Source: a bacterium (lineage in GTDB: Bacteria; Bacillota_I; Bacilli_A; RF39; UBA660). Taken from it: a DNA stretch of 64,000 nucleotides. The notes beneath the pieces were generated by a model. That model was not told the DNA's origin and searched no databases. It worked only from the letters and a program-made list of their open reading frames with translations. The translations under genes were made by a program, and so were the position numbers. Where the stretch lies: contig JAUNFS010000002.1 in the NCBI GenBank assembly GCA_030524925.1, forward strand, positions 2,202-66,201. The letters are read 5' to 3'. The stretch's first letter is position 1, and each line of letters begins with the position of its first letter. Of the stretch, positions 1-64,000 are shown piece after piece.

Positions 1-36
1 ATTAGGGGTTAATTACAAGAAAGGATTTATGATATT

Positions 37-558
37 ATGACGATTAATTATTCTGATCAAAAAGTTATAAAAAATAAGAAATCTATTTTTTTAGCTGGCC
101 CAACTCCAAGAAACGAAAATGTAAAGTCGTGGAGGATTGCTGCATGTCAAAAACTAAATGAATTAGGGTTTGATGGAGTTGTTTATGTTCCAGAGTATTC
201 GTCTTGGAAAACAAAAGCTGATTATAATGATCAAGTAATGTGGGAAAGAGATGCCTTAACAAATGCGACGGTTATTATGTTTTGGGTTCCTAGGGATTTA
301 TCTGATATGCCGGCTTTTACTACTAATGTGGAATTTGGATATTGGCTGCATTCTAGTAAAATAATATATGATAGACCGGATGATGCTAAAAAAATAAAAT
401 ATTTAGATTGGTTATATAAGGAAGATTATAATAAATTGCCAATAAACAATTTAGATGAACTTTTAAAAGAGGCGATAACACTAGCAAATAATTTATATGA
501 TGGCACAAATAACGAATTGTTGCCACTAAGTGAAAGAAAAATTTTAAAAAGTAAGTAA
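37..558 (+). CDS. nucleoside 2-deoxyribosyltransferase-like protein (tentative)
   Basis: 173-aa ORF. Motifs IFLAGP and TNVEFGYW resemble the Rossmann-like core and catalytic Glu region of the nucleoside deoxyribosyltransferase family. From memory only. Confidence 0.4.
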   Translation: MTINYSDQKVIKNKKSIFLAGPTPRNENVKSWRIAACQKLNELGFDGVVYVPEYSSWKTKADYNDQVMWERDALTNATVIMFWVPRDLSDMPAFTTNVEFGYWLHSSKIIYDRPDDAKKIKYLDWLYKEDYNKLPINNLDELLKEAITLANNLYDGTNNELLPLSERKILKSK

Positions 559-576
559 TATAGGAATTGATGATTT

Positions 577-1410
577 ATGATAATAAATGAAATAAAAACA
601 AATGATTATTTAACAAAGTCTAATTTACCAGCCAGTGATTATGTTATAAATCCGTATGTTGGCTGTTCCCATGGATGTAAGTATTGCTATGCATCATTTA
701 TGAAAAGATTTACGGGACATCAAGAGACTTGGGGAGACTTTATAGATATAAAAAGATGTGATAAAAAAATTAATTTGAAAAAAATATCTGGTAAAAGTGT
801 TTTTTTATCATCCGTTACTGATTGTTATAATGAATATGAAGAAAAATATGCTATAACAAGATCCATTTTAGAGCAGTTAGTAAAGTCTGATTGTAAATTA
901 TCTATTTCTACTAAGTCAAAATTAATATTAAGAGATATTGATTTATTGAAGAAAATAAAAGATGTAACAGTGTGTATGTCAGTTAATACTTTAGATGAGT
1001 CGTTTAAAGATGATATGGACAAGGCTAGTTCTATAAAAGATAGACTTGATGCATTAAAAAAATTACATGAAAATGGAATATATACAGTATTATTTATGTC
1101 ACCTATTTTTCCCTATATTACAAATTGGAAAGAAATAATAGAGATTTCAAGAGATTTTGTTGATGAGTTTTGGTTTGAAAATCTAAATTTAAGAGGTAGT
1201 TATAAGTATAGTATTTTAAATTACATTAAGGAAAAGTATAGTGATTTATTTTGTAAATATATTGATATATATGAGAATAAAAATGGTGATTATTGGAATG
1301 ATCTTTCTAAAAAAATAGAAGAGTATTGCGTGAATAATAATATAAAATATACTAATTTCTTTTATCATAAAGAGTTGGTAGATAAGAAGAAAGGAATAAA
1401 AAATGATTAA
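577..1410 (+). CDS. radical SAM protein (SplB / COG1533-like DNA-repair photolyase family)
   Basis: 277 aa. N-terminal INPYVGCSHGCKYCYA contains a CxxxCxxC radical-SAM cluster motif typical of spore-photoproduct-lyase-like proteins. Confidence 0.6.
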   Translation: MIINEIKTNDYLTKSNLPASDYVINPYVGCSHGCKYCYASFMKRFTGHQETWGDFIDIKRCDKKINLKKISGKSVFLSSVTDCYNEYEEKYAITRSILEQLVKSDCKLSISTKSKLILRDIDLLKKIKDVTVCMSVNTLDESFKDDMDKASSIKDRLDALKKLHENGIYTVLFMSPIFPYITNWKEIIEISRDFVDEFWFENLNLRGSYKYSILNYIKEKYSDLFCKYIDIYENKNGDYWNDLSKKIEEYCVNNNIKYTNFFYHKELVDKKKGIKND

Positions 1411-1747
1411 TATAGAAGATTTTTTGATAGAAGCTAAAAAACAAACTTATGCAAATGAAAATGTAGAAAAAGTATTAAGTGCCAGAAAAAATTCTAAGGA
1501 TTATGAATATAAAAGGGATAATATGGTGTATCATGATACATATTTTGGTGGTACTAATTTTATTGGCGAAGAAGTTGTTTATGTGGATGATAAAACATAT
1601 TGGGCTATGAATTATTATGGTGTAACTTTAGATGAGACATTAGGAGAAGAAGCTATGGATAATGCGTTACGTCCTGCTCTTATGAATGTTGGTGTAGATA
1701 AAGATATAATTCCTGTAAGAGGCCCTAAAGAGATGATAAATGGTTAG
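1403..1747 (+). CDS. conserved hypothetical protein; reading frame continues in-frame past a TAG stop to 1864
   Basis: 114-aa ORF ends at TAG 1745-1747. The same frame stays open for 38 more codons (YKYSFEVVGDINCFSGIEIIYKNDKKIYELKCHGGLVK) to TAG 1862-1864, with no start codon of its own. Confidence 0.4.
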   Translation: MINIEDFLIEAKKQTYANENVEKVLSARKNSKDYEYKRDNMVYHDTYFGGTNFIGEEVVYVDDKTYWAMNYYGVTLDETLGEEAMDNALRPALMNVGVDKDIIPVRGPKEMING

Positions 1748-1865
1748 TATAAGTATTCTTTTGAAGTAGTTGGTGACATTAACTGTTTTAGTGGAATTGA
1801 AATTATATATAAAAATGATAAGAAAATATATGAATTAAAATGCCATGGAGGGTTAGTTAAATAGC

Positions 1866-2648
1866 ATGGCTGAAAAAACTGACAAGGGGGCAGAGATGAA
1901 GATAATTGGAGATAAATCTACTAACAATATTTTTGAAAATATTAAACATATAGATGAATATGGAAACGAATATTGGTATGCTAGGGAATTGCAAAAAGTA
2001 TTGGAATACAAAGATTGGAGAAACTTTCAAAAAGTAATAGATAAAGCAAATTTATCAGCAAATAATAGTAATTCAACTGAAGAAGATTGGGTTGTTGAAA
2101 TCAACAAGCCAATAAAAACTGGTAAAGGCAAAGAAGAGTTTATAAAAGACTATAAATTATCTAGATATATATGTTATTTAATAGTGCAAAATGCAGATCC
2201 AAGTAAAGAAGTTGTGGCTCTTGGACAAACTTATTTTGCTATCCAAACAAGAAAACAAGAAATAACTGAGCAAGAATATACTTCTTTATCAGATGATGAA
2301 AAAAGGTTTTATCAAAGAAGACTAACAAAGCAAGGCAATTATACGTTACAAAAAGTTGCGTCTTCTGCTGGTGTTAAAAATATGGCTGAATTTCATAACG
2401 CGGGATATAAAGGTTTATATAATGGAGAAACCGCTGATGATATTTTTAAAAGAAAAAAATTAAGATATAGAGAAGATATTTTAGATAACATGAATGAAGA
2501 TGAGTTGGTCGCAAATTTGTTTAGAATAAATCAGACTAAACAAAGACTTATAAAAGATAATGTACAAGGAGAGAAAGAAGCAAATGCTGTACATTATGAA
2601 GTTGGTCAAAAAGTTAGAAAAGCGATCGCAGATATTGGTGGAAGATAA
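1866..2648 (+). CDS. dinD: DNA-damage-inducible protein D (Bro-N/KilA-N domain)
   Basis: Region EYGNEYWYARELQKVLEYKDWRNFQKVIDKA matches the conserved DinD N-terminus (…FWSARELAPLLGYRDWRNF…). Confidence 0.6.
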   Translation: MAEKTDKGAEMKIIGDKSTNNIFENIKHIDEYGNEYWYARELQKVLEYKDWRNFQKVIDKANLSANNSNSTEEDWVVEINKPIKTGKGKEEFIKDYKLSRYICYLIVQNADPSKEVVALGQTYFAIQTRKQEITEQEYTSLSDDEKRFYQRRLTKQGNYTLQKVASSAGVKNMAEFHNAGYKGLYNGETADDIFKRKKLRYREDILDNMNEDELVANLFRINQTKQRLIKDNVQGEKEANAVHYEVGQKVRKAIADIGGR

Positions 2649-2883
2649 TAAACTAATTATATATAAAAATAGTAATGGTGCTGAAGATAAAGCGTTAGAT
2701 AAAAAGTCAGTTACCGAGAAATGCTCGTTAACTGCCGATGATGGGGGAAATTACTCATAAACCTTTGTAAATAAAGAATTTTTTATTTATTTCTTTTTGC
2801 ATTTTATGGTTAAAAATAATTTGAATTATTAAAAACTTTGGGTAATTCCGATTGATGGAAAACTAAGATTTTAGATATAGGAG

Positions 2884-3909
2884 ATGATGAAAATGACAAA
2901 AGATTTAATTATCAGAAGTAGTAGTGCGGAATTCTTAATATTTGAAAGGCAAACACACGATAAAGGAATTCAAGTTAGATTTGAAGATGGTGATTTGTGG
3001 TTAACACAGAAAGCTATTGGAGAACTTTTTAATACAACTAGAAATAATATTACTATGCATATTAATGATATATATGATAGTTATGAATTAGAACAAAATT
3101 CAACTAGTAAGAAATTCTTACTAGTTCAAAATGAAGGTAATAGAGAAGTAAAGAGAAATGTACAATACTATAATTTAGATATGGTTATTTCTATTGGTTA
3201 TAAAGTAAATTCAGACAGAGCTATACAATTTAGAAGGTGGGCAACTTATATATTAAAAGAGTTTTCAAAAAAAGGGTATATAATTGATAAAAAGAGGATG
3301 GCAAATGGAGCGTTCTTTGACGAAGACTATTATGAGTCCTTGCTTGCAGAAATAAGAGAAATAAGATTATCAGAAAGGCGATTTTATCAGAAAGTTACTG
3401 ATATTTACGCAACAAGTGTAGATTATGATAAAAAGTCTCCTACAACAATTAAATTTTTTAAAAAGGTGCAGAATAAAATGCATTTTGCAATTTCTCATCA
3501 AACTGCAGCAGAAATAATATATAACAGATCTGACTCAGAAAAGGAATATATGGGTCTAACATCTTGGAAAAACTCTCCTAATGGGAAAATTTTAGAAACA
3601 GATGTAATAATAGCCAAAAACTATTTATCTAAAGAAGAGTTAGAAAGTTTAGAACTGATAGTATCCGCCTTTTTGGATTTAGCAGAAAATAGAGCAAAAA
3701 GACACATTCCAATGACAATGGAAGACTGGGCAATAAGAATTGATAAATTTTTACTTGCAGATGATTTAGATGTGTTAAAAGATGCTGGAAAAATATCACA
3801 TGAAATAGCTTGCGATAAGGCATTAACAGAATTTGAAAAATATAGAATTAAACAAGATAAATTATACAAATCAGATTTTGATTTATTGATAGAAGAAACA
3901 AGCAAATAA
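2884..3909 (+). CDS. RhuM family virulence protein
   Basis: 341 aa. N-terminal IIRSSSAEFLIFERQTHDKGIQVRFEDGDLWLTQKAIGELF is typical of RhuM / Fic-associated family proteins. Confidence 0.65.
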   Translation: MMKMTKDLIIRSSSAEFLIFERQTHDKGIQVRFEDGDLWLTQKAIGELFNTTRNNITMHINDIYDSYELEQNSTSKKFLLVQNEGNREVKRNVQYYNLDMVISIGYKVNSDRAIQFRRWATYILKEFSKKGYIIDKKRMANGAFFDEDYYESLLAEIREIRLSERRFYQKVTDIYATSVDYDKKSPTTIKFFKKVQNKMHFAISHQTAAEIIYNRSDSEKEYMGLTSWKNSPNGKILETDVIIAKNYLSKEELESLELIVSAFLDLAENRAKRHIPMTMEDWAIRIDKFLLADDLDVLKDAGKISHEIACDKALTEFEKYRIKQDKLYKSDFDLLIEETSK

Positions 3910-4070
3910 TAAAATGAAAGGGAGATTAGAAGTATGCTCAATTTAGAAAAAGTAAAAGAAGAATTAAAAAGCTAGAGATTTAATTATAAAAATAATATTC
4001 TACCAGGGCATAGTATTAATAAAGTAAAATGTATTTATATTGATAAATATAAAAATATTAAAATAGATTT

Positions 4071-4340
4071 TAAATAAACAAATAATAGAAAGAAGTGATT
4101 AAAATGGATATGTATCAAAAAAGAAAAATTAGAACAGAAAAGAAAAATGATGATAGCTCAAAAAGTTTTCCATCAGTTGGAATTAACTGGTAAGTGGGAA
4201 ATTATGAAAAAACACTATTAAACCCTTGAAAATAAAAGAAAAAATAAAATCTCTTTTTACATTTTAAACATATTTTTCCTTGAAAAGTGTTAAAAAAAAA
4301 TAAATGTGCAGGAGTTATGAAAAACAATGGAAAGGATGTG
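4071..4340 (+). repeat. copy 1 of a ~270-bp duplicated upstream module (second copy 6307-6575), containing a 29-codon ORF MDMYQKRKIRTEKKNDDSSKSFPSVGINW
   Basis: Direct comparison of the two segments shows ~90% nucleotide identity, including the small ORF with its RBS and a following MKKHY mini-ORF. Confidence 0.7.
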
Positions 4341-4344
4341 AATT

Positions 4345-4743
4345 ATGCTAGATAAAAACTTTAAAGATATTATTAGTAATATTAAAGAAGAAATTATAAA
4401 TACGCAAATTAAAACTATGCAAGAAGTCAATAGTAATTTAATTATGTTGTATTTTAAATTAGGGAAAATTGTTTCAGAAAACAAACAATATGGAAATAAT
4501 TTTACGAAGCAAGTATCAACAGAACTTAAATTAACTTTTCCTAATATGAAAGGCTTTTCTGAAAGAAATATAAGGTCAATGAGATTATTTTATGAAGAAT
4601 ATGTTGATGATAAAAAATGGCAACAACTTGTTGCCAAATTACCTTGGGGACATAATTTATTACTAATTGAAAAAATTAAAGATAAGGATATTAGAAAAAT
4701 ATATGCCGAAAATGCCATGTATAAAGCGTTAGGTATTGAGTAG
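4345..4743 (+). pseudogene. truncated N-terminal fragment of a YhcG-like (DUF1016) PDDEXK nuclease
   Basis: The 132-aa ORF aligns at ~55% identity to the first 135 residues of the full-length 339-aa paralog at 6582-7601, then terminates. Confidence 0.6.
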
Positions 4744-4755
4744 GAGGTAAGAATT

Positions 4756-5888
4756 ATGGCTAGAATAAGGAAAGATGAAGCATCTGGCTGGGATATATTA
4801 TTAGTTTTATTTTTCTTTGTATTTATAGCTTATTACTTAATAAAATGGGCTATTGAACTAATATCTATAATCATAGTTGGAATTACAAAGTTAGTAACTC
4901 GGATTTCTAATAAGATTCAAAAAAGGAGTAATGAAAAAATATTACTAAAAAACCATTAGTTGATAAAGAATTAAAAATTGAAGAAAGTTTAAAAACACCA
5001 ATAGAAATTAAAAAAGAAAAATTAGATATATTTGATAAAAGTATTTATGATAGTTTATTTCCAGTTCAAATAAGAAACAGAGGAGAAGTATATTATTATG
5101 AAGATAAAATCAAATATTTTAAGGAAAATGGTAATAATTATTCTTGTATTGTAAAAGGTAATGAAAATTATAATGTTAAACTTTCTATTGATGAAAATAA
5201 TAATATAATAAGTTCAGGTTGTACTTGCCCTTATTATTTAGATAAAGAACATAATTGTAAACACTTATATGCACTTTTATATAAAGTAAAATGTAGTGAA
5301 AATAAAGACAAAATTATAAAAGAAATAAATAATCAAATAAGTGGTATAAAAACAATGGTAAAAAATACTACTGACTATATAAATAAAAATAAATCTCATT
5401 TTTCATATTCTGCTATTGATGAGTTTAATGATTATTCGCAGCAATATATTTTGCAAACAATTTATTATGAAAAAAACTGCTCTGAAAAAGTTTTAGAAGA
5501 TACATTATTACAACATTTAGATAATTTGTTAAATATTACACTTGAATTGAAACAAAAAATTAAAAAAACATTAAATGAGGAAGATAGTGCACTAGATGTA
5601 ATTAATTCTATGCCGAAGCAAAAAAAAGAAAATAAGATTGGTTTTACAGATTTAATGGCGAGCATTGCTATAGCAAATGAGATTTTTAGTAAAGAAAATG
5701 ATGAGGAAGATGAACCAAAAAAAGAAAATCGTTCTCCGTATTCAGAAGAAGAAATGGATTATTACTGTTTAGAAGAATGGCAAAAAGATTTAGTAAGAGA
5801 AGGACGATTTGCACCTTGGAGTTTTCAAAAGAAGTCAACTTCTTCAGATGAACTTAGTGATAATCAATACTATAAGGATGATGAATAA
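4756..5888 (+). CDS. membrane-anchored SWIM zinc-finger protein, interrupted by a frameshift at an A6 run (4934-4939)
   Basis: ORF 4756-4959 has a strong RBS (AGGAGG) and one TM helix. The overlapping frame is open from 4935 to 5888 but has no ATG/GTG/TTG before 5355. The SWIM motif CTCPYYLDKEHNCKH (5217-5300) lies upstream of that first ATG. Adding one A to the A6 run would fuse the two frames. Confidence 0.5.
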
Positions 5889-6306
5889 TGATAAAGGTGT
5901 ATTATTGGTTAATTTTTTAAAAGAGGTAGGAATATTTTTTTATTATAACTTTATAAAAATTATGGTTTAAAATTAAATTTGAGTGAGTAAACAGGTGAGA
6001 TATACACCTTTTTATTTTATTTTTAGTGCAGAGGATATGTTTTTTGAAAATTTGATACACATTCATTAAGTACATTCCTGTTAGAGATAGCACATTATTA
6101 AAGATACTTCTGCACAACCACAGACACAAGCAATGGGTGTAGCACGGAGAGAATATCGGTGAAACGGAAGTTTGCAATATTGATTTAGCAATTCAATAGT
6201 TTGATGAAATCTCGTAATGCGAAGATAAATATTTTGAGGCACTAGACTTTATAAAAAGACAAAACAATGATATAATATCATCTAGTTAAAGGGCGTAATT
6301 AGAAAG

Positions 6307-6575
6307 TATTTTTTTAAATTAAACTAAATAGAAAGAAGTGATTAAAATGGATATGTATCAAAAAAGAAAAATTAGAGCAGAAAAGAAAAATGATGATAGC
6401 TCAAAAAGTTTTCCATCAGTTGGAATTAACTGGTAAGTGGGGAGTTATGAAAAAACACTATTGAACCCTTGAAAATAAAGAAAAAAATAAAATTTCTTTT
6501 TACATTTTAAGCATATTTATTCTTGAAAAATATTTGAAAAATTAATGTATAGAACATAAAAAAATAGAAAGGATG
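6307..6575 (+). repeat. copy 2 of the duplicated upstream module with small ORF MDMYQKRKIRAEKKNDDSSKSFPSVGINW
   Basis: ~90% identical to 4071-4340. Confidence 0.7.
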
Positions 6576-6581
6576 TGATTT

Positions 6582-7601
6582 ATGCTGAATAAAGATTTTA
6601 AAGATATTATTAGTAATATTAAAGACGAAATCAAAACTACACAGTATAAGGTTGCAGTACAAAGTAATATAAGTTTGATTTCAATGTATTTTAGACTTGG
6701 AAAAATTTTAAATGATAATTATAAATATGGGAACAGATTTATTGATGAAGTTTCAAAAGATTTAAAAATTGAATTTCCAAATTCAACAGGATTTTCTGTG
6801 AGAAATTTAAAATACATGAAAAAATTTTATTTAGAGTATAAAGATGATGAACTTATGCAACAGCTTGTTGCACAAGTTCCATGGGGACATAATATTGTAC
6901 TTATGGAAAAAATAAAAGAGAAAGAAGAAAGAAAAGTATATATTGAAGGTATTTTAAAAAATGGCTGGGGAAGGAATATGCTTAGCATTCAAATTGACAA
7001 TGGATATCATTTAAGAATAGGCGCTTCAAACAATAATTTTGAAAATACACTTCCGGCAATTGATAGCGATCTAGTTAAGTACACAATAAAAGATCCATAT
7101 ATATTTGATTTTTTAACATTAGAAAATGATTATAAAGAAAAAGAACTGGAAGTAGCAATGTTAAATAAGATTAAAGATGTATTGATAGAACTTGGGAAAG
7201 GATTTAGTTTTGTTGGTAATCAATATAAATTGTCAGTTGGAGAACAAGAGTTTTTTATAGATTTATTATTTTATCATTTGGAATTAAGAAGATATATAGT
7301 AGTTGAACTTAAAGCTAATGGTTTTAAGCCAGAATATGCAGGACAAATAGGTTTTTATGTAACAGCGGTAGATGAGCAATTAAAAAAAGAATATGATAAT
7401 CCAACTATAGGATTATTATTATGCCAAGATAAAGATAGATTAACAGTAGATTATTCTTTGAAGTCTATTAATGTTCCAATTGGAGTATCGTCGTTTGAAA
7501 TTGAAAAATATATACCGAAAGATATTTTAGATAAATTACCAACAGAAGAAGATATTAATCTACACTTAGAAATAGAAGAGAGAGGTGAAAAAAATGAGTG
7601 A
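6582..7601 (+). CDS. PDDEXK nuclease domain protein, YhcG-like (DUF1016)
   Basis: 339 aa. N-terminal KDFKDIISNIK…LPWGHN motif and C-terminal ELKANGFKPEYAGQIGFY nuclease core are typical of the YhcG family. Confidence 0.7.
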   Translation: MLNKDFKDIISNIKDEIKTTQYKVAVQSNISLISMYFRLGKILNDNYKYGNRFIDEVSKDLKIEFPNSTGFSVRNLKYMKKFYLEYKDDELMQQLVAQVPWGHNIVLMEKIKEKEERKVYIEGILKNGWGRNMLSIQIDNGYHLRIGASNNNFENTLPAIDSDLVKYTIKDPYIFDFLTLENDYKEKELEVAMLNKIKDVLIELGKGFSFVGNQYKLSVGEQEFFIDLLFYHLELRRYIVVELKANGFKPEYAGQIGFYVTAVDEQLKKEYDNPTIGLLLCQDKDRLTVDYSLKSINVPIGVSSFEIEKYIPKDILDKLPTEEDINLHLEIEERGEKNE

Positions 7602-8466
7602 ATATAATGGTATGGGGTTTAATAAAAGCGTAATCAATTGGTATCCTGGCCACATGGTTAAAACTAAAAATGAGGTTAAGAAAATATTGCCTTTAATAGA
7701 TATTGTTTATGAACTAATAGATGCTAGAATACCGTATTCATCTAAGATTAAAGATATAGATTCTTTAATTAAGAATAAAAAAAGAATTCTTGTTATGACT
7801 AAAAAGGATTTGTGTGATGTTAAAGAGACTAATAAATGGATAAAGTATTATGAAGATATGGGATATAAAGTTCTTTTAGTTAGTTTAAATAATAATGATG
7901 ATTATAAAAGAATTATTGATGAATCTAATAGTATTATAGAAGAGATTAATCAAAATAGAAGTACTAAAGGGTTAAAGCCTAAAGAAATAAAAGCATTAGT
8001 AATGGGAATACCTAATGTTGGTAAGAGTACATTTATTAATAGATTAGCTGGAAAAAATGTAGCTGTTACTGGTAATAAGCCAGGAGTTACTAAATCACTT
8101 ACTTTCTTAAAAACTAAATATAAGATGGTGGTTCTTGATACTCCAGGAGTTTTGTGGCCTAAATTTGAGGAAGAGGATGTTGCTCTTAATTTGGCGGCAA
8201 CTGGTGCTATAAAAATAGAGGTATTACCGATTGCTGAGGTTGCGTATCATATTTTAAGTAAGCTTAATAAATACTATCCTGATAAGCTTTCTAGTAGATA
8301 TGGGCTTGATAAACTTACTGATGATACTTTAGATGATTATAATAAGATAGCTACGAAGTTAAATATAGCAAATAAAGAAGATTTTAATAGGATTAATAAT
8401 ATGATTATTAATGATGTTAGAATGGAGTATATAAAAGAAATAACATTTGATAGGATTGATTTATGA
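7594..8466 (+). CDS. rbgA: ribosome biogenesis GTPase A (YlqF/RbgA)
   Basis: N-terminal INWYPGHM. Circularly permuted GTPase motifs GIPNVGKSTFINRL and LDTPGVLWP. RBS AGAGGTGA precedes the ATG at 7594. Confidence 0.85.
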   Translation: MSEYNGMGFNKSVINWYPGHMVKTKNEVKKILPLIDIVYELIDARIPYSSKIKDIDSLIKNKKRILVMTKKDLCDVKETNKWIKYYEDMGYKVLLVSLNNNDDYKRIIDESNSIIEEINQNRSTKGLKPKEIKALVMGIPNVGKSTFINRLAGKNVAVTGNKPGVTKSLTFLKTKYKMVVLDTPGVLWPKFEEEDVALNLAATGAIKIEVLPIAEVAYHILSKLNKYYPDKLSSRYGLDKLTDDTLDDYNKIATKLNIANKEDFNRINNMIINDVRMEYIKEITFDRIDL

Positions 8467-9149
8467 AAAATGATGCTGGATTTGAAATACAAATTGATGA
8501 ATTAGAAGAAGTTTTAGAAGAAGAACTACATGTTTTAGACCATACAACTTCAGAATTTTATGTGGAATTTTTAATAAATTTTTTAATATACTTGAAACAT
8601 AATCGTACAGCGGAACTAGGAGGAAGAACGCCTGGGACTCTAAGAGGAAATTTAAGAGATTTTAAAGATTTTGCATTTTCTCATGGATTTAGTATTGAAG
8701 AGGTGTATATTATTTTAAAAAGATTTCCTAGTATACTTAATATTAGTATAGATAATTTAGAACAAAAATATAGATTAATGGCACTTGTAGAAGATGATAC
8801 AGGAACACTTAGAAAAAGAAAACTATTACTTGCACCAGAAGATTTTAAAATAGGTAACGATTTGATTTATGCAAGATATATGCTGATGACTAAACTTGGA
8901 TATCAACCAATTACATGGCGTAATTTAATTCATGATAGTCAAAATGATTTTGCTAAAAAGTTTGTAAAAAATGACCCTCGTTATAATAGACCTTATAAAA
9001 TATTTAATAATGTAAGTGAATTAAGTAGAGAAAATCTTGTGAGAATGTTTCCAATGGATTTAGATGAATTAGAGGAAATATTAAATAAAAAGGAAGAAGT
9101 AAAAGAAGATGAAAAAGAAAACAATGGAAATAAACCTTTTGGAGTATGA
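8463..9149 (+). CDS. hypothetical protein
   Basis: 228-aa ORF translationally coupled between rbgA and rnhB. No recognisable motif. Confidence 0.4.
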   Translation: MKNDAGFEIQIDELEEVLEEELHVLDHTTSEFYVEFLINFLIYLKHNRTAELGGRTPGTLRGNLRDFKDFAFSHGFSIEEVYIILKRFPSILNISIDNLEQKYRLMALVEDDTGTLRKRKLLLAPEDFKIGNDLIYARYMLMTKLGYQPITWRNLIHDSQNDFAKKFVKNDPRYNRPYKIFNNVSELSRENLVRMFPMDLDELEEILNKKEEVKEDEKENNGNKPFGV

Positions 9150-9780
9150 AAATAATTTATATGATAGTGGCATAAAATATATTGCTGGTGTAGATGAAGT
9201 TGGAAGAGGACCATTAGTTGGGCCAGTTGTTGCAGCAGCAGTTATTTTACCAAAAGGATATAAATTAGAAGGGCTTACTGATTCAAAGAAACTATCTGAG
9301 AAAAAAAGAGATGAGTTTTATAAAATTATAATGAAAGATGCAGTTGCAGTAGGCGTGGGCGTAGTTAGTGCTAAAGTAATAGATGAAGTCAATATATATG
9401 AAGCTACTAAAATAGCGATGAAAGAAGCAATAAGTAAGTTAACTGTTAAACCTGAACATGTATTAATAGATGCGATGCCCCTTAGTTTAGATGTTCCTAC
9501 TACAAGCATAATTAAGGGAGATCAAAAGAGCGAGTCAATAGCAGCAGCTAGTGTTATAGCAAAAGTTACTAGAGATAATATGATGTATGAACTTAGTAAA
9601 GATTTCCCTGAGTATGAGTTTGACAAACATAAAGGGTATCCTACTAAAAAGCATATAGAAAATGTAAAGAAGTACGGGTTACTTGATATTTATAGGTTTA
9701 CTTTTAAACCAATTAGTGTTTTAATTAATGAAGGTGGTTTTCATGAAGGACAAATTAGGCAAACAAATTTTAAAAAATAG
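9109..9780 (+). CDS. rnhB: ribonuclease HII
   Basis: IAGVDEVGRGPLVGPVVAAAVIL is the RNase HII active-site motif. The conserved rbgA-rnhB gene order is also present. Confidence 0.9.
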   Translation: MKKKTMEINLLEYENNLYDSGIKYIAGVDEVGRGPLVGPVVAAAVILPKGYKLEGLTDSKKLSEKKRDEFYKIIMKDAVAVGVGVVSAKVIDEVNIYEATKIAMKEAISKLTVKPEHVLIDAMPLSLDVPTTSIIKGDQKSESIAAASVIAKVTRDNMMYELSKDFPEYEFDKHKGYPTKKHIENVKKYGLLDIYRFTFKPISVLINEGGFHEGQIRQTNFKK

Positions 9781-11827
9781 TATTTTATATAGTATATATG
9801 TGTTTTTATTGGAGATGATTGTTAGGTTAAATACTAGTAGTCATTTTTTTGATGTTGCAGTAATTAGAATTATGCTTAGTAGTATAATAATAGGACTAGT
9901 TTGTGGTTTAATAACTAGTTTATTTAATTATAAGGCGAAAAAGATAGTGATAACGGTTATTTCAGCACTGATGATGATTTATGCCTGGGTAGAAATTAAT
10001 TTATTTACATATATGGGATTTTTTATGGGTGTTGGTAATGCTGAACAAGGAACTAAGATTACCGATTATATAAAAGATTTTATTGGTGCTTCTACCTTTA
10101 GGAGTTATTTAGTTATTGTACCATTTATAATTCTTATGTTATTTGTGTGGTGGCTATTTAAAGTATTTAGAATGAAAAAGTTAGAGAAAACTGTTTACTT
10201 TATATTTAAAAGAGAAAATAAATTAACTAGAACTTTAGCGATACTTTATTCATTACTTGCTTTAACTATTTTAGTATGTACTTATTATTCTACGTTAAGG
10301 CTTTCATTTTTGCAAAATAAGCATCAAGCTATTAAGAATACGACATTGTTTCTTACTAGTGATAATTCCAACTTATCAGTAAGTCAGTTTGGGGTATTTG
10401 CTTATGGTTTTAGTGATGTAATAGTTAATTTATTTAATATAGATGTTTCTTTAGATGATATTGATTATACTAGTGTAATTAATAATACTAATAATAGTTC
10501 AAATAATAGTCAGGTAGATAATAAAAGAGTTATAGATGATACTTACTGGCAAGAGGTTATAAATAATTCTTCTGATAAGACATTTAATAAGTTAAATAAT
10601 TATTTTATTAATAGAAAGATTACTCCTAAAAATGAATATACGGGAATATTTGAGGGTAAGAATTTAATAGTTATTTTAATGGAGTCTACTAATGAGATAT
10701 TTATTAATGAAAAAGAATATCCAACACTTTATAAATTATATAATGAGGGATTTAGTTTTAGGAATAATTATAGTCCTAGAAATAATTGTAGTACTGGTAA
10801 TAATGAAATGACTAGTATGACTAGTTTGTTTACAATAAATAATACTTGTACTGCTAATACTTATAAGAATAATGTGTATCCACAAGCGATATTTAATATC
10901 TTTAATAATAAAGGTTATATGACTAGTAGTTATCATGATTATGCAGAGTATTATTATGCTAGAAGAACAATACATCCTAATATGGGTAGTATGGTATATC
11001 GTAATGTTAATGAGCTTAAAATACCTTGGAGTAGTGTCTATGAAGAGTGGCCAAGTGATGTTGATTTAGTTAAGACTGCTTCTCCTTATTTTATTAATCA
11101 AGATAAGTTTATGGTTTATTTAACTAGTGTTACACCTCATCAGCCTTATACAGTTTCTTCTGAAAATGGAGATAAACATTTAAGTGAGTTTGATGATTAT
11201 AATTATAGTACATCAGTTAAAAGATATATGTCTAAATTAAAAGAGTTAGATGCTGCTTTAAAAGAGTTATTAGATACTTTAGAAGCAAATGGTAAGTTAG
11301 ATGATACAGTTATTGCTTTATTTGCTGATCATTATCCTTATGGTCTTACAACTAAACAAATTAATACAGTTCTTCCTTATGATGTTACAGTAAATAATGA
11401 GGTTGATAGAACCCCGATGGTTATTTATAATAGTGCAGTTAAGGGAGAAAAAATAGAAAAGTATACTTCTATATTAGATTTATTACCAACTCTTTTAAAT
11501 ATGTTTAATATGGATTATGATCCTAGACTTTATTTAGGCACTGATATATTTAGTAGCGATGGTGGTAGAACAGTATTTGCTGATGGCTCTTGGCAAGATG
11601 AAATAGGATATTATAGTGCTACATCTGGTGTATTTAAAAACTCGGGAGAAGCTACTTATACATCTGAAGAACTGCTTTCAATAAATACAGAGATTCAAAC
11701 TAGACAAAAGATGAGTGCTACTGCGATTAAAACTGATTATTTTAATAAATTATTTAAAGAAATAAATAAAATTAAAGAAAAATATGATAATATAGATGCA
11801 AGTGAAAGCGAGGGAGTTAATGACTAA
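9743..11827 (+). CDS. LTA synthase family protein (polytopic membrane N-terminus plus extracellular sulfatase/phosphoglycerol-transferase domain)
   Basis: Five N-terminal TM segments followed by a large Asn/Tyr-rich extracytoplasmic domain. Architecture matches LtaS-like proteins. Start is placed at the ATG with AGGTGG RBS. Confidence 0.6.
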   Translation: MKDKLGKQILKNSILYSIYVFLLEMIVRLNTSSHFFDVAVIRIMLSSIIIGLVCGLITSLFNYKAKKIVITVISALMMIYAWVEINLFTYMGFFMGVGNAEQGTKITDYIKDFIGASTFRSYLVIVPFIILMLFVWWLFKVFRMKKLEKTVYFIFKRENKLTRTLAILYSLLALTILVCTYYSTLRLSFLQNKHQAIKNTTLFLTSDNSNLSVSQFGVFAYGFSDVIVNLFNIDVSLDDIDYTSVINNTNNSSNNSQVDNKRVIDDTYWQEVINNSSDKTFNKLNNYFINRKITPKNEYTGIFEGKNLIVILMESTNEIFINEKEYPTLYKLYNEGFSFRNNYSPRNNCSTGNNEMTSMTSLFTINNTCTANTYKNNVYPQAIFNIFNNKGYMTSSYHDYAEYYYARRTIHPNMGSMVYRNVNELKIPWSSVYEEWPSDVDLVKTASPYFINQDKFMVYLTSVTPHQPYTVSSENGDKHLSEFDDYNYSTSVKRYMSKLKELDAALKELLDTLEANGKLDDTVIALFADHYPYGLTTKQINTVLPYDVTVNNEVDRTPMVIYNSAVKGEKIEKYTSILDLLPTLLNMFNMDYDPRLYLGTDIFSSDGGRTVFADGSWQDEIGYYSATSGVFKNSGEATYTSEELLSINTEIQTRQKMSATAIKTDYFNKLFKEINKIKEKYDNIDASESEGVND

Positions 11828-13841
11828 TTTAGTTATTGTGGAGTCGCCAAGTAAGACTAAAACTATCGGAAAGTATTTAGGATCTAAGTATAAAGTTGTA
11901 TCTAGTAAAGGACATATTAGAGATTTAGCTACTACTGGTAAGTTTGGACTTGGTATAGATGTAGATAATGATTTTAAGCCTAATTATACAACTATAAAGG
12001 GAAAAAATAGTGTTATTAAAGAGCTTAAGAAAGATGTTAAAGATAGTGATTTTGTTTATTTAGCAACCGACCCTGACCGTGAGGGAGAAGCTATTAGCTG
12101 GCATATTAAAGATGCTTTAGGAATAGATGACAATAAGTATGATAGAGTTGTTTTTAATGAAATAACTGAGAATGCAGTACTTAAGGCGTTCAAATCACCT
12201 AGAAAAATAGATGATAATTTAGTTAAATCACAAGAAACTAGAAGAATGCTTGATAGAATTATTGGCTTTAGATTATCTAAGTTAATGCAATCTAAAACTG
12301 GTGGTAAGAGCGCTGGTAGAGTACAAAGTGTAGCTCTTAAATTAATTGTTGATAGAGAAAGAGAAATAGAAAAGTTTGTACCTGAAGAGTACTGGAGTAT
12401 TACTGCTGATTTTAAAGATTTTAAGGCGGATTTAGAAAAATATAATGGTAAAAAGATTGAAATTAAAAGTGATGTAGAAGCTAGTAAGATTTTAAGTGAG
12501 TTATCTAAGTCTTTTAATATAGATAGTGTAGATAAGAAAACTAAAGAGAAAAAGGGAGTTATGCCTTTTACTACTAGTACATTACAGCAAGCTTGTGCTA
12601 ATAAATTTAATTTTGGGGCTAGTAAAACAATGAAAATAGCTCAAAGATTATATGAAAGTGTTGATATTGGAACAGAAACAGTAGGTTTAATTACTTATAT
12701 GCGTACTGATAGTACAAGACTATCTAGTGGCTTTATAGATGATGTTCATTCATATATTAAAAAAACTTATGGTGATGAATATATCGGTAAAGTAAAACAG
12801 CAAAAGCATAAAGAAAATGTTCAGGATGCTCATGAAGCTATTAGACCAACATCTATTTATAGAACTCCTGAAGCTATGAAAGAGTTTTTAACTAATGATG
12901 AATTAAAAGTATATAGTATAATTTATTATAGAGCTTTAGCTAGTTTAATGGCTAATGCTAAAGTACTAGCAACAGTAATTACTTTAGAAAATAATGGTTA
13001 TTTATTTAAAGCAACAGGACAAGTTATTACTTTTGATGGTTTTATGAAAGTATATGATAGATATATGGATAGTGAAGAAGTAATACTTCCTGATTTTAGT
13101 AATTATAATTTTAGGGTAATAGTAGCAGAAAATATAACTAAAGAGCAGCATTTTACTAAACCGTTACCAAGATTTACTGAAAGCTCATTAATTAAAGAGT
13201 TAGAGGCTTTAGGTATTGGTAGACCATCAACTTATGCAAAGATTTTAGAGACTATTAAAGAAAGAAATTATGTTAAAGTTAATGATAAGAAGTTTTATCC
13301 TACGGAGATAGGAATTACTACAACTGATAAATTACAAGAGTTCTTTTCTAATATTATAAATGTTAAATATACTGCTAATATGGAAAATGAATTAGATGAG
13401 ATTGCTAATAATCAAATGGATTATTTAAAAGTATTAAAAGAATTTTATAAAGAGTTTGAACCTTTAGTAAAAAAAGCTTTTGATGAAATGGAAAAGAAGG
13501 AAGCAGAAGAAACTGGTGAAGAGTGTCCTGAATGTGGTTCTCCACTTGTTATAAGAAATGGTAAATATGGACCATTTGTAGCTTGTTCTAATTATCCGGA
13601 GTGTAAGTATATTAAACCTAAAGAGGAAAGTGAAATATGTGCTTGTCCTAAGTGCGGTGAGGGAAAAATAGTTGAAAAAAGAAGTAAAAGAGGTAAAATC
13701 TTTTATGGATGCAATAACTATCCAAAGTGTAAAACTGCATACTGGGATAAACCAATTGGGGAAGCATGTCCTAAATGCGGAGAAATGCTTGTAGAAAAAA
13801 ATAAGAAGATTAAATGCTCTAGATGTGATTATGAAAGATAG
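11820..13841 (+). CDS. topA: DNA topoisomerase I
   Basis: N-terminal LVIVESPSKTKTI is the Toprim signature. Also DPDREGEAISWH and the catalytic-Tyr region. C-terminus carries three CxxC…CxxC zinc ribbons. Confidence 0.9.
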   Translation: MTNLVIVESPSKTKTIGKYLGSKYKVVSSKGHIRDLATTGKFGLGIDVDNDFKPNYTTIKGKNSVIKELKKDVKDSDFVYLATDPDREGEAISWHIKDALGIDDNKYDRVVFNEITENAVLKAFKSPRKIDDNLVKSQETRRMLDRIIGFRLSKLMQSKTGGKSAGRVQSVALKLIVDREREIEKFVPEEYWSITADFKDFKADLEKYNGKKIEIKSDVEASKILSELSKSFNIDSVDKKTKEKKGVMPFTTSTLQQACANKFNFGASKTMKIAQRLYESVDIGTETVGLITYMRTDSTRLSSGFIDDVHSYIKKTYGDEYIGKVKQQKHKENVQDAHEAIRPTSIYRTPEAMKEFLTNDELKVYSIIYYRALASLMANAKVLATVITLENNGYLFKATGQVITFDGFMKVYDRYMDSEEVILPDFSNYNFRVIVAENITKEQHFTKPLPRFTESSLIKELEALGIGRPSTYAKILETIKERNYVKVNDKKFYPTEIGITTTDKLQEFFSNIINVKYTANMENELDEIANNQMDYLKVLKEFYKEFEPLVKKAFDEMEKKEAEETGEECPECGSPLVIRNGKYGPFVACSNYPECKYIKPKEESEICACPKCGEGKIVEKRSKRGKIFYGCNNYPKCKTAYWDKPIGEACPKCGEMLVEKNKKIKCSRCDYER

Positions 13842-13863
13842 TATTGTTTGCTATCTTTTTTTA
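13836..13863 (+). terminator. rho-independent terminator after topA
   Basis: AGATAG-N9-CTATCT hairpin followed by T7. Confidence 0.6.
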
Positions 13864-13864
13864 G

Positions 13865-13893
13865 TTGATATAAATATTAAAATGAATTATAAT
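13865..13893 (+). promoter_or_regulatory. sigma-A-type promoter for surface protein gene A
   Basis: TTGATA, 17-nt spacer, TATAAT. RBS AAGGAG is 9 nt upstream of the ATG at 13926. Confidence 0.5.
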
Positions 13894-13925
13894 TGTTATA
13901 GATGATAGATAAGGAGTAACTTATT

Positions 13926-15617
13926 ATGGATGAGAAAACAATTAATATTAATAAAAGAAAAATATATGTAACTTTACTAATAGTAGTTATTTGTTTAATA
14001 GGTGTATCTTATGCATTTTTTACACTATATTTAAGACAAAGTGAAAAAAATACTATTACATCTCTTAGCTGCTTTAGTACAACATTTACTGAAGAAACAA
14101 ATGCTATAACACTAGAAAAAACTTATGCAGTAACAGAGGATGAAGGAATGAGTTATAGTCCATTTACTTTTAAAATAAAAAATAACTGTACTGATACGAT
14201 ATATGCTTATATAACGATTGATAGTTTAAATGAAGGAACATCTACTAATTTAGATAGTTCTCATGTAAGATATAATTTAAGTACTAAAGGAACTACTGAT
14301 GGAACTAGTGCAACACTTAAACCATCAAGTACTAAAAAATTAGAAAATGGTCACAATGGCTATGTAATTAAAACTTTAGCATTAAGTAGTAACGAGGAAT
14401 TAGAATATGATTTAAGATTATGGGTAGATGAAAAGACTACTGCTTCTGAAGGTTTAAGTAAAACTTGGAGTGGACAGGTTGTTGTAGTTAGTGATGCTGA
14501 AGAGCCAAATATAGATTGGAATTATACTGGTCAAGGGACGCTTTTAGCAGCAATTAAAAATGGCAATACTGTGAGTGACCCTTTGACTGTTCCTGGATCT
14601 GCAGCATCAACTTCTACTGAGGCAGTTTTAGCAAGTACACAAGATGATTATGGAACATCATATTACTTTAGAGGAGCAGTGGAAAACAATTATGTAGAGT
14701 ATGCTAATATGTGTTGGAGAATTGTTAGAGTAACCGGCGATGGTTCTATAAAGGTAGTTTTATATAATTACAATGGATTGACTACTACAAACAATACTCC
14801 ATCAAGTAGTACGCCATGTAATGTAACAGGTAATGATTTAGCTTTTGCAAGATATGAGGGTGATACTTATACTTCTAAATTTAATTCAAGTTATACTGGT
14901 AATGCTTATGTAGGATTTATGTATGGTGCTTCTGGTGCTAGTTATGCAAAAGCACATGCTAATACTAATGCAAGTACAATATTAACTAATCTAAATAAAT
15001 GGTATACAAATGTACTTTCTAAGCAAGCAAATTTTAAGGACAGTCAGCTTGCAGATACAATATGGTGTAATGATAAGCGTGTAGTAACTGATGCTACGTT
15101 TAATCCTCGTAATTTGACTTTGGGAACAAATTATGGTTATGCAAGGAATGCAAATTATTATAGCGCCACTAAAAGACTAGTACAAGCATCTTCATTGAGC
15201 GCTGGTGGTACGGGGCCTACTTTAATATGTCCAAATGATAACAATGATGGAAAGTTATCTAAGTTTACTGTAAGTGACACAACTTATGGCAATGGAGCAT
15301 TAAGTAGCTATGCAAAAGTAGGGTTGCTTACTGCAGATGAAATAGCATTTGCTGGTGGAGCTGTTTATACAAAATCAACATATTATATAAAGGGTAATGT
15401 TAATTCAAGTGATTGGTGGGCTTTGTCTCCGAGCGGTTACCTTGGCGTCGGCGCTTTCGTTTGGGTTGTTGTTGGTGCTGGCGGCGGCCTCATTGAACGT
15501 GGATTTGTTGACGACGGCTACGGCGTGCGCCCCTCTCTATCGCTTCAGTCGGGAGTCAAAATATCAAGTAGTGGGATTGGCAGTGCTACTAATCCTTATA
15601 AAGTTGTAATGGAGTAA
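13926..15617 (+). CDS. membrane-anchored Ser/Thr/Asn-rich surface protein, paralog family member A
   Basis: N-terminal signal-anchor helix. Shares motifs with ORF 49437-50927: NxCW[RK][IM]VR.T, AYVG[FY]MYG, and a C-terminal W.LSP…G[VA]RP[SA][LI][ST]L…DPY module. Contains an anomalous GC-rich segment at 15419-15570. Confidence 0.55.
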   Translation: MDEKTININKRKIYVTLLIVVICLIGVSYAFFTLYLRQSEKNTITSLSCFSTTFTEETNAITLEKTYAVTEDEGMSYSPFTFKIKNNCTDTIYAYITIDSLNEGTSTNLDSSHVRYNLSTKGTTDGTSATLKPSSTKKLENGHNGYVIKTLALSSNEELEYDLRLWVDEKTTASEGLSKTWSGQVVVVSDAEEPNIDWNYTGQGTLLAAIKNGNTVSDPLTVPGSAASTSTEAVLASTQDDYGTSYYFRGAVENNYVEYANMCWRIVRVTGDGSIKVVLYNYNGLTTTNNTPSSSTPCNVTGNDLAFARYEGDTYTSKFNSSYTGNAYVGFMYGASGASYAKAHANTNASTILTNLNKWYTNVLSKQANFKDSQLADTIWCNDKRVVTDATFNPRNLTLGTNYGYARNANYYSATKRLVQASSLSAGGTGPTLICPNDNNDGKLSKFTVSDTTYGNGALSSYAKVGLLTADEIAFAGGAVYTKSTYYIKGNVNSSDWWALSPSGYLGVGAFVWVVVGAGGGLIERGFVDDGYGVRPSLSLQSGVKISSSGIGSATNPYKVVME

Positions 15618-15630
15618 AAAAGTTTTTAAG

Positions 15631-15662
15631 GCAAATGGGAGTACTCATTTGCTGTTTATTTA
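15631..15662 (+). terminator. rho-independent terminator
   Basis: GCAAATGGGA-GTACT-CATTTGC hairpin followed by a T-rich run. Confidence 0.6.
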
Positions 15663-15673
15663 ATATTAATTAG

Positions 15674-16804
15674 GTGATGTTTATGTCTAGAAATATATGT
15701 ATTAAAGATGATTCTGTTGTTAATAAGAATATATGTAATTATTTGAGTCCTGATTATGTTTATATTGCTTATGATAAGAAGTATAAACTTGGGGTTAAGA
15801 TTAATGATAGAGTTTTGAAAGAGGATATTATTTTGTCTAATGGGACTGATTTTATTTATAGTACTGTTAGTGGAAGTGTCTCTGGCGCTCGTAAAATGCT
15901 GGTTGATGGTGAGGTGCTTCCAACTATTATTTTAGAAAATGATTTTGAAGAGAAGACTAAGAGTTTGAAGAGCAGTGCTAGAAACATTAATGATATTGAT
16001 TTTGAGGTTCTTAAGAATTTGGTTTATACCTATACAACTTATAGAGGACCACTTATTGGAGAGACTTTAATTATTAGTGGAATAGATGAGGATCCTTTTG
16101 AGCATTCTTATAGTCATATTATTAGTGATTATTTTATGGAGTTATTAGAGTGTATTGATGCTCTTTGTAATATATTAAAAATTCATAAGTGTTTTTTTGC
16201 GATTAAGAATAATGATTCTGATAATGTTAATAAATTAGTCAATTCTATTGGGACGTATCCTAGTGTAGATTTAAAGCTGATGCCGGATGTTTATCCAATA
16301 GGAATGAAAGAGATTTTGGTTAAAGAACTTGTTAGAAGCAGTAAATTAGATAAAGGGATTATATTTTTAAATGTTCTTGATGTTTTAACTATTTATCATG
16401 TTTTAAAGAGAAAGAAGCCAATTACGGAGAAATTAATTACGATTGGTGGTAGTGCACTTGATAAGACTAGAGTTGTAAATACTAAAATTGGTACGTCTAT
16501 AAAAGATATTATAGATAATTGCTTTAAGGTTACTTGTGATGATTATATGATAGTGACTAATGGGCTTATGAAGGGTACTGAGGTAAATAGTTTAGACATG
16601 CTAGTTACGCCTAAGCTTAGAAGTGTATTTTTGATAAAGAAAGAGAGAGTTAGCTCTACTAAGTGTATTAATTGTGGGCTTTGTAATATTTATTGTCCTT
16701 TTGGGTGTGATCCCAAGGGCGATTATAAGATGGATAAGTGTAATAGTTGTGGACTTTGTTCTTATGTTTGTCCTGCTAAGATTAAGTTAGGAGGTAAAAG
16801 ATGA
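15674..16804 (+). CDS. RnfC-like protein with C-terminal 2x[4Fe-4S] ferredoxin domain (tentative)
   Basis: C-terminal CINCGLCNIYCP and CNSCGLCSYVCP dicluster motifs. Upstream VTNGLMKGTEV resembles the RnfC GGPMMG region. The canonical NADH/FMN GGAGFP motif is not seen. ORF starts at a GTG; the first ATG is at 15683. Confidence 0.4.
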   Translation: MMFMSRNICIKDDSVVNKNICNYLSPDYVYIAYDKKYKLGVKINDRVLKEDIILSNGTDFIYSTVSGSVSGARKMLVDGEVLPTIILENDFEEKTKSLKSSARNINDIDFEVLKNLVYTYTTYRGPLIGETLIISGIDEDPFEHSYSHIISDYFMELLECIDALCNILKIHKCFFAIKNNDSDNVNKLVNSIGTYPSVDLKLMPDVYPIGMKEILVKELVRSSKLDKGIIFLNVLDVLTIYHVLKRKKPITEKLITIGGSALDKTRVVNTKIGTSIKDIIDNCFKVTCDDYMIVTNGLMKGTEVNSLDMLVTPKLRSVFLIKKERVSSTKCINCGLCNIYCPFGCDPKGDYKMDKCNSCGLCSYVCPAKIKLGGKR

Positions 16805-17625
16805 GAAATTATGTTTATGATGATTTGAATATTAATAAGATATATAAGTATTTATTTATTTCTTTGATTCCACTTATAATATTTGGGGTATATAGATTTG
16901 GTATTTTTGCTTTAGTTTTTGATATTTTAGGATTTGGTATTGGCGTTTTGGTTAATTATCTTTTTAATAGAAAAGACAATGTGATTACTAGTGACTTTTA
17001 TCCTTTTTATGGACTTCTTTGTGCTAGTTTGGTTAGTGTTAAGACTAATATATTAATTTTTGGGGTTATTCTTTTGGTTTTATTTGTTTTAAATAAGAAG
17101 TTTATTGATGGGAAAGTTAATATTGTTAGTTTGTGTGTGTTATTAATTATTTTAATTTCTAGTTTTATTAGTAAGGATTATCCGCTTTTAATTAGTAGCG
17201 ATAGTGCTTATTTGGATGCTACTGATTATTTTCTTGGTAAGGGTAGTGGGGGAATTAATGCGACATGTACATTACTTGTACTTATTTCATATGTTTATTT
17301 AAGTTTTAAGAGTTTTTATAAAAGGGAAATACCAATTGCTGCTTATTTGACTTTTGGTGGTCTTAATTTAGTTTATTTGATTGCAAGTTCTAATTTTGAT
17401 GGATTTATGAGTAGTTTTCTTGCTAATGGGATATGTTTTATCTTTGTTTATGTAGCTACTTTAAGTAACTTTAGTAGCTATACTAAGAGGGGCAGAATAT
17501 TGTATGGAGTTCTTGTTGGTAGTATTACTTTTGCTTTATATTTTATAAATCCAGCTTTTAGTGCGTTAGGTGCAGTTTTTTTGACTAGTTTAACTCATAA
17601 TTATTTGGATAAATTGTTAAAATAA
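16801..17625 (+). CDS. RnfD/NqrB-like polytopic membrane protein (tentative)
   Basis: Eight predicted TM helices. GKGSGGINATCTLLVLISYVYL resembles the RnfD GxxGE(T/S)SxLxxLxGGxYL region. Translationally coupled to the preceding Fe-S protein. Confidence 0.35.
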   Translation: MRNYVYDDLNINKIYKYLFISLIPLIIFGVYRFGIFALVFDILGFGIGVLVNYLFNRKDNVITSDFYPFYGLLCASLVSVKTNILIFGVILLVLFVLNKKFIDGKVNIVSLCVLLIILISSFISKDYPLLISSDSAYLDATDYFLGKGSGGINATCTLLVLISYVYLSFKSFYKREIPIAAYLTFGGLNLVYLIASSNFDGFMSSFLANGICFIFVYVATLSNFSSYTKRGRILYGVLVGSITFALYFINPAFSALGAVFLTSLTHNYLDKLLK

Positions 17626-17770
17626 TTAGTGATTTTAGGCCTATTTTAGGTCTTTTTTTATGTTTTTTTGCATAAATTTACAAATTTTGTAATTTTTTGC
17701 GAAAAAAATAAAGGAAATTAGGGGGTATGGGGTAATATATTATATATAGAGGGCTTTTTTGGGTGATATT

Positions 17771-19501
17771 ATGGTAAAGATTGCGGAAAATGATATTAAT
17801 CAAATTAGAAATAATGCAAATATTGTAGATGTGATTAGTTCATATATTAATTTAGAACCAAAGGGTAAAAACTTTTTTGGGATATGTCCATTTCATGATG
17901 ATCATAATCCAAGTATGAGTGTATCACCTGATAAGCAGATTTATACTTGTTTTGTGTGCGGGGCTTCAGGTAATGTGTTTACCTTTGTTCAAAATTATGA
18001 GAATGTATCTTTTTTAGAAGCTGTTAAGATTGTTGCTGATAAAGTTGGTTATCGTTTAAATATTAATGTTTCTACTGTGAGAGCTAATCAAAAGTATTAT
18101 GATATGTTAGAGCTTGCTAATAAGTATTTTATTAATAATTTGAATGGTAAGGATGGCGAGGCTGCTAAGAGATATTTAATTAATGAAAGAAAGCTTGATG
18201 AAAAAGTTATTGATGAGTTTAATATTGGGCTTGCTTTAAATGATAATAATTTAACTAAACTATTGGTTTCTAAGGGGTATAGTGATAAAGATATTGTTAA
18301 TCTTTCTTTAGGTAATTATGGAGATAGTTTAACTGATATGTTTAGAGGCAGAATTACTTTTCCAATATGTAATGATAAGGGAGAGGTTGTAGCGTTTTCA
18401 GCAAGAATTTATAATACAGAGTCTGATAATAAGTATTTAAATTCTAGGGAGAATGTTTTATTTAAAAAGGGCCATATTCTATATAATTATGATAAGTGTA
18501 AGGCTGAGGTTAGTAAGAAAAAGCAGGTTATTTTAGTTGAAGGCCAGATGGATGCAATTAGAGTGTATTCTACGGCTTTTAAGAATGTTTGTGCGACGAT
18601 GGGTACTGCTTTAACTAAAGATCATATAACGCTTTTAAAAAGGCTTAATGCTAAGGTTATATTATGTATGGATAATGATAGTGCTGGTGAGAAGAGTACG
18701 ATTAGTAACGGTGAAGCTTTAGTTAGTGCAGGAATTGAGGTTTTGGTTGTTAGACTTGCTGGTGCTAAAGATCCTGACTCATACATTTTAGAGTTTGGTG
18801 CTGATAAGTTTAAAGACGCTATTAATGGAGCCGTTAGTTATTTTGATTTTAAATTAAGTGTTTTAAAGAATAAGAAGAATTTAAATAAAGATACTGATTT
18901 GGCTGATTATATTAATGATGTTATTTTAGAACTTAATAAGAGTGATGATGAAATACTTAAGAGTATTACAATCAATAATATTAGTAAAGAGTATGGAATA
19001 GATAAAGATTTACTAATGAGTAAGTTAGTAAAGAAAGAGATTGTTCCTAAAATAGAGATTAAAAAAGTAAGTGCACGGAAACTTGATAAAAATAGTAAGA
19101 TATGTGAAGCGTTACTTGCAATTATGATGAGTAATAGTAAATATATTAGGCTTTATGAAAGAAGGCTTGGATATATTCCTGATAAGAAATATAGATTAAT
19201 AGCTAATGATATTTTGGCTTATTATAAGCTTTATGGAGAGTTTAATGTAGCTGATTTTATAACGTATGTTAGTTCATTTGATTATAGTGATTTGATATTA
19301 AAAATTATCAATAATATGAATAAAGTTATGACAGATGAGTTTGATATTTATGTTAATTATATTAAGATTTGGATTAACGAAGAAAAGATTAAAGAAATAA
19401 AAGAAGAAATAAAGAAATTAACTGATGTTAATGAAAAAGAAAGAATGAATGATTTAATTATTAAATTAAAACGGAGAGGTGAGGATAATGAAGAAGATTA
19501 A
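17771..19501 (+). CDS. dnaG: DNA primase
   Basis: Zinc-binding [13 protein letters not shown]…CFVCGASGN and a Toprim core ([16 protein letters not shown]). Conserved dnaG-sigA order. Confidence 0.9.
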
Positions 19502-20594
19502 GGAAGTTAAAACTTTTGATGAAAGAAAGGAAGAATTACTTGCACTAGGTAAAAAGGAAGGATTTATTACTTTTGAACAGTTAGCTGATGCTTTAAAGGG
19601 ACTTGATATTGATAGTGATGCTTTAGATGAGTTATATAATCTATTTATAGAAAATGGTATTACTGTTGTTTCTAATGAGGATAATGGTTCTGGTGGTGAA
19701 AGTAAGACAGTTAAAGAAGAAGAGGTTGAATTACTTACTGATGAGGATTTAACTAAAGATATTAATATTAATGACCCAGTTAGAATGTATTTAAAGGAAA
19801 TAGGACGTATTAGCTTGCTTAGCCCTGATGAGGAGGCATCTTTATCTATTAGAGTTGCTGAAGGTGATGAGGAAGCCAAGAATATACTTGCAGAGTCTAA
19901 CTTACGTTTGGTTGTTTCAATTGCTAAGAGATATGTTGGTAGAGGTTTATTATTTTTGGATTTAATTCAAGAAGGTAATATTGGCTTAATGAAGGCTGTT
20001 GAAAAGTTTGATTATGATAAGGGTTATAAGTTTAGTACTTATGCTACTTGGTGGATTAGACAAGCTATTACTAGAGCTCTTGCTGATCAGGCTAGAACTA
20101 TAAGAGTACCAGTACACATGGTTGAGACAATTAATAAGATGGCTAGAATTCAAAGACAGCTTACTTTAGAGTTAAATCGTGAGCCTAGTGATGAAGAACT
20201 TGCTAAGAAGATGGGAATTACTCCTGAAAAGGTCCGTGAAGTTATGAAAATTAGTCAAGATCCAGTAAGTTTAGAAACACCAATTGGGGAAGAAGAAGAT
20301 TCTCATTTAGGGGATTTTGTACCTGATGAAAGAAGCTTAAGTCCTGAAGAATATACAACTAATGAAATATTAAAAGAAGAAATTAAAAGCGTACTTTCTA
20401 CTTTACAACCTCGTGAACAACAAGTGTTAGAACTTCGTTTTGGTTTAATTGATGGAACGAGTTATACTTTAGAAGAAGTTGGTAAAAGATTTAATGTTAC
20501 TCGTGAAAGAATTCGTCAAATAGAAGCAAAGGCTTTAAGAAAACTAAGACATCCATCTCGTGCTAAGAAACTTAAAGATTTTATGGTGGATTAA
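19488..20594 (+). CDS. sigA: RNA polymerase sigma factor SigA/RpoD
   Basis: Region 2 ([32 protein letters not shown]) and region 4 ([20 protein letters not shown]). RBS GGTGAGGA before the ATG. Confidence 0.9.
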
Positions 20595-21253
20595 TGAAAA
20601 TAAGTAATAGATTAAAAAGTATTGCGGGTCTGATTATTGATAGTGATAAGGTTGCTGATATTGGGTGTGATCATGCATTATTAGATATTTATTTAATAAA
20701 GAATAAAATTTGCTCACAGGTTCTTGCTAGTGATGTTTCAGAAAGTGCACTTGCTGGTGGAAGAAATAATATTAAAAAATATCATTTAGAAGATAATATT
20801 GAAACTAAAGTTGGTAGAGGTCTTGAGGTTATTGATGATGAGATAAACACAGTTATTCTTTCTGGGATGGGGACATCTACAATTGTTAAAATTCTTAGTA
20901 GTCCTAAGCTTAGTCAGATAAATAAATTAGTTATTCAGTCAAATAATGATTATTATTTACTTAGAAGATTTGTTATTAGTAAAGGTTATTATATTTCTCA
21001 TGAAGCAGTTATTTATGATAAGGGTAGATACTATATTAATATTGTCTTTTTAAAGGGCAAGAAAAAGTATAGTGTTAAAGAGCTTATTTATGGTCCTATT
21101 TTGATGTATTCTAATAAAGATTATTTTGAGTATTTACTTAAGAAACATGAACAAATTTTAGATAATATTCCTAAGTATAAATTTATAGATAGATTTAAAA
21201 TTAAGAAAGATGTTAGTTTTTTAAGAAAACTATGTAAAAGAGATAATGTATAA
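20594..21253 (+). CDS. trmK: tRNA (adenine22-N1)-methyltransferase
   Basis: DIGCDHALLDIYL and SDVSESAL motifs of the TrmK/YqfN family. Position immediately downstream of sigA matches Firmicutes. Confidence 0.75.
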   Translation: MKISNRLKSIAGLIIDSDKVADIGCDHALLDIYLIKNKICSQVLASDVSESALAGGRNNIKKYHLEDNIETKVGRGLEVIDDEINTVILSGMGTSTIVKILSSPKLSQINKLVIQSNNDYYLLRRFVISKGYYISHEAVIYDKGRYYINIVFLKGKKKYSVKELIYGPILMYSNKDYFEYLLKKHEQILDNIPKYKFIDRFKIKKDVSFLRKLCKRDNV

Positions 21254-21809
21254 GTATGTTAAGAGATTTATTGATATAATATTAGGAATATTTATTTTGT
21301 TACTTATTTGGCCAGTTATTGTTATCATTTATGTTATTTTGAAAATAGATTTAGGTGGCAAGATAATATTTAAGCAAGAAAGATTAGGTTTAAATATGAA
21401 ACCGTTTACAATTTATAAGTTTAAGTCAATGCTTGATGATACTTCGCTAAGTCATGATGAGAGAATAACTAAATGCTCTTTTATAATTAGAAGATCCGGC
21501 ATGGATGAACTACCTAATTTATTTAATATAATTAAAGGGGATATGTCTTTTGTTGGGCCTAGGGCTTTAATGGCCGTTGATAAAACGATGCCAAAAGATT
21601 TTTTAAATCCTAAAAGATATACAGTTAAACCTGGGGTATTTGGGCTTGCTCAGTATCATGGCAGGAGAAATATTACAAATAGTGGGAAACTTAAATATGA
21701 TTTAGAGTATGTTGATAGAGAATGTTTTTCACTTGATTTTAAATTATTTTTTCTTAGTATATTTGAAGTAATTGGTGAGATGATTAGTTATGTAAAAAAG
21801 AGCAAATGA
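21246..21809 (+). CDS. sugar transferase (polyprenyl-phosphate glycosyl-1-phosphate transferase, WbaP C-terminal type)
   Basis: Single TM helix, then KQERLG…F..YKF…DELPNL…G.MS.VGPRA motifs of bacterial sugar transferases. Confidence 0.75.
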   Translation: MYKYVKRFIDIILGIFILLLIWPVIVIIYVILKIDLGGKIIFKQERLGLNMKPFTIYKFKSMLDDTSLSHDERITKCSFIIRRSGMDELPNLFNIIKGDMSFVGPRALMAVDKTMPKDFLNPKRYTVKPGVFGLAQYHGRRNITNSGKLKYDLEYVDRECFSLDFKLFFLSIFEVIGEMISYVKKSK

Positions 21810-21821
21810 TGCTCTTTTTTG
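21797..21821. terminator. bidirectional rho-independent terminator between convergent genes
   Basis: AAGAGCA-AATGA-TGCTCTT hairpin flanked by an A-run and a T-run. Confidence 0.6.
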
Positions 21822-21825
21822 ATGT

Positions 21826-21939
21826 TTATTGGAATATATAATAAATGATTGTTCCTAGAACACTGCCGATCATTGCTAAAAGCATAATCCAAACTAGGAT
21901 TTTAGAACCAACGCTTTTCTTTTTTGATTTATATGCCAT
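21826..21939 (-). CDS. small hydrophobic protein (37 aa)
   Basis: MAYKSKKKSVGSKILVWIMLLAMIGSVLGTIIYYIFQ with a strong RBS GAGAGGTG 7 nt upstream. One TM helix. Confidence 0.4.
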   Translation of the reverse strand: MAYKSKKKSVGSKILVWIMLLAMIGSVLGTIIYYIFQ

Positions 21940-22049
21940 ATTTTCACCTCTCGCTAAATTAATTATACTAAAAAAATTATTAAATTAAAAGTATTTATAA
22001 CTTATTAAATGTATGTTATAATTTTTTTGATAGATGGGTAGTTGTTTAT

Positions 22050-23390
22050 ATGAATAAAAATGTGTTGGTTATTATATTAGTTTCTATTGCTTTTATGCTT
22101 CTTGGTTCTTTTTGTATTTATGCGAGTTATTATTTTAAGTTTTTGGATTTGCAGGTGTCTAAGGTATCGCTGATATCGGTTAATGGAGATAGTAATAGTT
22201 TTACAATTGAGATTGAGGGTAAAGGAAAAGAAGAATTTTCTTGCCTAGTTTATAATGATTTAAATAAATATGATGTTAAAGCAGTAAATAATAAGTGTGA
22301 AATAACTTTGGATATAAATAAAGATTATCTGGTAAGTTTATATAATGTAAAAAATAGTTCTAAAGAAGTTTATTTGACTGATTATATTAATAATGTTTTA
22401 GCTTTTAATTTTAATGAAGATGTTATTTATTTAACTTTAGGAAAAGAAAAAAATTTTGTTTATAATGAACTTTTGATAGATAAAGATAAGAATAAAGAGG
22501 ATGTTGTTATTAAGAATGAAAGTGTTGCAGTAATTGAGAATAACATAATTAAGGGATTAAAAGTCGGAGAGACTGAGATATATGCTAAAAAGTTAAAGAA
22601 AACTATGAAAGTTGTTGTAACGGATTTAATTAGCGAGCCTTATCTTTCTGAGAAGAAAAAAGAAATTATTCCATGTAATCAATATAGCAAAGAAGAAAGT
22701 GAAGAATTAGATAAGATTCTTGCTTATAGAATTAATACGGCGGGTTATAAAACAAGAGCAGCAGCTGTGGCAGCAGCAAGATTTATAACTTTAGAGTTTA
22801 AATATCGCATTCCTTATTTTTACGAAAATGGTAGAGTACATGAAAGTGGCGTTCATTTTGCTGATGGTGAGGGACGTTATTATAAGACTGGTTTATATTT
22901 ACATGAAGATAAAAAGAAAGATATTATAGCTTCTTGGAGAGGACCTGCTATATGGGGTTGTCCTCTTACTAATTTAGAAGATGAACCAGGATATGGTTAT
23001 ATTATGGGAGCTAAGAAACCAAATGGTTTGGATTGTTCAGGGTTTGTTTCTTGGGCACTACTTAATGCAGGATTTGATCCTGGAGATATTGGTGCGGGAG
23101 ATACTGATTATAAATATCAAATGACTAAGCTTGGTAAGTTTACACCATTAACTGATGATTTAATTAAATCAGGAAATATTAGAACGGGTGATTTAATTAA
23201 TTACTGGGGACATATTGGAATTATTATTGGAATAGATGATGATAATATATATGTTGCAGAGAGTTTGCCAAATTTAGGTGGTTTGGTCGCTAAAAGGTAT
23301 CCAAAAACAAAAATTAGAAATACATTTACTCATGTTGTTTTAATGGATGAATACTATGTTAATGATGGTAATTTAACAAATATGTGGTAA
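22050..23390 (+). CDS. NlpC/P60 (C40) family cell-wall peptidase with N-terminal signal anchor
   Basis: C-terminal catalytic Cys motif GLDCSGFVSWAL plus a downstream WGHIGII His. N-terminal TM helix. Confidence 0.6.
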   Translation: MNKNVLVIILVSIAFMLLGSFCIYASYYFKFLDLQVSKVSLISVNGDSNSFTIEIEGKGKEEFSCLVYNDLNKYDVKAVNNKCEITLDINKDYLVSLYNVKNSSKEVYLTDYINNVLAFNFNEDVIYLTLGKEKNFVYNELLIDKDKNKEDVVIKNESVAVIENNIIKGLKVGETEIYAKKLKKTMKVVVTDLISEPYLSEKKKEIIPCNQYSKEESEELDKILAYRINTAGYKTRAAAVAAARFITLEFKYRIPYFYENGRVHESGVHFADGEGRYYKTGLYLHEDKKKDIIASWRGPAIWGCPLTNLEDEPGYGYIMGAKKPNGLDCSGFVSWALLNAGFDPGDIGAGDTDYKYQMTKLGKFTPLTDDLIKSGNIRTGDLINYWGHIGIIIGIDDDNIYVAESLPNLGGLVAKRYPKTKIRNTFTHVVLMDEYYVNDGNLTNMW

Positions 23391-23431
23391 TAATTATTAT
23401 GATGTTTAATATACTTAATTAGGAGAAAACT

Positions 23432-24001
23432 ATGAAATTAAAAATTAAAAGTAGTTATCTAATTAAGTTTTTATTTGGATTTTTTTTGATTGGTTTGTTA
23501 GTGGGATTTTTTCTGTTCTTTAAGTTAGATACTGACGCTAAAGAGAGTGTAATTCTTTCTTTAAGTAATATAAATAGTGCAGTGTCTGATGGGCATCAAA
23601 ACTTTATAGTAATGCATCTGATAATTTCTTTATTTTTAACTGTTCTTTCTTTATGCGTAATTGGGTTTCCTCTTGTGTTATTTTATTTGTTTTATGAGTT
23701 TGCTAGTTTTGGTTTTTTACTTGCGGGCTTAATTAAATTAAAGGGGTTTAATGGGTTGATGTTTGGCTTAGCCTCATTTTTTACTAATAAATTTGTTTAC
23801 ATAGTTTTGCTTTGTTATTTGTCTTATGTTTCATTTTCTTTTTTTAGGAAAATTATTAAATATAAAGAGCAGATGGATACTAGAATATTTGCTCTTCATT
23901 TAAAGAGATTAGGAATTATTTTACTTGCAATATTTATAAATGATTTAATTATTTATTTTTGGGGTAATAAGCTTTTGAGTATCTTTCTTTTTTTACTATA
24001 A
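23432..24001 (+). CDS. polytopic membrane protein (possible SpoIIM/DUF95-like)
   Basis: 189 aa with 4-5 hydrophobic helices. No catalytic motif. Confidence 0.35.
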   Translation: MKLKIKSSYLIKFLFGFFLIGLLVGFFLFFKLDTDAKESVILSLSNINSAVSDGHQNFIVMHLIISLFLTVLSLCVIGFPLVLFYLFYEFASFGFLLAGLIKLKGFNGLMFGLASFFTNKFVYIVLLCYLSYVSFSFFRKIIKYKEQMDTRIFALHLKRLGIILLAIFINDLIIYFWGNKLLSIFLFLL

Positions 24002-24027
24002 TTTGATATGATATATACGTGATTTAT

Positions 24028-25137
24028 ATGGAAAAAGTTGTTATTGGGATGAGTGGGGGAGTTGATTCTTCCGTTGCTGCTTATCTATTAAAAAAAGAAG
24101 GTTATGAGGTTATTGGTTTATTTATGCGTAATTGGGATGCAATGGTTAATGGGGATACTTTAGGTAATCCAACACTTAACGATAGTATTTGCCCTCAGGA
24201 ACAGGATTATAATGATGCTTTAGAGGTATGCAAAAAGTTAGATATTCCACTTCATAGAATTGATTTTGTAAAAGAATATTGGGATTATGTTTTTAAGTAT
24301 TTTTTAGATGAATTAAAGCTTGGTAGAACGCCTAATCCAGATTTGATGTGTAATAAGTATATTAAATTTGATTTATTTATAAAGGAAGCTAGGAGACTTG
24401 GGGCTGATAAGATTGCTACTGGGCATTATGCAAGAATTGTTGGTAATAGACTTTGCAGAGCGGTAGATTTGAATAAAGATCAAACTTATTTTCTTGCCCA
24501 AGTGCCTTTAGGACAGTTTAAGGATGTTTTGTTTCCGATTGGCCATTTAACAAAGCCTGAAGTAAGAGAAATTGCTTTAGAAGCTGGTATCCCTACTGCT
24601 AAGAAAAAAGATTCAACGGGGATTTGTTTTATTGGTGAGCGTAATTATCAAAAATTTATAGCTAATTTTTTAAAACCTAATCCTGGTGATATTATTGATG
24701 TAAAAACTGGTACAGTTATTGGAACTCATCAAGGCCTTATGAATTATACAATTGGTCAAAGAAGAAATGTCGGAGTTTCGGGTAACTTAGAAAAGCATTT
24801 TGTAGTTGGTAAAAGCGTTAGTAAAAATGTTTTGTATGTTGCTTTTGGTGATGATCCTGAAGAGTTATATTCTGATGCTTGCATAATTGATAATATAAAC
24901 TTTATTTCACCTTCTAGACCAGCTTTTTGTACTGCTAAGTTTAGATATCGTGGTAGCGATTTTGAGGTTATTTTAGAGTATTTAGATAATAATGAAATAC
25001 TTGTTAAATATCCGGAGAAAGTAAAGGCCGTAACGCCTGGACAAGCTTGCGTTTTATATTTAGGAGAACAATGTTTAGGCTCTGGAATAATTAAAACGGT
25101 TATGAAGGATGAGAAAGAACTTTGGTATTTAAATTAG
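24028..25137 (+). CDS. mnmA: tRNA 2-thiouridine(34) synthase
   Basis: PP-loop VIGMSGGVDSSVAAYLL and catalytic Cys regions (CNKYIKF, GICFIGE). Confidence 0.9.
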   Translation: MEKVVIGMSGGVDSSVAAYLLKKEGYEVIGLFMRNWDAMVNGDTLGNPTLNDSICPQEQDYNDALEVCKKLDIPLHRIDFVKEYWDYVFKYFLDELKLGRTPNPDLMCNKYIKFDLFIKEARRLGADKIATGHYARIVGNRLCRAVDLNKDQTYFLAQVPLGQFKDVLFPIGHLTKPEVREIALEAGIPTAKKKDSTGICFIGERNYQKFIANFLKPNPGDIIDVKTGTVIGTHQGLMNYTIGQRRNVGVSGNLEKHFVVGKSVSKNVLYVAFGDDPEELYSDACIIDNINFISPSRPAFCTAKFRYRGSDFEVILEYLDNNEILVKYPEKVKAVTPGQACVLYLGEQCLGSGIIKTVMKDEKELWYLN

Positions 25138-25160
25138 GCCTTTTAAAGGCTTTTTTCTTG
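25136..25160 (+). terminator. rho-independent terminator after mnmA
   Basis: GGCCTT-TTA-AAGGC hairpin followed by T6. Confidence 0.5.
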
Positions 25161-25171
25161 ACTTCTTCCCT

Positions 25172-25200
25172 TGACAAGTAATCGTAAACTAGGTACAATA
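25172..25200 (+). promoter_or_regulatory. sigma-A-type promoter
   Basis: TTGACA, 17-nt spacer, TACAAT, about 45 nt upstream of the 25244 ORF. Confidence 0.5.
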
Positions 25201-25243
25201 ATAGTGTAAAAGAAAATAATTAAGAAAGAGTGATAAATAAAAT

Positions 25244-26017
25244 ATGAAATATTTAAATGATATATTACAAGAGTTAGGAATTTCAAAGGTTAGGCTTGCT
25301 AAGTATTTAGGAGTGTCTAGACAAATGGTATACAACTATTTGGAATTACCTAGTTTAAATAAATGGCCAAAGGAGAAGAAACTTTCACTTTTGAAGCTTT
25401 TAGATATTGAAGATGGCGATGATGAAACAATTTCTTCAATTAAGGTGACAACCGACTATTTAATGGAGGTTGAAGATAGGCTAAATCAAGGCCTTAAGGA
25501 TAATTTACAAGGGGAGTTTTTAGATTTAAAAGGACTAAAAAAGGAAGAACAACAGTTAGTTAGTGATATTACTTATTTAATAAAAGAAAAACTTTTAGAT
25601 AGTGATGATCATCAAGAAAGTTATTATTCACTTTTATATATGTATCATCTATTACAATCTATTGATAATATACCAGAGATTAAGTATACACTTGCTTATT
25701 TAAGTAAAGCTGCAGGATTTACTAAACCAAATGACTTTAGATTTAATGAAGAAAAACAATTTTCTTTTGAAGGAATTATCCATTCAGCCTTCTCACTTTA
25801 CAATAGCGGAAATGCGTCAAAGAGTAGGGTAATAGAGTCTCATAATCGCTTTGTACAAGAAATTGAAATTCGTAATGAAGAAAAATTAAGTCGTACTCAG
25901 CAATTAAATACATTAAGAATTCAAGCATTAAGGGAACTTGGTTATTCAGAAGTTACTAGAGAAAATGCTAATGAGTTCTTAGAAAAACTTGCAGAAATTG
26001 AATCTAGAAAATTTTAG
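25244..26017 (+). CDS. helix-turn-helix domain protein
   Basis: N-terminal LGISKVRLAKYLGVSRQMVYNYLE is an XRE-like HTH. The rest is an acidic helical domain. Confidence 0.4.
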   Translation: MKYLNDILQELGISKVRLAKYLGVSRQMVYNYLELPSLNKWPKEKKLSLLKLLDIEDGDDETISSIKVTTDYLMEVEDRLNQGLKDNLQGEFLDLKGLKKEEQQLVSDITYLIKEKLLDSDDHQESYYSLLYMYHLLQSIDNIPEIKYTLAYLSKAAGFTKPNDFRFNEEKQFSFEGIIHSAFSLYNSGNASKSRVIESHNRFVQEIEIRNEEKLSRTQQLNTLRIQALRELGYSEVTRENANEFLEKLAEIESRKF

Positions 26018-26023
26018 GCTAAG

Positions 26024-26066
26024 TCCCCTACTTTAAATTTTACTAAAAAGTAGGGGTGTTTATTTG
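26024..26066 (+). terminator. rho-independent terminator
   Basis: CCCCTACT…AGTAGGGG hairpin followed by a T-rich tail. Confidence 0.6.
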
Positions 26067-26669
26067 CTAGTTAGTCTGTGATAATTAAATGTTTTATTAG
26101 TTTGATAATTATATATTAATTAATAAAAATATTAGTTGTAATGAATTATATAATGTAATAGATAATAAAGTTATAAATAATTGGTATGAAAAATTTAAAT
26201 AAATTGATTTTTGATTATAGTTTAGATTTTAATCATGCTGATAAGATTAGTAAATATATGACTTTTTAATTGTAATTAATAACTTCTTATAATGTATATT
26301 ATGTTAACTCTTGAAAATGAACAAAAAAGATAGGTATTATTATATCTATTGCTATTATCTTTATTATTATATTATTTGTTAGTTTATTTTAATAATCTAT
26401 TTGGTTGTATGTAGATTATTTTTTTATTTCTATTCTTAACAATATGCCTATGTCATCTTTAGTTAATATTTACTAATCAAATTATTATTTTATGTTATTA
26501 TTAATTGTTTATTTATTATCGTACAAATGTATATACTTATATTTGATTTATTTAATTGCCCTATTTTTTATAAAATTGATAGGGGAGTTTAACTTTGAAA
26601 AATTCTTGTTGTTGATAAACTATTTCTGATACTATATAATTTAATTAACATATATTTGGAGGATGTAAC

Positions 26670-27164
26670 ATGATTAAAAAATTTTTTGAATGGATATTTA
26701 ATTTTATAGAGTTTTTATTCCCTGGACTAAAAGAAGAAAGAAAGAATAATTCCCCTTCTCTTTCGGAAAAAACTTATTTAAAAAAAGAGTTTTTATCTAG
26801 TAGTGAACTTATATTTTATCATAAGCTATTAAAATTAGAAGAAATTGGCGATTATAAAATAATACCACAAGTTAATCTAGCTTCTATAATTACTAAGTTG
26901 TCTAATAATAGATATCAAAGTGAATTATATAGAAATATAGATTATGCTGTATTTTCTAAAGATCTTACTACCCTACTTTTACTTATTGAGTTAAATGATA
27001 TTACTCATGAACAAAAATCTAGAAAGATTAGAGATATGAAAGTAAAAGATATTTGCAATAATGCAGGCATTAAATTAATTACTTTTTATACTAAATATGA
27101 CAATAAAGAGGAATATGTTGTTAATAGAGTTATGGAAGAAATAAATAAATTAAAGGAAATGTGA
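26670..27164 (+). CDS. DUF2726-like (restriction-endonuclease-fold) protein (tentative)
   Basis: 164 aa. Pattern …ELIFYHKL…PQVNL…DYAVF…LIELND… resembles DUF2726/NERD-like cores. Low certainty. Confidence 0.35.
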   Translation: MIKKFFEWIFNFIEFLFPGLKEERKNNSPSLSEKTYLKKEFLSSSELIFYHKLLKLEEIGDYKIIPQVNLASIITKLSNNRYQSELYRNIDYAVFSKDLTTLLLLIELNDITHEQKSRKIRDMKVKDICNNAGIKLITFYTKYDNKEEYVVNRVMEEINKLKEM

Positions 27165-27265
27165 TTTTTTGAAACTATAAATCTAATTATTATATTATAG
27201 ATGATCACTTAGGTAGAATTCCTACTATGGATGAGATTGTTGATGCATTTGTAGCTTATTATAAA

Positions 27266-28135
27266 TCATAAAAAGATGTTTGTTAGAGTAATTACTATTA
27301 TGCCGATTATTAAGCCTTTGACGAGGCTTTTTTTACTGTATTTTTGACTTTCTTTGAAGATATCATTTATGGATATAGAAATCATTAAACCTGCGGTAAA
27401 TAATAAAATGATACTTATCATTAAGTTAGAGATATATTTATATAAGATTAAGTATGCTAGTAAGGCTCCTAGCGGTTCTGATATGGCGCTTATTAAAGTA
27501 AATTTGATAGCTTTTATTTTACTTTTAGTTGAGTAATAGATGGGAATAGCTATGGCAATCCCTTCAGGGATGTTATGAAGCATGATAGCAAGTCCATATT
27601 TAATACCCATTTTAATATCAATAGTTGATGATAAAAAAGTAAGTACTCCTTCAGGCATATTATGAATGATTAGTGCTAACATATTTAAGATACCTAGTTT
27701 ATATAAACTTTCCTGAGATTTCTTTTGAATCTTTTTATCAATAATAGAATTTACTTTGTTACCTATTATAATCATTAATAGTAAGATAATTATAGCTATA
27801 ATTAGGTTATAGTTTTTAGATATGTAAAAAAAGCCTTCAGGAATTAAGTCAGTAATAGAAATTAATAACATAATAGTTGCTGAAAACGATAATGATATAC
27901 CAATAAAATTATTTATTTTTTTAGGTTTTAGGTAAATAAAAAGACAACCTATCATTGTTGATAAGCCAGCAACTAAGGATACTATAAATGATGTTACAAT
28001 ATTATTCATGTTAATACTATATGTTTTTAACCAATTTTTACCACTTAATATAGTGCATTTATTTGAACTTTTATACCATACTATAACTAGGAGGTAAGTT
28101 ATGAAAGCTAAAAATAATGCTAAAGCTAGAAGCAA
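27266..28135 (-). CDS. ZIP family metal (zinc) transporter
   Basis: Two HN[MI]PEG motifs (HNMPEGVLTFLSS, HNIPEGIAIAIP) and 8 TM helices. Confidence 0.8.
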   Translation of the reverse strand: MLLALALFLAFITYLLVIVWYKSSNKCTILSGKNWLKTYSINMNNIVTSFIVSLVAGLSTMIGCLFIYLKPKKINNFIGISLSFSATIMLLISITDLIPEGFFYISKNYNLIIAIIILLLMIIIGNKVNSIIDKKIQKKSQESLYKLGILNMLALIIHNMPEGVLTFLSSTIDIKMGIKYGLAIMLHNIPEGIAIAIPIYYSTKSKIKAIKFTLISAISEPLGALLAYLILYKYISNLMISIILLFTAGLMISISINDIFKESQKYSKKSLVKGLIIGIIVITLTNIFL

Positions 28136-28199
28136 TGCAAGAAATAATGCAAAGTCTAGAAATAATGCAAGAACCGAAAATGAATGTCATTCTCGTTAG

Positions 28200-29063
28200 T
28201 TAATCACGAGGAAAGAATTTTTGATAATCATTTTTTAATTCTTGATTAGAGACATGAGTGTATATTTGCGTAGTTGAGATATTTTCATGACCTAATAGTT
28301 CTTGAATAATTCTTAAATCTGCTCCATTATGAAGTAGATGAGTTGCAAATGTATGTCTTAAGGTATGAGGAGAAACATTTTTCCTGATACCTTTTTTTAA
28401 GCATTCTTTTTTGATAACTTTAAAAATAAATTGTCTACTAATAGCATCTCCTCTATTATTTATAAATATAGAATTGATATTTTTTTTATTTATTTTGGGG
28501 CGATAATTATTTATATAATCTTCTAATACACTTATAGCGTAGTCTCCTAGAGGGATAATTCTTTCTTTACTACCCTTACCTATTAATCTAATTATACATT
28601 CATAAGAGTCATAGTTTGATGTTTGCATATTACATAGTTCAGAGATTCTGATACCACTAGAGTATAGAAGTTCTAAAATTGCTTTGTTTCTAGCGTCATA
28701 GGGACTTTTTATTTCTACGTCTAATAGTTTACTTACTTCTTCTAAAGTAAGGTATGTAGGTAGTTTTTTAGCTATTTTGGGACTTTTAATATTAGCAAGA
28801 GGATTTACTTTGATCTTTTCTCTTTTTTGATAGTATTTAAAAAATGATTTTAGTGAGCTTATCTTGTGACTGATAGTTGTGCTTTCAAAGTCTTTGATGG
28901 TTTTTAAGTAAGCTAAAATATCTTCTTTTTTAGTTGATAATATATCTCCTTTTTTAAATTCTTGATACTCTTTAATATCACTTAAGTAGGAGTTTATGGT
29001 GTTTGTACTATAATTTTTTTCAAATTTTAAATAGTTTTCATATTCTTTTAAATTATCAGGCAT
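28200..29063 (-). CDS. tyrosine site-specific recombinase XerC/XerD family
   Basis: C-terminal RHTFATHLLHNGADLRIIQELLGHENISTTQIYTHV (catalytic R…H.R…Y). Confidence 0.85.
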   Translation of the reverse strand: MPDNLKEYENYLKFEKNYSTNTINSYLSDIKEYQEFKKGDILSTKKEDILAYLKTIKDFESTTISHKISSLKSFFKYYQKREKIKVNPLANIKSPKIAKKLPTYLTLEEVSKLLDVEIKSPYDARNKAILELLYSSGIRISELCNMQTSNYDSYECIIRLIGKGSKERIIPLGDYAISVLEDYINNYRPKINKKNINSIFINNRGDAISRQFIFKVIKKECLKKGIRKNVSPHTLRHTFATHLLHNGADLRIIQELLGHENISTTQIYTHVSNQELKNDYQKFFPRD

Positions 29064-29146
29064 ATTATTTACCTACTTTCTTTTATTATTATACATTTAT
29101 CTTTAGTTTTTAGCAAATTTAATATATAATATTATTGGTGAAGAAA

Positions 29147-30340
29147 ATGGAATTACTTGCTAATAAATTAAGACCGAAGAAGCTTTGTGATGTTATTGGC
29201 CAAGAGCATTTAATTGGTGAAGGCGCAATAATTAATAATTTAGTTAAGAATAAAGTTTTGTTTTCTATGATTTTATATGGGCCCCCTGGAACAGGTAAAA
29301 CTAGTATTGCTAATGCAATTATTGGAGAGCTTAATAAAAATTATAGATTTTTAAATGCAGTTATTAATAAAAAAGAAGATTTTGATATTGTTATTGAAGA
29401 AGCTAAAATGGCTGGAGAAATGATTTTAGTTATAGATGAAATTCATAGAATGAATAAAGATAAACAAGATTTACTTCTTCCCTATTTAGAAAGTGGACTT
29501 ATTGTAATTATTGGTCTTACTACTGCTAATCCTTATCATGCAATTAATGCTGCTATTAGAAGTAGATGCCAGATATTTGAGGTTAAGCCACTTAGTGAAA
29601 AAGATATTTTTAAGGGACTTAAAAAAGCCTGTGAGTTTCTTCCAGATATTACTATTTCAGATGAGACTATAGATATTATAACTACGTTAAGTGGTGGAGA
29701 TTTTAGAAGTGCGATTAATTTATTAGAGGTTGCTTATTATAGTTCTAATGATAAGGTGGTTACTAAAGAGATAATAGCAAAGATTAATAGTAAGCCGACA
29801 GTGTTTATTGATAAGAATGATGATGGTTATTATGATACGATTAGTGCTTTTCAGAAGTCTATTAGAGGTAGTGATGTTAATGCTGCACTTTATTATTTAG
29901 GTGTTCTTTTAGAAGCTGGAGATTTAGAGATTATTTTTAGAAGAATGAGCGTTATTGCTTATGAGGATATTGGGCTTGCTAATCCAGGTATTGGGCCAAA
30001 AGTACATGCAGCTATTGAGGCAGTTAGATTACTTGGGATGCCAGAAGGTAGAATTCCTTTATCTGTTGTAGTTAGTGAGATGGCACTGTCTCCTAAGAGT
30101 AATAGTGCACATGTGGCTTTAAATAATGCAATTGGGGCTATTAGAAAAGGTGGATGTGGCAAGGTTCCTAGTCATTTAAGAACTAATAGTAAAGATTATA
30201 AGTATCCACATAATTATCCAAAGTATTATGTTAAACAGCAATATTTACCTGATAATTTAGTTAATGTTAGGTTTTATACACCAAGAAATAATACTTATGA
30301 AAGAAACTTAGTTAAAATAAATGGGGAGATGAAAAAATGA
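29147..30340 (+). CDS. rarA: replication-associated recombination protein A (AAA ATPase)
   Basis: Walker A YGPPGTGKTSIA, Walker B VIDEIHR, and the MgsA C-terminal region. Confidence 0.85.
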   Translation: MELLANKLRPKKLCDVIGQEHLIGEGAIINNLVKNKVLFSMILYGPPGTGKTSIANAIIGELNKNYRFLNAVINKKEDFDIVIEEAKMAGEMILVIDEIHRMNKDKQDLLLPYLESGLIVIIGLTTANPYHAINAAIRSRCQIFEVKPLSEKDIFKGLKKACEFLPDITISDETIDIITTLSGGDFRSAINLLEVAYYSSNDKVVTKEIIAKINSKPTVFIDKNDDGYYDTISAFQKSIRGSDVNAALYYLGVLLEAGDLEIIFRRMSVIAYEDIGLANPGIGPKVHAAIEAVRLLGMPEGRIPLSVVVSEMALSPKSNSAHVALNNAIGAIRKGGCGKVPSHLRTNSKDYKYPHNYPKYYVKQQYLPDNLVNVRFYTPRNNTYERNLVKINGEMKK

Positions 30341-31305
30341 AGGTAGCAGTTATTGGATCTGGAGCTTTTGGTTTTGCGATAGCTCTTAGTTTATATAATA
30401 ATGGTTGTGATGTACGTGTATGGTGTAGTTCTTCAGAAAAAGCTGATGCTTTAAATAATAAAAAACAAGAGATTATTAAGGGAGTTTCTATACCGGATGG
30501 TATGATGTTTACCTCTTCTTATAAAGAGGCCGTAGATGGCGTAAAAATGATATATTTGATGACTAGTGCTAAGTATATTGGAAATTGTGTTAAAGAAATA
30601 TCTAAATTTGCTAATAAGGATGCAGTATATTGTATTGGTAGTAAAGGTATTGAACAAGGTAGTTGTGAGTTTGTTCATGAGGTATTTAAGAAGAATTCTC
30701 CTAGTAGTAATTATGCTGTTATATCTGGTCCTAGCTTTGCAGTAGATCTTGCTAATAAAGAGCCTATTGGTTTTAGCTTAGCTAGTCATAATAATTATAC
30801 GAGAAAGATGATTGAAGAAAGTCTTGCTAGTGATAATGTTAAGCTTAGACCAAGCTCAGATATGATTGGTGTGGAACTTTGTGGGGCTATTAAAAATGTT
30901 ATTGCAGTAGCTGCTGGTATTATAACTGGTCTTGGATATAATGAAAGTACAAGAAGCTTTTTAATTGTTGAATCTATGCATGATATTAAGTGGTTAATTA
31001 AAGTATTAGGTGGTAGAAAGAAAACTATCTTAAGTTTTGCAGGAATTGGTGATTTACTTCTTACCTGTACTAGTATAAAAAGCCGTAATTATTCATACGG
31101 TATATTACTAGGTAAAAAGGATTTTGAGGGTGCTAAGAAGTATTTAGAAGAAACTACTGTTGAGGGCTATTATACGCTTAAAAGTATCTCTACCCTACTT
31201 AATAGAAAAAAAATAAAGATGCCAGTAATTAGTTTAATATATGATATTGTTATGAAGAATGAAGATCCAATGAAGTTAGCATCATTTTTAATAAATAAAA
31301 AATAA
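30337..31305 (+). CDS. gpsA: NAD(P)H-dependent glycerol-3-phosphate dehydrogenase
   Basis: N-terminal VAVIGSGAFGFAIA Rossmann motif and GpsA-like body. Confidence 0.85.
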   Translation: MKVAVIGSGAFGFAIALSLYNNGCDVRVWCSSSEKADALNNKKQEIIKGVSIPDGMMFTSSYKEAVDGVKMIYLMTSAKYIGNCVKEISKFANKDAVYCIGSKGIEQGSCEFVHEVFKKNSPSSNYAVISGPSFAVDLANKEPIGFSLASHNNYTRKMIEESLASDNVKLRPSSDMIGVELCGAIKNVIAVAAGIITGLGYNESTRSFLIVESMHDIKWLIKVLGGRKKTILSFAGIGDLLLTCTSIKSRNYSYGILLGKKDFEGAKKYLEETTVEGYYTLKSISTLLNRKKIKMPVISLIYDIVMKNEDPMKLASFLINKK

Positions 31306-31323
31306 TTAGTTGTAGGAGGGTTT

Positions 31324-31992
31324 ATGAATAATGTTACAAAGTCTTATATTTTAGAAAGAGTATTAATGGGAGAAAATCCTAATAGTTATATTTGTACAAA
31401 TACTAGTAATAGATTAATGCGTGAGGTGGGAGAGCTTGGCGATTATAAAGATACGATTAGAGTTACGATAAGTGCTGAGGATTTAATGCTTTCTGGGATT
31501 GATAAAATTAAAGCAAATGATGCAAATAGTACAACAATCGTACAAGACTGTCTTTATGAAAGTTTGCTAGTGGCAATGGTTCTTAAAAAGGTTTTAGAAA
31601 AGTATCCTGAATTAAAGATTTTAGGAATTGATAAAGAGAAAGTTCAAAAAGCAATAAATAATTCTTTAACGACCGATGTAAGAAATATTAATCCTGATGT
31701 AATGTTTGCTAGATATCATTTAGATGCTTTTGCTAGACTTTTAAAAACTAAATATAATGCTAATATAAGTATAAATGTTCTTATTAGAAATGCTCCAGTG
31801 AACTTACAGAGAGTTATTAATTCTTATGTTAATGATAGATATACTTTTAGAACTGTACTGTTTACTGGTGATAGTGATTTATGTACATATTATGATTCTA
31901 ATGGAGTTTTGCTTCAAGATGTACATGATTATCATAGTCTTAATTTAAGAGGAATTTCTTCGTTATATGATAAAAAAAAGAATCTTCAATAA
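31324..31992 (+). CDS. hypothetical protein
   Basis: 222-aa ORF co-directional with gpsA. No recognisable motif. Confidence 0.4.
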   Translation: MNNVTKSYILERVLMGENPNSYICTNTSNRLMREVGELGDYKDTIRVTISAEDLMLSGIDKIKANDANSTTIVQDCLYESLLVAMVLKKVLEKYPELKILGIDKEKVQKAINNSLTTDVRNINPDVMFARYHLDAFARLLKTKYNANISINVLIRNAPVNLQRVINSYVNDRYTFRTVLFTGDSDLCTYYDSNGVLLQDVHDYHSLNLRGISSLYDKKKNLQ

Positions 31993-32008
31993 TAGAAGAT
32001 TTTTTTTA
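31980..32008. terminator. bidirectional terminator between the 31324 gene and the HAD gene
   Basis: AATCTTC-AATAATA-GAAGATT hairpin flanked by A8 and T8. Confidence 0.6.
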
Positions 32009-32551
32009 TAAAAATTTGTTTATTTCATTAAATTGATCCGTATGCTTTTCTACTTTGATTGTTTGAATCCCTAGATTTTTAGCACCAGTTATGTTTTCTG
32101 TATTATCATCTAAAAACAATAATTCTTCGGATTTTATATTGTATTTTTTCAATATATATTCATAAAAGTCAGCGTTTGGTTTTATTTTATGAATATTTGC
32201 CGAAATGATAATGTCATCTATATAGCTACTATCAAACGAATCTTTAATAAACTCTTCAATGAATGAAACATGATTAGTTGCTACAATGAGTTTTAAATTA
32301 CTATTTTTTTGTTTTATTTTCTTAAATATTTCAGTATCTTTTATTTTGTATAATTTATTAATTATATTTTTAGTTGTATTAATAATTGATAATTGATCTT
32401 CGTCAATGATATTTTTGGCTTTTGCTAAATATTCATCATCACTTAAATTAGGTCCAAATAACCTTTCTAGTTTGTCTTCTACTGGTAAAAGATCAATATC
32501 TTTCTCGTTTGCTAAAACACCTACAAAGTCAAAAGCAATAACTTTTATCAT
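32006..32551 (-). CDS. HAD family hydrolase
   Basis: N-terminal VIAFDFVGVL (DxD/DxV motif I) and C-terminal LFLDDN motif. Confidence 0.7.
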   Translation of the reverse strand: MIKVIAFDFVGVLANEKDIDLLPVEDKLERLFGPNLSDDEYLAKAKNIIDEDQLSIINTTKNIINKLYKIKDTEIFKKIKQKNSNLKLIVATNHVSFIEEFIKDSFDSSYIDDIIISANIHKIKPNADFYEYILKKYNIKSEELLFLDDNTENITGAKNLGIQTIKVEKHTDQFNEINKFL

Positions 32552-32581
32552 TTAACTCCTCCTTTTATTTATTTCAGTATA

Positions 32582-33253
32582 TCAAATATTTTTTATAATG
32601 TCATTTAAAATGTAACTAGCACATAATAAACCAGAAGTTGCTGGCATATAGGCAATAGTTCCTAATTTAGTTTGATTTTTAATTGGGGGCTCAGTGCTTG
32701 ATACAACTTTGAATTTAGTTCTTATTTTTTCGTCTTTTACTTTTTTTCTAATGATTCTAGCGATTGGGTCGTTTGAGGTTTTATCTATGGTAGTTATACT
32801 AAATTTTGACATATCCATTTTATTTGCTGTACCCATTGAGGAAATTAATTTGTAATTTGATGCATTTTTGATAAGTAACATTTTTAATTTTAAGTCGTCA
32901 CATGCATCTATTACGTAGTCGTATTTATTTTCTAGGAGAATATTAAAATTGTTTTCAGTAATAAATTCATTAATAGCTTTGATATTAGCGATTGGATTAA
33001 TGTTTAAAGCTCTTTCTTTAGCTACTAGTACTTTAGGTTTGCCTATTTCATTTATATTACTTATTATTTGTCTATTTAGGTTTGACTTTTCTACTATGTC
33101 ACCATCAACAATAGTAATATTAGTAATTCCTGATCTAACTAGCGTTTCAAAAGCATAACCCCCTACTCCACCAACGCCAACGATTAGAACGTTTTTAGTT
33201 TGGATTTTGTTAAATGATTCTTCATTAATTAAAGTAATAAGTCTTTCAAACAT
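32582..33253 (-). CDS. tcdA: ThiF/MoeB E1-like family protein, probably tRNA threonylcarbamoyladenosine dehydratase
   Basis: NVLIVGVGGVGGYAFETLVRSGITNITIVDGDIVEKSNLNRQ is a nucleotide-binding E1-like fold. Start is set at the ATG with AAAGGAGA RBS rather than the ORF-track GTG extension. Confidence 0.7.
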   Translation of the reverse strand: MFERLITLINEESFNKIQTKNVLIVGVGGVGGYAFETLVRSGITNITIVDGDIVEKSNLNRQIISNINEIGKPKVLVAKERALNINPIANIKAINEFITENNFNILLENKYDYVIDACDDLKLKMLLIKNASNYKLISSMGTANKMDMSKFSITTIDKTSNDPIARIIRKKVKDEKIRTKFKVVSSTEPPIKNQTKLGTIAYMPATSGLLCASYILNDIIKNI

Positions 33254-33502
33254 AATAATTCTCCTTTTTAAAACACATAAAAACCTAGAAAATAGTCTTA
33301 GTGATAAATTCCCGCGCACTCGCAAGGTGGGCATCACATAGAAGGCTTTAGGAGTCTAGATTAAATCTAGCTTTCTACACCACCTCTAATTAGATTCCCA
33401 ATATTCACCATTGACGGATTTATATTTAACCATCTTCTAGGTACTTTAATTATATCATAGATTTTTAATTTGTTAGCAAAAATCACATAATTTTACATTT
33501 TT

Positions 33503-33916
33503 TTATTGCATTGTAACTTTGTACGGATTAGTGGCAGTGCCATCACCAACTGATATTTTTATTTCTGAATTAAGTGATAAAGAGGGACGTACATTAACAT
33601 TGCCATTAGATGTATTATTGCCCTAGTGATGAATCTGGAAGCTTATATGTCTCAGCGTCTGCTACCCATAATCTTAAACTATAGTTATTTGTTATACCTG
33701 CTTCTATAGTTCCAATTTCTATTACTCCACTATCATCTGAAACGAACTTTGTTGTAGCATTATTAAGTGAATATCTAATATATTTGTGTGGTAATAAGTT
33801 ACTTGTATAACTTGGGTTATTATCTAGTTTAATAGTATATTTATATGGTACTGTTCCTGTGTTTGCTATAGAAAATGTATATAAATTATTAGTTTGACTT
33901 TTAGCAGCAGTATACT
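33503..33916 (-). pseudogene. internally deleted remnant of the surface-protein paralog family
   Basis: Minus-strand frames give YTFSIANTGTVPYKYTIKLDNN…KYIRYSLNN…YSLRLWVADAETYKLPDSSLGQ*, which is like the N-terminal third of gene A. A different frame gives NVNVRPSLSLNSEIKISVGDGTATNPYKVTMQ*, almost identical to the gene A C-terminus. There is no start codon and stops flank the fragments. Confidence 0.65.
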
Positions 33917-33992
33917 ATTGTTACTTAAATAATATCAAAGTATTTATTTTTTTACAATAAACATCTTGATTTTTGTTAGAAAAAGACAAGCT

Positions 33993-35759
33993 TTAGTTGC
34001 TTGCCTTATGTTCATATAAATACACATTTTTTGATGCAGTTAGACAAACATTGTAATATAAAAGTTTTTCAAGATCTAATTCTATACCCATTATTTGATT
34101 GATTATTGGTGCTTCTAGAAGTCTATTGTTATCTTTGATAATTATTGTGTAGTCTGCTTGTTCTTCTTTGCATCTTCTTGCTAGAATAAATTTAATATTT
34201 AGATCTTTACGATTTTTATAAATTATATTTTGACTATTTATTTCGTAGTTTTCATTTAATAATTTTATATCACCAGGATATCTGATTGCTAATAGAACTG
34301 TACTATTTTCTGGTAAGGTATTAAGTGTTTCATCAATATTAGAAATAATTTCTTCTTTTATTTCACTATTTTGTTCTGGAGATACTTTTCTAACGTTGTT
34401 ATCTAGTAAGTACTTAGGGTTTGAACCGTTAGTTTGGTAAATGCATTCTTCTACTTTACCTATGAGTGTATATGATGCATTACAATGATTTATTAGTTCT
34501 TTAATAAAATTATAATTATTTGTTGTTAAGTTCATAGCCTCATCCACAATGATATATTTGTAATTATAGTCTTGTTCTTTTATTAGATAAATGGCTTTAT
34601 TTATTAGATTATTTATTTCATTATCTTTGATATTTGCTAGATAATCATTATAAATTGGTGATACTAGTTCAATTAGTTTCTTATTTTGAAGACTAGTATT
34701 AAATGTTTCAAGCGTTTGATTAGATGAAATTAACTGAGTGATAATTATTTGGTATAATTCTACTATACTATCAATAACGTTTGAATTTTTAGAAAGAATA
34801 TCATTCCATAATTCATTTGCTTGTCTTGGATTAAATGCTACTTGATGAGTCTTTAGATTGTTATATAAATTTGTAAGCAATTTTCCTTCTAGTTTTTCTT
34901 TTGCATAACAGATTATATCATTGTTTTCTTCACTTTGATTTAATAGATATTTAATAGTGATATTATAGTCTGGTAGATTAAATTTGTCATCTTCGTATTT
35001 GTAGTTTATTTGGTTTTCGTATAAGAAGTTAGCGATGTCTACTTCATCAAAGTTATGCACTAGTTCATTATTAAAAGTTAATGGCTTATTAAGTTTGTAA
35101 TAATTATCTTTTTCTTCGTCACTAGTAAATTCTAAATCATTTTTTCTTTTGAAGTGATAATGTATTAGATATTTACATAGTTTTGAAAGATAAGTATCTT
35201 CTTTTAATAGAGAGTTTAGTTTATCTTTAATAAAGCCTTCTACGTTGGTGTTTTGAATTTTAATATTTTCATTAGTATCTTTATTGATAAGTTCTAAGAC
35301 TAAATTATTTATAGTACTTATCTTTATTTCGTTAGTAGGATTTATTTGATTATTTAATTCTTTAACATCTTTATTTGTATATGGTATTATTAAAATCTCT
35401 TTACGGTTAATATTTTTTTCTAGAAGTTTAGTAACTTTTTCTTTGATTATTTCTAGTTTGTTTGAGTGAATTCCAGCATATATTATTTCATTTTGAACAG
35501 TGCTATCTTTAATGTTTTGGTTGTGAGAATTAATCTTGATTTCAGCTTCTTCTAAATTTTGACGAATTGTTTTGCAAAGTTCCTGAAGTTCAGTAGATTT
35601 TGTTTTTTCATTGTCATTTAGGAAACTAGTTGCAAGATTTAGATAAGTGTCTTTGATGTTTTCGGGAATTACTTTGTTAGGGTTTTTAAAAAAGTCATTA
35701 TAGTTTTCTATAAGACTTTGTGCTACTAATATCATTTCTTTTAGATCATTTTCATTCAT
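33993..35759 (-). CDS. UvrD/PcrA-like SF1 helicase homolog with degenerate Walker A (probably ATPase-inactive)
   Basis: Motif Ia-like ILIIPYTNKDVKEL, motif II IIVDEAMNL, motif III-like IGKVEECIYQTNGSNP, and a C-terminal KFILARRCKEEQADYTIII. The expected Walker A AGAGSGKT is replaced by AGIHSNKL. Confidence 0.5.
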   Translation of the reverse strand: MNENDLKEMILVAQSLIENYNDFFKNPNKVIPENIKDTYLNLATSFLNDNEKTKSTELQELCKTIRQNLEEAEIKINSHNQNIKDSTVQNEIIYAGIHSNKLEIIKEKVTKLLEKNINRKEILIIPYTNKDVKELNNQINPTNEIKISTINNLVLELINKDTNENIKIQNTNVEGFIKDKLNSLLKEDTYLSKLCKYLIHYHFKRKNDLEFTSDEEKDNYYKLNKPLTFNNELVHNFDEVDIANFLYENQINYKYEDDKFNLPDYNITIKYLLNQSEENNDIICYAKEKLEGKLLTNLYNNLKTHQVAFNPRQANELWNDILSKNSNVIDSIVELYQIIITQLISSNQTLETFNTSLQNKKLIELVSPIYNDYLANIKDNEINNLINKAIYLIKEQDYNYKYIIVDEAMNLTTNNYNFIKELINHCNASYTLIGKVEECIYQTNGSNPKYLLDNNVRKVSPEQNSEIKEEIISNIDETLNTLPENSTVLLAIRYPGDIKLLNENYEINSQNIIYKNRKDLNIKFILARRCKEEQADYTIIIKDNNRLLEAPIINQIMGIELDLEKLLYYNVCLTASKNVYLYEHKASN

Positions 35760-35762
35760 GTA

Positions 35763-37532
35763 TTAGTTTGTTCCTTTCCATCTAGCGTAGACATTACAGT
35801 TACTTGAGTATGGTAATGGGTTTGGAAGATCCATTTTAATTAATAAAGGTATTTTAAAAGCGTTACCGAATGATACAAGGGTGCCTGATTGTAACGAGTT
35901 TAATTTTTCAATGATGTCACTTGATACATTTGGAAGCATTTTTTCAATATATTCTAAGTCTTTTGGATGGGTCATTTTTAGAACTAAGAAGTTACTCATC
36001 TGAGCTACAACTGTTTCTGAGATGTCTACTGGTCTTTGAGATATTAAATCTATTAAGACACCATATTTACGACCTTCTTTAGCGATACGTTCAAAGATAT
36101 TATAACCTAGTAAGAATTTATCGTTGTCTGCTACTACATATCTGTGGGCTTCTTCTATAATTAGATGAAATGGAATTGATGCTCTTACTTTACGTGATTT
36201 AGAAAAGTCAAAGACCATTTTACTAACTATTTTTACAATTACTTTTGCTAGGTTGTCATCTATATCTTCTAGGTTGATGTTAATTATTTGACTTCTTTTA
36301 TGATTTAGAACTATTAAGCTTGAGATATATTGTTCTAGGGTTATGTACTGATTAATTTCAAAGAATAATGCGTTACGACTATTAATGATTGAGTGAAGTC
36401 TAACTTTTAAGATGATTGCTGAATCTTGCATTTGTCTATTAGTTAAGAATCCTTCACCAATTAGGGTAAATTCTAGGGCTTTTTCTAGATCTTTTAGTGT
36501 GAAAAATGCGTTTGTTGGAACTTCAATAGAACTTTCTAGTTCTTCGTTTAGATTTTTAGCGATGTATTCATTAATTAGAACGCTTTCACCAAACTCACCT
36601 TTATTATCTATTTTAAAACATTCACTAAATCTTCTTGTATAACCGATTCCTTGAATTTCCGTGTTCATACTGAATGCTGGAGTTGAACATGATGAGATAA
36701 TTGTGAAGATGTCATTTTTCTTACCACTTGCGTTTTGGTTACTGAATAAAACTGATTGAATAGCTTTAGCAATTAAGTGGTTTTTTAGTTTTTCAGTATC
36801 AGCATCATTTTTACTAAATAGCTTTGCTAGTTTCATCATTCTTTCAATAATTGTTAACTGTGAGTGGTTTTCAGCATTTAATAAAAGTGCGATATCATCG
36901 TTTGTAAATAAGAATATTGGTAATCTAAATAAGACGTCAGTTTCATCAGTTGGATTGGTTGTTAAAAATTTGTACTGATATACGTCACTTATTTGGTTAA
37001 TGTCTTTAAAAGCATTTTTATATTCACCGTAGGCATCAAATATAAATAAATTGGCATTAGCGGCTTTAAAGTTTTGGTTTAGGAAAATATTTTGGACAAT
37101 TCTTGATACTGAACATGATTTACCTGAACCAGAGTTACCAAAGATAGCTAAGTGGTTTGAAAATAAGTCATTGATGTTTGCGTAGATGTTTCTATCTTTG
37201 TAGATTGGACTTTTGCCAATATAGATTGATTCTTCGTCATTTTTGCCCATGATGATGTCTAATTCTTCATCGTTAATAACTCTTAGGGAACTTGTTAGTG
37301 TAGGTTTTTTGATGGTACCTGCGATAAATCTAGTACCGGTAAATTCACCCAAAAGTTCAATTTTCATGGTATTTTCGTCGACATTTTTAACTTCGCCTAA
37401 TAGTTTGTCACCATTTGATTCAAAGACTACATGAAGATTCATTAAGTTACTTATGACATTGCCTTCTTTATTAATTTCTACTATGGCAGTATTATCACTA
37501 ATATATTTTATTTTTCCAAACATGTTAACCAA
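35763..37532 (-). CDS. HerA-like (DUF87) ATPase
   Basis: N-terminal HAS-barrel-like region. Walker A FGNSGSGKS and Walker B HLIIEEAHRY are characteristic of HerA/FtsK-superfamily DUF87 ATPases. 3-bp gap to the downstream gene. Confidence 0.65.
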   Translation of the reverse strand: MVNMFGKIKYISDNTAIVEINKEGNVISNLMNLHVVFESNGDKLLGEVKNVDENTMKIELLGEFTGTRFIAGTIKKPTLTSSLRVINDEELDIIMGKNDEESIYIGKSPIYKDRNIYANINDLFSNHLAIFGNSGSGKSCSVSRIVQNIFLNQNFKAANANLFIFDAYGEYKNAFKDINQISDVYQYKFLTTNPTDETDVLFRLPIFLFTNDDIALLLNAENHSQLTIIERMMKLAKLFSKNDADTEKLKNHLIAKAIQSVLFSNQNASGKKNDIFTIISSCSTPAFSMNTEIQGIGYTRRFSECFKIDNKGEFGESVLINEYIAKNLNEELESSIEVPTNAFFTLKDLEKALEFTLIGEGFLTNRQMQDSAIILKVRLHSIINSRNALFFEINQYITLEQYISSLIVLNHKRSQIININLEDIDDNLAKVIVKIVSKMVFDFSKSRKVRASIPFHLIIEEAHRYVVADNDKFLLGYNIFERIAKEGRKYGVLIDLISQRPVDISETVVAQMSNFLVLKMTHPKDLEYIEKMLPNVSSDIIEKLNSLQSGTLVSFGNAFKIPLLIKMDLPNPLPYSSNCNVYARWKGTN

Positions 37533-37594
37533 CCTCTTTACTATAAATAAAGTATATCACATAAAAAAAAGATAATCTAGAGTACTACTTTAAA

Positions 37595-38581
37595 TTATCC
37601 GATTTTATAATAATTTTTTATGATTGTACTAAGTGAGTTTATGAGCATTCTGAAGTTAAATTCAAGAACTGTACTTGAATAGGTTTCTATTTGTTCGGGG
37701 TTGATGTTTCCTTTTGCTAAATAGTTTGCGGCAATTGTTAAAATTGGTGTAGTTTGGTTATTATTTTTTTCAGTATCTAATATTTCTCTTGCTGATGTGT
37801 AGTAGGAAAAGTCTGATGCGGTCAGAGTATTAATTGCTAACTTAAATAAGTCTAGTTCTTTTTCTTCTATACCATCAGTTATGATACCTCTATTATATAG
37901 ATCTATTATTTTACTTGCTAAGATTTCAATTATGTTAAATGAGGCGATTCTAGCTGATGTATGTGACTTTAATAAGTCTTCTATGGAACTGGTGTAGTAT
38001 GCTGAGTATTTTGGAAATAGAGCTTTGATTTTGTCATAGTGTCTTTGAGATACGGATACATTATCTAGTCTTCTTTTATCATTGATATCAAGAGAGATAA
38101 TATTTTTTAATGTATTTTTGATACTATCCATAATAGTAGCTATTTCTCTTGTTAGTTCATCAATTTGATTTAATTTTGATCCAGTTACTCGCTCGTTGTG
38201 CTGATAAATACTGTTTTTAGAGTTATAGTTTTGAGCTGCTATATACCCTTCTTTTGCAAGTGAAGTGATTTTTGTGTAAGTGTCTGGATCTAAATAATTG
38301 CTGTCTTTTGTTAGAACTTTTAACTGCTCTATGATAAGCTCGCATTTAGTTTTTTGAAGACGTTGTTTAACTTTTGATGATTCTATTATTCTATTTGCAT
38401 CGTCAACGCTATTTTGTAAATTTATTAAAGTTGTTCTTTTTTCAAAATATATAGATAAAAGATTGGCTAGTTTAACATACTCTTCTTCTACTGGTAGTGG
38501 TAAGCAATCGTTACAAACATTAATAAAGCCTTGAATTATATTATCTGTATATGAATTTAGCTTGGTAACATTTACTTTCAT
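37595..38581 (-). CDS. hypothetical alpha-helical protein, first gene of the HerA operon
   Basis: 329 aa from the ATG with AAGAAGGTA RBS. The ORF track extends to a 38614 start that lacks an RBS. No recognisable catalytic motif. Confidence 0.4.
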   Translation of the reverse strand: MKVNVTKLNSYTDNIIQGFINVCNDCLPLPVEEEYVKLANLLSIYFEKRTTLINLQNSVDDANRIIESSKVKQRLQKTKCELIIEQLKVLTKDSNYLDPDTYTKITSLAKEGYIAAQNYNSKNSIYQHNERVTGSKLNQIDELTREIATIMDSIKNTLKNIISLDINDKRRLDNVSVSQRHYDKIKALFPKYSAYYTSSIEDLLKSHTSARIASFNIIEILASKIIDLYNRGIITDGIEEKELDLFKLAINTLTASDFSYYTSAREILDTEKNNNQTTPILTIAANYLAKGNINPEQIETYSSTVLEFNFRMLINSLSTIIKNYYKIG

Positions 38582-38604
38582 GATATCACTTACCTTCTTT
38601 ATTA

Positions 38605-38633
38605 ATCTTATCACAATAGAATAACTTCTTCAA
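38605..38633 (-). promoter_or_regulatory. candidate promoter of the three-gene HerA operon
   Basis: On the minus strand: TTGAAG, 17-nt spacer, TAAGAT. Confidence 0.3.
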
Positions 38634-38635
38634 GT

Positions 38636-38660
38636 AATAAAAAAATCACTTTCTAGTGAA
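38636..38660 (-). terminator. rho-independent terminator after the ABC transporter genes
   Basis: Minus-strand TCACT-AGAA-AGTGA hairpin followed by T9. Confidence 0.55.
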
Positions 38661-38670
38661 AGCAATTTTC

Positions 38671-41070
38671 TTAAATATCTTTTCTTGACAAGATTTCTGC
38701 AGGCCTTTTTCTAATGGTATTTGCTACTGGTAATAAACCAAATAAGAGATTTACTGCAAAGCATAATATTATTGAAATACCAATTGTTAGTGGTGTAAGC
38801 ATACAGAAATTTGCTAGGTATTTTATTTTAGTTATATTATATAAAATATATGTCATAAAAGCTATGCCAGCTAGAGATGCTGTTAGAGAAATAGCAATGA
38901 TTTCGCCAGCAAACATTTTATAAATATCACTTTTTTTAACGCCGATAGCTCTATATGTTCCTACTTCTTTAATTCTTGATAAGAATGATGAACGAATCAT
39001 TAGAAATACTTCAATAATTGATATAGCAATGATTACAGCTGAGAAAATAAGAATTGAGTTTGTTGTTCCTTCGGTTTCGTCTAAATATTCTTTTTTAGCT
39101 ACTTCATAACTGTCTCTAGCGTTAATTTCCTTATTATTTAGTTCTTCTATTATTTTAGATTTTTCATTTGCTGATACAGTGATACTTTGACAGCTTAGAA
39201 TTAGTTCGTATTTGATTGTGTTTTTATTAGTTATGTAGTTTGTTAGATTATCTTCTGAGGTGTAATAACCAACTACTTTAAGGTCTTTACCACCTACTAC
39301 TTCACTAGTTTTATCACCTATTTTATAAGCGTATCTTTGACTATATGGAACAATTACTTCGTAGTCATTTTCGGGATTTTTTCCTTCTTTTAGGGTGTAA
39401 GCTGTTTCTTGATAGTCTAGTAGAGTTACAGTTTTACCTTCGTTACCAATATTGTTATATAGGATATCAGTAAATAAGCTTTCGTCTGCATAGATTGCTG
39501 GGCTTTCTGAAGAAATGATACCTACTATTTTAAATTTTTTCATGTTTGGAATAGAAATATATTCACCTATTAGTTTTTCCGGACTATTTATTCCAGCTTC
39601 TGGTGCCATCCCCATTGAACTTAATATAGTTTTTAAAACCATTTGATCTACTACCACTTCATATTTGTCTTGTGGTAGAGTACCAGCAATTAAGTCTTGT
39701 TCTTTGATAAGTTTTGTACTAACTAAAGAGGCGTTTATTGTTTCAGAAACTCCTGAGCTTTGAAAGAATGTGTTGTAAGAAATTTCAAATGTTGCACGGG
39801 AATTTCCAGGCATAATATAGTTAATATCACTTATTTGCTCTAGTTCTTTGTACTTTTTTAAATCCATTTTTGAAAAGGTTGCATTTATGTATGATGGATG
39901 AGTATTAACAAAGTCGCTATCTTTAATATTTAGAGTTGCAAAGATTCTTGTAACACTAAATAAGATAAACATACTTGCTGCCATATAGCCTAAAAGTAAT
40001 ATTTTTTTAAGTACTGAATAGTTCATAATCTTTTTAAAGCCATTTGTTAAAAATGTGATTGGCGTAAAGATACTACTATATTTTTTCTTGTAATTTTCGT
40101 TAATAATGTTTTGAAAATTAAATTCGTATTTGTTTAATTCTTCTTTATCAACTGGCTTATAGTGTTCATCAAGTAATTTAATATTTGAGTTTTCATCTAT
40201 TACTTCAACTTTTAATGGACCATTATTTTGAATGTAAATATTGCCATTTTGTACTACTAAGGTAATATCTAGTTTGTTTTCGGTTGTTTCGTAAATATCT
40301 ATTTTTTGATTTTTGCTTGTTAATTCATTTTTATTTAAGTCTTTTAAATAGATATTGTTTTCTATGCGGTAGTCTAAATCTTTAACTTCAGTGTTTTTGT
40401 AGTCTTTTATGATTTTGCCGTCTTCTAGTTCAATTATTCTATCGGCATAAAAGTGAGCTAAATTTACTTCGTGAGTTACTAGGATTACTAACTTTGTTTT
40501 TGATATTGATTTAATGATTTTCATGATTTCTAGGGAGTTTTTAGAGTCTAAGTTACCGGTTGGTTCGTCTGCTAAAATTACTTCTGGATTTTTAACGATA
40601 GCTCTAGCAATACCTACTCTTTGTCTTTCGCCGCCTGAAAGCATGCTTGCTGGTCTTGCACGGAAACGATAAATTCCTAGAGTTTCTAAACAGTAATTTA
40701 CCCTTTTTTGAATTTCGTTTTTATCTTTAATACCAATTTGTTTAAGAGCTAGAGCAACGTTGTCATATACACTTAAGTTATCTATTAGTTTATAGTCTTG
40801 AAAGATATAACCGATGTTTAAATTTCTAATTTTGTCTATTTTGTAAGTGTTCCTGCGAGTTATTTTTTGACCATTGATGTAGATACTACCGCTTTTTACT
40901 TTGTCTAAACCACCAATTACGTTTAATAGAGTCGTTTTACCGCATCCTGATTCACCTAAAAGAGCAACTAGACCTTGATCTGGTAATTTTAGGGAAGTGT
41001 CATTAATGACATGAATTTGATTTTTTTTACCTTTATTAAAGTATTTATTTACTTTTTCTAATGTAATCAT
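38671..41070 (-). CDS. ABC transporter, fused ATP-binding and FtsX-like permease protein (MacB-like)
   Basis: N-terminal Walker [10 protein letters not shown], signature LSGGERQRV, and Walker [13 protein letters not shown]-terminal half has TM helices of the FtsX type. AGGAGG RBS. Confidence 0.8.
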
Positions 41071-43235
41071 TATTCTTCCTCCTCATTATAAGTTTTCATT
41101 GCGCTTTGTTTAAAAATATATTTTGAAAAACGAACACTGATAATATATGTTAGTAATAATATTAATACATAGATTGTTATGTAATTTTTTAGGCTTAGGT
41201 ATTTTAAGGTAGATGCTAGCGGGATATCTATAATTTTGTGAGTACTTAATAAGATGAATGTTAAAGTAAGAATTGCGGCAATATTTAGTACTGTAAATAG
41301 TTCTATTCTTAAGATTTTTTTGCAGATCTTTTTGTTTGAACCTAAAATTCTTAAAATTGTGTAATATGATTTTCTAGATTTTAAAATTAATTTAATTATT
41401 AAGTAAGAGATGATGAACATCACTATTAGCATAATAACAGTTACAACTAAGTTTACGATATTTAAAATATATACTGTACTACTTGATTCATTATTCAACA
41501 TTTTAGTTACGGCATAAGCATTAAATCCAGCGTTTTCTAGATTCTTGATAGTATCATCTATTTTTAGTTCATCTTTTACAAAGACACTACTTTGATAGAT
41601 GTCACTAGTAAGCATATCTTCAATGGTTTTATCGTTAATATAGCAGAATGTATAATAGTCTTTATAAGATGAACCTGTATATTTTTTGTAATTTGATTTA
41701 TTTAGAATTCTATTTGCTTTTAGGGTTTTACTTGTTGATACATAGTTGTTATTAAGCTTTAAGGTAACTTCTTTAATTTCATCACTTAGGGATTCGTTTA
41801 AGTAGATACTATCTTCAGGAATTAGGTTGTTATGTCTAAGTACGCAGTTAAAGTTAGGATCTTCTGAAATCATATTTAGATTTGATTTACCTAATTTATA
41901 GTTTAAAATACTTTCGTATAGCATTTTTGATGAGACGTTGATGATGATTTTGTCACCGATATTTTCATTATATTTGATACCAGTAAGAACTGCTTTTTTA
42001 GTATCTATATCCATACCGTAGTCAAAGCCATAATTAAATGATTTATTAATTAACTTTTCTCTATCATATAGATTGTAATTATCTTTAGATAGTTCTAACA
42101 TAATTTCATTATCTTTAGTTGGTACTGTACCTAAATCAGCTTTAGCATCTTTGCTAATTTCTTTTACTTGACCTCTAAAGTAATAATAATCTTTATATAA
42201 AGACATTATGGCATCTAGTGAGATATCATCTTTGACTAGATAATCAATGTTTTCAATGTTATTTAGTTTATTAAAGTCTTCATCAGTTATTTTAGATTTG
42301 TCTTTTTTAACAAGGATAATTCTTTTCGTATCAGTATTTGCTAAAAATGAGTTATAACCTCTTGATGTTTCTTCATATTTACTTGATTTAAATGAGGCAG
42401 TTTCTAGGGTTAGAGCTAGAAACATGAATAAGAAAACAATTAATAATAGTAAGAATTTAGGTACGATGTTAAAAGTGTTTCTGATACCTAATCTGATTGA
42501 TGATATAAGTCTAATTTTTTGATTATGACTTTCTTCTAGTTTTGTACTAGTTTCGGTTTCTTTAATTTTTTTATCTTCTATTATTTTGCCATCAAACATC
42601 GTAATTTTTCTAGTTGCATATTCTTTAAAGTCTTCATAGTTGTGAGTTACGATTATAACTAGTTTATCTTTAGATACTTCTTTTAGGGTTTTAATTACAC
42701 TAGCTGCACTTTTACGATCTAGGGATCCAGTTGGCTCATCGGCAATAATTATTGGAGTATTTTTAGCTAGAGCACGCGCTATTGCTACTCTTTGTTTTTG
42801 ACCACCAGATAGCTTAGAAACACGGGTATTTTTATATCTTGTTAAGTCTACTTGTTTGATAAGTTCTAGGACTCTTTCTTTAATTTCTTTCTTTTTGTAT
42901 CCGTTAATTAATAGTACTAGTTCAATATTTTGATAGACAGTATAACTAGCAACTAGGTTAAAGTTTTGAAAGATATTACTAATATATTTTTTACGATAGT
43001 TTTCAAATTCTTCTTCTCCATAGTGACTAGTTTCTTTACCGCTTATATAAAGCTCGCCTTCTTCATAAGTATCAAGGCCAGATATAACGTTTAGTAAAGT
43101 AGATTTACCACTGCCACTTTCTCCAGTGATTACAACGAATTCACCGATATTAAATTCAGCGTTAATTTTGGTAATTCCGGATGTGATTATTCCTTTTTGA
43201 TAGTAATACTTTGAGACATCTTTTAATTTGATCAT
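41070..43235 (-). CDS. ABC transporter, fused ATP-binding and FtsX-like permease protein (paralog)
   Basis: GESGSGKST, LSGGQKQRV, IIADEPTGSLD, and a C-terminal permease domain. Start at the ATG with AGAGGTGGG RBS. Stop overlaps the start of the downstream paralog. Confidence 0.8.
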   Translation of the reverse strand: MIKLKDVSKYYYQKGIITSGITKINAEFNIGEFVVITGESGSGKSTLLNVISGLDTYEEGELYISGKETSHYGEEEFENYRKKYISNIFQNFNLVASYTVYQNIELVLLINGYKKKEIKERVLELIKQVDLTRYKNTRVSKLSGGQKQRVAIARALAKNTPIIIADEPTGSLDRKSAASVIKTLKEVSKDKLVIIVTHNYEDFKEYATRKITMFDGKIIEDKKIKETETSTKLEESHNQKIRLISSIRLGIRNTFNIVPKFLLLLIVFLFMFLALTLETASFKSSKYEETSRGYNSFLANTDTKRIILVKKDKSKITDEDFNKLNNIENIDYLVKDDISLDAIMSLYKDYYYFRGQVKEISKDAKADLGTVPTKDNEIMLELSKDNYNLYDREKLINKSFNYGFDYGMDIDTKKAVLTGIKYNENIGDKIIINVSSKMLYESILNYKLGKSNLNMISEDPNFNCVLRHNNLIPEDSIYLNESLSDEIKEVTLKLNNNYVSTSKTLKANRILNKSNYKKYTGSSYKDYYTFCYINDKTIEDMLTSDIYQSSVFVKDELKIDDTIKNLENAGFNAYAVTKMLNNESSSTVYILNIVNLVVTVIMLIVMFIISYLIIKLILKSRKSYYTILRILGSNKKICKKILRIELFTVLNIAAILTLTFILLSTHKIIDIPLASTLKYLSLKNYITIYVLILLLTYIISVRFSKYIFKQSAMKTYNEEEE

Positions 43236-43315
43236 TTTCCCACCTCTTAAGCACATTATACTTTTATATATGAAAAAAAACAACCAAATTAGACTGTTTT
43301 CTGTAAAGTAAAATT

Positions 43316-44755
43316 TTATTTTCTTGTTTCTAGTTCTTTAGTTAAAATCTCTTTTACTTTTAAGGGATTTGCTTTGCCTTTAGTTTCTTTCATAGTCATG
43401 CCAACAAAGAAATCAAACATATTAGTTTTACCATTATGGTATAGTTCTATTTGTTTAGGACTATTATCTAAAATAGTTTTGATTATGGAGCTTAGCTCTT
43501 CTTCATTATCCATTTGTTTCATGCCATACTTTTCTATTAGACTTTGAGGCTCAGATTTTTCTTCTAGAGCTTTAGTAAATAATTCTTTGGCTTGCTTAGA
43601 TGATATTTCTCCATTTTTTAATGGGCTTAAAATTTGACTAAGTAGTCTTGGTGATAGGTAGAACTCTAGGATGCTAATATTTTCTTTGCTAAGGATGCCT
43701 AAGATAAGAGAGATAACCCAGTTAGCAACTGTTTTTGAGTCAAGCCCAAGCTTAATACTTTCATCAAAGTAATCAGCAATATCTTTGTTACGTGCAAGAA
43801 TTTTACTATCGTTTTCAGATAAATTATATTCTTCCATGTAAGTTTTAATTCTAGCGTTTGGCAGCTTAGGAATTTCACTACGAATTTCTTCTAGAAAATC
43901 ATCAGTTATTTTAATACGAGGAATGTTGGGTTCAATAAAGTATTTATAATCAATGCTTTTTACTTTTTTACGCATACTGATTGTGGTATTTGTTTGCTCA
44001 TCGTATCTTCTTGTTTCTTGGCATAGTTCTTCTTTATTGCCACTTTCTAAACATTCTATTTGTCTTTTTACTTCAGCATTTATAGCATTTTCAACGTTTG
44101 CAAATGAGTTTACGTTTTTAATTTCTACTTTTGGTGTAATATAGTTACCATTTTCATCTTTTAGGTTAACGTTACAGTCGCATCTAATTTGTCCTTTTTT
44201 GATGTCGGCTTCTGAGATATCACAGTATTTTAAACTGTTTGCTAGGTATTCTAAGAACTCTACGGCAGATGGTGCATCGTTAAAGCATGGCTCGGTTACG
44301 ATTTCTATTAGGGGAACGCCAGCACGGTTATAATCAATTAATGAATATGTATCATAGTGATCTTGAGAGGCAGTATCTTCTTCTAAATGAATATCATGAA
44401 TTAGAGCATAAAATGGTTTGCCATTAGAGATAAGCTCAACTTTACCGTTGATACCAACAGGTTTTGTTACCTGAGTAATTTGAAAGCCTTTTGGTAAGTC
44501 TGGATAATAATAGTTTTTACGGTCAAATAAAAGTTCATCTGGCTGAGTACAGTTTAGAACCATACTCATTTTTAAAGCTTTTCTTACTGCTTCTTTATTT
44601 AAAGATGGCATAATACCAGGAAATGACATATCTATTTCATTTACGTTACTATTTGGTACGGTTGAGTAAAAGTTAGCGCTAGGACTAAATACTTTAGAGT
44701 TTGTTTTTAGCTCACAGTGTAGTTCTAAACCAATTACTGTTTGATATTTATTCAT
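43316..44755 (-). CDS. gatB: Asp-tRNA(Asn)/Glu-tRNA(Gln) amidotransferase subunit B
   Basis: N-terminal YQTVIGLELHCEL and a conserved GatB body. gatCAB order. Confidence 0.9.
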   Translation of the reverse strand: MNKYQTVIGLELHCELKTNSKVFSPSANFYSTVPNSNVNEIDMSFPGIMPSLNKEAVRKALKMSMVLNCTQPDELLFDRKNYYYPDLPKGFQITQVTKPVGINGKVELISNGKPFYALIHDIHLEEDTASQDHYDTYSLIDYNRAGVPLIEIVTEPCFNDAPSAVEFLEYLANSLKYCDISEADIKKGQIRCDCNVNLKDENGNYITPKVEIKNVNSFANVENAINAEVKRQIECLESGNKEELCQETRRYDEQTNTTISMRKKVKSIDYKYFIEPNIPRIKITDDFLEEIRSEIPKLPNARIKTYMEEYNLSENDSKILARNKDIADYFDESIKLGLDSKTVANWVISLILGILSKENISILEFYLSPRLLSQILSPLKNGEISSKQAKELFTKALEEKSEPQSLIEKYGMKQMDNEEELSSIIKTILDNSPKQIELYHNGKTNMFDFFVGMTMKETKGKANPLKVKEILTKELETRK

Positions 44756-46160
44756 GTTTACCTCCTGCAATCATGCCAGCGTATCCTAGTTTTTCTTCTA
44801 GAGCAGCAGCAATGTTTAATACGTCAGCATCTTTTTGAATGTTACCAGTAATATTTAAACCGATTGGTAAGCCAGTGCTAAAACCGTTTGGAATTGTAAT
44901 TGATGGAAAACCACCAAAATTTCCAGTAAGTAGAAGCGTGCTTACATTTGCACTAGAGTCACTTATGACATCACTTGCTTTAGAAATAGGTGTTGCTTCA
45001 GTGCTTGCTGGAGCAATCATGGCATCATATTTAGTAAATAATTTGTGCATTTCTTCATTGATTAAGGTTCTTACTCTTTGAGCATTTAAAAAGTATCTTT
45101 CTTGATTTTCTTCTTGAAGAACATATGAACCAATTACTAGTCTTCTTTTAATTAGTGGACTAAAGCCTTTAGTACGAGCATCTTTTATCATTTCATAGAT
45201 GTTTGTGCTTTCTCCACGAATACCATAGTTGATACCTGTATACATTGATAAGTTACTGGTTGCTTCAGCGCATGAGATGATTGTATATGCTGGGCCTAGA
45301 GCTTCTAATATGTTTTTATCTATGCTTACTGCTTCTACACTCATACCTAGTGATTTAGCAATTTCTAGGGATTTATTAAAAGCATTTAGCGTGTTTACTG
45401 TACTTTCATCAGGTTTTTCATAAGATGATAGCTCGCATAGTTCTTTAACATAGAATAATTTTTTACCTGCTACTTTTTTGTCTAACTGTGGTGCTAGATT
45501 TTCTATTTCATTTAAAGCTGTCATGTCTTTTCCATCAGGGCCTTTTATTAGATCTACAACAGTAGCAGCATCTTTAACGCTTCTTGTAAATACACCCACG
45601 TGATCTAGCGATGAAGCAAATGGTAAAACTCCATATCTTGGAATAAGGCCATAAGTAGGTTTATACCCTACTACGCCACATAGTGATGCTGGTTTGCGAA
45701 TAGAGTCACCAGTATCAGTTCCTAAAGCAAAAGGAACAATACCTAGAGCAACAGATGTAGCAGAACCACTAGATGAGCCACCAGCTACAAACTCCGGATT
45801 CCATGGATTTCTGACAACCCCTGTGTGTCCCGTAGTACCAGTGCCACCTAAACCGAATTCATCACAAACGGTTTTACCGATAAGAACAGTCCCTGCTTCA
45901 TTTAATCTTTTAATTACAGTTGCATCGTAAAAAGGAATATAGTCTTTTAAGATATTTGATGAACCGGTAGTTAGTATGCCAGCTGTACTAAATAAATCTT
46001 TAGCAGCATAAGGAATGTTTGCTAGAGGTAAATCTTGATTTTCGCTTATTTTAGGATTATCAATAATAGTAACAAAAGAATTAATTTCCTCGTTTGTTTC
46101 ATGAGCAAGTTTAATGGCCTTTTCAATAGTGCCTTTTTGATTTTTTAACTCTTCTATCAT
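44748..46160 (-). CDS. gatA: Glu-tRNA(Gln) amidotransferase subunit A (amidase signature)
   Basis: Amidase signature GGSSSGSATSVALG and a GatA-like body. Confidence 0.9.
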   Translation of the reverse strand: MIEELKNQKGTIEKAIKLAHETNEEINSFVTIIDNPKISENQDLPLANIPYAAKDLFSTAGILTTGSSNILKDYIPFYDATVIKRLNEAGTVLIGKTVCDEFGLGGTGTTGHTGVVRNPWNPEFVAGGSSSGSATSVALGIVPFALGTDTGDSIRKPASLCGVVGYKPTYGLIPRYGVLPFASSLDHVGVFTRSVKDAATVVDLIKGPDGKDMTALNEIENLAPQLDKKVAGKKLFYVKELCELSSYEKPDESTVNTLNAFNKSLEIAKSLGMSVEAVSIDKNILEALGPAYTIISCAEATSNLSMYTGINYGIRGESTNIYEMIKDARTKGFSPLIKRRLVIGSYVLQEENQERYFLNAQRVRTLINEEMHKLFTKYDAMIAPASTEATPISKASDVISDSSANVSTLLLTGNFGGFPSITIPNGFSTGLPIGLNITGNIQKDADVLNIAAALEEKLGYAGMIAGGKHE

Positions 46161-46457
46161 TTAATTCACCACCTTTGGAACTTTTACTTCTCTACCTTCA
46201 ACGTCTTTGTCATTTGCTAAAAGAAGCTCTACGGGAACACTAGGCTCTGCAACATCTTCTCTTAAACTAGCTGTATATAAATTAAAAGGAAAAGCTGAAG
46301 GCGTTACGCTTTGCAAGTTTGGAATATTATTTATTTTATCAATATTTTTATCTATGCAAGAAAATTCTTCTTTGATACTAGTGGCTTCTTCTTTACTTAA
46401 ACCAATAAGTAGTTTATCTGCATAGTCTATTATTTCTTCAATAGTAAATTCTTTCAT
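46161..46457 (-). CDS. gatC: Glu-tRNA(Gln) amidotransferase subunit C
   Basis: 98-aa protein immediately upstream of gatA. Typical GatC size and position. Confidence 0.8.
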   Translation of the reverse strand: MKEFTIEEIIDYADKLLIGLSKEEATSIKEEFSCIDKNIDKINNIPNLQSVTPSAFPFNLYTASLREDVAEPSVPVELLLANDKDVEGREVKVPKVVN

Positions 46458-46468
46458 GTAGTTCCTTT

Positions 46469-47845
46469 CTAAAATTCACAGTTTCCTGGAGTACGTGGGA
46501 ATGGAATTACATCTCTAATGTTTTCAATACCTGTTAAGTAAATTAGTAGTCTTTCAAAGCCCATTCCGAAGCCTGAATGATAGCAACCACCAAATTTACG
46601 TAAGTTTAAGTACCAATCCATGCTTTCTTTATCCATACCTAGTTCTTCCATACGAGCTACTAGTTTGTCATAGTTTTCTTCTCTTTGAGAACCACCCATT
46701 AATTCACCAGCACCTGGAACTTCTAAGTCTACTGCAGCAACAGTTTTACCATCATCATTTTGTTTCATGTAGAAAGCTTTAATATCTTTTGGCCAGTTTT
46801 TAATAAATACAGGTCCATTAAAGTGTTCAGTAATATATTTTTCATGCTCTTTAGCAATGTCTTCACCATATTCAGGAGTAAATTCCCATTTGACGTCTGC
46901 TTCTTTTAAGATTTGGATAACATCATGATGATCAATTCTAACAAAGTGGGAGTTTACTAGTTTTTCTAGTTTTTCAATTAAACCTTTTTCTACAAATGTA
47001 TCAAAGAACTTCATTTCACTAGGACAGCTATCTAGAACGTATTTAACTACGAATTTTAGCATGTCTTCCATGATGTCCATGTCTTTTTCTAAGTCAGCAA
47101 AAGCAATTTCTGGTTCAATCATCCAGAATTCGTTTGCATGAGTTTTAGTATTTGAGTTTTCTGCTCTAAAAGTTGGACCAAATGTGTAAGTTTTTTTGTA
47201 TGCTAGAGCAAAGGTTTCAGCTTGTAATTGGCCACTTACGGTTAGAGCTGTTTTTTTACCAAAGAAGTCATCTTTGTAATCTAGTTTACCGGTTTTTGCT
47301 ACCTTTTCTAAATCAAGAGTAGTAACATTAAACATTTCACCGGCACCTTCACAGTCGCTAGCGGTAATTAGTGGTGCATGAAAGTATACGTAACCATTTT
47401 CTTGAAAGTATTTATGAATAGCATAAGCTGCTACGCTTCTTACTCTAAAAGCACTACCAAATAAGTTAGTACGTGGTCTTAAATAAGCTATTTCTCTTAA
47501 GTATTCTCTAGTTGGACGGTTTTTTGTTTGTAGTGGGTAGTCCTCAGGACAGCCGCCTAGAACTTCAATTTCAGATAGTTTTAATTCGTGATTTTGTTTG
47601 CCACCTTCTGATTTAATAATTTCACCAGTAATTTTAACAGCTGAGCCAATATGTATTTTGGTTATTTCATCAAAGTTTGCTAGTTTGTTATCATAAACTA
47701 CTTGAAGGCTTTCAAAACAAGTTCCATCATATAAATCAATAAAACCAAACTCTTTTTGTTTACGATGGTTTTTAACCCAGCCTTCTAGGGTAAGAGTTTG
47801 ACCTTCATATTTACTAATTTCTTTTAATAAATCTTTTAAATCCAT
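46469..47845 (-). CDS. asnS: asparagine--tRNA ligase
   Basis: Class IIb motif 2 [24 protein letters not shown] is almost identical to E. coli AsnRS ([24 protein letters not shown]). Also [14 protein letters not shown]. The 458-aa length fits AsnRS, not bacterial AspRS. Confidence 0.9.
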   Translation of the reverse strand: [458 protein letters not shown]

Positions 47846-47861
47846 AATATATTCCTTCTTT

Positions 47862-49124
47862 CTATATATTCATATCTAAATGCTCTACTAATTCATTTAT
47901 ATTAATTTTAGTTTCTTCTTTTGTACGATTGTCTTTGACGCTAACATTATTTTTGGCTAGGTCTTCATCGTTTAGAATGATTAAGAATTTACTTTTTAGT
48001 CTATCTGCGGCTTTGAATTGTGATTTTAAATTTCTTCCTAGATAATCAGTTTCAGCGATAAAGCCATTTAATCTTAAGTTTTGCATTAGGTAAGCTGCAG
48101 TTTCTTTTTCGTTTTCACTTACATAAAGTAAATAAGCATCTATGCTATCGTTTATTGGAATGTTAATGTTACTTTTTTCAATTGCCATAAGAGTGCGGTC
48201 ATAGCCCATTGCAAAGCCAACAGCGGGAGTACTTGGTCCTCCTAGGGTTTCAATAAGGCCGTTGTATCTACCACCACCTCCTAAAGCTAGGTTGCCTATT
48301 TCAGGCACGTTTGCATAAACTTCAAATACGATGTGATTGTAGTAATCTAAACCTCTTACTAGTTTTGGGTCTTCTTCATAGTTTATTTCTAATAAATCTA
48401 GATATTCTTTAATTTTATTATATCTTTCTAAGCTTGCTTCGTTTAGGTAATCTTTAGTAATAGGTGCATTTTTTAAAATTTCATTTTCACCATCTATTTT
48501 ACAATCTAAAACTCTTAATGGGTTTTTATCAATTCGCTTTTTGCAGTCTTCACAAAGTTCATCTACATGTGGTTTAAGGTAATTTAATAAGGCCGTACGA
48601 TAATTATCACGAGACTCAGTATCACCTAGAGTATTTATTTTAATAGTTACATCTTCTAATCCGAGTAAATTATATGTTTGATATACCATTGAAATTACTT
48701 CTACATCAGATAATACGTCGTCTGAGCCAATACACTCAATACCGAACTGAGTAAATTCACGGTTTCTTCCAGCTTGTGGTCTTTCATAACGATACATTTT
48801 ACAATTATAGAATGCTTTAAATGGTTCAGTCATGTTACCGTATAGTTTGTTTTCAATAAAGAATCTACAAATTGCAGCAGTGCCTTCAGGTCTTAGAGTG
48901 ATATTACGGCCACCACGGTCAGTAAAGTCATAGGTTTCTTTTGATACCATGTCAGTGGTTTCCCCTACGCTTCTGTGAAATAATTCGGTTGCTTCAAATA
49001 CTGGAGTTTCAATGTAACCATAATTATATTTTTCACATACTGAACGTAAGATGTCATTAACGTACTCTCTTTTTTTGGCATCTACTCCATAGATGTCGTA
49101 TGTTCCTTTTTGCTTAGTAATCAT
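47862..49124 (-). CDS. hisS: histidine--tRNA ligase
   Basis: Class IIa motifs (RPEGTA, FRYERPQAGRNREFTQ) and a C-terminal anticodon-binding domain. Confidence 0.9.
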   Translation of the reverse strand: MITKQKGTYDIYGVDAKKREYVNDILRSVCEKYNYGYIETPVFEATELFHRSVGETTDMVSKETYDFTDRGGRNITLRPEGTAAICRFFIENKLYGNMTEPFKAFYNCKMYRYERPQAGRNREFTQFGIECIGSDDVLSDVEVISMVYQTYNLLGLEDVTIKINTLGDTESRDNYRTALLNYLKPHVDELCEDCKKRIDKNPLRVLDCKIDGENEILKNAPITKDYLNEASLERYNKIKEYLDLLEINYEEDPKLVRGLDYYNHIVFEVYANVPEIGNLALGGGGRYNGLIETLGGPSTPAVGFAMGYDRTLMAIEKSNINIPINDSIDAYLLYVSENEKETAAYLMQNLRLNGFIAETDYLGRNLKSQFKAADRLKSKFLIILNDEDLAKNNVSVKDNRTKEETKININELVEHLDMNI

Positions 49125-49134
49125 ATTTATTCCT

Positions 49135-49350
49135 TCTTTCTAAATAAAAAACACTAGGTAGATGTAAGGACGAGTTATAACCCGCGGTGCCACCTTACTT
49201 TACTTAGTGTACTCTTTTGTTATCGTAACGAGATAAACGTTTGTCTTTATGAAGACTGTTCCAAGTTTATAATATATTTTGGCATTTTCACCAGTTAGCC
49301 ATCTCTTTTAAATATACGTGCTATAAACTCAAGTTCTTCAAACAAATTTA
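49135..49350 (-). promoter_or_regulatory. T-box riboswitch leader of the hisS-asnS-gatCAB operon
   Basis: Minus-strand AAGGTGGCACCGCGGG matches the conserved T-box sequence (AGGGTGGNACCGCG). It is followed by a terminator hairpin and T-run just upstream of the hisS RBS. An AGAGA K-turn-like element lies in the 5' part. Confidence 0.7.
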
Positions 49351-49357
49351 TAGTTCT

Positions 49358-49386
49358 ATTTTACTTAAAAAAGATGTTGTTGTCAA
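49358..49386 (-). promoter_or_regulatory. promoter of the T-box/hisS operon
   Basis: Minus strand: TTGACA, 17-nt spacer, TAAAAT. Confidence 0.5.
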
Positions 49387-49436
49387 CGGGTTATGATACA
49401 ACTTCGTACTGGTTTATTTGAAATAAGATTTAGTTA

Positions 49437-50927
49437 TTAATCGGGGAGCGCAACTGTGTATGGATCTTCAATTTCACCAGTTCCTCCTGTTATTAGGATA
49501 TTTTGTTTTAAGGTTATAGCTGGACGGGCTCCATAATCAGTAATCGTTAGGATAGCGGATAGTTCACCATAGCGCTGACCTCGAATGCCAGCATCGTCGT
49601 AGGAGTAGCGGTAAGGGGACATCAACCAATATTTACCATTATTATTTAAATAATTAGTACTTGAACCATAAAAGGCAAGTTTTGCTTCTTTAGTAGTTAA
49701 TAAACCCACAGGATAGTCTAAAGCATTATTTCCATATCCTAAAGTTCCTCCAGAATCTACTTTCAATGTAAATTGATCTTCCTTATCTTGACAGGTTAAT
49801 CTTAAATTTTTTTCATCAAAATCATTAAAGTGTAAATCTGTTGTTATACTTCCGCCACTTGGGTTCCATGCGCTTGCAGATAAATTTGTTATGTATCTAT
49901 TATTACAATATATTGCATTTTCTAAATAATTCGTTATATTTGTCATATTTGAACTATACCAGTTATCTATTACTTTTTTTATATTACTATTTGTTGTATT
50001 GTAATTTAACATTTCGTCTATGGCATTTTCTATTTTTTTACCATTCTTTAGTGTTATATAATATGCATATTCTACGCTACCACCCGGCAAAGTGCCCACA
50101 TAACTTATATAATATACAGTTGAACACCTTGTACTTGTACTTAAACATGTATAATGTTTATTTCTTAGTTTACTATTTATATTTGCTACTGCTACACTTT
50201 CTGCATTACTTAATGTATATGTTGTTCCATTCCATGTTACATTACTTCCATAATAATATTTTCCAAATGATGATACTATTTTTTCAGAAGTTGCATACAC
50301 AGTTCCATACATATATCCTACATACGCTAGAGACCCATTTCTATTTGAATTATATCTTGTTCCACTTGCTTCCAAATAAACATCTGTTCCTGTGTTATTG
50401 CATTTTGTATCTTCTTTATATAATCCATTATAAATAAGCTTTACTCCATCTGTTTCTGTTGTTCTTACCATTTTCCAACAATAATTATTTAATACTAAAT
50501 TATTATTTGTTATATTACCTGCATAATAATATACATCTTTACCATTTTCATCTGTTGTTTTTTGTACTCCATTATTTTTAGCATAGTCAGCTAGAACTTT
50601 ATCGTATACTGTTGAGCTCTTGGTGAAATCAACATTACATTTTGTTTTATTTTGAGTGATACTAGTTACGTTAAATACCCATTTACTTCCGTTCCATACG
50701 GCTGTGCCACTTCCTTTTGAACAGGTAACTACTCCAATATAGCTGGATGTAGTGGGAAACTTATCTGATTCTTTACCGTCTATGGTTATTGCCAAAAGTG
50801 CTTCTTCTTTTTCGTTCCACTTAGCATCTACTAAAGTTTCGGTTTCGTAATTTTTTAAAAATATGACACCAGTTATTACTACAAATACACTCAAAAGAAG
50901 AATGAATGATACATTTTTATTTTTCAT
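49437..50927 (-). CDS. membrane-anchored Asn/Thr/Tyr-rich surface protein, paralog family member B
   Basis: N-terminal signal anchor. Shares motifs with gene A (NYCWKMVRTT, AYVGYMYG, YWLMSP…YGARPAITL…DPYTV). GGTGG RBS. Confidence 0.55.
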   Translation of the reverse strand: MKNKNVSFILLLSVFVVITGVIFLKNYETETLVDAKWNEKEEALLAITIDGKESDKFPTTSSYIGVVTCSKGSGTAVWNGSKWVFNVTSITQNKTKCNVDFTKSSTVYDKVLADYAKNNGVQKTTDENGKDVYYYAGNITNNNLVLNNYCWKMVRTTETDGVKLIYNGLYKEDTKCNNTGTDVYLEASGTRYNSNRNGSLAYVGYMYGTVYATSEKIVSSFGKYYYGSNVTWNGTTYTLSNAESVAVANINSKLRNKHYTCLSTSTRCSTVYYISYVGTLPGGSVEYAYYITLKNGKKIENAIDEMLNYNTTNSNIKKVIDNWYSSNMTNITNYLENAIYCNNRYITNLSASAWNPSGGSITTDLHFNDFDEKNLRLTCQDKEDQFTLKVDSGGTLGYGNNALDYPVGLLTTKEAKLAFYGSSTNYLNNNGKYWLMSPYRYSYDDAGIRGQRYGELSAILTITDYGARPAITLKQNILITGGTGEIEDPYTVALPD

Positions 50928-50950
50928 TTTACCACCTATTTTCTTCTTTT

Positions 50951-50980
50951 ATTATATAACAACCCCCCCCCGTGTCAACT
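50951..50980 (-). promoter_or_regulatory. promoter of surface protein gene B with a G9 homopolymer in the -35/-10 spacer
   Basis: Minus strand reads AGTTGACA-C-GGGGGGGGG-TTGTTA-TATAAT. TTGACA and TATAAT are separated by 16 nt, of which 9 are a G run. TATAAT lies ~30 nt upstream of the RBS. Confidence 0.6.
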
Positions 50981-51128
50981 AGGGATGTGGAAAACTTGGT
51001 GGTCAGTGCGAACAATTGTGTGTAGTAAAAAACATCCTACTTTTGATTGTTTTTTAGGATGTTTGGTTATTTAGTTTCTATCTCCTACTAATTTGTCTCA
51101 TAACGAAAAACAATAGGCTTTTGTTAGT

Positions 51129-51539
51129 CTATTGTTTTAGTATTTTTTCAAGTGCTCTATATGGAAGTGTAGCACAAGTTTTACGGCTTTCTTGTTTATA
51201 GATTTCATCAAATGCTAGGGCTTCTTCTAAGCCTTCTTGATGATATGGTTTTTCGTTTACCATGTTTTCAAAGTTCTCTATATATTCTTCTGCTTCTTCA
51301 ATAGTTTTACCTATGATGTTTTTGATCATAACTGATGTTGAAGCAGTTGATATAGCACAGGCTTCTCCATCAAAGTATGCATCTTTAATTATGCCATCTT
51401 CTAGCTTTACGAATACATTTATATCATCAATACAAGATACGTTATTAGCATTTGCTTTTAGAAAGTCATTTTTGGTTTCTTTATGAAAAGGATTTGTGTA
51501 ATTTTCTAATAATATTTCTCTTTTTAGTTCTGGTTCCAT
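51129..51539 (-). CDS. sufU: SUF system Fe-S assembly scaffold (SufU/IscU-like, NifU family)
   Basis: Conserved Cys motifs (…DGEACAISTASTS…, C-terminal CATLP) and typical size. Confidence 0.8.
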   Translation of the reverse strand: MEPELKREILLENYTNPFHKETKNDFLKANANNVSCIDDINVFVKLEDGIIKDAYFDGEACAISTASTSVMIKNIIGKTIEEAEEYIENFENMVNEKPYHQEGLEEALAFDEIYKQESRKTCATLPYRALEKILKQ

Positions 51540-52735
51540 TATTCTATCATTTCTTTCATTATTTTATCTTTATTGCTTAACAGTTCTACTAGAGCGTCTA
51601 GTTCTTCATAAGTATTATAGAAATATAAGCTTACTCTTACAGTGTTTTTAACACCAATTGATTTTTTTAAGATTTTAGCACAGTGGTTTCCTGCTCTTAC
51701 GCAGATGTTATATTTATTTAGGTAGTAAGCAACGTCTTGACTAAAGATGCCTTCTACATTGAATGCTACAATGCCACTGTCTGCTTCTTCGTTTACAATA
51801 TTTATATATGGTATTTGTTTTAATTTGTTTGTTAGATATTCTTTTAGTTTTTGTTCGTAAATTGCTATTTTGTCCATACCAATGTTACTTAAGTATTTAA
51901 CTGCTTCTCCTAAGCCAATAGTGCCAGCGATGTTAGGTGTTCCAGCTTCTAATCTATGCGGTATTTCTTTTAGGTAGATTTCATTTTCATTGTCAAATGA
52001 TTCATTCATTCCACCACCAAGAATTAAAGGTTCTATGTTATTTAGTAGTTCTCTTTTGGCGTATAAGACTCCGATACCAGTTGGTCCACACATTTTATGA
52101 CCTGAGAATGCTAGGAAATCTATCCCAGTTTCTTTAACGTTTACACTTTTATGTGGTACGCTTTGAGCTCCATCTACTACTACAAAGATGTTGTTTTCAT
52201 GGGCAAAATCAGTGATTTCTTTAATTGGTCTTACGTCACCTACAACGTTAGTTATTTCAGCAATTGCAATTACTTTAGTTTTTGGAGTTACAACAGTCTT
52301 TAAGTTTTCTAAAGTTACGTGAAGGTTGCTATCTAATGGTATGTAATTAATTTTTAAGTTATGTTTATTTGCTAATCTAAACCATGGTAAAACGTTACTG
52401 GCATGTTCAGCGTTAGTAATTATTATTTCGTCTCCTGGTTCTAAAAGATTATCAAAAAATCCTGTTGCTATATAGTTTAAACTTGCTGTGTCTCCTGAAG
52501 TAAAGACTATTTCATCGATATCGGCTCCAATAAATTCGGCTACGGTTTTTCTAGCGTTTTCGTATTCAACGTCTACTATGTAACTAATACTATAATCGCC
52601 TCTATGAGCATTAGCACTGTATTTTTCGTAGTATTCATTCATTTTATCTATTACACACTGTGGTTTAAAGGTTGTTGCTCCATTATCTAAATATATTATG
52701 TCTTGGTTTAACATTGGAAAATCTTCGCGATGCAT
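51539..52735 (-). CDS. sufS: cysteine desulfurase (SufS-like, class V aminotransferase)
   Basis: PLP lysine region FSGHKMCGPTG and C-terminal catalytic Cys region RAGNHCA. Confidence 0.9.
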   Translation of the reverse strand: MHREDFPMLNQDIIYLDNGATTFKPQCVIDKMNEYYEKYSANAHRGDYSISYIVDVEYENARKTVAEFIGADIDEIVFTSGDTASLNYIATGFFDNLLEPGDEIIITNAEHASNVLPWFRLANKHNLKINYIPLDSNLHVTLENLKTVVTPKTKVIAIAEITNVVGDVRPIKEITDFAHENNIFVVVDGAQSVPHKSVNVKETGIDFLAFSGHKMCGPTGIGVLYAKRELLNNIEPLILGGGMNESFDNENEIYLKEIPHRLEAGTPNIAGTIGLGEAVKYLSNIGMDKIAIYEQKLKEYLTNKLKQIPYINIVNEEADSGIVAFNVEGIFSQDVAYYLNKYNICVRAGNHCAKILKKSIGVKNTVRVSLYFYNTYEELDALVELLSNKDKIMKEMIE

Positions 52736-53419
52736 TTATATCACCTCCGTTTTTATTAATTCTTTTATTTTGGTTTGTAATTTAAGATCACTTATTGTTT
52801 TAATTAGATGCCCAGTTAAGATTAGTTCTTTAGCACTTTCTTTATCTATTCCTTTACTCATCAAATATTTTAATTCACTGCTGGGTACTGAAGAAATAGT
52901 AACGTTATGATTAGCACTTACTTTACCAGTTTGGATTAACATATTTGGTATTACTACGGTTTTGCCATTATCAATATTAATTATTCTAGCATTTTCTAGT
53001 AGTTCATTGTTTACTTTATTTTTATTTATGTAGCCATCAATATTTATCACAGTGTTTTCCTTATTTATTCCAAAAAGATTAATGGTTAGTTTTGAATTTT
53101 CATTTAAAAAATTAGATATAATGTTTAATTTATATTCATCTTTGGTAATAAATGAGTGGTTTAAGGTAAGTGCTGCATTTTCTTCTAATTCTATATTGAT
53201 GTTTGTTTCGGCTTTTTCTATAATATTAAAATAGTTTATTTCTAAATGAGCATTTTTTTTGACAGTTATTTTTAAGTCGTTTATAGGACTACTACAAATG
53301 TTTATTTGGGCATCATTTAAAACTTCTAAAGATTTTATTTCTTTTTGATAAATATATAAATTACTTTTTAATAATTTAACATTATCTAATACTATATTAT
53401 TCTCTTTCATTATTATCAC
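52736..53419 (-). CDS. sufD: short SufB/SufD-family protein (227 aa)
   Basis: Beta-helix-like repeats and position between sufC and sufS. Much shorter than canonical SufB/SufD (~430-470 aa). Confidence 0.55.
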   Translation of the reverse strand: MIIMKENNIVLDNVKLLKSNLYIYQKEIKSLEVLNDAQINICSSPINDLKITVKKNAHLEINYFNIIEKAETNINIELEENAALTLNHSFITKDEYKLNIISNFLNENSKLTINLFGINKENTVINIDGYINKNKVNNELLENARIINIDNGKTVVIPNMLIQTGKVSANHNVTISSVPSSELKYLMSKGIDKESAKELILTGHLIKTISDLKLQTKIKELIKTEVI

Positions 53420-54161
53420 TTACTTTATTTGTACTAGAAAAAGCACTATATCCTTCTTTTTCAATTTTTTCTGCAAGTTCTTGACCACCTTCTGAGACGA
53501 TAGTACCATCTTTGATGATGTGAATGTGTGTGGCATTTAGTTTTTCTACTAAATCTTTATGATGAGTAATTAAGAGAATACCACACTCGTGAGTGTTAAA
53601 ATATTCGTTTAGATTTTGACATACGATGTTTAGGCTGTCAACGTCTAGGCCACTATCTAGTTCATCTAGAATTATTAGTTTTGGTTCTAGCATCCAAAGG
53701 TGTAGAAGCTCACATTTTTTTCTTTCGCCGCCACTCATTCCTTCATTTATGCCACGATGAATGAAACTATGTGGGATGTGAAGTTTGTCACAGTACTCTT
53801 CCATTTTTTTATTAAATTCAAAGATAGGAACGTTTTTGCCTGTTTTGATACTGATGGCTCTTCTTAACATTTCGGCGTTGGTTACACCTGGTATTTCAAT
53901 AGGACTTTGATCTACTAAATAGATGCCTTTAAGAGCTCTTTCATTAGTTTTTATATTCTCTAAGTCTTCTCCATTAAAGTAAATATTACCGTTTGTTATT
54001 TTGTAGTCTTCACTACCCATAATCGTTTTACAGATGGTGCTTTTTCCTATTCCATTAGGGCCCATAATTGCATGAATTTCACCTTTATTGATGTTTAAAT
54101 TAAAGTTATGTAAAATATTTTTATTATCTATATTAACACTTAAATTTACTATCTTAAGCAT
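53397..54161 (-). CDS. sufC: Fe-S cluster assembly ATPase SufC
   Basis: Walker A GPNGIGKST, signature MSGGERKKCE, and Walker B ILDELDSGLD. Start at the ATG with AAGAGGA RBS. Confidence 0.85.
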   Translation of the reverse strand: MLKIVNLSVNIDNKNILHNFNLNINKGEIHAIMGPNGIGKSTICKTIMGSEDYKITNGNIYFNGEDLENIKTNERALKGIYLVDQSPIEIPGVTNAEMLRRAISIKTGKNVPIFEFNKKMEEYCDKLHIPHSFIHRGINEGMSGGERKKCELLHLWMLEPKLIILDELDSGLDVDSLNIVCQNLNEYFNTHECGILLITHHKDLVEKLNATHIHIIKDGTIVSEGGQELAEKIEKEGYSAFSSTNKVSDNNERE

Positions 54162-54269
54162 ATTAATTCCTCTTTTCCTATAAACCGTAATTATTGTAGC
54201 AAAAATTGAATTAATTTTCAATTATTTAGAGATAAGAAAAAGGACTAAAAATCTTTAATCCTTTCGTTA

Positions 54270-56525
54270 TTATTCTTCGGGTTTATTTTCTATTTTAACT
54301 AAGACTTCTCTTGGTTTTGAACCGTTTGGACCTCCAATTATTCCTCTTTCTTCTAATAGGTCAATGATTCTAGCTGCACGGTTGTAGCCGAATCTAAATC
54401 TTCTTTGAATTAGTGAAGCACTGATCTTACCGGTTTGAATAGCAAAGTCTACTACTTCGTTGTACATTGGGTCATCATATTCTTCTTTAGGACTATCAGC
54501 TCCAGCCATGTGATCATCTGGCACTTCGGTAATTGAGTTGTCGTATTTAGCTAGCTGCTCATGAGATACATAGTCTATTAATCGTTCTATTTCTTCGTCA
54601 GAAATGAATGTACCTTGAATACGTGTTGGGGTGTTTTCACCCATTGGTAAGTATAACATATCACCTTTTCCTAGTAGTTTTTCCGCACCGGCGGCATCTA
54701 GGATTGTACGAGAGTCAATTTGACTTGCTACGGCAAAGCTAATTCTTGATGGAATATTGGCTTTTACAACACCAGTGATAACGTCAGTTGATGGTCTTTG
54801 GGTTGCAACGATTAAATGAATACCAGCAGCACGAGCCATTTGGGTAATACGCATAATTGAGTCTTCTACTTCTTTGGCAGCAACTAACATTAGGTCAGCA
54901 AGTTCATCAATGATTACTACTATATATGGTAGTTTTGGAACGTTTACATCATTCCCTTTATTTTTCTTTTCAATAAGTTCGTTATAAGTTTTAATATTCT
55001 TGGCGCCAGCTTCACTAAATAGATCGTACCTTCTTTCCATTTCAATTACAATCTTTTGAAGAGCAACGTTGGCTTTTTTAGGATCGGTTACAACTGGACA
55101 TAGTAAGTGTGGTACTCCGTTATAGTTAGATAGTTCTACTTTTTTAGGGTCTACTAGTACTAGTTTGATTTCATCAGGTTTCATGAACATTAAGATTGAG
55201 GCGATGAAACTATTAATACATACAGATTTACCACTACCAGTAGAACCAGCTACTAGTAAGTGAGGCATTTTTGAGATGTCACCACAGCAGGTTCTTCCCA
55301 TTAGGTCTTTGCCTAGGGCCACTAGGATTTTAGCATCAGCCATATTTTTAGGAATGCTATTTAAGACTTCTCTAAGAGGAACAGATGCAATATTTCTGTT
55401 TGGTATTTCAATTCCGACAGTACTTTTGCCAGGAATTGGTGCTTCTATTCTAACATCTTTGGCAGCCAGTGCTAGAGCAATTTCTTTATTGATACTAGTT
55501 ATTCTACTTACTTTAGTACCAGCTTTAATTTCTACTTCAAACTGAGTTACAGCTGGGCCCTCATGAATAGCGACTACTTTACCAGTTATTTGGAAGTCAC
55601 TTAATGCTTTCTCAAGAGCAATACGGTTCTGATTTAAGAATTCTGTGGTATTGCCTTTAGTACTTTTCTTAACTGGATTTAAAATGTCTAATGATGGTAG
55701 TTTGTATTCACCTGCTTGAGCAGGCGTATTATCTACGGTAATGGCTGTTTTAGGTTCTTTTTCAGGCTCTTCAGTATGATAATTTTTTAAGTCTTCTGAA
55801 CTGGTAATAATGACTTTTGATTCTTCTTTTACATCTACTGTGTCAGGTTCACTGTGAGTTATGATAGCTCCAGTTTCATCATCATCGTCTGATGGCTTAA
55901 ATAAACTTGATTCTGATACACCTTTATTAATCTTTTTAAAGATATTACCAATTTTCTTGAACATGTTACCAAATGATAAATCAAATAACATAAATAGTCC
56001 AAATGCACCAAGAACGCCTAGGATTATATAAGTTCCTTTGATATCAAAAAGATTTACTAGTCCCCAAGCAAAGAAAGCACCAATGATGCCACCGCCAGTT
56101 TGGCCAATATTTAAGTAGTTTGTATCACTAATTGTGGTCATGAAATTATTGATGGTATTTTGGAAAACATCACTAGTTTTAATTTTTGCTGCATCATTAA
56201 TATAATCTATATGAGAAAACGCTAAAAGTGCAATTAAAGCAATGTATAAACCAATTAATCTACCACTAAAGAATTTTGGAGGTTCTCTTTTAATAATCAT
56301 AAATAAGCCTAAGATAAGTAAAATTATGATAAATATTGACCACCAAGTTCCCATTAAAAAGATAGAAAATGATTTAACAATATGTCCGACAGGGCCAAAG
56401 TTACCTATCCCGATTATACTTACTAAGACAAGGATAAGACCAGTTAGCTCTGAACTAAATTTTACTTTACCTTCATCACTGTTTTTACGTTTTTTCTTCT
56501 TTGCCATACTATTCACCATATCCAT
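54270..56525 (-). CDS. ftsK: DNA translocase FtsK
   Basis: N-terminal TM helices, a linker, then a motor domain with LLVAGSTGSGKSV Walker A and DELADLM Walker B. C-terminal gamma-domain-like ASLIQRRFRFGYNRAARIIDLLEERGII. Confidence 0.9.
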   Translation of the reverse strand: MDMVNSMAKKKKRKNSDEGKVKFSSELTGLILVLVSIIGIGNFGPVGHIVKSFSIFLMGTWWSIFIIILLILGLFMIIKREPPKFFSGRLIGLYIALIALLAFSHIDYINDAAKIKTSDVFQNTINNFMTTISDTNYLNIGQTGGGIIGAFFAWGLVNLFDIKGTYIILGVLGAFGLFMLFDLSFGNMFKKIGNIFKKINKGVSESSLFKPSDDDDETGAIITHSEPDTVDVKEESKVIITSSEDLKNYHTEEPEKEPKTAITVDNTPAQAGEYKLPSLDILNPVKKSTKGNTTEFLNQNRIALEKALSDFQITGKVVAIHEGPAVTQFEVEIKAGTKVSRITSINKEIALALAAKDVRIEAPIPGKSTVGIEIPNRNIASVPLREVLNSIPKNMADAKILVALGKDLMGRTCCGDISKMPHLLVAGSTGSGKSVCINSFIASILMFMKPDEIKLVLVDPKKVELSNYNGVPHLLCPVVTDPKKANVALQKIVIEMERRYDLFSEAGAKNIKTYNELIEKKNKGNDVNVPKLPYIVVIIDELADLMLVAAKEVEDSIMRITQMARAAGIHLIVATQRPSTDVITGVVKANIPSRISFAVASQIDSRTILDAAGAEKLLGKGDMLYLPMGENTPTRIQGTFISDEEIERLIDYVSHEQLAKYDNSITEVPDDHMAGADSPKEEYDDPMYNEVVDFAIQTGKISASLIQRRFRFGYNRAARIIDLLEERGIIGGPNGSKPREVLVKIENKPEE

Positions 56526-56580
56526 TGTACTAAATTTATTTAAAAAAATCTAGATTAAAGCGACTATTATTGACTGGGAT

Positions 56581-59500
56581 TTATTTTTTAAATGTACTTA
56601 AGTTTTTTTCTTGGCGAAGATGTTTTTTTATTTCGGCTTTCATATCATTAAAAATTTGCTCAAAATTAGAATTAGCGACTTGTTCTTTTTCTCTTATGAT
56701 TGAGCTTTCAATTGGTATTTGCTCACCAGTAGGTTCTGCTAAAACTATTCTTATACTTTTACCAGTAAAACCATCAAAAGCAGTTATGTTAACGATATAT
56801 TGTCTTAAAAAACTATTTAGAGCTGTTTTATCATTTAAGATTTTGGAATTTTCATAATCATTAAATGTGATAGTTACGTCCCTACTATGGTTAACTCTAA
56901 AGATAGTAAAACTTTTTAGTTCGGTAGGTATTTCCACGGTGAGATTTGAAGAATTTGAAAAATGGTTCAGAATATATAGATGATCTATTTCTTTATTTAG
57001 AATAATTTTATTTACTGCAGAAATATCCCCATTGAAGCTTGTAGGTCCATCTAATATGATTTCACTTAGTCCGTTTGGTAGTGTTATAGTGCTAGGCTTA
57101 TATTTTCTTAATTTATATATTGTGATTTGTTCCACTGGGTTATTATATGCTGGTTTCATTCTAAAAACTTTTATTCCTGGAAGAATAAACTCTTTTTCAT
57201 TTGGTACTAATGACGGAGATAATACATTATAGAAATTGTATATTTTATATAAAGATTCTCCTAACACGTCAAGCCGTTTTTCTTGTGGAACGCTATCAAT
57301 GAGTTTTAATAATGTTAACAACGGAATTTCATCACAAAAGTGTTCATCGTAAGTGATTTCTTTTAGTAATTTTGTACAATCTTGATTTTTGATTTTGATA
57401 TTTTGAAAAAGTTCAATAATTCTTTCTAGTGGATTGGGATAATTTAGTGCGTTATAGAATTCTAATAACATCTGATTATTTAGTATATCATCTTGAATGT
57501 TATTTTCATCTTTAGTAAAGAATAAACTTTTATAAGCTACCTCTAGTCTTAGTGCGTCATTATGAGTTATTGCTTTGCTTGTAAGTTTCTTTTTTAATAG
57601 TTCTTCTTGATCAATATTCCCATATGAAAGAGTTTGATTATTTGATATTTTGTTTTTCATTATTTCTTTGATGATTTCAACTGTTTGAGGTGATAAATCA
57701 TTTAATGAAGTGATACCACTTTCATAACTGGCTATTGCATAATTAAAATACTCTTCTACTATACTTTTAAATTTATTTTTATCTATTAGTCCTAGACTTA
57801 CTAAGATTTCTAATTTTTGGAGATGTTTTTTGACGTCATCTTTAGTTGTTTGATTATTTTGAGATTTTTGAAAAGACACTTTATATTCACTAATAATTGC
57901 AGAAGGCAGATTGATGCTAGATGCTTTTTTAACAATATTTTGATAAAGATCGTAAATGTCTTTTGTTTTATATGTTAGTTTTATTTTAGGATTTATTTCT
58001 ATTCCAAGTGCCTTAGCATAATTTATTAGTTTATTGTATATTTCTTTAAGTTTGCCTCTAAACATTTTATAAATTTTAAAAATATAGTCTTTGTTTGAGT
58101 AATCTATTGCTCGTTCAAGTTCTTTGCGTGGTATCTCCTTAGTATCAATAGTAAAATTTAAAACTTCAACTGGATAATTAAAGTGAAATTTTGATTGCTG
58201 AAGAAATAATGTTTCGGTCATATCACATTCTTTTAGAAGTTCTATGAAGCCTTCTTGAGTTTCAAGAACTTCACAATCAAGGTAATTATTAAATACCCAA
58301 TCATGTGGTGGGTGTGATAAACTAATTTTTTTGATTGTTGAAGGAAATTCAATGGTGTCAAATTGCATTTCTCTTGTGGAAATGAATTCTTTTAATCCTT
58401 CGTTAAATTTTAGCTTAAGGTCAAGATTTACTAGTTTATCAAATGTCACTTCATAATACATTTTGGAAAATGCATCTAGATTAATTTTATTTAAAGAGCT
58501 TGGAAATTCAATTGGTGTATTATCGTATTTTAATCTTTCTATAAATGGGTTAAAAATCTCGCTGTAGTAGATTAAAACTGGTGTATGTAATAACGTCGCA
58601 TAATCGTCACTAATATATTTGACACCGTTTGGTATTTCTCTATTAGTTTTGGTGTTTAAAATTGTTTTAAAGATTAATGAATAAAGCTGAACTAAAGCGT
58701 AAAGTTTTTGGTTGCTTTTTATAAACTGAGCAGTATTAGATTTCATAAATACTATTACCATTTCTTGTTTGGTTTCATTTTTTGGCACTTCTACTTCATT
58801 TGATAGAAAACTCATAAAAGTAGATAATGGTATTTGATCTGAAAAATCAAAGGTTTTTAAGTCGTTAATATATACATAAATATTTCTACTTTCTACTAGG
58901 TAATTATCAAAGAAACTTGTAATAAGATCCGGGGATGAAATGCTAGCTAAAAGTGCAAGTTTAAATGGTGTATTAAAAATGTCACTAGCACTAAATTCGC
59001 CACTATTATTTGTAATTATTTGTTTTAGAAGGCGAACTAGTCTCTCATATTCATTTACTCGAATAGTTCCATTATTTTCTTCTGATGTGCTTTTATAAGA
59101 GTCATAGATTTTATCTGCTGGGTCTTTTGATATTACATTAATTAGCTTGAGTAGAATGGTCTCTAAGCTTGCTTGCTCTTCTTTGAAGAATGAATCAAAT
59201 GATATTCCATTATAGTCATTACTTATTGCAAGATTACATAAGATGTTAAATTTGGTATTAAATAATTTTTCTTTTAAGTTATCTATTTTTTGATACCCTA
59301 ATTCTTCTATACCGATACATTTAGCAATTAGTTTGTCTAGTTTTTCTAGTTGTTCTTTTGGTGGAAGATTAGATGATAGAAGTTTTGTTAAATCTTCACT
59401 TATAGTGTTTGCCAGGTGACTATCGTTATATATTTCATCTTCTATTTGAACTGTGGCTTTAGCAATGCTAACTGGAGTTATTTCATTTAAGCTAATGTCA

Positions 59501-60117
59501 AACCCTTCAATAATTTTTTCGTACCTTTTTAGAGTAACTTCGTTTTCTTCTTTAGGCAGGTTTAGTGATTTTATCCTATCTTTTAAAGTGGTTATTTCTA
59601 GTAAGTTACCAGTTATGGCATTTTGCATGCTGATAATTTGGATTTCAATTTGACTTATTAAGTTCTTTATTGTATTTTTCTTATTCAGAGACATGAATGG
59701 ATTTCTTTTTAGAATATTTTCTAAAGCTGCTTTTTTAAGAAATAAGTTATTGATATGGTTTACGATAAGTGTGTGATAAAGCTTTTGTTTTTCTTCTAAA
59801 ATAGATAAATAAGTGTGTTCTTTTTTATCACTTTGATTTATGGGATCTAGAATAAAGTCTATTTCTAAGTTAATTTTTGTTAGTTTGTTTATATAGTGAT
59901 GTAAATATTTATCATCTTCTAGTTTTAAATCTAGTGATGTTAAGGTTTTATTTTGGTTAAGCTTAGCTAGATATACTCTTTCGTAAGTTTTAATTTCATT
60001 TTTATTTTCATGATAAAAATCTTCATTTGGTTTATAAATGAAGACTTTACCGGTTGTTATAAAATTGGTATTTGTATTAATTTTTTCTTTTTTAAATAGT
60101 TTACTAAATAGCCCCAT
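56581..60117 (-). CDS. giant cytoplasmic-type protein (1178 aa), tandem paralog A
   Basis: No signal peptide. Coiled-coil-rich N-terminal third. C-terminal half has beta-rich segments with possible BspA-like LRR_5 units (TIEFPSTIKKIS, ITLPNGLSEII). AAGGAGA RBS. Starts 48 bp after paralog B. Confidence 0.5.
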   Translation of the reverse strand: MGLFSKLFKKEKINTNTNFITTGKVFIYKPNEDFYHENKNEIKTYERVYLAKLNQNKTLTSLDLKLEDDKYLHHYINKLTKINLEIDFILDPINQSDKKEHTYLSILEEKQKLYHTLIVNHINNLFLKKAALENILKRNPFMSLNKKNTIKNLISQIEIQIISMQNAITGNLLEITTLKDRIKSLNLPKEENEVTLKRYEKIIEGFDISLNEITPVSIAKATVQIEDEIYNDSHLANTISEDLTKLLSSNLPPKEQLEKLDKLIAKCIGIEELGYQKIDNLKEKLFNTKFNILCNLAISNDYNGISFDSFFKEEQASLETILLKLINVISKDPADKIYDSYKSTSEENNGTIRVNEYERLVRLLKQIITNNSGEFSASDIFNTPFKLALLASISSPDLITSFFDNYLVESRNIYVYINDLKTFDFSDQIPLSTFMSFLSNEVEVPKNETKQEMVIVFMKSNTAQFIKSNQKLYALVQLYSLIFKTILNTKTNREIPNGVKYISDDYATLLHTPVLIYYSEIFNPFIERLKYDNTPIEFPSSLNKINLDAFSKMYYEVTFDKLVNLDLKLKFNEGLKEFISTREMQFDTIEFPSTIKKISLSHPPHDWVFNNYLDCEVLETQEGFIELLKECDMTETLFLQQSKFHFNYPVEVLNFTIDTKEIPRKELERAIDYSNKDYIFKIYKMFRGKLKEIYNKLINYAKALGIEINPKIKLTYKTKDIYDLYQNIVKKASSINLPSAIISEYKVSFQKSQNNQTTKDDVKKHLQKLEILVSLGLIDKNKFKSIVEEYFNYAIASYESGITSLNDLSPQTVEIIKEIMKNKISNNQTLSYGNIDQEELLKKKLTSKAITHNDALRLEVAYKSLFFTKDENNIQDDILNNQMLLEFYNALNYPNPLERIIELFQNIKIKNQDCTKLLKEITYDEHFCDEIPLLTLLKLIDSVPQEKRLDVLGESLYKIYNFYNVLSPSLVPNEKEFILPGIKVFRMKPAYNNPVEQITIYKLRKYKPSTITLPNGLSEIILDGPTSFNGDISAVNKIILNKEIDHLYILNHFSNSSNLTVEIPTELKSFTIFRVNHSRDVTITFNDYENSKILNDKTALNSFLRQYIVNITAFDGFTGKSIRIVLAEPTGEQIPIESSIIREKEQVANSNFEQIFNDMKAEIKKHLRQEKNLSTFKK
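59130..60117 (-). repeat. ~1-kb 5' segment of paralog A, near-identical to 62710-63696 in paralog B
   Basis: Long stretches are identical (for example 59920-60070 vs 63500-63650). The protein N-termini are >90% identical for ~325 aa, after which the proteins diverge. Confidence 0.75.
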
Positions 60118-60165
60118 AGTTAAGTCTCCTTTAGTAATTTTATTTTATCATAATGTATTATTATT

Positions 60166-63100
60166 TTAAAGTGATGCGCTTTTGGTATTACTTTTGTTTA
60201 AATGTTTTTTTATTTCCTCAATTAGTATTTGCTGCTGATATTTTTTATCAGGATTAAATTTGGCTTTTGCTTCTATATCTTGCCTTGTTATTACTACTGG
60301 CTCAGCGCCTTCTTGTTTTAAGACTATTTCGCTTTGAGCACTAAATTCGTTTAAAAAACTATGAGCAATACAAGAAAGTATGTGGGGCGAGTTTAAGATT
60401 TCCGAATTTTGATAGTCAATAAATTCTAAGGAAATGTTGTTGCCTGGAGCGATAATGTCGTGACTTTTTATGTTTGGTGGAATCACAATTGTGGTTTTAA
60501 ATATAGAATTTCCTGTTCGTGGCTTTGATAATGAAATAAATCCAACATCATCAGTTAAAGTAATTTTAGATATTCTTTCAAAAGGGTTTCCATTATCAAA
60601 AGAATTTTCATTTTTTAAAGCATTAAAATAGTCTAATCCAGGAAAAAATTTTATGCTTTTGGTTTTTGATTTGTTAAAAAGTTTCGCAGAATAATTATAA
60701 AGGTATTTGCAACTGTTATTAAATATGAAATCTTTTATTCCAGGAGGAATTATTTCTTCCTCGTCAACTGGTAAATATGCTTTTAATTCATTATATAAAT
60801 CTAGTAAATTTAATATAGTTTCTCCTTCAAATGGTTTTAAGTCTTTTTTAGGTACTTCGTTTAATAATTTAAGTACAGTAAGTACTGGTACTTTATTACA
60901 AAAATAGTAGCTATCGGCAATATTTCCTAAGAGTACTCTATATGCTTTTTTACTAATTGTTATAGTATTTAATGATTTAATAAAATTAGCAATAGGAGTT
61001 GGCTTTATTAGTGCACTTAAAAGTTCTAATAATATAGGTGAATAGATTACTTCAACTTTAGTTTTTGGCGATAAAGAACTTTTTAAAAAGATAATGTTAA
61101 TCTTGGATTTTATTTTCTTAACTGCATTTGGATCTATTTTTTTCGTAATTAAGCCGGTCTCTATTAGCGATTCTTGACTAGCCTCATCTAAATAATTTTT
61201 GCTGGCACTAGATAATTCTTCATCCATTGCATTTAATATGTTTTCTTTTAAAGTTGTATTAACAACACTTATAGAAAGTTCATTAATTATTTGAGTACCT
61301 CTTTCGTAATTTTTAAGTATGCTTATAATCACATTTTTTGTAACAGCTTTAAAGGTATTACTTGACATTAAGCCTAATTCATTTAGAACTTCAGCTTTTT
61401 TTAAGAGTTTTAGTTTATTATCTTTTGTTTCATTTGTATTATCTAGATTATTGCTTGATGTTATAATTTCATTTGTTAAATTACTTGCAGATTTAATAAT
61501 TTTATTATAAAGATTTTTAATATCCTCTATGCTGAATTCACTAGTTTTGCTATTTAAATCTAATGGTAGTTCTAGGATATTTGCTAGTTCAGATAATCTT
61601 TTATAAACTTCTTCTAATTTAGAATTAAACAATTTATATATTTTATCTTTTAGTTTAGTTCCAGTTTCTTTATCATAACCAATTAATTCTTCAAATTCAT
61701 GAGCATACATCGTAAAATCAAATATTGGCAAGTGATGTTTAAATTCTATGCCACAACCATATTTAATAAAATCATGCCATGGAATACCGTCAAATAGTTT
61801 CATAAATTTTTCTTTAGATGATAAAGCGTCACAATTTAGATAGTTATTAAATTCCATATTTGCTTGAAAACCACTTATTTCAGTTATTGTTGAGGGAAGC
61901 TGTACAAGACTTAGTTGGACTGGCATACTATATTTGTTTGATAAACTAATAAATTTTTTAGTTCCTTCTTGTAATTGTATAGTAAGCTGGCTTTTTATAA
62001 AGTCATAACTATAGCTTAAAAAACCTGGTAGTCTATATAGACTTATGTCAATGCTTTCTAAGGATTTAGGACAGCAAAGCGTTGGAGTATCAGGATATGT
62101 TTTAATGCAAGAATATAGTTTGGTATAAAGATAAAAGATATTAGCTGAAGAAATTTTGTCTGATGTCCTAATGTTTTTTACGCCTTCTGGCATTTGTCTA
62201 TATGTACCAGAAATTCTTATTATTCTATATAAAAGTTCATATAATTTAATAAGACTACGGAGTTTTTGGTTTTTTGAAATCTTTTCAAAACCTAACTTGA
62301 TAATGTCTTCTTCTTTTTCATCCTTGTTAAGAGTAGTAAATTTATCTAAGTTATTTGGCTCTTTAAATAGTAATTCATTTGATAAAATTTTTAGAAATGA
62401 ACTTAACGGTAAATTCTCAGTGTATTCTATATAATCATTTTTGCTAATGTAATTAAAAAGTTCACTACTTTTTACTAAATGGTTATTAAAATAACTTATT
62501 AGCTGATTTGGTTCGCTTATTCTAGCAAGAAGCGCAAGTTTAAATGGTTTATTAAAAATATCTTTTGCAGAAAAGTCGCCATTTTTATCAGTAATGATTT
62601 CTTTTAGTATTTTGATTAGATCATTATAAATAACAGAATTCATTTCACTTGCATTTTGTTTTGCAGCTTTGTCGTACGCATTATAAATTTCTTTGCTTGG
62701 GTCTTTTGATATTACATTAATTAGATTAAGAAGAATGGTTTCTAAGCTTGCCTGCTCTTCTTTGAAGAAAGAGTCAAATGATATGCCATTATAGTCATTA
62801 CTTATTGCAAGGTTACATAAGATGTTGAATTTGGCTTTAAATAATTTTTCTTTTAAGTTATCTATTTTTTGATACCCTAATTCTTCTATACCGATACATT
62901 TAGCAATTAGTTTGTCTAGTTTTGTTAATGTTTCTTTTGGTGGAAGATTAGATGATAAAAGTTTTGTTAGATCTTCACTTATAGTGTTTGCTAGATGACT
63001 ATCGTTATATATTTCGTCTTCTATTTGAACAGTTGCTTTAGCGATAGTAACTAGGGTTATTTCACTTAAGTTAATATCAAACCCTTCAATGATTTTTTTG

Positions 63101-63696
63101 TATCTGCTTAAAGTAACTTGGTTTTCCTCTTTTGGTAAATCAAGGGATGCTATCCTATCTTTTAAAGTGGTTATTTCTAGTAAATTACCAGTTATGGCAT
63201 TTTGCATGCTAATTATTTGAATCTCTATTTGGCTGATTAAATTTTTAATAGTGTTCTTTTTGTTCATAGACATGAATGGGTTTCTTTTTAAAATATTTTC
63301 TAAAGCTGATTGTTTTAGAAATAAGTTATTGATATGGTTTACGATTAAAGCATGATAAAGTTTTTGCTTTTCTTCTAAAATAGATAAATAAGTGTGTTCT
63401 TTTTTATCACTTTGATTTATGGGATCTAGAATAAAGTCTATTTCTAAGTTAATTTTTGTTAGTTTGTTTATATAGTGATGTAAATATTTATCATCTTCTA
63501 GTTTTAAATCTAGTGATGTTAAGGTTTTATTTTGGTTAAGCTTAGCTAGATATACTCTTTCGTAAGTTTTAATTTCATTTTTATTTTCATGATAAAAATC
63601 TTCATTTGGTTTATAAATGAAGACTTTACCGGTTGTTATAAAATTGGTATTTGTACTAATTTTTTCTTTTTTAAATAGTTTACTAAATAGCCCCAT
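60166..63696 (-). CDS. giant cytoplasmic-type protein (1176 aa), tandem paralog B
   Basis: Same architecture as paralog A. Lies 15 bp downstream of the lepA stop. Confidence 0.5.
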   Translation of the reverse strand: MGLFSKLFKKEKISTNTNFITTGKVFIYKPNEDFYHENKNEIKTYERVYLAKLNQNKTLTSLDLKLEDDKYLHHYINKLTKINLEIDFILDPINQSDKKEHTYLSILEEKQKLYHALIVNHINNLFLKQSALENILKRNPFMSMNKKNTIKNLISQIEIQIISMQNAITGNLLEITTLKDRIASLDLPKEENQVTLSRYKKIIEGFDINLSEITLVTIAKATVQIEDEIYNDSHLANTISEDLTKLLSSNLPPKETLTKLDKLIAKCIGIEELGYQKIDNLKEKLFKAKFNILCNLAISNDYNGISFDSFFKEEQASLETILLNLINVISKDPSKEIYNAYDKAAKQNASEMNSVIYNDLIKILKEIITDKNGDFSAKDIFNKPFKLALLARISEPNQLISYFNNHLVKSSELFNYISKNDYIEYTENLPLSSFLKILSNELLFKEPNNLDKFTTLNKDEKEEDIIKLGFEKISKNQKLRSLIKLYELLYRIIRISGTYRQMPEGVKNIRTSDKISSANIFYLYTKLYSCIKTYPDTPTLCCPKSLESIDISLYRLPGFLSYSYDFIKSQLTIQLQEGTKKFISLSNKYSMPVQLSLVQLPSTITEISGFQANMEFNNYLNCDALSSKEKFMKLFDGIPWHDFIKYGCGIEFKHHLPIFDFTMYAHEFEELIGYDKETGTKLKDKIYKLFNSKLEEVYKRLSELANILELPLDLNSKTSEFSIEDIKNLYNKIIKSASNLTNEIITSSNNLDNTNETKDNKLKLLKKAEVLNELGLMSSNTFKAVTKNVIISILKNYERGTQIINELSISVVNTTLKENILNAMDEELSSASKNYLDEASQESLIETGLITKKIDPNAVKKIKSKINIIFLKSSLSPKTKVEVIYSPILLELLSALIKPTPIANFIKSLNTITISKKAYRVLLGNIADSYYFCNKVPVLTVLKLLNEVPKKDLKPFEGETILNLLDLYNELKAYLPVDEEEIIPPGIKDFIFNNSCKYLYNYSAKLFNKSKTKSIKFFPGLDYFNALKNENSFDNGNPFERISKITLTDDVGFISLSKPRTGNSIFKTTIVIPPNIKSHDIIAPGNNISLEFIDYQNSEILNSPHILSCIAHSFLNEFSAQSEIVLKQEGAEPVVITRQDIEAKAKFNPDKKYQQQILIEEIKKHLNKSNTKSASL
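62710..63696 (-). repeat. ~1-kb 5' segment of paralog B, near-identical to 59130-60117
   Basis: See the matching repeat entry at 59130-60117. Confidence 0.75.
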
Positions 63697-63711
63697 AGTT
63701 AATTCCTTTTA

Positions 63712-64000
63712 TTATTCGCCTTCTTTTAAAATGCTTAAGAAAGCTTCTGGTGGCACTTCTACACTACCAACCATTTTCATTCTTTTTTTACCTTCTTTTT
63801 GTTTTTCTAAAAGCTTACGCTTACGTGATACGTCACCACCATAACATTTTGCTAGAACGTTTTTACGCATGGCACTGATGTTTTCTCTTGAAATGACTTT
63901 TGAGCCAATACTGGCTTGAATAGGCACTTCAAACATCTGCCTTGGAATAAGAGTTCTTAAAGATTTAGTTATAGCATGGCCTCTGTTGTAAGCAGCATCT
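63712..64000 (-). CDS. lepA: elongation factor 4 (LepA), C-terminal part; gene continues past the window edge
   Basis: C-terminal sequence …[52 protein letters not shown] is the conserved LepA C-terminal domain. The frame is open to position 64000. Confidence 0.8.

Follow-up and report, generated by a model that had tools for sequence, protein, structure and literature searches.

DUF6273 domains have been described as C-type-lectin-like DGR targets in gut phages, with the variable region (VR) at the C-terminus, and described examples comprise tentaclins, the Mtd-like targets of nd4/nd12, and targets in Faecalibacterium prophages and Toutatisvirus (PMC10743442, PMC11792537, bioRxiv 10.1101/2024.10.15.618418). 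We analysed a stretch of 64 kb (the window) holding two intact genes, A and B, and the remnant of a further copy, which the original prediction had read as an antigenic-variation-type system. Taken as a whole, these loci are probably best explained by a DUF6273-type surface family with DGR-written tips and, in a subset of members, poly-G switching. The family resembles the phage targets in its domain family (by weak Pfam matches and structure search), in a VR at the C-terminal end of the domain, in an Asn(AAC)-rich template with an Avd and RT cassette, and in having remote or second targets and targets that persist without a DGR. It differs in being chromosomal among housekeeping genes, in its N-terminal membrane or signal segments, and in its six to eight or more dispersed copies per small genome. 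Its domain, about twice the length of the Pfam model, includes large insertions as well as four invariant cysteines; neither A nor B reaches the Pfam thresholds, and some family copies have poly-G promoters.

Cellular DGR variable proteins that adopt a C-type-lectin fold include Treponema denticola TvpA with its paralogs and Legionella LdtA, the prototype being Bordetella phage BPP-1 Mtd. As in these, the genes described here would encode surface-exposed, putatively ligand-binding proteins with a VR at the extreme C-terminus of an invariant scaffold, adenine-specific mutagenesis and several paralogous targets per genome. Unlike them, the present family members are not lipoproteins and most paralogs are inexact relative to the known template repeat (TR); neither sequence searches nor Foldseek showed any similarity to solved C-lec DGR proteins. 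Phase variation by a homopolymer in the promoter spacer is known from porA and opc of Neisseria meningitidis (poly-G/C) and vlp of Mycoplasma hyorhinis (poly-A). Gene B is similar in that a homopolymer lies between the -35 and -10 elements of a putative surface-protein gene of a multigene family and sets the spacer. It differs in that the switch is a candidate, the consensus spacer is 16 rather than 17 nt, the G tract occurs in a Firmicute-type genome of 29% GC, and tract and DGR-type VR are combined in one gene. The Mycoplasma variable surface lipoprotein families Vlp, Vsa and Vpma share with the present family a small low-GC genome and variable surface proteins in many copies, some of them decaying, along with switches made of simple repeats, but the lipobox, tandem-repeat ectodomains and site-specific invertase are absent here.

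Gene A (13926–15617, + strand, 563 aa; MDO4341213.1 / Q4C44_00520, a 100% match) is annotated 'hypothetical protein' and lies between topA and rnfC, while gene B (49437–50927, − strand, 496 aa; MDO4341242.1 / Q4C44_00670) lies between a nifU-like gene and hisS. In exact-sequence look-ups neither gene was on record. BLASTP aligned the two proteins in two co-linear segments, A233–342/B120–216 (35% identity, E 3e-11) and A346–562/B310–494 (25% identity, E 3e-8), giving a common core of ~330 aa. Five motif pairs were present in both: NMCWRIVR/NYCWKMVR, AYVGFMYG/AYVGYMYG, WALSP/WLMSP, GVRPSLSL/GARPAITL and NPY/DPY. The paralogy originally proposed for A and B is thereby borne out on formal alignment. 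A shared signal-anchor N-terminus had also been proposed; both proteins do have hydrophobic N-termini, but these cannot be aligned with one another. In A, a TM or signal segment is followed by a beta-sandwich of 150 aa, and in B a TM segment precedes a small beta domain of ~70 aa.

A promoter-like site of candidate function, TTGATA-17 nt-TATAAT, was read from the sequence upstream of gene A (13865–13893, + strand) and contains no homopolymeric tract. The protein begins with a basic region and hydrophobic helix (aa 1–45, 13926–14060), supported by an AF2 helix at residues 3–41 and by the N-termini of 68 homologs. The N-terminal beta-sandwich follows (aa 46–195, 14061–14510, AF2 pLDDT 85–90) and serves as a locus marker, with 93–97% identity among positional orthologs. 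The conserved core (aa 205–563, 14538–15617), a divergent, expanded DUF6273-like region delimited by alignment, contains four invariant cysteines (C263, C298, C381 and C435). Mean pLDDT of the whole gene A model was 69.6. Gene B comprises a TM anchor (aa 1–28), the small beta domain (aa 33–103) and a DUF6273-like core (aa 105–496), and its AF2 model reached a mean pLDDT of 85 and a pTM of 0.82.

An N-terminal membrane or signal segment was present in every member examined, and a family-wide motif, G-[VLI]-[ST]-[YF]-A-[YFW]-F, was seen among the 68 homologs. The A segment may act as a signal anchor, or it may be a signal peptide of the TasA/SipW-like kind that is cleaved off. The TasA-type reading is tentative and draws in part on weak matches to Peptidase_M73 (PF12389), which were obtained for 3 of 31 N-domains, with a best E of 0.0046, below curated thresholds; gene A itself gave no match to this model. 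Foldseek returned the Pyrobaculum bundling pilin 7ueg (E 7.7e-4, prob 1.0), also below the curated threshold. TasA/camelysin and archaeal bundling pilins are alike in that A-type N-termini end in …[ST]-[YF]-A-[YFW]-F, as SipW-type signal peptides do, and then enter a beta-sandwich. They are unlike in that B-type members lack the beta-sandwich domain, and fibre formation finds no support here. A lipobox of the form [LVI][ASTVI][GAS]C was not conserved in A, B or the homolog N-termini. The core domain may bind ligands at the surface.

The third locus (33503–33914, − strand) lies between a helicase-like gene and 6S RNA and consists of two pieces in different frames with ~345 codons missing between them. 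Piece 1 (33615–33914, 99 codons and a stop) has neither a start codon nor a signal segment, and is co-linear with residues ~72–177 of 114 A-like proteins (28% identity, E 3e-4), within the N-terminal beta-sandwich. Piece 2 (33503–33622, 39 aa including VRPSLSL…NPYKVTMQ*) is the C-terminal end, whose identity with A-like C-termini reaches 81% (E 4e-13), and starts with the last ~10 VR codons, which are Asn/AAT-rich. Judged from these two pieces, the remnant is a decayed, frameshifted and internally deleted A-type copy, as had been foreseen. The motifs said to be common to all three loci hold for A and B only; signal anchor, NxCW and AYVG are all missing from the remnant. The Asn/AAT-rich VR part was also considered as a template repeat, which was rejected, as it runs into a normal C-terminus (…SLSL…NPYKVTMQ*) with no RT or Avd nearby.

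Searches at E ≤ 1e-3 placed the family at 12,511 clusters at 50% identity. At least six named paralogs occur in this MAG and six to eight or more in each related MAG, in line with the multi-copy variable family proposed at the outset. Scanning A and B against Pfam and NCBIfam yielded nothing of use, and DUF6273 (PF19789, gathering score 23.5 bits) did not match either protein at E ≤ 1. The model was passed by 10 of 78 close homologs (best 27 bits, model positions 77–172), and giant relatives with VWA or Listeria-Bacteroides repeats matched it at 51.6 bits (1e-13). Judged by the gathering score, A and B are therefore remote DUF6273 relatives rather than formal members. Structure search agreed for B: the top BFVD match of its model was a DUF6273 phage protein (E 1.9e-7, prob 1.0), and 7 of the top 17 BFVD matches were annotated DUF6273. 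The B model thus has the fold of DUF6273 proteins, with a likeness that is local because TM-scores were low (0.2–0.25).

A lectin, adhesin or Ig-like fold had been named as something to look for, and the analysis did not reproduce a C-type-lectin fold. When A, an N-domain profile and a B-family profile were searched against PDB sequences, no match was significant; with Foldseek against the PDB, the A model matched unspecific beta-sandwich structures only and the confident B model had no match (best E 0.04), and no structural similarity to the solved C-lec proteins Mtd, TvpA and FGE was found. The family core is a divergent, expanded DUF6273 domain. The view that the family is poorly annotated holds for the blank Pfam and NCBIfam results of A and B; as a divergent branch of Pfam DUF6273, already in the literature, it cannot be called wholly new. 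An N-terminal DUF6273 domain is mentioned in the paper on the IgA protease ThomasA, where the solved structure omits it and no function is given.

The A VR (15414–15533, + strand, 40 codons, WWALSP…GVRP) was recognised by composition and TR comparison. Its GC content is 61.7% against 29%, its A content 7.5% and its share of NNC codons 42.5%; no other 120 nt of the window are as rich in GC or as poor in A. The B VR (49521–49631, − strand, YWLMSP…GARP) was assigned from composition, codon comparison with TR208 and hypervariability among B-like proteins. It has 50.5% GC and 32% NNC codons, compared with 29.5% and 9% elsewhere in gene B, and is co-linear over 36 codons with the TR adjoining the B-type homolog L208. 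Partial erosion towards AT is seen in the 3' half of this VR. This NNC-rich, A-poor, GC-rich signature was found across the family, with hypervariable positions sitting between invariant framework residues. From such features, the module W.LSP…G[VA]RP is read as the scaffold of a DGR variable region. Because the C-terminal module is a DGR-type VR, the retroelement rather than paralog switching would be the main engine of sequence variation. For annotators, GC-rich, NNC-rich islands at gene 3' ends in AT-rich genomes can flag DGR targets whose retroelement lies on another contig.

Three further genomes, including one of the same species, have clean TR/VR pairs (0–1 non-adenine mismatches) at homologs, with mismatches at TR adenines in 20/20 (L013), 22/22 (L051) and 16/17 (L208) cases. 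Each of these TRs is followed by bAvd-like and RVT_1 genes, the cassette order being TR, MutS_I-like ORF, Avd and RT. With tip, template and RT identified, a 'hypothetical protein' family of >12,000 sequence clusters becomes a testable system. In the window, repeat finding and an adenine-tolerant scan gave no TR, and tblastn gave no RT or Avd. The 90% RT cluster includes MDO4341627.1, an accession within the range of this MAG (MDO4341213–MDO4341840); from accession numbering, the same RT is apparently encoded elsewhere in it. The contig carrying exactly this RT (L210), apparently of the same strain, provided the template TR210. No B-type TR is known for this species.

Against TR210, the A VR is mismatched at 29 of 34 adenine sites and 12 of 83 others (p 4e-13), and against the first 78 nt of TR13 at 20 of 21 adenine sites and 6 of 57 others. 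Adenine-specific mismatch patterns against TRs gave p values from 1e-8 to 1e-13. In the explanation that we prefer, A and B are distant members of one very large family from uncultured low-GC gut Bacilli ('Tenericutes' MAGs), whose products would be N-terminally anchored or secreted surface proteins. The ~25 codons between W.LSP and G[VA]RP would be written by adenine-directed mutagenic retrohoming from an Asn-rich TR. The retroelement would lie outside the window, beside another paralog in a conspecific genome and on another contig of the same MAG. The family would have grown by duplication, with its 3' 'core + VR' part exchanged between alleles or paralogs. The conspecific locus L005, from the same assembly as L013 (UMGS1372), is syntenic with gene A (TopA 98.8% and RnfC 98.1% identical) and forms a mosaic with it: the flanks and first ~500 nt are 93–100% identical, the 3' 1.2 kb only 65–86%, and identity is back at 99% by the stop codon.

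Whether A, B or both may still be rewritten is a separate matter, and there is close to an even chance that their VRs are fossils: DGR-derived, no longer rewritten, and now varying by duplication, recombination, indels and drift, with only the cassette-adjoining paralog active. The A VR carries 12 non-adenine mismatches and a one-codon insertion relative to its own-strain TR210, and the other A-type paralogs compared in this MAG have VRs of 37, 38 and 40 aa, while the TR has 39. Because differences of this kind would be erased by retrohoming, those paralogs seem to be past targets, or else to be served by a second TR that has not been seen. Within UMGS1372, non-adenine mismatches to TR13 number 11 (11/82) in the A ortholog and 7 in another paralog, compared with 0 in the cis target. 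The signature has fully decayed in L032, L024, L054 and L202, and between strains the entire 3' 1.2 kb is divergent, not the VR alone.

Continued rewriting is favoured by other observations. A segment of 62% GC and 7.5% A should erode fast where the genome has 29% GC, but no part of the window is more extreme in composition. The A VR differs from that of L005 at 13 of 20 TR-adenine sites and 12 of 58 other sites, an enrichment above the allele background. Its last 12 nt (GGCGTGCGCCCC) agree with the 3' end of TR210 (GGCGTGCGTCCC) at 11 of 12 positions, and a second TR or DGR is possible in a fragmented MAG. A fuller version of the preferred explanation, in which one DGR rewrites several DUF6273-type tips in trans, poly-G tracts pick the expressed copies and the 3' cassette is shuffled between loci, is put forward tentatively and with some doubt. 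Should the dispersed copies prove to be live targets, a single retroelement would be diversifying many adhesin-like proteins, with slippage sorting their expression; if true, this would be a compact strategy against host IgA, phages and changing glycan ligands. A role in diversifying ligands or receptors is no less likely than the antigenic variation first proposed. Literature searches gave no description of a combined DGR and contingency-locus system, and nothing relevant that ties this lineage to either phase variation or DGRs. It is an uncultured group from the gut whose surface biology is almost uncharted. A related organism encodes sortase pili and, because it carries them, probably has a cell wall.

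The poly-G promoter claimed for gene B is real: TTGACA-c-G9-ttgtta-TATAAT (50951–50978, − strand) has a 12/12 consensus match and a 16-nt spacer. Its G9 homopolymer (50963–50971, − strand; C9 on the + strand), a candidate slipped-strand switch, is the sole G/C run ≥6 in the window; runs ≥9 are expected from base composition at an estimated ~0.003. Gene B thus has a homopolymer of at least 8 at an expression-controlling position of a predicted promoter, as expected of a simple-sequence contingency locus. In other genomes, this type of promoter cassette occurred 29 times upstream of family genes (~20 distinct promoters, 10 of the 29 occurrences deriving from two promoters sampled in L202–L206). 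Among paralogs and orthologs, tract length varied between G6 and G9 and spacer length between 13 and 17 nt. A subset of the family including B would be controlled by a conserved promoter cassette with G7–G9 in the spacer; other members have G10 near the start of the CDS. Expression would be expected to be switched or tuned by slipped-strand mispairing at such G tracts, and candidate on/off switches are hereby mapped to base level. A metagenome scan with the pattern TTGACAC-N6-13-TTGTTATATAAT was unspecific, with at least four relevant loci among the matches listed.

The G tract could alternatively be a conserved promoter element, such as a regulator site or a spacer of fixed optimal length, which we consider unlikely. 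The spacer is 16 nt in 23 of 29 occurrences (~14 of 20 distinct promoters) despite differing tract lengths, with G8 or G9 compensated by the flanks, and one locus showed G9 in each of five independent samples, with no consensus-level length polymorphism. Slippage is nonetheless the better account of pure G8–G9 tracts kept across paralogs whose proteins are 25–60% identical in a 29% GC genome. Runs ≥7 numbered 19 in 443 kb against ~1 expected, and 17 of these lay on the sense strand of a family gene and no more than ~230 nt upstream of it, which is a usual hallmark of selected contingency loci. Off-length promoters with spacers of 13, 14, 15 and 17 nt were also seen, as were interrupted, 'locked' tracts (aggtgggggc in L200 and L201, GGGGGGGagg in L007), all with 17-nt spacers. 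In L208 and L209, G10 in the 5' CDS puts the ATG out of frame. An Illumina poly-G artefact was considered and rejected: the tract is internal, 9 nt long and always at the same place in the promoter, and many independent studies yielded assemblies that contain it.

A classical antigenic-variation family, drawing its diversity from divergent paralogs and promoter slippage alone with no retroelement, would account for the multiple copies, the decaying copy, the poly-G promoters and the lack of any DGR part in the window. We regard it as very improbable, and the TR/VR pairs already largely refute it: mismatches to TRs are adenine-specific, NNC codons are favoured, and complete DGR cassettes adjoin both A-type and B-type homologs. 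Against it also stands that an upstream G tract ≥6 was present in just 13 of the 68 family genes whose 5' end is complete, and is absent from gene A. Least probable is an origin from prophages, with receptor-binding proteins of phage in place of surface proteins of the cell, for while DUF6273 and DGRs are best known from gut phages, all three loci are flanked by the chromosomal genes named above with no phage genes seen adjoining them, all members have N-terminal membrane or signal segments, and the A locus is syntenic in a conspecific genome.

Gene A (13926–15617, plus strand; 563 aa; NCBI 'hypothetical protein' Q4C44_00520) and gene B (49437–50927, minus strand; 496 aa; likewise 'hypothetical protein', Q4C44_00670) are intact open reading frames. 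Their paralogy, first proposed from shared motifs, was borne out by BLASTP, which aligned two co-linear segments (E 3e-11, 35% identity; E 3e-8, 25% identity) spanning A233–562 and B120–494. All five listed motifs were found in both proteins, and their N-terminal parts showed no homology to each other. The third locus (33503–33914, minus strand) is a decayed A-type copy, as predicted, but shares less with A and B than had been claimed. It comprises two minus-strand pieces out of frame with each other: 99 aa (33914–33615) co-linear with residues ~72–177 of 114 A-like proteins (28% identity, E 3e-4), and the last 39 aa (33622–33503), which reach 81% identity with the C-termini of A-like proteins (E 4e-13). 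The remnant has no start codon, signal segment, NxCW motif or AYVG motif, and ~345 codons are deleted. Housekeeping genes adjoin all three loci: topA and rnfC flank A, a nifU-like gene and hisS flank B, and a helicase-like gene and 6S RNA flank the remnant.

In A and B, the conserved C-terminal module forms the framework of a variable region (VR) of the diversity-generating retroelement (DGR) type, carried on a DUF6273-like domain. The 3' part of gene A was compared with L005, a syntenic locus of 'uncultured Tenericutes bacterium UMGS1372' (TopA 98.8%, RnfC 98.1% identity). Nucleotide identity was 93–100% over the flanks and first ~500 nt of A, fell to 65–86% from ~14430 to 15604, where L005 also has a 312-nt insertion, and returned to 99% right at the stop codon. 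Among positional orthologs of A, defined by N-terminal beta-sandwich domains 93–97% identical to that of A, the C-terminal core common to A and B was only ~85% identical and the last 93 aa 36–70%. The cores of paralogs with unrelated N-domains were equally similar to that of A (≤90%). The N-domain is therefore a marker of the locus, the core undergoes homogenisation or exchange family-wide, and the tip, the VR end, is hypervariable. Invariant framework residues (WW.LSP, A.VW.V.G, L, GVRPSLSL) bracket the variable positions, a pattern repeated in B-type proteins.

Self-comparison of all fetched loci revealed template repeat (TR)/VR pairs whose mismatches concentrate at template adenines: 20/20 over 122 nt in L013, from the same UMGS1372 assembly as L005; 22/22 over 108 nt in L051; and 16/17 over 116 nt in L208, next to a gene of B type that has 61% identity to B. 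Downstream of each pair come a bAvd-like accessory gene and an RVT_1 reverse transcriptase (RT) with YMDD and IGNMTSQ motifs. The templates translate to Asn-rich strings such as WWALSPNDFNGNNANVWDVNGNNSNLDNDNVNNNNGARP and WLLSPNNFNNNNANVRNVNNGSLNNNNVNNTNGARP. In DGR cassettes of gene A's species, a small ORF matching MutS domain I (E 3e-6) lies between TR and avd (L013 1842–2270; L207 319–675; L210 653–1009). This domain is fused to some related RTs (P0462, P0500), and the ORF may encode an accessory factor. Over the first 78 nt of the conspecific TR, gene A differed at 20/21 adenine sites versus 6/57 others (p 2e-12). The original observation largely holds, and its reading as a 'variable surface family' is right in spirit, but the key mechanism, a DGR, had been missed.

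The 90% cluster of the RT includes MDO4341627.1 ('MAG: RNA-directed DNA polymerase [bacterium]' in NCBI). Because this accession falls inside the range of the MAG's family proteins (MDO4341213 to MDO4341840), the DGR is very probably encoded by the window's own genome, on another, 27-kb contig. L210, a contig with exactly this RT, carries the TR from which gene A differed at 29/34 adenine sites and 12/83 other sites (p 4e-13, one-codon gap allowed); its 3' end, GGCGTGCGTCCC, matches GGCGTGCGCCCC of A at 11/12 positions. Within the VR, the window and L005 differed at 13/20 TR-adenine sites versus 12/58 others.

Base composition also sets the VR apart. NNC codons predominate here, against a genomic background in which codons ending in C are avoided. 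The VR of A (15414–15533), the GC-richest and A-poorest 120 nt of the window, has 61.7% GC, 7.5% A and 42.5% NNC codons, compared to 32%, 36% and 4.6% for the rest of the gene. Corresponding values for B are 50.5%, 20.7% and 32% in the VR (49521–49631) versus 29.5%, 42.1% and 9.2% elsewhere. Across 32 family genes, VR segments averaged 50% GC and 33% NNC codons against 32% and 8% for the rest of each gene, the signature having decayed in a few. Surviving VR codons in the remnant (33560–33622, minus strand) are rich in Asn/AAT (GNNTSNGNVN), have a template-like look and start exactly at the internal deletion junction; as pure speculation, aberrant retrohoming might have caused the deletion.

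No TR, Avd or RT gene lies within the 64-kb window. Gene A shows 12 non-adenine mismatches and one extra codon relative to its own-strain TR, and the VRs of the compared A-type paralogs of the MAG are 37, 38 and 40 aa long versus 39 in the TR. In UMGS1372, non-adenine mismatches number 0 in the cis target, and 7 and 11 in two other paralogs. The 3' half of the B VR has drifted towards AT. Since retrohoming would reset non-adenine and length differences, the dispersed copies, among them A and B, may have been targets in the past or may be served by a template not yet seen. The strong compositional signal argues that A was last rewritten recently, and A is a candidate live target.

The family is large. 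A and B share one contig of a MAG with at least four further paralogs (Q4C44_01580, _02125, _03240 and _03745). In species-representative genomes, 543 stretches were confirmed by search, and 79 loci were retained, nearly all of them belonging to MAGs of gut 'Tenericutes', Bacilli or Erysipelotrichaceae. Copy number reaches 6–8 or more in some MAGs, and many copies are located at contig ends. When a profile was searched against 1.84 billion cluster representatives, 12,511 clusters matched at E≤1e-3, of which 3,436 did so at E≤1e-30. The matches include giant proteins that reach 4,905 aa and repeat the C-terminal module as many as 22 times; some giants have VWA and Listeria-Bacteroides repeat domains typical of Gram-positive adhesins. 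Pfam and NCBIfam scans gave no match in A or B. DUF6273 (PF19789) was matched by 10 of 78 close homologs, over A residues ~447–544, and by giant relatives at 1e-13. Four cysteines are invariant in the family. The AlphaFold2 model of B was confident (mean pLDDT 85, pTM 0.82) and that of A moderate (69.6), with its N-terminal beta-sandwich at 85–90. A PDB structure search with the B model found no relative. Among predicted viral structures, the model matched a phage DUF6273 protein best (E 1.9e-7), and six further proteins of the top 17 were also DUF6273. DUF6273 domains of gut phages carry DGR VRs at the C-terminus, in a fold termed C-type-lectin-like (PMC10743442, PMC11792537, bioRxiv 10.1101/2024.10.15.618418). 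On this reading, the family of A and B is a new cellular form of two types of system already known: DGR targets and homopolymer phase variation.

The promoter of gene B (50978–50951, minus strand) reads TTGACA-c-G9-ttgtta-TATAAT, a 12/12 consensus match with a 16-nt spacer. Its G9 is the sole G or C run ≥6 in 64 kb. Related loci (443 kb) contain 19 runs ≥7, where base composition gives an estimate of ~1; 14 lie on the sense strand 44–68 nt upstream of a family gene start, and three further runs ~220 nt upstream of family genes (L064, L067, L072). The common cassette is '...attaacTTGACAy-G7-9-...TATAAT...tagaaa...tagg...ATG'. Tracts ≥6 within 140 nt upstream occur in 13/68 family genes with a complete 5' end, and in neither gene A nor its ortholog. 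Across 29 promoter occurrences (about 20 distinct, 10 occurrences coming from two promoters sampled in L202–L206), tracts ranged from G6 to G9 and spacers were 16 nt (23), 17 (2), 15 (2), 14 (1) and 13 (1). In the genes most similar to B, which sit at a different locus and show 90% and 85% identity to it, the tract is interrupted (aggtgggggc) and the spacer is 17 nt. The prevalence of 16-nt spacers could reflect a fixed optimum, and the same promoter carried G9 in five samples out of five. Tract features are typical of contingency loci, and we infer promoter switching at the G tract. As assembled, a G10 within the 5' coding region of B-type genes in L208 and L209 (5992–6001 in each) puts the ATG-initiated signal sequence, MMKKIDFRGGG..., in a different frame from the main ORF. 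With G9 the two would be in frame, which looks like translational phase variation within the same family. Coupling of DGR and homopolymer phase variation on one dispersed gene family is possible. Another tract type, 'gttcgtcaG10-11ta(g)taaatta', occurs at L064 1688–1697, L067 1660–1669 and L072 1665–1675, and a G11 in a different context (L078 68–78) lies 58 nt upstream of a family gene. Two tandem B-type genes in L202/L203 each have their own G9 promoter, within a 354-nt block of promoter and 5' coding sequence repeated at 90% identity (508–861 and 2158–2511); this suggests duplication of the promoter cassette along with the signal-anchor region.

A-type N-termini end in G-[VLI]-[ST]-[YF]-A-[YFW]-F, which we take to resemble SipW/TasA-type signal peptides. 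A Foldseek match to the TasA-like Pyrobaculum pilin 7ueg and Peptidase_M73 matches in 3/31 N-domains lend this link weak support. No lipobox was found in family N-termini. One member, from another species (L071 1928–3457), has a type IV prepilin-like N-terminus (MNKKGFTLVELLAVIVIL...) and adjoins a topA homolog (72% identical), so that it is close to the site corresponding by synteny to gene A. In L208, a relative that is probably walled, a sortase-pilus cluster (1–5852) comprising a VWA tip protein, SpaA-type pilins and two sortases immediately precedes the DGR-targeted B-type gene. The family may have some connection with pilus biology.

Several other features were seen in the window. The 6S RNA (ssrS; 33278–33446, minus strand; Rfam RF00013, 48.6 bits, E 1e-6) lies directly downstream of the remnant. 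It overlaps a ThiF-family gene at the 5' end of that gene's ORF as called mechanically from a GTG; the true start of the gene is probably further in. The leader between B and hisS (49125–49436, minus strand) contains a promoter-like TTGACA-17-TAAAAT (49386–49358) and a T-box-like 'GGTGGCACCGCGGG', with no Rfam T-box at gathering threshold. Two tandem paralogous minus-strand genes (56581–60117 and 60166–63696; 1178 and 1176 aa) encode proteins without a Pfam match and have 300-nt stretches in common (87% identity, 3579-nt spacing), making another uncharacterised duplicated large protein pair. On the plus strand, a 239-nt upstream region and gene start are duplicated at 90% identity, the first copy (4060–4743) encoding a DUF1016 N-terminal domain only (132 aa) and the second (6303–7601) a PDDEXK nuclease of YhcG type that is intact (339 aa). 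Just upstream, at 2884–3909, is a gene of the RhuM family.

What the first reader, a model, noticed from the sequence alone, without database searches (positions are those of the whole stretch)
33993..38633. Three-gene HerA-like ATPase, inactivated UvrD-like helicase and unknown protein: candidate undescribed defense or DNA-processing module
- A minus-strand operon encodes a 329-aa helical protein of unknown function, a HerA/DUF87 ATPase with intact Walker A and B, and a 588-aa protein (3-bp gap).
- The 588-aa protein keeps UvrD/PcrA helicase motifs Ia, II and III, but its Walker A is degenerate (AGIHSNKL instead of AGAGSGKT).
- HerA ATPases are known with NurA, Sir2 or DUF4297 partners. I do not know of a described pairing with a catalytically dead SF1 helicase scaffold.
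- The operon has its own promoter, lies between a decaying surface-protein pseudogene and an ABC exporter pair, and is away from housekeeping operons. This is typical of an accessory or defense location.
Basis: partly seen in the sequence, partly recalled or inferred. Interest (0 to 1): 0.8.

Follow-up and report, generated by a model that had tools for sequence, protein, structure and literature searches.

The report
Core HerA motor with dead-helicase partner
An uncultured gut bacterium (RF39 group) has a very conserved DNA-pumping ATPase (HerA) that, in two genera only, sits beside a catalytically dead helicase and a coiled-coil protein; this looks like a lineage-specific add-on to a housekeeping motor, not a mobile anti-phage island.

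Summary
The three genes are real and on the minus strand:
- a 328-339 aa all-helical protein;
- a HerA ATPase with intact Walker A, Walker B and QRP motifs;
- a 588-aa SF1A (UvrD/Rep-fold) protein that starts 3 bp after HerA and has degenerate catalytic motifs.

No described HerA system fits. There is no SIR2, DUF4297 or NurA partner, and the NCBIfam cut-offs are missed by a wide margin.

The context argues against an accessory defence island:
- HerA is vertically inherited in at least 80 RF39 species. It sits among housekeeping genes (gatB, thiF, gpsA, rarA; next to dnaA-dnaN in about 20 species).
- HerA is more conserved than those neighbours (dN/dS about 0.02) and has neither partner within 10 kb in about 70 of the 80 species loci.
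- The dead helicase occurs only in two sister genera, always directly downstream of HerA. It was already dead in their common ancestor and is still under purifying selection (dN/dS 0.14-0.26).
- The helical protein belongs to a small Firmicutes family that elsewhere lies in housekeeping contexts without HerA.
- Both partners evolve and recombine far faster than HerA.

Best reading: a housekeeping HerA translocase that gained a non-catalytic, RecC/AddB-like DNA-binding adaptor. Defence is not excluded but is the less likely reading.

The parts
37595..38581 (-). unk339: 328-aa all-helical protein (the ORF can be extended to a GTG at 38614, giving 339 aa). It has a long antiparallel coiled-coil hairpin (residues 40-102 and 110-174) and a C-terminal helical bundle.
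   Evidence: - ORF; start and RBS; gene callers give 328 aa.
- No hit in Pfam, NCBIfam, PADLOC or PHROGs.
- The family has 29 representatives at 50% clustering; alignment A2.
35763..37523 (-). HerA-family (FtsK/HerA superfamily) ATPase, 586 aa (589 aa from the TTG at 37532). It has an N-terminal HAS-barrel-like region and intact Walker A (GNSGSGKS), Walker B (IIEEAH) and QRP motifs.
   Evidence: Orthologues were found in 80 RF39 species loci.
33993..35759 (-). dHel: 588-aa catalytically dead SF1A (UvrD/Rep/helicase IV-like) pseudo-helicase. It derives from a helicase family that carries an internal nuclease-like insert and a C-terminal Zn ribbon. It starts 3 bp after the HerA stop codon.
   Evidence: - Alignments.
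- PADLOC GajB and RTasHel matches at about 1e-10; Pfam AAA_19 at 1e-5.
- AF2 and Foldseek results.
- Junction sequence.
38582..38670 (-). Intergenic region between the ABC exporter stop codon and unk339. It holds a small hairpin followed by a T-run, then a TTGAAG-17 nt-TAAGAT promoter-like site and an RBS.
   Evidence: Read directly from the sequence. The consensus scan gives no statistical support in this AT-rich DNA.
37524..37594 (-). 71-bp spacer between unk339 and HerA. It holds a T-run, a TGTGATATACT extended -10-like element and the RBS AAAGAGG. HerA may therefore have its own promoter.
   Evidence: Read from the sequence. This is an inference only.
33975..34003 (-). Weak terminator-like hairpin (CAAGC...GCTTG) that overlaps the dHel stop codon and is followed by TCTTTTTCT.
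   Evidence: Sequence. The palindrome was reported by the scan, which listed it on the + strand.
33506..33911 (-). Deletion remnant of a 555-583 aa signal-peptide (surface or secreted) protein gene that is intact in conspecific contigs. It is not part of the module but marks its downstream edge.
   Evidence: tblastn and blastn against L096 and L001; gene tables.

Best explanation
**What it is.** The centre of the locus is an order-wide, vertically inherited, active HerA-type hexameric DNA translocase of RF39 bacteria. It most likely does a housekeeping DNA job (repair, recombination or chromosome handling), not phage defence.

**The dead helicase.** In the common ancestor of two sister genera, a helicase of the UvrD family (the kind with a nuclease-like insert and a Zn ribbon) was placed directly downstream of HerA. 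It lost ATPase function, and apparently nuclease function too. It has since been kept as a translationally coupled, non-catalytic subunit.

**How it probably works.** I infer that the dead helicase acts as a DNA-binding or recruiting adaptor that docks on or hands DNA to the HerA motor. RecC in RecBCD and AddB in AddAB are precedents: dead SF1 helicase folds that serve as DNA-recognition scaffolds beside active motors. NurA, SIR2 and DUF4297 likewise dock on HerA hexamers.

**The coiled-coil protein.** unk339 belongs to a separate Firmicutes family. It may be a third structural partner or merely a neighbour with its own promoter.

**Shown versus inferred.**
- Shown: gene structure, fold assignments, motif loss, phyletic pattern and selection regime.
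- Inferred: physical interaction, DNA substrate and cellular role.
For: **HerA is active and strongly constrained.**
- The G..GSGK residues of Walker A, the EE and H of Walker B and the QRP motif are invariant in 81 sequences, and the remaining motif positions vary.
- dN/dS is 0.016-0.027.
- HerA is 92% identical to the sister genus where GatB is 72%, RarA 76% and GpsA 79%.

**HerA is core and sits in housekeeping synteny.**
- 80 species loci were retrieved.
- Its neighbours are gatB, a TtcA-like PP-loop ATPase, thiF, gpsA, rarA, pdp, hemW-like, ylxM and dnaA-dnaN.
- GC content matches the flanks.

**The dead helicase is tied to HerA.**
- In every contig that carries the family, it lies directly downstream of HerA: the window, L001-3, L096-99, L010-13 and L102-108.
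- The gap is 3 bp, with an RBS inside HerA.

**It is a maintained pseudoenzyme, not a decaying pseudogene.**
- The reading frames are intact in two genera.
- Walker A, motif II and motif VI are already lost in the 735-741 aa sister-genus form, which still keeps motif III and the Zn ribbon.
- dN/dS is 0.14-0.26 and no 60-codon window exceeds 1.
- The SF1A fold is predicted with pLDDT 83.

**An active paralogue exists in another RF39 species.** L033 encodes a 1104-aa form with all motifs intact.

**No effector.** No effector or nuclease domain is detectable in any of the three proteins.
Against:
- About 70 of the 80 RF39 species loci carry HerA with no dead helicase or unk339 within 10 kb, so HerA does not need them.
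- The nearest characterised HerA relatives are anti-phage ones. SIR2-HerA on Enterococcus and Listeria plasmids is 31% identical. PDB 9c1m, 8xau and 8ziq score slightly above the archaeal repair HerA 4d2i.
- Both partners evolve and recombine unusually fast, which also fits an arms-race locus. Amino-acid identity among four sister species is 56-88% for dHel and 64-93% for unk339, against 97-100% for HerA. Silent-site divergence is 2.5-3.5 times that of the flanks. A recombination breakpoint lies inside the dead helicase.
- The housekeeping role of the stand-alone HerA is itself unknown.
Confidence: 0.5

Rival explanations
1. The trio is an undescribed anti-phage or anti-plasmid system. The conserved HerA hexamer would be the motor or scaffold. 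The fast-evolving dead helicase and coiled-coil protein would be the sensor or specificity subunits.
For: - PADLOC HerA models match strongly (360 bits), and the helicase matches GajB and DRT-helicase models at about 1e-10.
- The closest annotated HerA relatives belong to SIR2-HerA systems.
- One active relative of the helicase lies beside a DNA methyltransferase and large unknown ATPase-like genes (L004/L005).
- The partners are the fastest-evolving genes in the neighbourhood and show raised silent divergence and mosaic recombination.
- The spots on either side of HerA are plastic: variable secreted or membrane genes are inserted there, and one has decayed in the window.
Against: - No effector domain is present, and both the ATPase and the putative nuclease motifs of the helicase are dead.
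- HerA is core, syntenic and ultra-conserved across at least 80 species, and usually has no partner.
- There are no integrase, transposase or island boundaries, and the GC content is the same as in the flanks.
- NCBIfam anti-phage HerA equivalogs score 176 and 153 bits against cut-offs of 850 and 800.
- unk339 relatives sit in housekeeping contexts.
- dN/dS stays well below 1 everywhere tested.
Confidence: 0.17
2. The three genes are only neighbours. HerA works alone or with partners encoded elsewhere. unk339 is an unrelated cytoplasmic coiled-coil protein. The dead helicase is a slowly decaying relic that keeps some HerA-independent role, for example a HelD-like or other protein-binding role.
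For: - HerA stands alone in most species.
- unk339 relatives are never next to HerA outside the two genera.
- In L011-L013, extra genes are inserted between the ABC gene and unk339, or between unk339 and HerA.
- The 71-bp unk339-HerA spacer has its own promoter-like and RBS elements.
- The helicase shows progressive loss of parts, from 735-741 aa with a Zn ribbon down to 643 and then 588 aa without one.
- Foldseek also matches the RNA-polymerase-binding HelD.
Against: - The dead helicase is directly downstream of HerA in every contig found, with a 3-20 bp gap, across two genera whose silent sites are saturated.
- Purifying selection persists.
- Adjacency kept despite local rearrangements and recombination points to co-expression.
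Confidence: 0.25
3. The locus is a conjugation, type IV secretion or DNA-uptake module, with the HerA-like ATPase acting as a VirB4/TraG/FtsK-type pump.
For: There are weak P-loop-level hits to FtsK_SpoIIIE (23 bits), TrwB (14.7 bits), the VirB4-like CD1110 family (30.7 bits) and CedD (47.9 bits).
Against: - All of these hits are far below their cut-offs (24, 20.5, 325 and 600 bits).
- There are no relaxase, pilus or membrane components, and HerA has no transmembrane segments.
- HerA is chromosomal and core, and the full-length match is to HerA proper.
Confidence: 0.02

Closest known systems
SIR2-HerA and DUF4297-HerA anti-phage systems (solved HerA chains 8xau, 8ziq, 8j4u and 9c1m; the SIR2/DUF4297 attribution of these entries is from memory)
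   Same: Both have a HerA-family hexameric ATPase encoded beside a partner gene in a tight operon. These are the closest characterised HerA sequences: 31% identity and 90% coverage to the plasmid SIR2-HerA, and the best PDB sequence hits.
   Different: - There is no SIR2 or DUF4297/nuclease effector here.
- The partner lies downstream and is a dead SF1 helicase.
- This HerA is a core, syntenic, ultra-conserved gene, not a sporadic island or plasmid gene.
- The NCBIfam equivalog cut-offs are missed by 4-5 fold.
HerA-NurA DNA-end resection machinery (archaea, Deinococcus, Thermus)
   Same: It is a housekeeping HerA translocase that works with a non-motor partner sitting on the hexamer and guiding DNA. 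A vertically inherited, chromosomal context also fits.
   Different: - No NurA-like (RNase H-fold nuclease) partner is present, and no Mre11/Rad50 lies in the operon.
- The HerA_Thermprot and helicase_HerA models score 123 and 98 bits against cut-offs of 800 and 970.
- The partner here has no predicted catalytic activity.
RecC of RecBCD and AddB of AddAB (inactivated SF1 helicase folds used as DNA-recognition scaffolds)
   Same: A UvrD-like SF1 fold with dead motor motifs, and in RecC a dead nuclease fold too, is retained under selection as a non-catalytic subunit next to an active DNA motor. AddA and RecB are among the Foldseek matches to the model.
   Different: - In those complexes the active motor is another SF1 helicase, not a HerA/FtsK-type hexamer.
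- No specific homology to RecC or AddB was shown.
- The analogy concerns how it may work, not family membership.
Gabija GajB, helicase IV/HelD-like and DRT-associated UvrD-type helicases
   Same: The dead helicase gives partial matches to GajB and RTasHel HMMs (about 1e-10) and structural matches to HelD and GajB.
   Different: - Those proteins are active ATPases.
- GajA (an OLD nuclease) and a reverse transcriptase are both absent here.
- The parent family here has an internal nuclease-like insert and a Topo-type Zn ribbon.

Membership tests
SIR2-HerA / DUF4297-HerA defence systems | HerA-family ATPase with intact P-loop motifs | tested here: met
   Pfam DUF87 at 3e-20; PADLOC HerA at 360 bits; the core P-loop residues (G..GSGK, EE.H, QRP) are invariant.
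SIR2-HerA / DUF4297-HerA defence systems | Adjacent SIR2 or DUF4297 (Cap4-like nuclease) effector gene | tested here: not met
   Neither partner matches any SIR2 or DUF4297 model in Pfam, PADLOC or NCBIfam. One partner is all-helical and the other has an SF1A fold.
SIR2-HerA / DUF4297-HerA defence systems | HerA reaches the curated NCBIfam anti-phage HerA equivalog score | tested here: not met
   NF042944 scores 176 bits against a cut-off of 850. NF042943 scores 153 bits against 800.
SIR2-HerA / DUF4297-HerA defence systems | Sporadic, accessory distribution (islands, plasmids) | tested here: not met
   Orthologues lie in 80 RF39 species loci in conserved housekeeping synteny.
HerA-NurA end-resection pair | Neighbouring NurA nuclease (usually with Mre11/Rad50) | tested here: not met
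   There is no NurA, Mre11 or Rad50 hit among the operon partners. The neighbours in the other 75 species loci that were identified by reading representative sequences are housekeeping genes.
HerA-NurA end-resection pair | HerA reaches the repair-HerA equivalog score | tested here: not met
   NF040937 scores 123 bits against a cut-off of 800. NF040819 scores 98 bits against 970.
Active SF1A UvrD/Rep/PcrA-type helicases | Two RecA-like domains with the UvrD/Rep topology | tested here: met
   AF2 model with pLDDT 83. Foldseek probability 1.0 to Rep, PcrA, UvrD, HelD, AddA and RecB.
Active SF1A UvrD/Rep/PcrA-type helicases | Walker A GxGxGK(T/S), motif II DExQD, motif III GDxxQSIY and the motif VI arginine | tested here: not met
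   The window has AGIHSNKL, DEAMN, GKVEECIY and LTASK, where active relatives have AGAGSGKT, DEYQD, GDDWQSIY and LTRAK.
Gabija (GajA-GajB) | GajA OLD-family ATPase-nuclease next to an active GajB helicase | tested here: not met
   There are only partial GajB HMM hits (best 1.2e-10, residues 358-515), and no GajA in the operon.
MADS (mad1-8) defence system | Multi-gene mad cluster that includes a methyltransferase | tested here: not met
   HerA hits mad8 at only 65 bits and mad3 at E = 0.066. No other mad genes were hit.
Conjugative VirB4 / T4CP / FtsK pumps | Family-level score to the VirB4, TraG/TrwB or FtsK models | tested here: not met
   Scores against cut-offs: 30.7 against 325, 14.7 against 20.5, and 23.3 against 24 bits.
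RecC/AddB-type inactivated helicase scaffolds (works-like comparison only) | A dead SF1 fold forms a stable complex with an active motor and contacts DNA | not testable with these tools
   Multimer prediction and biochemistry were not available. Only the genetic coupling was shown.

The most novel reading that the evidence does not exclude
RF39 bacteria, a whole order of reduced-genome, uncultured gut bacteria, rely on a stand-alone, near-invariant HerA hexamer as an essential chromosome-handling motor. It could be a bacterial counterpart of the proposed archaeal HerA/FtsK role, and in about 20 species it lies beside dnaA-dnaN. In two genera this motor has acquired a RecC-like dead helicase-nuclease and a coiled-coil protein as fast-evolving substrate-selecting subunits. 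That would be a previously unseen type of HerA holoenzyme, in which a pseudo-helicase directs a hexameric pump.
Probability: 0.25. Interest if true: 0.75.

Novelty: new variant of a known kind. Interest (0 to 1): 0.45.

Why it matters
HerA motors are known from archaeal DNA-end resection and, more recently, as scaffolds of bacterial anti-phage systems. This locus adds two things.

- **A third situation for HerA.** Here it is a core, extremely constrained gene across an order of uncultured gut bacteria with small genomes, and its function is unknown.
- **A long-lived pseudo-helicase partner.** If the dead helicase is a real subunit, the RecC/AddB principle (dead SF1 folds used as DNA readers) would extend to a different class of motor.

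The case is also a caution for defence-island mining. A strong PADLOC HerA hit plus a GajB-like neighbour looked like a defence system, but comparative context shows a housekeeping core gene.

Tried and rejected
- **Known-system assignment.** Pfam, PADLOC, NCBIfam and PHROGs scans of all three proteins gave no system-level match.
- **Conjugation or T4SS.** Rejected on scores and context.
- **unk339 related to the 325-aa gene upstream of the active helicase in L004.** No similarity.
- **Profile search of the unk339 family against PDB sequences.** Only coiled-coil noise.
- **Naming the nuclease-like insert of the active helicases.** Only a sub-threshold Phage_endo_I hit at E = 0.04. The 'dead nuclease' claim therefore rests on a motif pattern (E...PDF...IEY/H) and is inconclusive.
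- **Promoter and terminator scan.** Uninformative in 28% GC DNA.
- **dif-site search with the B. subtilis dif sequence.** No match.
- **Replication terminus at the roughly 32 kb strand switch.** GC and AT skews are ambiguous, so I did not use this.
- **AFDB fold library.** Unavailable.
- **Exact-sequence look-up of the window's 589-aa TTG-start HerA ORF.** Not on record.
- **Metagenome scan for more distant dead-helicase relatives.** It returned only 7 loci, 6 of them of the already known sister-genus type.
- **First pairwise dN/dS script.** Timed out and was rewritten. Two gene pairs gave dN/dS of about 1, which I suspect are mis-framed alignments. I ignored those two values.


Full report
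**1. Observation**

The minus strand of the window carries three co-oriented ORFs:
- 37595-38614, 339 aa from a GTG start. The ATG at 38581 behind a GAAGG RBS gives the 328 aa that gene callers report.
- 35763-37532, HerA, 589 aa from a TTG start. The ATG at 37523 behind AAAGAGG gives 586 aa.
- 33993-35759, 588 aa. It starts 3 bp after the HerA stop codon, with a GGAAAGGAA RBS inside the HerA 3' end.

HerA is unambiguous.
- It hits Pfam DUF87 at 3e-20 and PADLOC HerA model PDLC04102 at 360 bits over the full length.
- The core residues of Walker A (G..GSGK), Walker B (EE.H) and the QRP motif are invariant in 81 HerA sequences, 79 RF39 orthologues plus the window and one conspecific copy. The other positions of these motifs vary.

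The 588-aa protein has an SF1A fold.
- The AF2 model (pLDDT 83, pTM 0.77) matches Rep, PcrA, UvrD, HelD, AddA and RecB at Foldseek probability 1.0.
- Its catalytic motifs are gone. The table compares it with active relatives of 830-1100 aa.

| Motif | Window protein | Active relatives |
|---|---|---|
| I (Walker A) | AGIHSNKL | AGAGSGKT |
| II | DEAMN | DEYQD |
| III | GKVEECIYQTNGS | GDDWQSIYRFAGS |
| VI | LTASK | LTRAK |

- The active relatives also carry an internal E...PDF...IE(Y/H)xG insert that looks like a PD-(D/E)xK nuclease. The window protein has lost the PDF segment, and its E is replaced by K. I could not confirm the nuclease identity with a model; the only hit was Phage_endo_I at E = 0.04.
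- The relatives' C-terminal Topo-type Zn ribbon is also absent here.

- The helicase motifs are degenerate throughout, not 'kept'.
- The locus is not away from housekeeping genes.

**2. Organism and context**

- The window comes from an RF39-type 'uncultured Tenericutes/Bacilli' gut bacterium. The closest genome is UMGS1372. GC content is about 28%, uniform across the locus.
- Upstream of the operon lie hisS, aspS, gatCAB and two ABC/FtsX exporter genes.
- Downstream lie the remnant of a signal-peptide protein gene, 6S RNA, a thiF-family gene, a HAD hydrolase, gpsA, rarA and a tyrosine recombinase.
- The remnant spans 33506-33911. It keeps only residues 71-168 and 519-555 of an intact 555-aa homologue.

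**3. Comparative genomics of HerA**

A single scan retrieved HerA orthologues in 80 species-representative genomes at 47-92% identity. Most are labelled Bacilli, Tenericutes or Mollicutes MAGs and include Clostridium sp. CAG:302; a few carry other labels such as Muribaculaceae or Phocaeicola.

I checked the flanks with tblastn, ORF clustering and profile HMMs.
- unk339 and the dead helicase occur beside HerA only in the window species and in four species of a sister genus (L010-13).
- Everywhere else the neighbours I identified by reading representative sequences are housekeeping genes, and neither partner is within 10 kb. The arrangements are:
  - gatB - herA - TtcA-like PP-loop ATPase - thiF;
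  - pyrimidine-nucleoside phosphorylase - herA - HemW-like radical SAM;
  - ylxM - herA;
  - herA - dnaA - dnaN, in about 20 species.
- In several species thiF follows HerA directly, and in others gatB directly precedes it.
- HerA is more conserved than its housekeeping neighbours. Against the sister genus it is 92% identical, where GatB is 72%, ThiF 73%, RarA 76% and GpsA 79%.
- HerA dN/dS is 0.016-0.027.

This is the signature of a vertically inherited core gene, not of a defence island.

**4. The partners**

*The dead helicase.*
- In every contig that carries the family, the gene lies directly downstream of HerA. This covers the window, conspecific contigs L001-3 and L096-99, sister-genus genomes L010-13 and seven metagenome contigs L102-108.
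- The sister-genus form is 735-741 aa. It still has motif III (GDDWQSIY) and the Zn ribbon, but already lacks Walker A, the motif II DE pair and motif VI.
- The ATPase was therefore dead in the common ancestor of the two genera, and further parts were shed later (643 aa, then 588 aa).
- An intact 1104-aa paralogue with all motifs exists about 6 kb downstream of HerA in another RF39 species, L033.
- Other active relatives lie in unrelated contexts. One sits beside a DNA methyltransferase and large unknown genes.

*unk339.*
- It belongs to a small family: 29 representatives at 50% clustering, 320-370 aa, with conserved FP..vE..YV.L.N and LDIDG.KRID motifs.
- Three members from other Firmicutes lie between rpsD and ezrA-thiI, after murC, or between ksgA and yabG-veg. 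None has a HerA or helicase nearby.
- In the sister genus, extra membrane or secreted ORFs are inserted between the ABC gene and unk339, or between unk339 and HerA.
- The 71-bp unk339-HerA spacer has its own promoter-like element.
- The unk339-HerA link is therefore weaker than the HerA-helicase link.

**5. Evolutionary regime**

The window with L096-99, and L001-3 with L056, form two closely related clades. Flank dS between them is 0.2-0.35. The values below compare the two clades; the clade range is given where it was measured, otherwise the window-L001 pair. The last column is divergence at four-fold sites of conserved residues for the window-L001 pair.

| Gene | dN | dS | dN/dS | Four-fold-site divergence |
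|---|---|---|---|---|
| HerA | 0.008 | 0.50 | 0.016 | 0.27 |
| unk339 | 0.11 | 1.2-1.3 | 0.09 | 0.70 |
| dHel | 0.22 | 1.5-1.6 | 0.14 | 0.51 |
| Flanks (GatA, GatB, ABC1, ABC2, GpsA, RarA) | ≤0.013 | 0.10-0.35 | 0.03-0.08 | 0.12-0.29 |

- The other downstream genes are more variable at four-fold sites (ThiF 0.39, unk222 0.40, HAD 0.03).
- The four-fold-site values show that the partners' excess divergence is real and not only an artefact of amino-acid change.
- The pattern repeats among four sister-genus species. Amino-acid identity is 93-97% for GatB and 97-100% for HerA, but 64-93% for unk339 and 56-88% for the dead helicase.
- In the L010/L011 pair the helicase gene is mosaic. Codons 1-360 are nearly identical (dS about 0). 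Codons 360-735 have dS of 0.4-1.1, which marks a recombination breakpoint. Overall dN/dS is 0.25, and no 60-codon window exceeds 1.

Both partners are therefore functional genes under relaxed purifying selection. They are also exchanged between lineages, while HerA is almost frozen.

**6. Interpretation**

The core fact is an order-wide, active, highly constrained HerA whose role must be independent of the two partners in most species. That argues for a housekeeping DNA transaction.

The dead helicase is strictly associated with HerA, translationally coupled to it and maintained for a long time. The most economical reading is a non-catalytic subunit or adaptor of the HerA motor.

From established knowledge, not tested here:
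- RecC and AddB are inactivated SF1 helicase folds that act as DNA-reading scaffolds beside active motors.
- NurA, SIR2 and DUF4297 proteins dock on HerA hexamers.

The fast evolution of the partners fits either of two explanations:
- released catalytic constraint, since pseudoenzymes and coiled coils tolerate change;
- an arms-race sensor role.

I rank the explanations as follows:

| Explanation | Confidence |
|---|---|
| Housekeeping HerA with a non-catalytic adaptor | about 0.5 |
| Adjacency without a functional link | about 0.25 |
| New defence system | about 0.17 |
| Conjugation or secretion module | about 0.02 |

**7. Comparison with known systems**

- The nearest sequences are HerA proteins of SIR2-HerA systems on Enterococcus and Listeria plasmids, at 31% identity.
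- The best-scoring solved HerA chains are 9c1m, 8xau and 8ziq, which I take to be defence HerAs, although the depositors' names for these entries do not say so. They score only slightly above the Sulfolobus HerA 4d2i.
- Membership of SIR2-HerA, DUF4297-HerA, HerA-NurA, Gabija, MADS or conjugative ATPase families fails on defining features: effector or partner genes, curated score cut-offs and distribution.
- I found no paper describing a HerA plus dead-helicase pairing, or an RF39 HerA, in two full-text searches.

**8. Verdict**

- The feature is real and matches no described system.
- The 'defence island' framing is not supported.
- It is best classed as a new variant of the HerA-plus-partner theme, built on a core gene.
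- Interest is moderate at 0.45. The more intriguing open question is what the near-invariant stand-alone HerA does in RF39 bacteria.

Noticed in passing
window 33278-33446 (-): A 6S/SsrS RNA gene (Rfam RF00013, 48.6 bits against a gathering score of 46.4) lies between the pseudogene remnant and the thiF-family gene. The mechanical GTG-start ORF 32582-33337 overlaps it, so the true thiF start is probably the ATG near 33253.
   Followed up: partly
L063-L089 (about 20 RF39 species, e.g. L081 Clostridium sp. CAG:302, 10001-14669): In this RF39 subclade, herA lies immediately upstream of dnaA-dnaN on the same strand, in the gene cluster that usually marks the replication origin. This may hint at a chromosome-related role or may be coincidental synteny.
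   Followed up: partly
L010 vs L011, dHel gene (L010:11773-13980): The gene is sharply mosaic. The first 360 or so codons are almost identical between the two species (dS about 0), while the C-terminal half has dS of 0.4-1.1. This indicates a recent recombination breakpoint inside the dead-helicase gene.
   Followed up: partly
L033:10012-13326 (+): This RF39 species has a fully intact 1104-aa paralogue of the dead helicase. All SF1 motifs, the nuclease-like insert, the Zn ribbons and a C-terminal RQC domain are present. It lies about 6 kb downstream of herA, beyond rarA and a Xer-like recombinase, and is a candidate for the active ancestor type.
   Followed up: partly
L004:2464-12529 and L005 (Tissierella-like contigs): An active 842-aa relative of the helicase sits in a co-oriented cluster with an N6/N4 DNA methyltransferase, a 921-aa unknown protein, an 865-aa protein with faint AAA_21/PHP hits and a 325-aa unknown protein. 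The cluster looks like a defence island and may be uncharacterised.
   Followed up: no
window 33506-33911 (-); L013:8769-9833; L011:8320-8922; L001:12082-13833: The positions on either side of herA in these genera are hot spots for variable membrane-anchored or secreted proteins. One (555-583 aa) is reduced to a deletion remnant in the window. Two others (F127 of 354 aa and F76 of about 200 aa) are inserted in sister species.
   Followed up: partly
window about 31500-32600: Gene orientation switches here: mostly + strand to the left, all - strand to the right. GC skew drops from about +0.3 to about 0 instead of turning negative, and AT skew turns negative. It is unclear whether this is a replication terminus or a 32-kb block of head-on genes. 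No B. subtilis-type dif site was found.
   Followed up: partly
L090:8001-9110, L093:5877-6887, L094:975-1958: The unk339 family (about 330-370 aa, coiled-coil hairpin, conserved LDIDG.KRID motif) is an uncharacterised protein family found in several Firmicutes-type contigs. It lies next to cell-envelope or division and translation genes (ezrA, murC, ksgA-yabG-veg).
   Followed up: partly
window 38671-43283 (-): Two tandem fused ABC-ATPase/FtsX-permease genes (737 and 799 aa, MacB-like) co-occur with unk339 and the dead helicase in the window species and the sister genus (L054 also has a single ABC2-like gene upstream of herA). They are absent upstream of herA in the other RF39 species loci except L054. 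The block gatB-[ABC-ABC-unk339]-herA-[dHel] therefore looks like a clade-specific expansion.
   Followed up: partly

Follow-up and report, generated by a model that had tools for sequence, protein, structure and literature searches.

We have found that, in the 64,000-nucleotide stretch of DNA analysed here (hereafter the window), the gene of a putative surface protein of 496 aa is preceded by a promoter whose spacer contains an uninterrupted run of nine G residues, and that the length of this run differs between strains at homologous promoters. Judging from sequence, we consider it quite probable that this is a case of slipped-strand phase or volume variation in a variable surface-protein family, of the porA or tp0126 type. 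The initial annotation had proposed the tract as a phase-variation candidate, and this reading is supported: a perfect promoter has the tract in its spacer, the composition of the tract is odd, and its length is polymorphic between strains.

The promoter occupies positions 50978-50951 of the minus strand and reads TTGACA-C-G9-TTGTTA-TATAAT, with hexamers that match the sigma-70-type consensus at 12 of 12 positions and a spacer of 16 nt. The region runs, in minus-strand order, AAGTTTTCCACATCCCTAG-TTGACA-C-GGGGGGGGG-TTGTTA-TATAAT-AAAAGAAGAAAAT-AGGTGG-TAAA-ATG, and its features are as follows.

50986..50997, minus strand: upstream motif AAGTTTTCCACA, 5-7 nt from the -35 box (cassette alignment and loci L165-L170)
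50973..50978, minus strand: -35 hexamer TTGACA (consensus scan; unchanged in 13/13 aligned cassettes)
50957..50972, minus strand: whole 16-nt spacer C-G9-TTGTTA (consensus scan)
50972, minus strand: spacer base C (sequence)
50963..50971, minus strand: G9 homopolymer (C9 on the plus strand), the proposed slippage site (run counts and homologous cassettes)
50957..50962, minus strand: TTGTTA part of the spacer (unchanged among homologues)
50951..50956, minus strand: -10 hexamer TATAAT, without a TG extension (unchanged in the aligned cassettes that reach this far)
50932..50937, minus strand: ribosome-binding site AGGTGG (sequence; kept in homologues)
50927, minus strand: start codon ATG (sequence)
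49437..50927, minus strand: gene for the 496-aa protein, with a predicted N-terminal hydrophobic anchor and a putative C-terminal C-type-lectin-like or DUF6273-like domain

The promoter sequence had already been given in the initial annotation and is right in every detail, by direct reading as well as by the consensus scan. So is the arithmetic attached to it, in which G8, G9 and G10 correspond to spacers of 15, 16 and 17 nt; cassettes with G8, G10 and G11 do exist naturally. The G9 promoter is the sole 12/12 match, both in the consensus scan of the region and in that of the whole window. A scan of the whole window for strong combinations of -35 and -10 boxes, allowing 13-21 nt between them, gave 12 pairs that score at least 11/12, and the spacer is 17 nt in 6 of these 12. 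The preferred spacing in this organism looks like 17 nt, in which case a tenth G would restore it. The window also encodes a primary sigma factor (regions 1.1 to 4) together with dnaG. As for the conserved AAGTTTTCCACA motif, it could be an UP-element-like sequence, it could bind a regulator, or it could simply mark the border of the conserved cassette.

Two terminator-like hairpins, both carrying U runs, are found between the sufU stop codon and the promoter (fold z-score -3.0). Since they part the gene from the suf operon, the gene should depend on its own promoter.

51027..51064, minus strand: terminator-like hairpin with a 10-bp stem and a 15-nt loop, then a U run, upstream of the promoter (fold and pair I12)
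51102..51138, minus strand: terminator-like hairpin at the sufU stop codon (fold and pair I5)

On the upstream side lie the genes of FtsK and of the suf proteins (sufC-like ABC ATPase, SufBD, SufS and SufU, 54221-51129). The downstream neighbours are hisS, aspS/asnS and gatC-, gatA- and gatB-like genes, of which hisS has a separate promoter (TTGACA-17-TAAAAT). A phage origin of the locus was considered and rejected, as no match to phage records was found and the surrounding genes (suf, hisS, aspS, gatAB, ftsK) have housekeeping roles, which places it on the chromosome. At Rfam gathering thresholds, there is no RNA leader or riboswitch near the promoter and no T-box upstream of hisS or aspS; the sole match in the window is a 6S RNA (RF00013, 48.6 bits) at 33278-33446 on the minus strand.

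Elsewhere in the window, two gene groups on the minus strand deserve a record of their own. At 56581-63696, downstream of a lepA-like gene, there are two tandem paralogues of ~1177 aa, whose first ~340 residues are ~95% identical while the rest is far more diverged (47% identity overall); neither of them matches a Pfam or NCBIfam family, and both lack a signal peptide. At 33993-38614, genes for HerA/DUF87-type and AAA_19 ATPases and for a 339-aa protein without a family match adjoin two ABC/FtsX fusion transporters, and this run could be a module for defence or for DNA translocation.

In the 64 kb window, we have counted 12948 G/C runs of length 1, 2163 of length 2, 285 of length 3, 56 of length 4, 8 of length 5, and a single one of length 9. 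That is, each added base cuts the counts about six-fold, so that only ~0.005 runs of at least 9 are expected, against one observed. The oddity that had been claimed for a 9-nt G/C run at ~28% GC is thus confirmed, since the G9 tract is the sole run of 6 or more in a window with a GC content of 28.75%. Furthermore, in 228 kb of related low-GC loci, all G/C runs of at least 7 sit at the 5' ends of genes of the same family.

Homologous cassettes, defined as TTGACA-C-Gn-TTGTTA-TATAAT...AGGTGGTAAAATG, were gathered via exact-protein look-ups (of the neighbours SufU and HisS, and of homologues), a scan of GTDB genomes, and a pattern scan. The pattern used for metagenomes, TTGACAC-N6-14-TTGTTATATAAT, was too permissive, with 4 true cassettes out of 120 among the matches listed. 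The tracts fall into the following forms; the lengths are those of the assembly consensus, in which a one-base homopolymer error is possible for any single assembly.

G8, spacer 15 nt, n = 4: L003, L018 (= L067), L163, L166
G9, spacer 16 nt, n = 14: window, L004, L005, L038, L039, L040, L041 (whose contig begins at the first G of the tract), L071, L125, L127, L165, L167, L168, L169
G10, spacer 17 nt, n = 1: L162
G11, with an altered 3' spacer and an ambiguous -10 box, n = 1: L170
A + G8, spacer 16 nt: L037
Interrupted AGGTGGGGGC, spacer 17 nt: L035, L036, L164 (cut at contig start)

The length comparison across other isolates that had been suggested for the tract has thus revealed G8, G9, G10 and G11 in homologous cassettes, and an invariant tract was not observed. 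Among the 20 pure tracts, G9 is by far the commonest (14/20). In an alignment of 13 cassettes, one of which (L004) stops inside the -10 box, the hexamers and TTGTTA are invariant, and indels between the boxes are confined to the G tract. The most direct comparison comes from the sufU-hisS locus, of which 6.46 kb could be aligned from five strains of one species, with 100% identical HisS, in five different metagenomes. Here the pairs differ by 9-113 substitutions, and the only internal indel is that between G8 (L166) and G9 (the other four); L166 and L169 are separated by 9 substitutions and one G. At a second orthologous locus (relA-dtd-gene-DUF3792-Impact_N-uvrC), G8, G9, G10, A+G8 and interrupted forms are all found. 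The interrupted AGGTGGGGGC spacers should resist slippage and can be regarded as 'locked'. In addition, a distant family member (33-35% identical) from another uncultured Bacilli MAG has the promoter TTGAAA-ATC-G8-TATTA-TAAAAT (L031, 2459-2466), which is unrelated to the cassette, yet carries G8 within its 16-nt spacer.

Homopolymers are prone to error, and a number of contigs stop at the tract or close to it, so one may ask whether sequencing or assembly has created the tract, or its length, artificially. We regard this as very improbable, because the long-G cassette is present in independent assemblies (Logan, MEGAHIT, SPAdes, NCBI) of more than 15 samples. On the other hand, the contig ends themselves (L003, L004 and L005 end 9-14 nt past the tract) have mostly been set aside as evidence for length heterogeneity. 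The promoter cassette is multi-copy, and its repetition in the genome accounts, at least in part, for the breaks in these three contigs and in L041.

A static promoter, in which a G-rich spacer is tolerated or structurally useful and the length differences reflect slow indel evolution plus an occasional assembly error, would agree with the predominance of G9 among assemblies. It would also agree with the fact that related promoters stay G-rich even when the run is interrupted, so that G-richness itself may matter. We nevertheless consider it unlikely: the tract is the sole internal indel of the five-strain alignment, including the pair only 9 substitutions apart, and there are four tract lengths among otherwise conserved cassettes. 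Long G/C runs are absent from the rest of the 64-kb window and of the 228 kb of related loci. Moreover, frameshifted paralogues with intact ORFs, which are described below, are a hallmark of contingency loci.

Within one species, the stretch from sufU to hisS (window 49437-51080, set against L165-L171) is an island that varies between strains, while HisS is 100% identical and the flanks are ~96% identical. The window carries the 496-aa gene here; in five strains, the same promoter cassette is followed by a distant paralogue of 572 aa, and L170 carries a Fic gene and a mosaic family gene. In GCA_977038665.1 (L171), the promoter and the gene are both absent (window 51080-49516 is missing). The mosaic gene of L170 is annotated as two ORFs (270 and 429 aa) that overlap, and the break in frame, at ~1000-1028, falls at the poly-A ACAACAAAAAAAAATGG, which could be a second coding-region homopolymer switch or could mark a plain pseudogene. 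We have also observed an IS3-like end (GGGACTTTGTCAATATTTTAGACA..., with a transposase C-terminus ...YNPIRLHSSIGYFSPDEFEK) that abuts the AAGTTTTC(CACA) motif just upstream of the -35 box. Such ends are present in L002 near its 3' end and in L007 at ~1090-1321, that is, in two samples and strain backgrounds, in the same orientation and with junctions 4 nt apart. The motif could be an insertion hot-spot, or the insertion could be a second way of promoter silencing.

These observations bear on the possibility that the tract varies while expression is mainly set otherwise, by a regulator bound at AAGTTTTCCACA, by gene replacement or deletion, or by an IS upstream of the -35 box. The AAGTTTTCCACA motif is conserved in all cassettes, strains with identical HisS carry different family genes or none at the locus, and IS3-like ends sit beside the motif in two samples, all of which would suit such control. 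However, these layers are compatible with spacer-length control and offer no true alternative to it. One-base spacing changes between perfect hexamers do alter promoter strength in porA and tp0126 (PMC7864442). The distance from the motif to the -35 box is not fixed but varies over 5-7 nt, and this speaks against an activator that must bind at one set distance. We consider a promoter set mainly by these other means distinctly unlikely.

An invertible promoter of the fimS or inverton kind, or another form of recombination, with the G run being incidental, is barely conceivable. The promoter is flanked by 11-nt AT-rich arms with 91% complementarity (50873-50883 and 51021-51031, pair I10); this pair is at chance level, and 13 of its kind occur across 1.3 kb of AT-rich DNA. 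The genes next to the promoter include no recombinase, and none of more than 25 homologous contigs carries the cassette in the opposite orientation. We have accordingly rejected an inverton: its repeats are of chance level only, an adjacent recombinase is absent, and so are inverted copies among homologous contigs. Slippage in the promoter spacer remains the preferred reading, and the nature of the product and of its relatives is considered next.

A database entry, 'MAG: hypothetical protein Q4C44_00670 [bacterium]', matches the 496-aa protein at 100% identity, and relatives of the protein are encoded in MAGs from the human gut that bear the labels uncultured Bacilli or uncultured Tenericutes. 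Exact-sequence look-ups of this protein and of the paralogue P0111 returned nothing. The window protein itself has no match in Pfam or NCBIfam, and DUF6273 (PF19789) gives weak matches in 10 of 38 homologues. The N-terminus, MKNKNVSFILLLSVFVVITGVIFLK, consists of a basic stretch followed by a hydrophobic segment and is predicted to act as a signal anchor; all sequences of the family alignment share eight cysteines. An AlphaFold model built from 38 sequences has a pLDDT of 72.7 and a pTM of 0.70, and a Foldseek search of the PDB with this model gave no match. The N-terminal domain of a peptidase has been described as an enlarged C-type-lectin-like domain (PMC12237041), and the match of the window protein appears to fall on this domain. 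From the predicted N-terminal anchor and the putative lectin-like fold, we infer the label 'surface protein', and 'surface or extracellular binding protein' seems a reasonable description.

The family is large in public data, with 875 matches at E <= 1e-3 and many paralogues per genome. With its predicted signal-anchor N-terminus and its membership of a large multi-copy family, the product agrees with the putative surface protein of the initial annotation. The claim of a paralogous family holds for public data, while the window itself contains a single, distant paralogue (13926-15617, plus strand), 24-35% identical over parts. Its promoter-like site, TTGATA-17-TATAAT, contains no homopolymer.

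In the Hadza-derived MAG CAKOMS01, the poly-G of family members lies not in the promoter but inside the first codons, in the arrangement GGAGG-N8-ATGAAAAAAATAGACTTCC-Gn-TTGTGAAACTCC. At least 12 paralogues with a visible tract are found there (L011-L029), behind a highly conserved 5' cassette of ~150 nt. Two of the 12 have G9 and are in frame (500 and 506 aa), while the other ten have G10 and are frameshifted, with a stop after 26-29 codons. In all ten G10 copies the long frame past the tract is open, over 490-627 codons in nine of them and to the contig end in L028. As a sequence pattern, intact ORFs after a one-base frameshift are the classical signature of translational phase variation, as opposed to gene decay. 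In the best 120 database homologues, 4 read in frame through the tract and 62 are called only from just past it. Many CAKOMS01 contigs break at the conserved 5' ends because the cassette is multi-copy. It could be argued that the poly-G acts here as a Shine-Dalgarno-like element, with initiation at the GTG right after it, and that the genes are constitutive. Frame switching is favoured, however, by the GGAGG-ATG that is conserved upstream and by the fact that G9 puts the gene exactly in frame. For the window gene, an in-ORF (translational) switch was rejected, since the tract is 36 nt 5' of the ATG and stops surround it in all frames.

For the window gene we infer an effect on transcription, a switching rate, reversibility and surface exposure, and the proposed sequence of events is as follows. 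Slipped-strand mispairing during replication would add or remove one G in the spacer of this sigma-A/sigma-70-type promoter. The change would alter the distance and the helical phasing of the -35 and -10 boxes, giving 15 nt with G8, 16 nt with G9 and 17 nt with G10. Transcription of the putative lectin-like surface protein would then be switched or graded, stochastically and heritably. Because of established promoter biology and precedent, activity would most likely peak with G10 (17 nt), be lower but still present with G9 (16 nt, below the optimum), and be weak or off with G8 (15 nt). Actually, the system may exert volume control rather than a strict ON/OFF switch: as the hexamers are perfect, the effect may be graded, and the 16-nt spacer may already be strongly active. 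Since 14 of the 20 pure tracts are G9, the tract could also be fairly stable. As family members have a poly-G of their own, whether within the promoter spacer or early in the coding sequence, varied combinations of these proteins would be displayed across a population.

Comparable arrangements are known from several bacteria. The vlp genes of Mycoplasma hyorhinis encode a multigene set of variable surface proteins, with a poly-A in each promoter spacer and combinatorial ON/OFF expression. The present case resembles vlp in the surface-protein multigene family, in the reduced-genome, low-GC, Bacilli-related lineage, and in the homopolymer in the promoter spacer. It differs in that vlp has poly-A rather than poly-G and encodes lipoproteins with repeat regions in a wall-less organism; the window encodes an LtaS-like sulfatase-family protein, which suggests a teichoic-acid-containing cell envelope here.

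As summarised in PMC7864442, porA of N. meningitidis carries a poly-G between -35 and -10 with an optimum of 17 nt, and a one-base change away from 17 nt grades or abolishes transcription of this surface protein. The position of the poly-G between the boxes is the same here. PorA is, however, a porin from a single gene of a Gram-negative pathogen, while our case concerns uncultured low-GC gut Bacilli or 'Tenericutes', a putatively lectin-like and membrane-anchored product and many paralogues. In T. pallidum, tp0126 likewise has a poly-G between -35 and -10 and works best at 17-nt spacing, while tprE/G/J/L are paralogous putative outer-surface proteins with poly-G promoters of 7-11 nt, of which tprL shows mixtures of G8, G9 and G10 within isolates (PMC7864442). 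Poly-G promoters in a paralogous family of putative surface proteins are thus common to both. The differences are that T. pallidum is a spirochaete with unrelated protein families, that the tpr tract is placed immediately before the start of transcription and not between the two boxes, and that variation was demonstrated within isolates there, whereas lengths are compared between strains here. Coding-region poly-G contingency loci are described for Campylobacter jejuni and Neisseria (PMC6321876 and PMC3786947). The CAKOMS01 paralogues are similar to these loci, with G9 or G10 just past the start codon, in or out of frame, and with intact ORFs; the window gene is unlike them in that its tract is in the promoter and not in the reading frame.

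The mechanism is therefore a textbook one, and the instance is most likely ordinary but previously undescribed. Mutational switches are familiar from pathogens, among them Neisseria, Treponema, Campylobacter and Mycoplasma, and phase variation in gut commensals is known mostly from invertible promoters. A full-text literature search, which included RF39 phase variation and UMGS1372, gave no description of such a system. What is new is the host lineage (uncultured gut Bacilli or 'Tenericutes'), the unannotated CTLD-like family, and the use of poly-G in two functional positions within one family. Beyond the single locus, we see about an even chance that there is a lineage-wide phasome. It would comprise dozens of lectin-like paralogues, each switched by poly-G in the promoter spacer or the first codons and swapped in strain-variable islands behind a conserved ~130-nt 5' cassette, which would amount to Mycoplasma-Vlp-like combinatorial surface variation in a human gut commensal.

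Overall, this uncultured low-GC lineage of gut Bacilli appears to reserve its long G runs for one large family of putative lectin-like envelope proteins. If this is true, genes that are now called 'hypothetical' would be the variable surface coat of the lineage, and likely targets of IgA, phage and host glycan interactions. The frequent contig breaks and the apparently 'frameshifted' genes in MAGs of this lineage would then be explained as well, and the ON/OFF states across people would be readable straight from existing metagenomes.

What the first reader, a model, noticed from the sequence alone, without database searches (positions are those of the whole stretch)
56581..63696. Tandem ~1177-aa paralogs with a homogenised 5' kilobase and divergent C-terminal halves
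- Two adjacent giant genes are co-oriented between lepA and ftsK.
- They share near-identical DNA over their first ~1 kb (protein identity >90% for ~325 aa), then drop to about 40-50% identity.
- This pattern suggests recent duplication plus 5' gene conversion, or a constant N-terminal module fused to diversifying C-terminal cargo, as in polymorphic effector or variable-antigen loci.
- Neither protein has a signal peptide. The C-terminal halves carry beta-rich, possibly BspA-type LRR-like units.
- The ~1-kb direct repeat is also a substrate for deletion or duplication by homologous recombination.
Basis: seen in the sequence. Interest (0 to 1): 0.65.

Follow-up and report, generated by a model that had tools for sequence, protein, structure and literature searches.

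The report
Recombining tandem array of giant genes
Two neighbouring giant genes in an uncultured gut bacterium belong to a small, undescribed family: copies keep a nearly identical front third by copying it between each other, the rest diverges, and the shared front lets strains fuse and lose copies.

Summary
Two co-oriented genes on the minus strand, B (60166-63696, 1176 aa) and A (56581-60117, 1178 aa), lie between lepA and ftsK.

**Similarity between the two genes**
- Nt 1-329 differ at one base (dS 0.016).
- Nt 330-999 are 88% identical (dS 0.57, dN/dS 0.08).

**Variation among ten related metagenomic loci**
- The full array is B-A-C. Other states are A-C, B only, and B-D-C. The window has B-A.
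- The first gene of the A-C state is a clean B::A fusion, with the crossover inside the shared 5' kilobase.
- So 5' gene conversion and repeat-mediated copy loss are both shown.
- The duplication itself is old, not recent.

**The proteins**
- They have no signal peptide, transmembrane segment, lipobox or Walker A motif, and no Pfam, NCBIfam or PADLOC hit.
- They consist of a constant all-alpha N-domain with no structural match, followed by two duplicated modules of helices and short, weakly BspA-like LRR units.
- The family is tiny: 29 clusters among 1.84 billion representatives, from low-GC gut bacteria labelled "uncultured Tenericutes".
- An independent tandem array of the same family shows the same 5' pattern. 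Other lineages carry a single copy.

Function is unknown. It is not a recognisable toxin, lipoprotein or defence system.

The parts
63715..64000 (-). 3' end of lepA. Its stop codon lies 15 nt upstream of the start codon of gene B, so B is probably co-transcribed with lepA (inference).
   Evidence: Pfam LepA_C E 7.5e-43; sequence of the junction.
60166..63696 (-). Gene B (1176 aa), first cassette of the array. It has the constant N-domain plus a B-type variable body. The B body is the most polymorphic cassette among strains.
   Evidence: 98.7% to the B reference; B C-terminal dN up to 0.19.
63368..63696 (-). Nt 1-329 of gene B: recent gene-conversion tract, one mismatch to gene A.
   Evidence: donor direction inferred from L008_B versus L006_B.
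62697..63367 (-). Nt 330-1000 of gene B: the rest of the constant N-domain coding region. It is 88% identical to A, mosaic, and under strong purifying selection.
60118..60165 (-). 48-nt B-A spacer with a ribosome-binding site (AAAGGAG) and a TG-extended -10-like match. It holds no ORF, so no immunity-type gene.
   Evidence: the same spacer is seen in L007 and L009.
56581..60117 (-). Gene A (1178 aa), second cassette: constant N-domain plus A-type variable body.
   Evidence: 95% to the A reference.
59789..60117 (-). Nt 1-329 of gene A: partner of the conversion tract.
59083..60117 (-). Constant N-terminal domain of A (aa 1-345): all-alpha, confident model, no structural match. The extreme N-terminus MGLFSKLFKK is the most conserved motif of the family.
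   Evidence: (pLDDT 84.3, pTM 0.77).
58255..58983 (-). Module 1 of A (about aa 379-621): helices followed by short LRR-like beta units.
   Evidence: hhalign module 1 versus module 2, E 2.2e-5, 208 columns; profile match to PDB 4fdw/4fd0; secondary structure of the model.
56827..57489 (-). Module 2 of A (about aa 877-1097): internal duplicate of module 1.
   Evidence: pLDDT 80-90 in this part of the full model.
56526..56580 (-). 55-nt A-ftsK spacer. It matches the C-ftsK spacer of three-cassette strains, not their A-C spacer. It marks the scar of a precise loss of cassette C, with the junction at the AAAAAATAA stop region.
54270..56525 (-). ftsK, the downstream boundary of the array. It is a true FtsK with 4TM, alpha, motor and gamma domains, not an EssC-type secretion ATPase.

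Best explanation
The two genes are neighbouring members of a small, lineage-restricted multigene family of an uncultured low-GC gut bacterium. The nearest named genome is 'uncultured Tenericutes UMGS1372'.

**Protein architecture.** Each protein has three parts:
1. A constant all-alpha N-terminal domain of about 335 aa.
2. A first variable module of helices plus a few LRR-like beta units.
3. After a helical linker, a second copy of that module.

**Array evolution (shown).** In this species the site between lepA and ftsK holds an array whose full form is B-A-C, with a one-module cassette D as an alternative in the middle position. The shared 5' kilobase is the handle through which the array evolves:
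- Short tracts are copied between paralogues. In the window, nt 1-329 of B were overwritten by the A-type sequence.
- Crossover between the 5' regions of adjacent genes fuses them and removes a cassette. The B::A fusion gives the A-C state.
- Other copies are lost by deletion or point mutation. The window itself has lost C.

**Selection (shown).** The N-domain is held by strong purifying selection (dN/dS about 0.1). The variable bodies evolve several times faster (dN/dS 0.2-0.5) and, for B, exist as deeply diverged alleles.

**Function (inferred, not shown).** The N-domain probably provides a common function such as assembly, anchoring or signalling. The variable modules probably provide different binding specificities. 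The proteins probably stay inside the cell or at the inner face of the membrane, because they have no export signal. Strains therefore differ in their repertoire of binding modules.
For: **Gene conversion**
- Window A/B dS is 0.016 (codons 1-110), 0.57 (111-333) and about 1.3 (421-end).
- The run of 329 nt with one mismatch has P of about 3e-8.
- L006_B and L008_B have identical bodies (dS 0.004) yet are only 89.9% identical in nt 1-300, where L006_B is 100% identical to L006_A.
- N-domain dS between 'orthologues' is 0.2-0.6, above the flanking lepA/ftsK dS of 0.02-0.18 among the metagenomic loci and above the dS of the same genes' bodies.

**Recombination and copy number**
- Locus states: B-A-C (L006, L008, L009, L010), A-C (L001, L003, L004), B only (L007), B-D-C (L011), B-A (window).
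- L001 gene 1 is 98-99% like L009_B to about nt 700 and 100% like L010_A from about nt 800.
- L007 keeps a decayed 230-nt 5' remnant of the next gene.
- The window's A-ftsK spacer is the C-ftsK spacer.
- L010 C carries a 1-nt frameshift, and L009 A has its start codon changed from ATG to ACG.

**Family**
- 26 close relatives among 5.8 billion proteins.
- 29 clusters among 1.84 billion representatives, all sharing the N-domain, with lengths of 575-1169 aa.
- An independent three-gene array (986, 709 and 700 aa) at another locus has 85-99% identity over its 5' 600 nt.
- Singletons occur in other lineages.

**Architecture**
- N-domain model: pLDDT 84, pTM 0.77.
- Internal duplication: hhalign E 2e-5.
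- LRR-like match to PDB 4fdw/4fd0: E 1e-4.
- No transmembrane segment, lipobox, LPXTG or Walker A motif.
Against: - Function and cellular location are untested. The LRR assignment is weak: Pfam LRR_5 was never hit.
- All comparison loci are short-read metagenome assemblies, in which repeats can be mis-joined. However, the chimeras carry their own diagnostic substitutions and recur in independent samples and assemblers.
- dN/dS of 0.2-0.5 in the variable bodies shows relaxed or mixed selection, not gene-wide positive selection.
- Several lineages keep one stable, well conserved copy. One 90% cluster has 713 members. Diversification is therefore not a property of the whole family.
- Loss of C from the window did not use the 5' repeat.
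Confidence: 0.7

Rival explanations
1. Variable surface or adhesin family. The proteins are exported by an unrecognised route, with the N-domain or its conserved first 10 residues acting as the export or anchoring signal. The variable LRR-type modules bind host or dietary ligands, and cassette turnover provides antigenic or adhesive variation.
For: - BspA-like LRR proteins are typically surface adhesins (background knowledge), and there is a weak LRR match.
- The variable bodies evolve fast, cassettes are polymorphic, and B has deep alleles.
- The extreme N-terminus is the most conserved motif of the family.
- The source is gut metagenomes.
Against: - No signal peptide, transmembrane segment, lipobox or LPXTG.
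- No secretion genes next to any of the five locus types seen.
- The neighbouring ftsK is a true FtsK, not an EssC-type ATPase.
Confidence: 0.13
2. Intracellular immune sensors. The constant N-domain is an effector or signalling part, and the variable LRR-type modules recognise phage or other foreign proteins, as in NLR-like systems. Tandem arrays and turnover reflect an arms race.
For: - The architecture is a constant domain plus variable repeat modules.
- Presence/absence variation, pseudogenes and deep alleles occur among strains.
- The proteins look cytoplasmic.
Against: - No NTPase motif and no PADLOC hit.
- The N-domain shows no catalytic-looking conserved residues.
- The loci sit among housekeeping genes, not in defence islands, and B appears co-transcribed with lepA.
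- At least one intact copy is kept in every strain, and singletons are highly conserved.
Confidence: 0.1
3. Polymorphic toxin or effector locus. A conserved N-terminal trafficking domain carries swappable C-terminal toxic cargo.
For: The N-terminal region is constant and the C-terminal region variable, the genes are in a tandem arrangement, and there is recombination at the constant part.
Against: - No LXG, Rhs, CDI or other trafficking domain, and no toxin domain, in Pfam or NCBIfam.
- The variable part is about 840 aa of structural repeats that are homologous between cassettes, not a short unrelated toxin.
- No immunity ORF fits in the 48-59-nt spacers.
- No secretion system lies nearby.
Confidence: 0.03
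4. No homogenisation at all. The similarity of the 5' third is only purifying selection on an essential domain, or the identical tract is an assembly artefact.
For: - The N-domain dN/dS is about 0.1, so selection does explain much of the protein identity in aa 111-333.
- The comparison loci are metagenome assemblies.
Against: - Synonymous sites are also identical in codons 1-110 (dS 0.016), although the same stretch differs by about 10% between 5' alleles in other strains.
- The mosaic patterns and the B::A fusion carry strain-specific substitutions and recur in independent samples.
- Collapsing a repeat during assembly would give one copy, not two.
Confidence: 0.04

Closest known systems
Listeria monocytogenes internalin cluster inlG-inlC2-inlD-inlE versus inlG-inlH-inlE
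   Same: Tandem co-oriented paralogues that encode LRR-type binding proteins with a shared 5' part. In some strains two neighbours are fused by recombination into one gene, with loss of a copy: inlH is the 5' end of inlC2 joined to the 3' end of inlD (PMC3977354). This matches the B::A fusion seen here.
   Different: Internalins have a signal peptide, a defined cap-LRR-IR fold and a cell-wall anchor. The proteins here have none of these. Here the shared part is a separate all-alpha domain, not the LRR itself.
Helicobacter pylori bab paralogues (babA/babB/babC)
   Same: Paralogues with homologous 5' ends and divergent bodies. Gene conversion in the first few hundred bases produces chimeras, and strains differ in which paralogues they carry and how many (PMC4552749).
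   Different: The bab genes lie at dispersed loci and encode outer-membrane adhesins, with phase variation by CT repeats. Here the genes are tandem, no repeat tract was found, and there is no export signal.
BspA-type leucine-rich-repeat proteins (Pfam LRR_5; solved examples PDB 4fdw, 4fd0)
   Same: A family profile aligns about 65 residues (roughly three 'P-x-S-[VL]-K-x-I' units) to 4fdw and 4fd0 at E 1e-4 and 9e-4. The AlphaFold model shows short regularly spaced strands in these regions.
   Different: No Pfam LRR_5 hit was found at any threshold tried. There are only a few units per module, and Foldseek found no LRR structure. The proteins also lack a signal peptide.
Polymorphic toxin systems (LXG, Rhs, CDI)
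   Same: A constant N-terminal part and a variable C-terminal part, with recombination at the constant part.
   Different: No trafficking domain, no toxin domain, no immunity gene and no secretion system were found.
Mycoplasma variable surface lipoprotein loci (Vsp/Vlp/Vsa type)
   Same: Clusters of paralogues with a highly conserved 5' end in a low-GC organism labelled 'Tenericutes' in its genome record.
   Different: No lipoprotein signal or lipobox, no in-frame tandem repeats, and all genes are co-oriented with no recombinase beside them. The constant part here is a 335-aa folded domain.

Membership tests
Tandem multigene family evolving by gene conversion and unequal crossover | Adjacent co-oriented paralogues that share a long, highly similar segment | tested here: met
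   The first 999 nt are 92% identical, and the genes are 48 nt apart.
Tandem multigene family evolving by gene conversion and unequal crossover | Conversion tracts: stretches whose synonymous divergence is far below that of the neighbouring sequence, and whose phylogeny follows genome or position rather than gene type | tested here: met
   dS is 0.016 against 0.57 and about 1.3. The 5' identity matrices show L006_B identical to L006_A, while L008_B (same body) differs by 10%.
Tandem multigene family evolving by gene conversion and unequal crossover | Copy-number variants and fusion genes with breakpoints inside the shared segment | tested here: met
   One to three cassettes are seen. L001 gene 1 is a B::A chimera with the crossover at about nt 700-800.
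BspA-type LRR proteins (Pfam LRR_5, PF13306) | Match to the Pfam LRR_5 model at or near its threshold | tested here: not met
   No LRR_5 hit for the full proteins, for 25 family members, or for isolated module segments at E up to 10.
BspA-type LRR proteins (Pfam LRR_5, PF13306) | Repeated units of about 23 aa that form a beta-solenoid similar to solved BspA-like LRRs | tested here: inconclusive
   The profile matches 4fdw/4fd0 at E 1e-4 and 9e-4 (full-length profile) and 6e-3 and 8e-3 (module profile) over about 65 aa. The model shows regularly spaced strands. Foldseek against PDB gives no LRR hit.
Polymorphic toxin systems (LXG/Rhs/CDI) | Recognisable N-terminal trafficking domain and C-terminal toxin domain | tested here: not met
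   Pfam and NCBIfam give no hits. The variable bodies are homologous repeats.
Polymorphic toxin systems (LXG/Rhs/CDI) | Immunity gene directly downstream of each toxin gene | tested here: not met
   The spacers of 48, 55 and 59 nt contain no ORF.
Mycoplasma-type variable surface lipoproteins | Lipoprotein signal peptide with a lipobox cysteine | tested here: not met
   No hydrophobic N-terminal segment, no lipobox, and the first Cys is at residue 267.
Mycoplasma-type variable surface lipoproteins | In-frame tandem repeats, or switching driven by a site-specific invertase | tested here: not met
   Tandem Repeats Finder reports only three two-copy matches of 12-18 nt. All genes are co-oriented, and the neighbours are lepA and ftsK.
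STAND/NLR-like defence sensors | Central NTPase (Walker A motif), or a match to known defence-system models | tested here: not met
   No Walker A motif and no PADLOC hit for A, B, C or D.
PspA/Vipp1/ESCRT-III-like membrane remodellers (considered because of the MGLF... N-terminus and a long helical hairpin) | Structural similarity of the helical hairpin core | tested here: not met
   Foldseek of the confident N-domain model against PDB gives a best E of 0.16, with no PspA/Vipp1 entry among the top hits. The hydrophobic moment of residues 2-12 is unremarkable.

The most novel reading that the evidence does not exclude
The array could be a cassette-exchange device of a new kind of intracellular or membrane-associated receptor family. 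The constant 5' kilobase would serve as a recombination handle. It would move alternative binding-module cassettes into and out of the lepA-linked, probably constitutively expressed, first position. Populations of this gut bacterium would then continually vary which specificity they express. The constant all-alpha N-domain, which has no structural relative, would be a new signalling or effector domain, for example in phage sensing.
Probability: 0.1. Interest if true: 0.7.

Novelty: new member of a known kind. Interest (0 to 1): 0.42.

Why it matters
- **A clean worked example.** It shows how a shared gene segment drives conversion, fusion and loss of neighbouring genes. The example comes from an uncultured gut lineage with a small, mostly housekeeping gene neighbourhood.
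- **A new protein family.** The family has no Pfam, NCBIfam or PADLOC match. Its N-terminal domain gives a confident predicted fold with no match in PDB. It is among the fastest-evolving loci next to highly conserved genes, which usually marks proteins that interact with something that changes, such as host, phage or competitors.
- **A practical warning.** The repeat breaks or confounds short-read assemblies. The species' reference genome contig ends inside it. Gene content at this locus is therefore under-reported in MAG catalogues.

Tried and rejected
- **Family libraries.** Pfam, NCBIfam, PADLOC and PHROGs scans of A, B, C and D gave nothing meaningful. Pfam on 25 family members and on isolated LRR-like segments also gave nothing.
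- **Sequence search of PDB.** phmmer with the single protein returned only noise.
- **Structure searches.**
  - Foldseek of the full-length model (pLDDT 67.7) against PDB and BFVD returned only long-helix noise.
  - Foldseek of the confident N-domain model against PDB gave no match.
- **Profile search for distant members.** A search of the 5.8-billion-protein set with the wider alignment did not return them. They came only from the exhaustive representative search.
- **Mobile-element checks.** There were no relatives in IMG/VR or in GenBank phages, so a prophage or mobile origin was dropped.
- **P0034 context.** Its contig was only 3.7 kb and uninformative.
- **N-terminal membrane helix.** The idea that MGLFSKLFKK is a strong amphipathic membrane helix was not borne out. 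Its hydrophobic moment ranks 243 of 1168 windows.
- **T7SS/EssC link.** A link through the neighbouring 'FtsK' was rejected. It is a true FtsK with a gamma domain, and other lineages have different neighbours.
- **Phase variation.** No tandem repeats or terminators were found. The L010 frameshift is not in a long homopolymer.
Full report
**1. What is in the window**

Two complete ORFs lie head to tail on the minus strand. Gene B is at 60166-63696 (1176 aa) and gene A is at 56581-60117 (1178 aa), with 48 nt between them.

Upstream is the 3' end of lepA (Pfam LepA_C, E 7.5e-43). Its stop codon is 15 nt from the ATG of B. Downstream, after 55 nt, is a true ftsK with 4TM, alpha, motor and gamma domains, followed by sufC, a sufBD-type gene, sufS and sufU.

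GC content is 25-29% across both genes, the same as the surroundings. No intrinsic terminator-like site occurs anywhere from lepA to ftsK. Promoter-like matches are no more frequent than expected in shuffled sequence.

**2. The observation**

Whole-protein identity is 47%, but it is very uneven.
- The first 340 aa are 92.9% identical. The remaining about 840 aa are 29% identical.
- At the DNA level, nt 1-329 contain one mismatch, nt 330-999 contain 78 (88% identity), and from nt 1000 mismatches are dense.

Synonymous and non-synonymous divergence by region:

| Codons | dS | dN |
|---|---|---|
| 1-110 | 0.016 | 0.004 |
| 111-333 | 0.57 | 0.044 (dN/dS 0.08) |
| 334-420 | 0.99 | 0.53 |
| 421-end | about 1.3 (near saturation) | 0.71 |

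A run of 329 nt with at most one mismatch has a probability of about 3e-8, given the mismatch density of the first kilobase.

Only the first 329 nt are truly near-identical. The C-terminal identity is about 29%, not 40-50%.

**3. Relatives and the locus in other strains**

The family is tiny.
- There are 26 relatives among 5.8 billion proteins. All come from public metagenome assemblies (mostly ENA) and none carries a functional name.
- The only hit among 185,579 species genomes is 'uncultured Tenericutes bacterium UMGS1372'. Its contig ends 93 nt into the first family gene, which is an assembly break at the repeat.

The C-terminal bodies fall into four cassette types:
- A and C are 51% identical to each other.
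- B is 28% identical to both A and C.
- D has 775 aa and one module, and is about 25% identical to all the others.

Ten loci between lepA and ftsK show these states:

| State | Loci | Notes |
|---|---|---|
| B-A-C | L006, L008, L009, L010 | C has a 1-nt frameshift in L010; A has its start codon changed ATG to ACG in L009 |
| A-C | L001, L003, L004 | first gene is a B::A fusion (section 4) |
| B-D-C | L011 | D occupies the middle position |
| B only | L007 | a decayed 230-nt 5' remnant of the next gene remains |
| B-A | window | C has been lost |

The window's 55-nt A-ftsK spacer is the C-ftsK spacer of three-cassette strains, not their A-C spacer. The junction sits at the AAAAAATAA stop region. 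A and C are far older than the strains: their bodies are only 51% identical, against a flank dS of 0.3 or less. The window has therefore lost C rather than never having had it (inference).

**4. Gene conversion and unequal crossover are shown**

*Conversion.*
- L006_B and L008_B have identical bodies (dS 0.004) but are only 89.9% identical in nt 1-300.
- In that stretch L006_B, L006_A, L008_A, window A and window B are 99.3-100% identical to one another.
- So in the L006/window lineage the 5' end of B was overwritten with A-type sequence.

*Fusion.*
- The first gene of the A-C state is a clean chimera. L001 gene 1 is 98-99% identical to L009_B up to about nt 700, and 100% identical to L010_A from about nt 800.
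- This is the expected product of a crossover between the 5' regions of B and A that removes the body of B.

*Orthology is broken in the N-domain.*
- Between 'orthologous' copies in different strains, N-domain dS is 0.2-0.6.
- That is higher than the flanking lepA and ftsK among the metagenomic loci (dS 0.02-0.18) and higher than the bodies of the same genes (0.02-0.2 for A and C).
- Segments are evidently exchanged among paralogues in this region.

*Selection also contributes.* The N-domain has dN/dS of 0.06-0.14, so selection as well as conversion keeps the proteins alike.

**5. Selection on the variable bodies**

The bodies have dN/dS of 0.2-0.5, against 0.01-0.07 for lepA and ftsK.

B has deep alleles. 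Body identity among strains is 68-100%, with dS up to 0.53 and dN up to 0.19, in strains whose flanks differ at dS of about 0.1. The variable stretches of B are about aa 560-880 and aa 1000-1120.

This indicates fast evolution. It does not demonstrate gene-wide positive selection.

**6. The wider family**

An exhaustive profile search found 29 clusters (at 50% identity) among 1.84 billion representatives. All match from residue 1 through the N-domain, and lengths are 575-1169 aa.

In at least four other lineages, pairs of clusters share 61-88% identity over the N-terminal 250 aa but only 23-45% identity, or no detectable similarity, in the C-terminal part.

One of these lineages (L015, Hadza gut) has an independent tandem array of 986, 709 and 700 aa at a different locus. 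The first 600 nt are 82-99% identical in a mosaic pattern, and identity then drops to about 55%.

Other lineages have a single, well conserved copy at yet other loci. There is no conserved gene neighbourhood.

No relatives were found in phage collections.

**7. The proteins**

*Negative results.*
- No Pfam, NCBIfam or PADLOC hit, and nothing meaningful in PHROGs.
- No transmembrane segment, signal peptide, lipobox, LPXTG or Walker A motif.
- No tandem repeats.

*N-domain.*
- With a 20-sequence alignment that includes distant members, aa 1-345 gives a confident all-alpha model (pLDDT 84.3, pTM 0.77). The first 24 residues are unstructured.
- Foldseek finds nothing in PDB; the best E is 0.16.
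- The most conserved motif of the whole family is the extreme N-terminus, M-x-[LIF]-F-x-[KR]-L-F-K-[KR]. Its hydrophobic moment is ordinary.

*Full-length model.*
- The model is mediocre overall (pLDDT 67.7) but good for aa 570-1160.
- It shows two blocks of helices, each followed by regularly spaced short strands.
- Its numbering is protein minus 1, because I trimmed the start codon rather than the stop codon in the query.

*Modules.*
- The two blocks are an internal duplication: hhalign E 2.2e-5 over 208 columns, about aa 379-621 against 877-1097.
- A family profile matches two solved BspA-like LRR proteins, 4fdw and 4fd0, at E 1e-4 and 9e-4 over about 65 residues. A module-only profile gives E 6e-3 and 8e-3.
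- Pfam LRR_5 is never hit, and Foldseek finds no LRR structure.
- 'LRR-like' is therefore a reasonable but unproven label.

**8. How it most likely works**

*Shown.*
- The array evolves through its shared 5' kilobase, by conversion tracts and fusion-deletion.
- The N-domain is strongly constrained and the bodies diverge.
- Strains differ in their cassette repertoire.

*Inferred.*
- The N-domain supplies a common function, such as assembly, anchoring or signalling.
- The duplicated modules supply different binding specificities.
- The proteins remain in the cell, because no export signal is present.
- B is co-transcribed with lepA, because the gap is only 15 nt.

The rival readings are a surface adhesin, an immune sensor, a polymorphic toxin, and selection alone without conversion (or an assembly artefact). 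They are weighed in their own section. The toxin and no-conversion readings are contradicted by the data. The adhesin and sensor readings remain possible.

**9. Comparison with known systems**

The genetics closely resemble two known cases.
- In Helicobacter pylori, the bab paralogues form 5' gene-conversion chimeras and vary in copy number (PMC4552749).

The proteins themselves are not members of those families. They are also not polymorphic toxins, Mycoplasma variable lipoproteins or STAND-type sensors, because defining features of each were tested and not met.

**10. Verdict**

This is a real and well-behaved example of a known evolutionary phenomenon, in a previously undescribed and very narrowly distributed protein family. 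It is of moderate interest.

'Recent duplication' was wrong. The effector or antigen analogy is unsupported so far.

Noticed in passing
window 33278-33446 (-): A 6S RNA gene (Rfam RF00013, 48.6 bits, just above the gathering score of 46.4). It is the only Rfam match in the window. No tRNA genes are present in the 64 kb.
   Followed up: no
window 50928-51128, between sufU (51129-51539) and the 496-aa ORF at 49437-50927; L001 19104-19856; L010 17105-17857: A Fic-domain gene (PF02661) follows sufU in related strains but is absent from the window. There, sufU is followed by a 496-aa ORF with an N-terminal hydrophobic segment and no Pfam hit. This is a second presence/absence polymorphism close to the array.
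   Followed up: partly
window 54270-56525 (ftsK) compared with 56581-63696: The window's ftsK differs from all other strains at dS 0.28-0.33. The bodies of its cassettes A and B differ from L006/L008 only at dS 0.06-0.09. The array is thus less diverged than its flank, which suggests it was imported by recombination between strains.
   Followed up: partly
window 33993-37532 (-): A HerA-like ATPase (DUF87, E 3e-20; 35763-37532) is followed by a 588-aa ORF with no Pfam hit (33993-35759). They may form a two-gene module of unknown role.
   Followed up: no
L002 10001-10093 (URUT01000017.1, 'uncultured Tenericutes UMGS1372'): The contig of the species-representative genome ends 93 nt into the first family gene. 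The repeat evidently breaks short-read assemblies, so the locus is missing from that reference genome.
   Followed up: yes
L015 10001-17270: An independent three-gene tandem array of the same family (986, 709 and 700 aa) occurs in a different lineage and at a different locus. It lies after serS and some small ORFs, and is followed by coiled-coil and membrane ORFs and an IS element. It shows the same homogenised 5' pattern.
   Followed up: yes
L001 1997-2731 (also L003, L006-L009, L011): An ADP-ribosyl-exotoxin-like gene (PF03496, 244 aa) sits between recO and an AlaRS-like gene, two genes upstream of lepA, in an otherwise housekeeping gene string. It lies outside the window.
   Followed up: no
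L011 8001-10328: Cassette D (775 aa, one module) occupies the middle position in place of A. Its 5' homology to the other cassettes ends at about nt 700, as for C. Its origin is unknown.
   Followed up: partly
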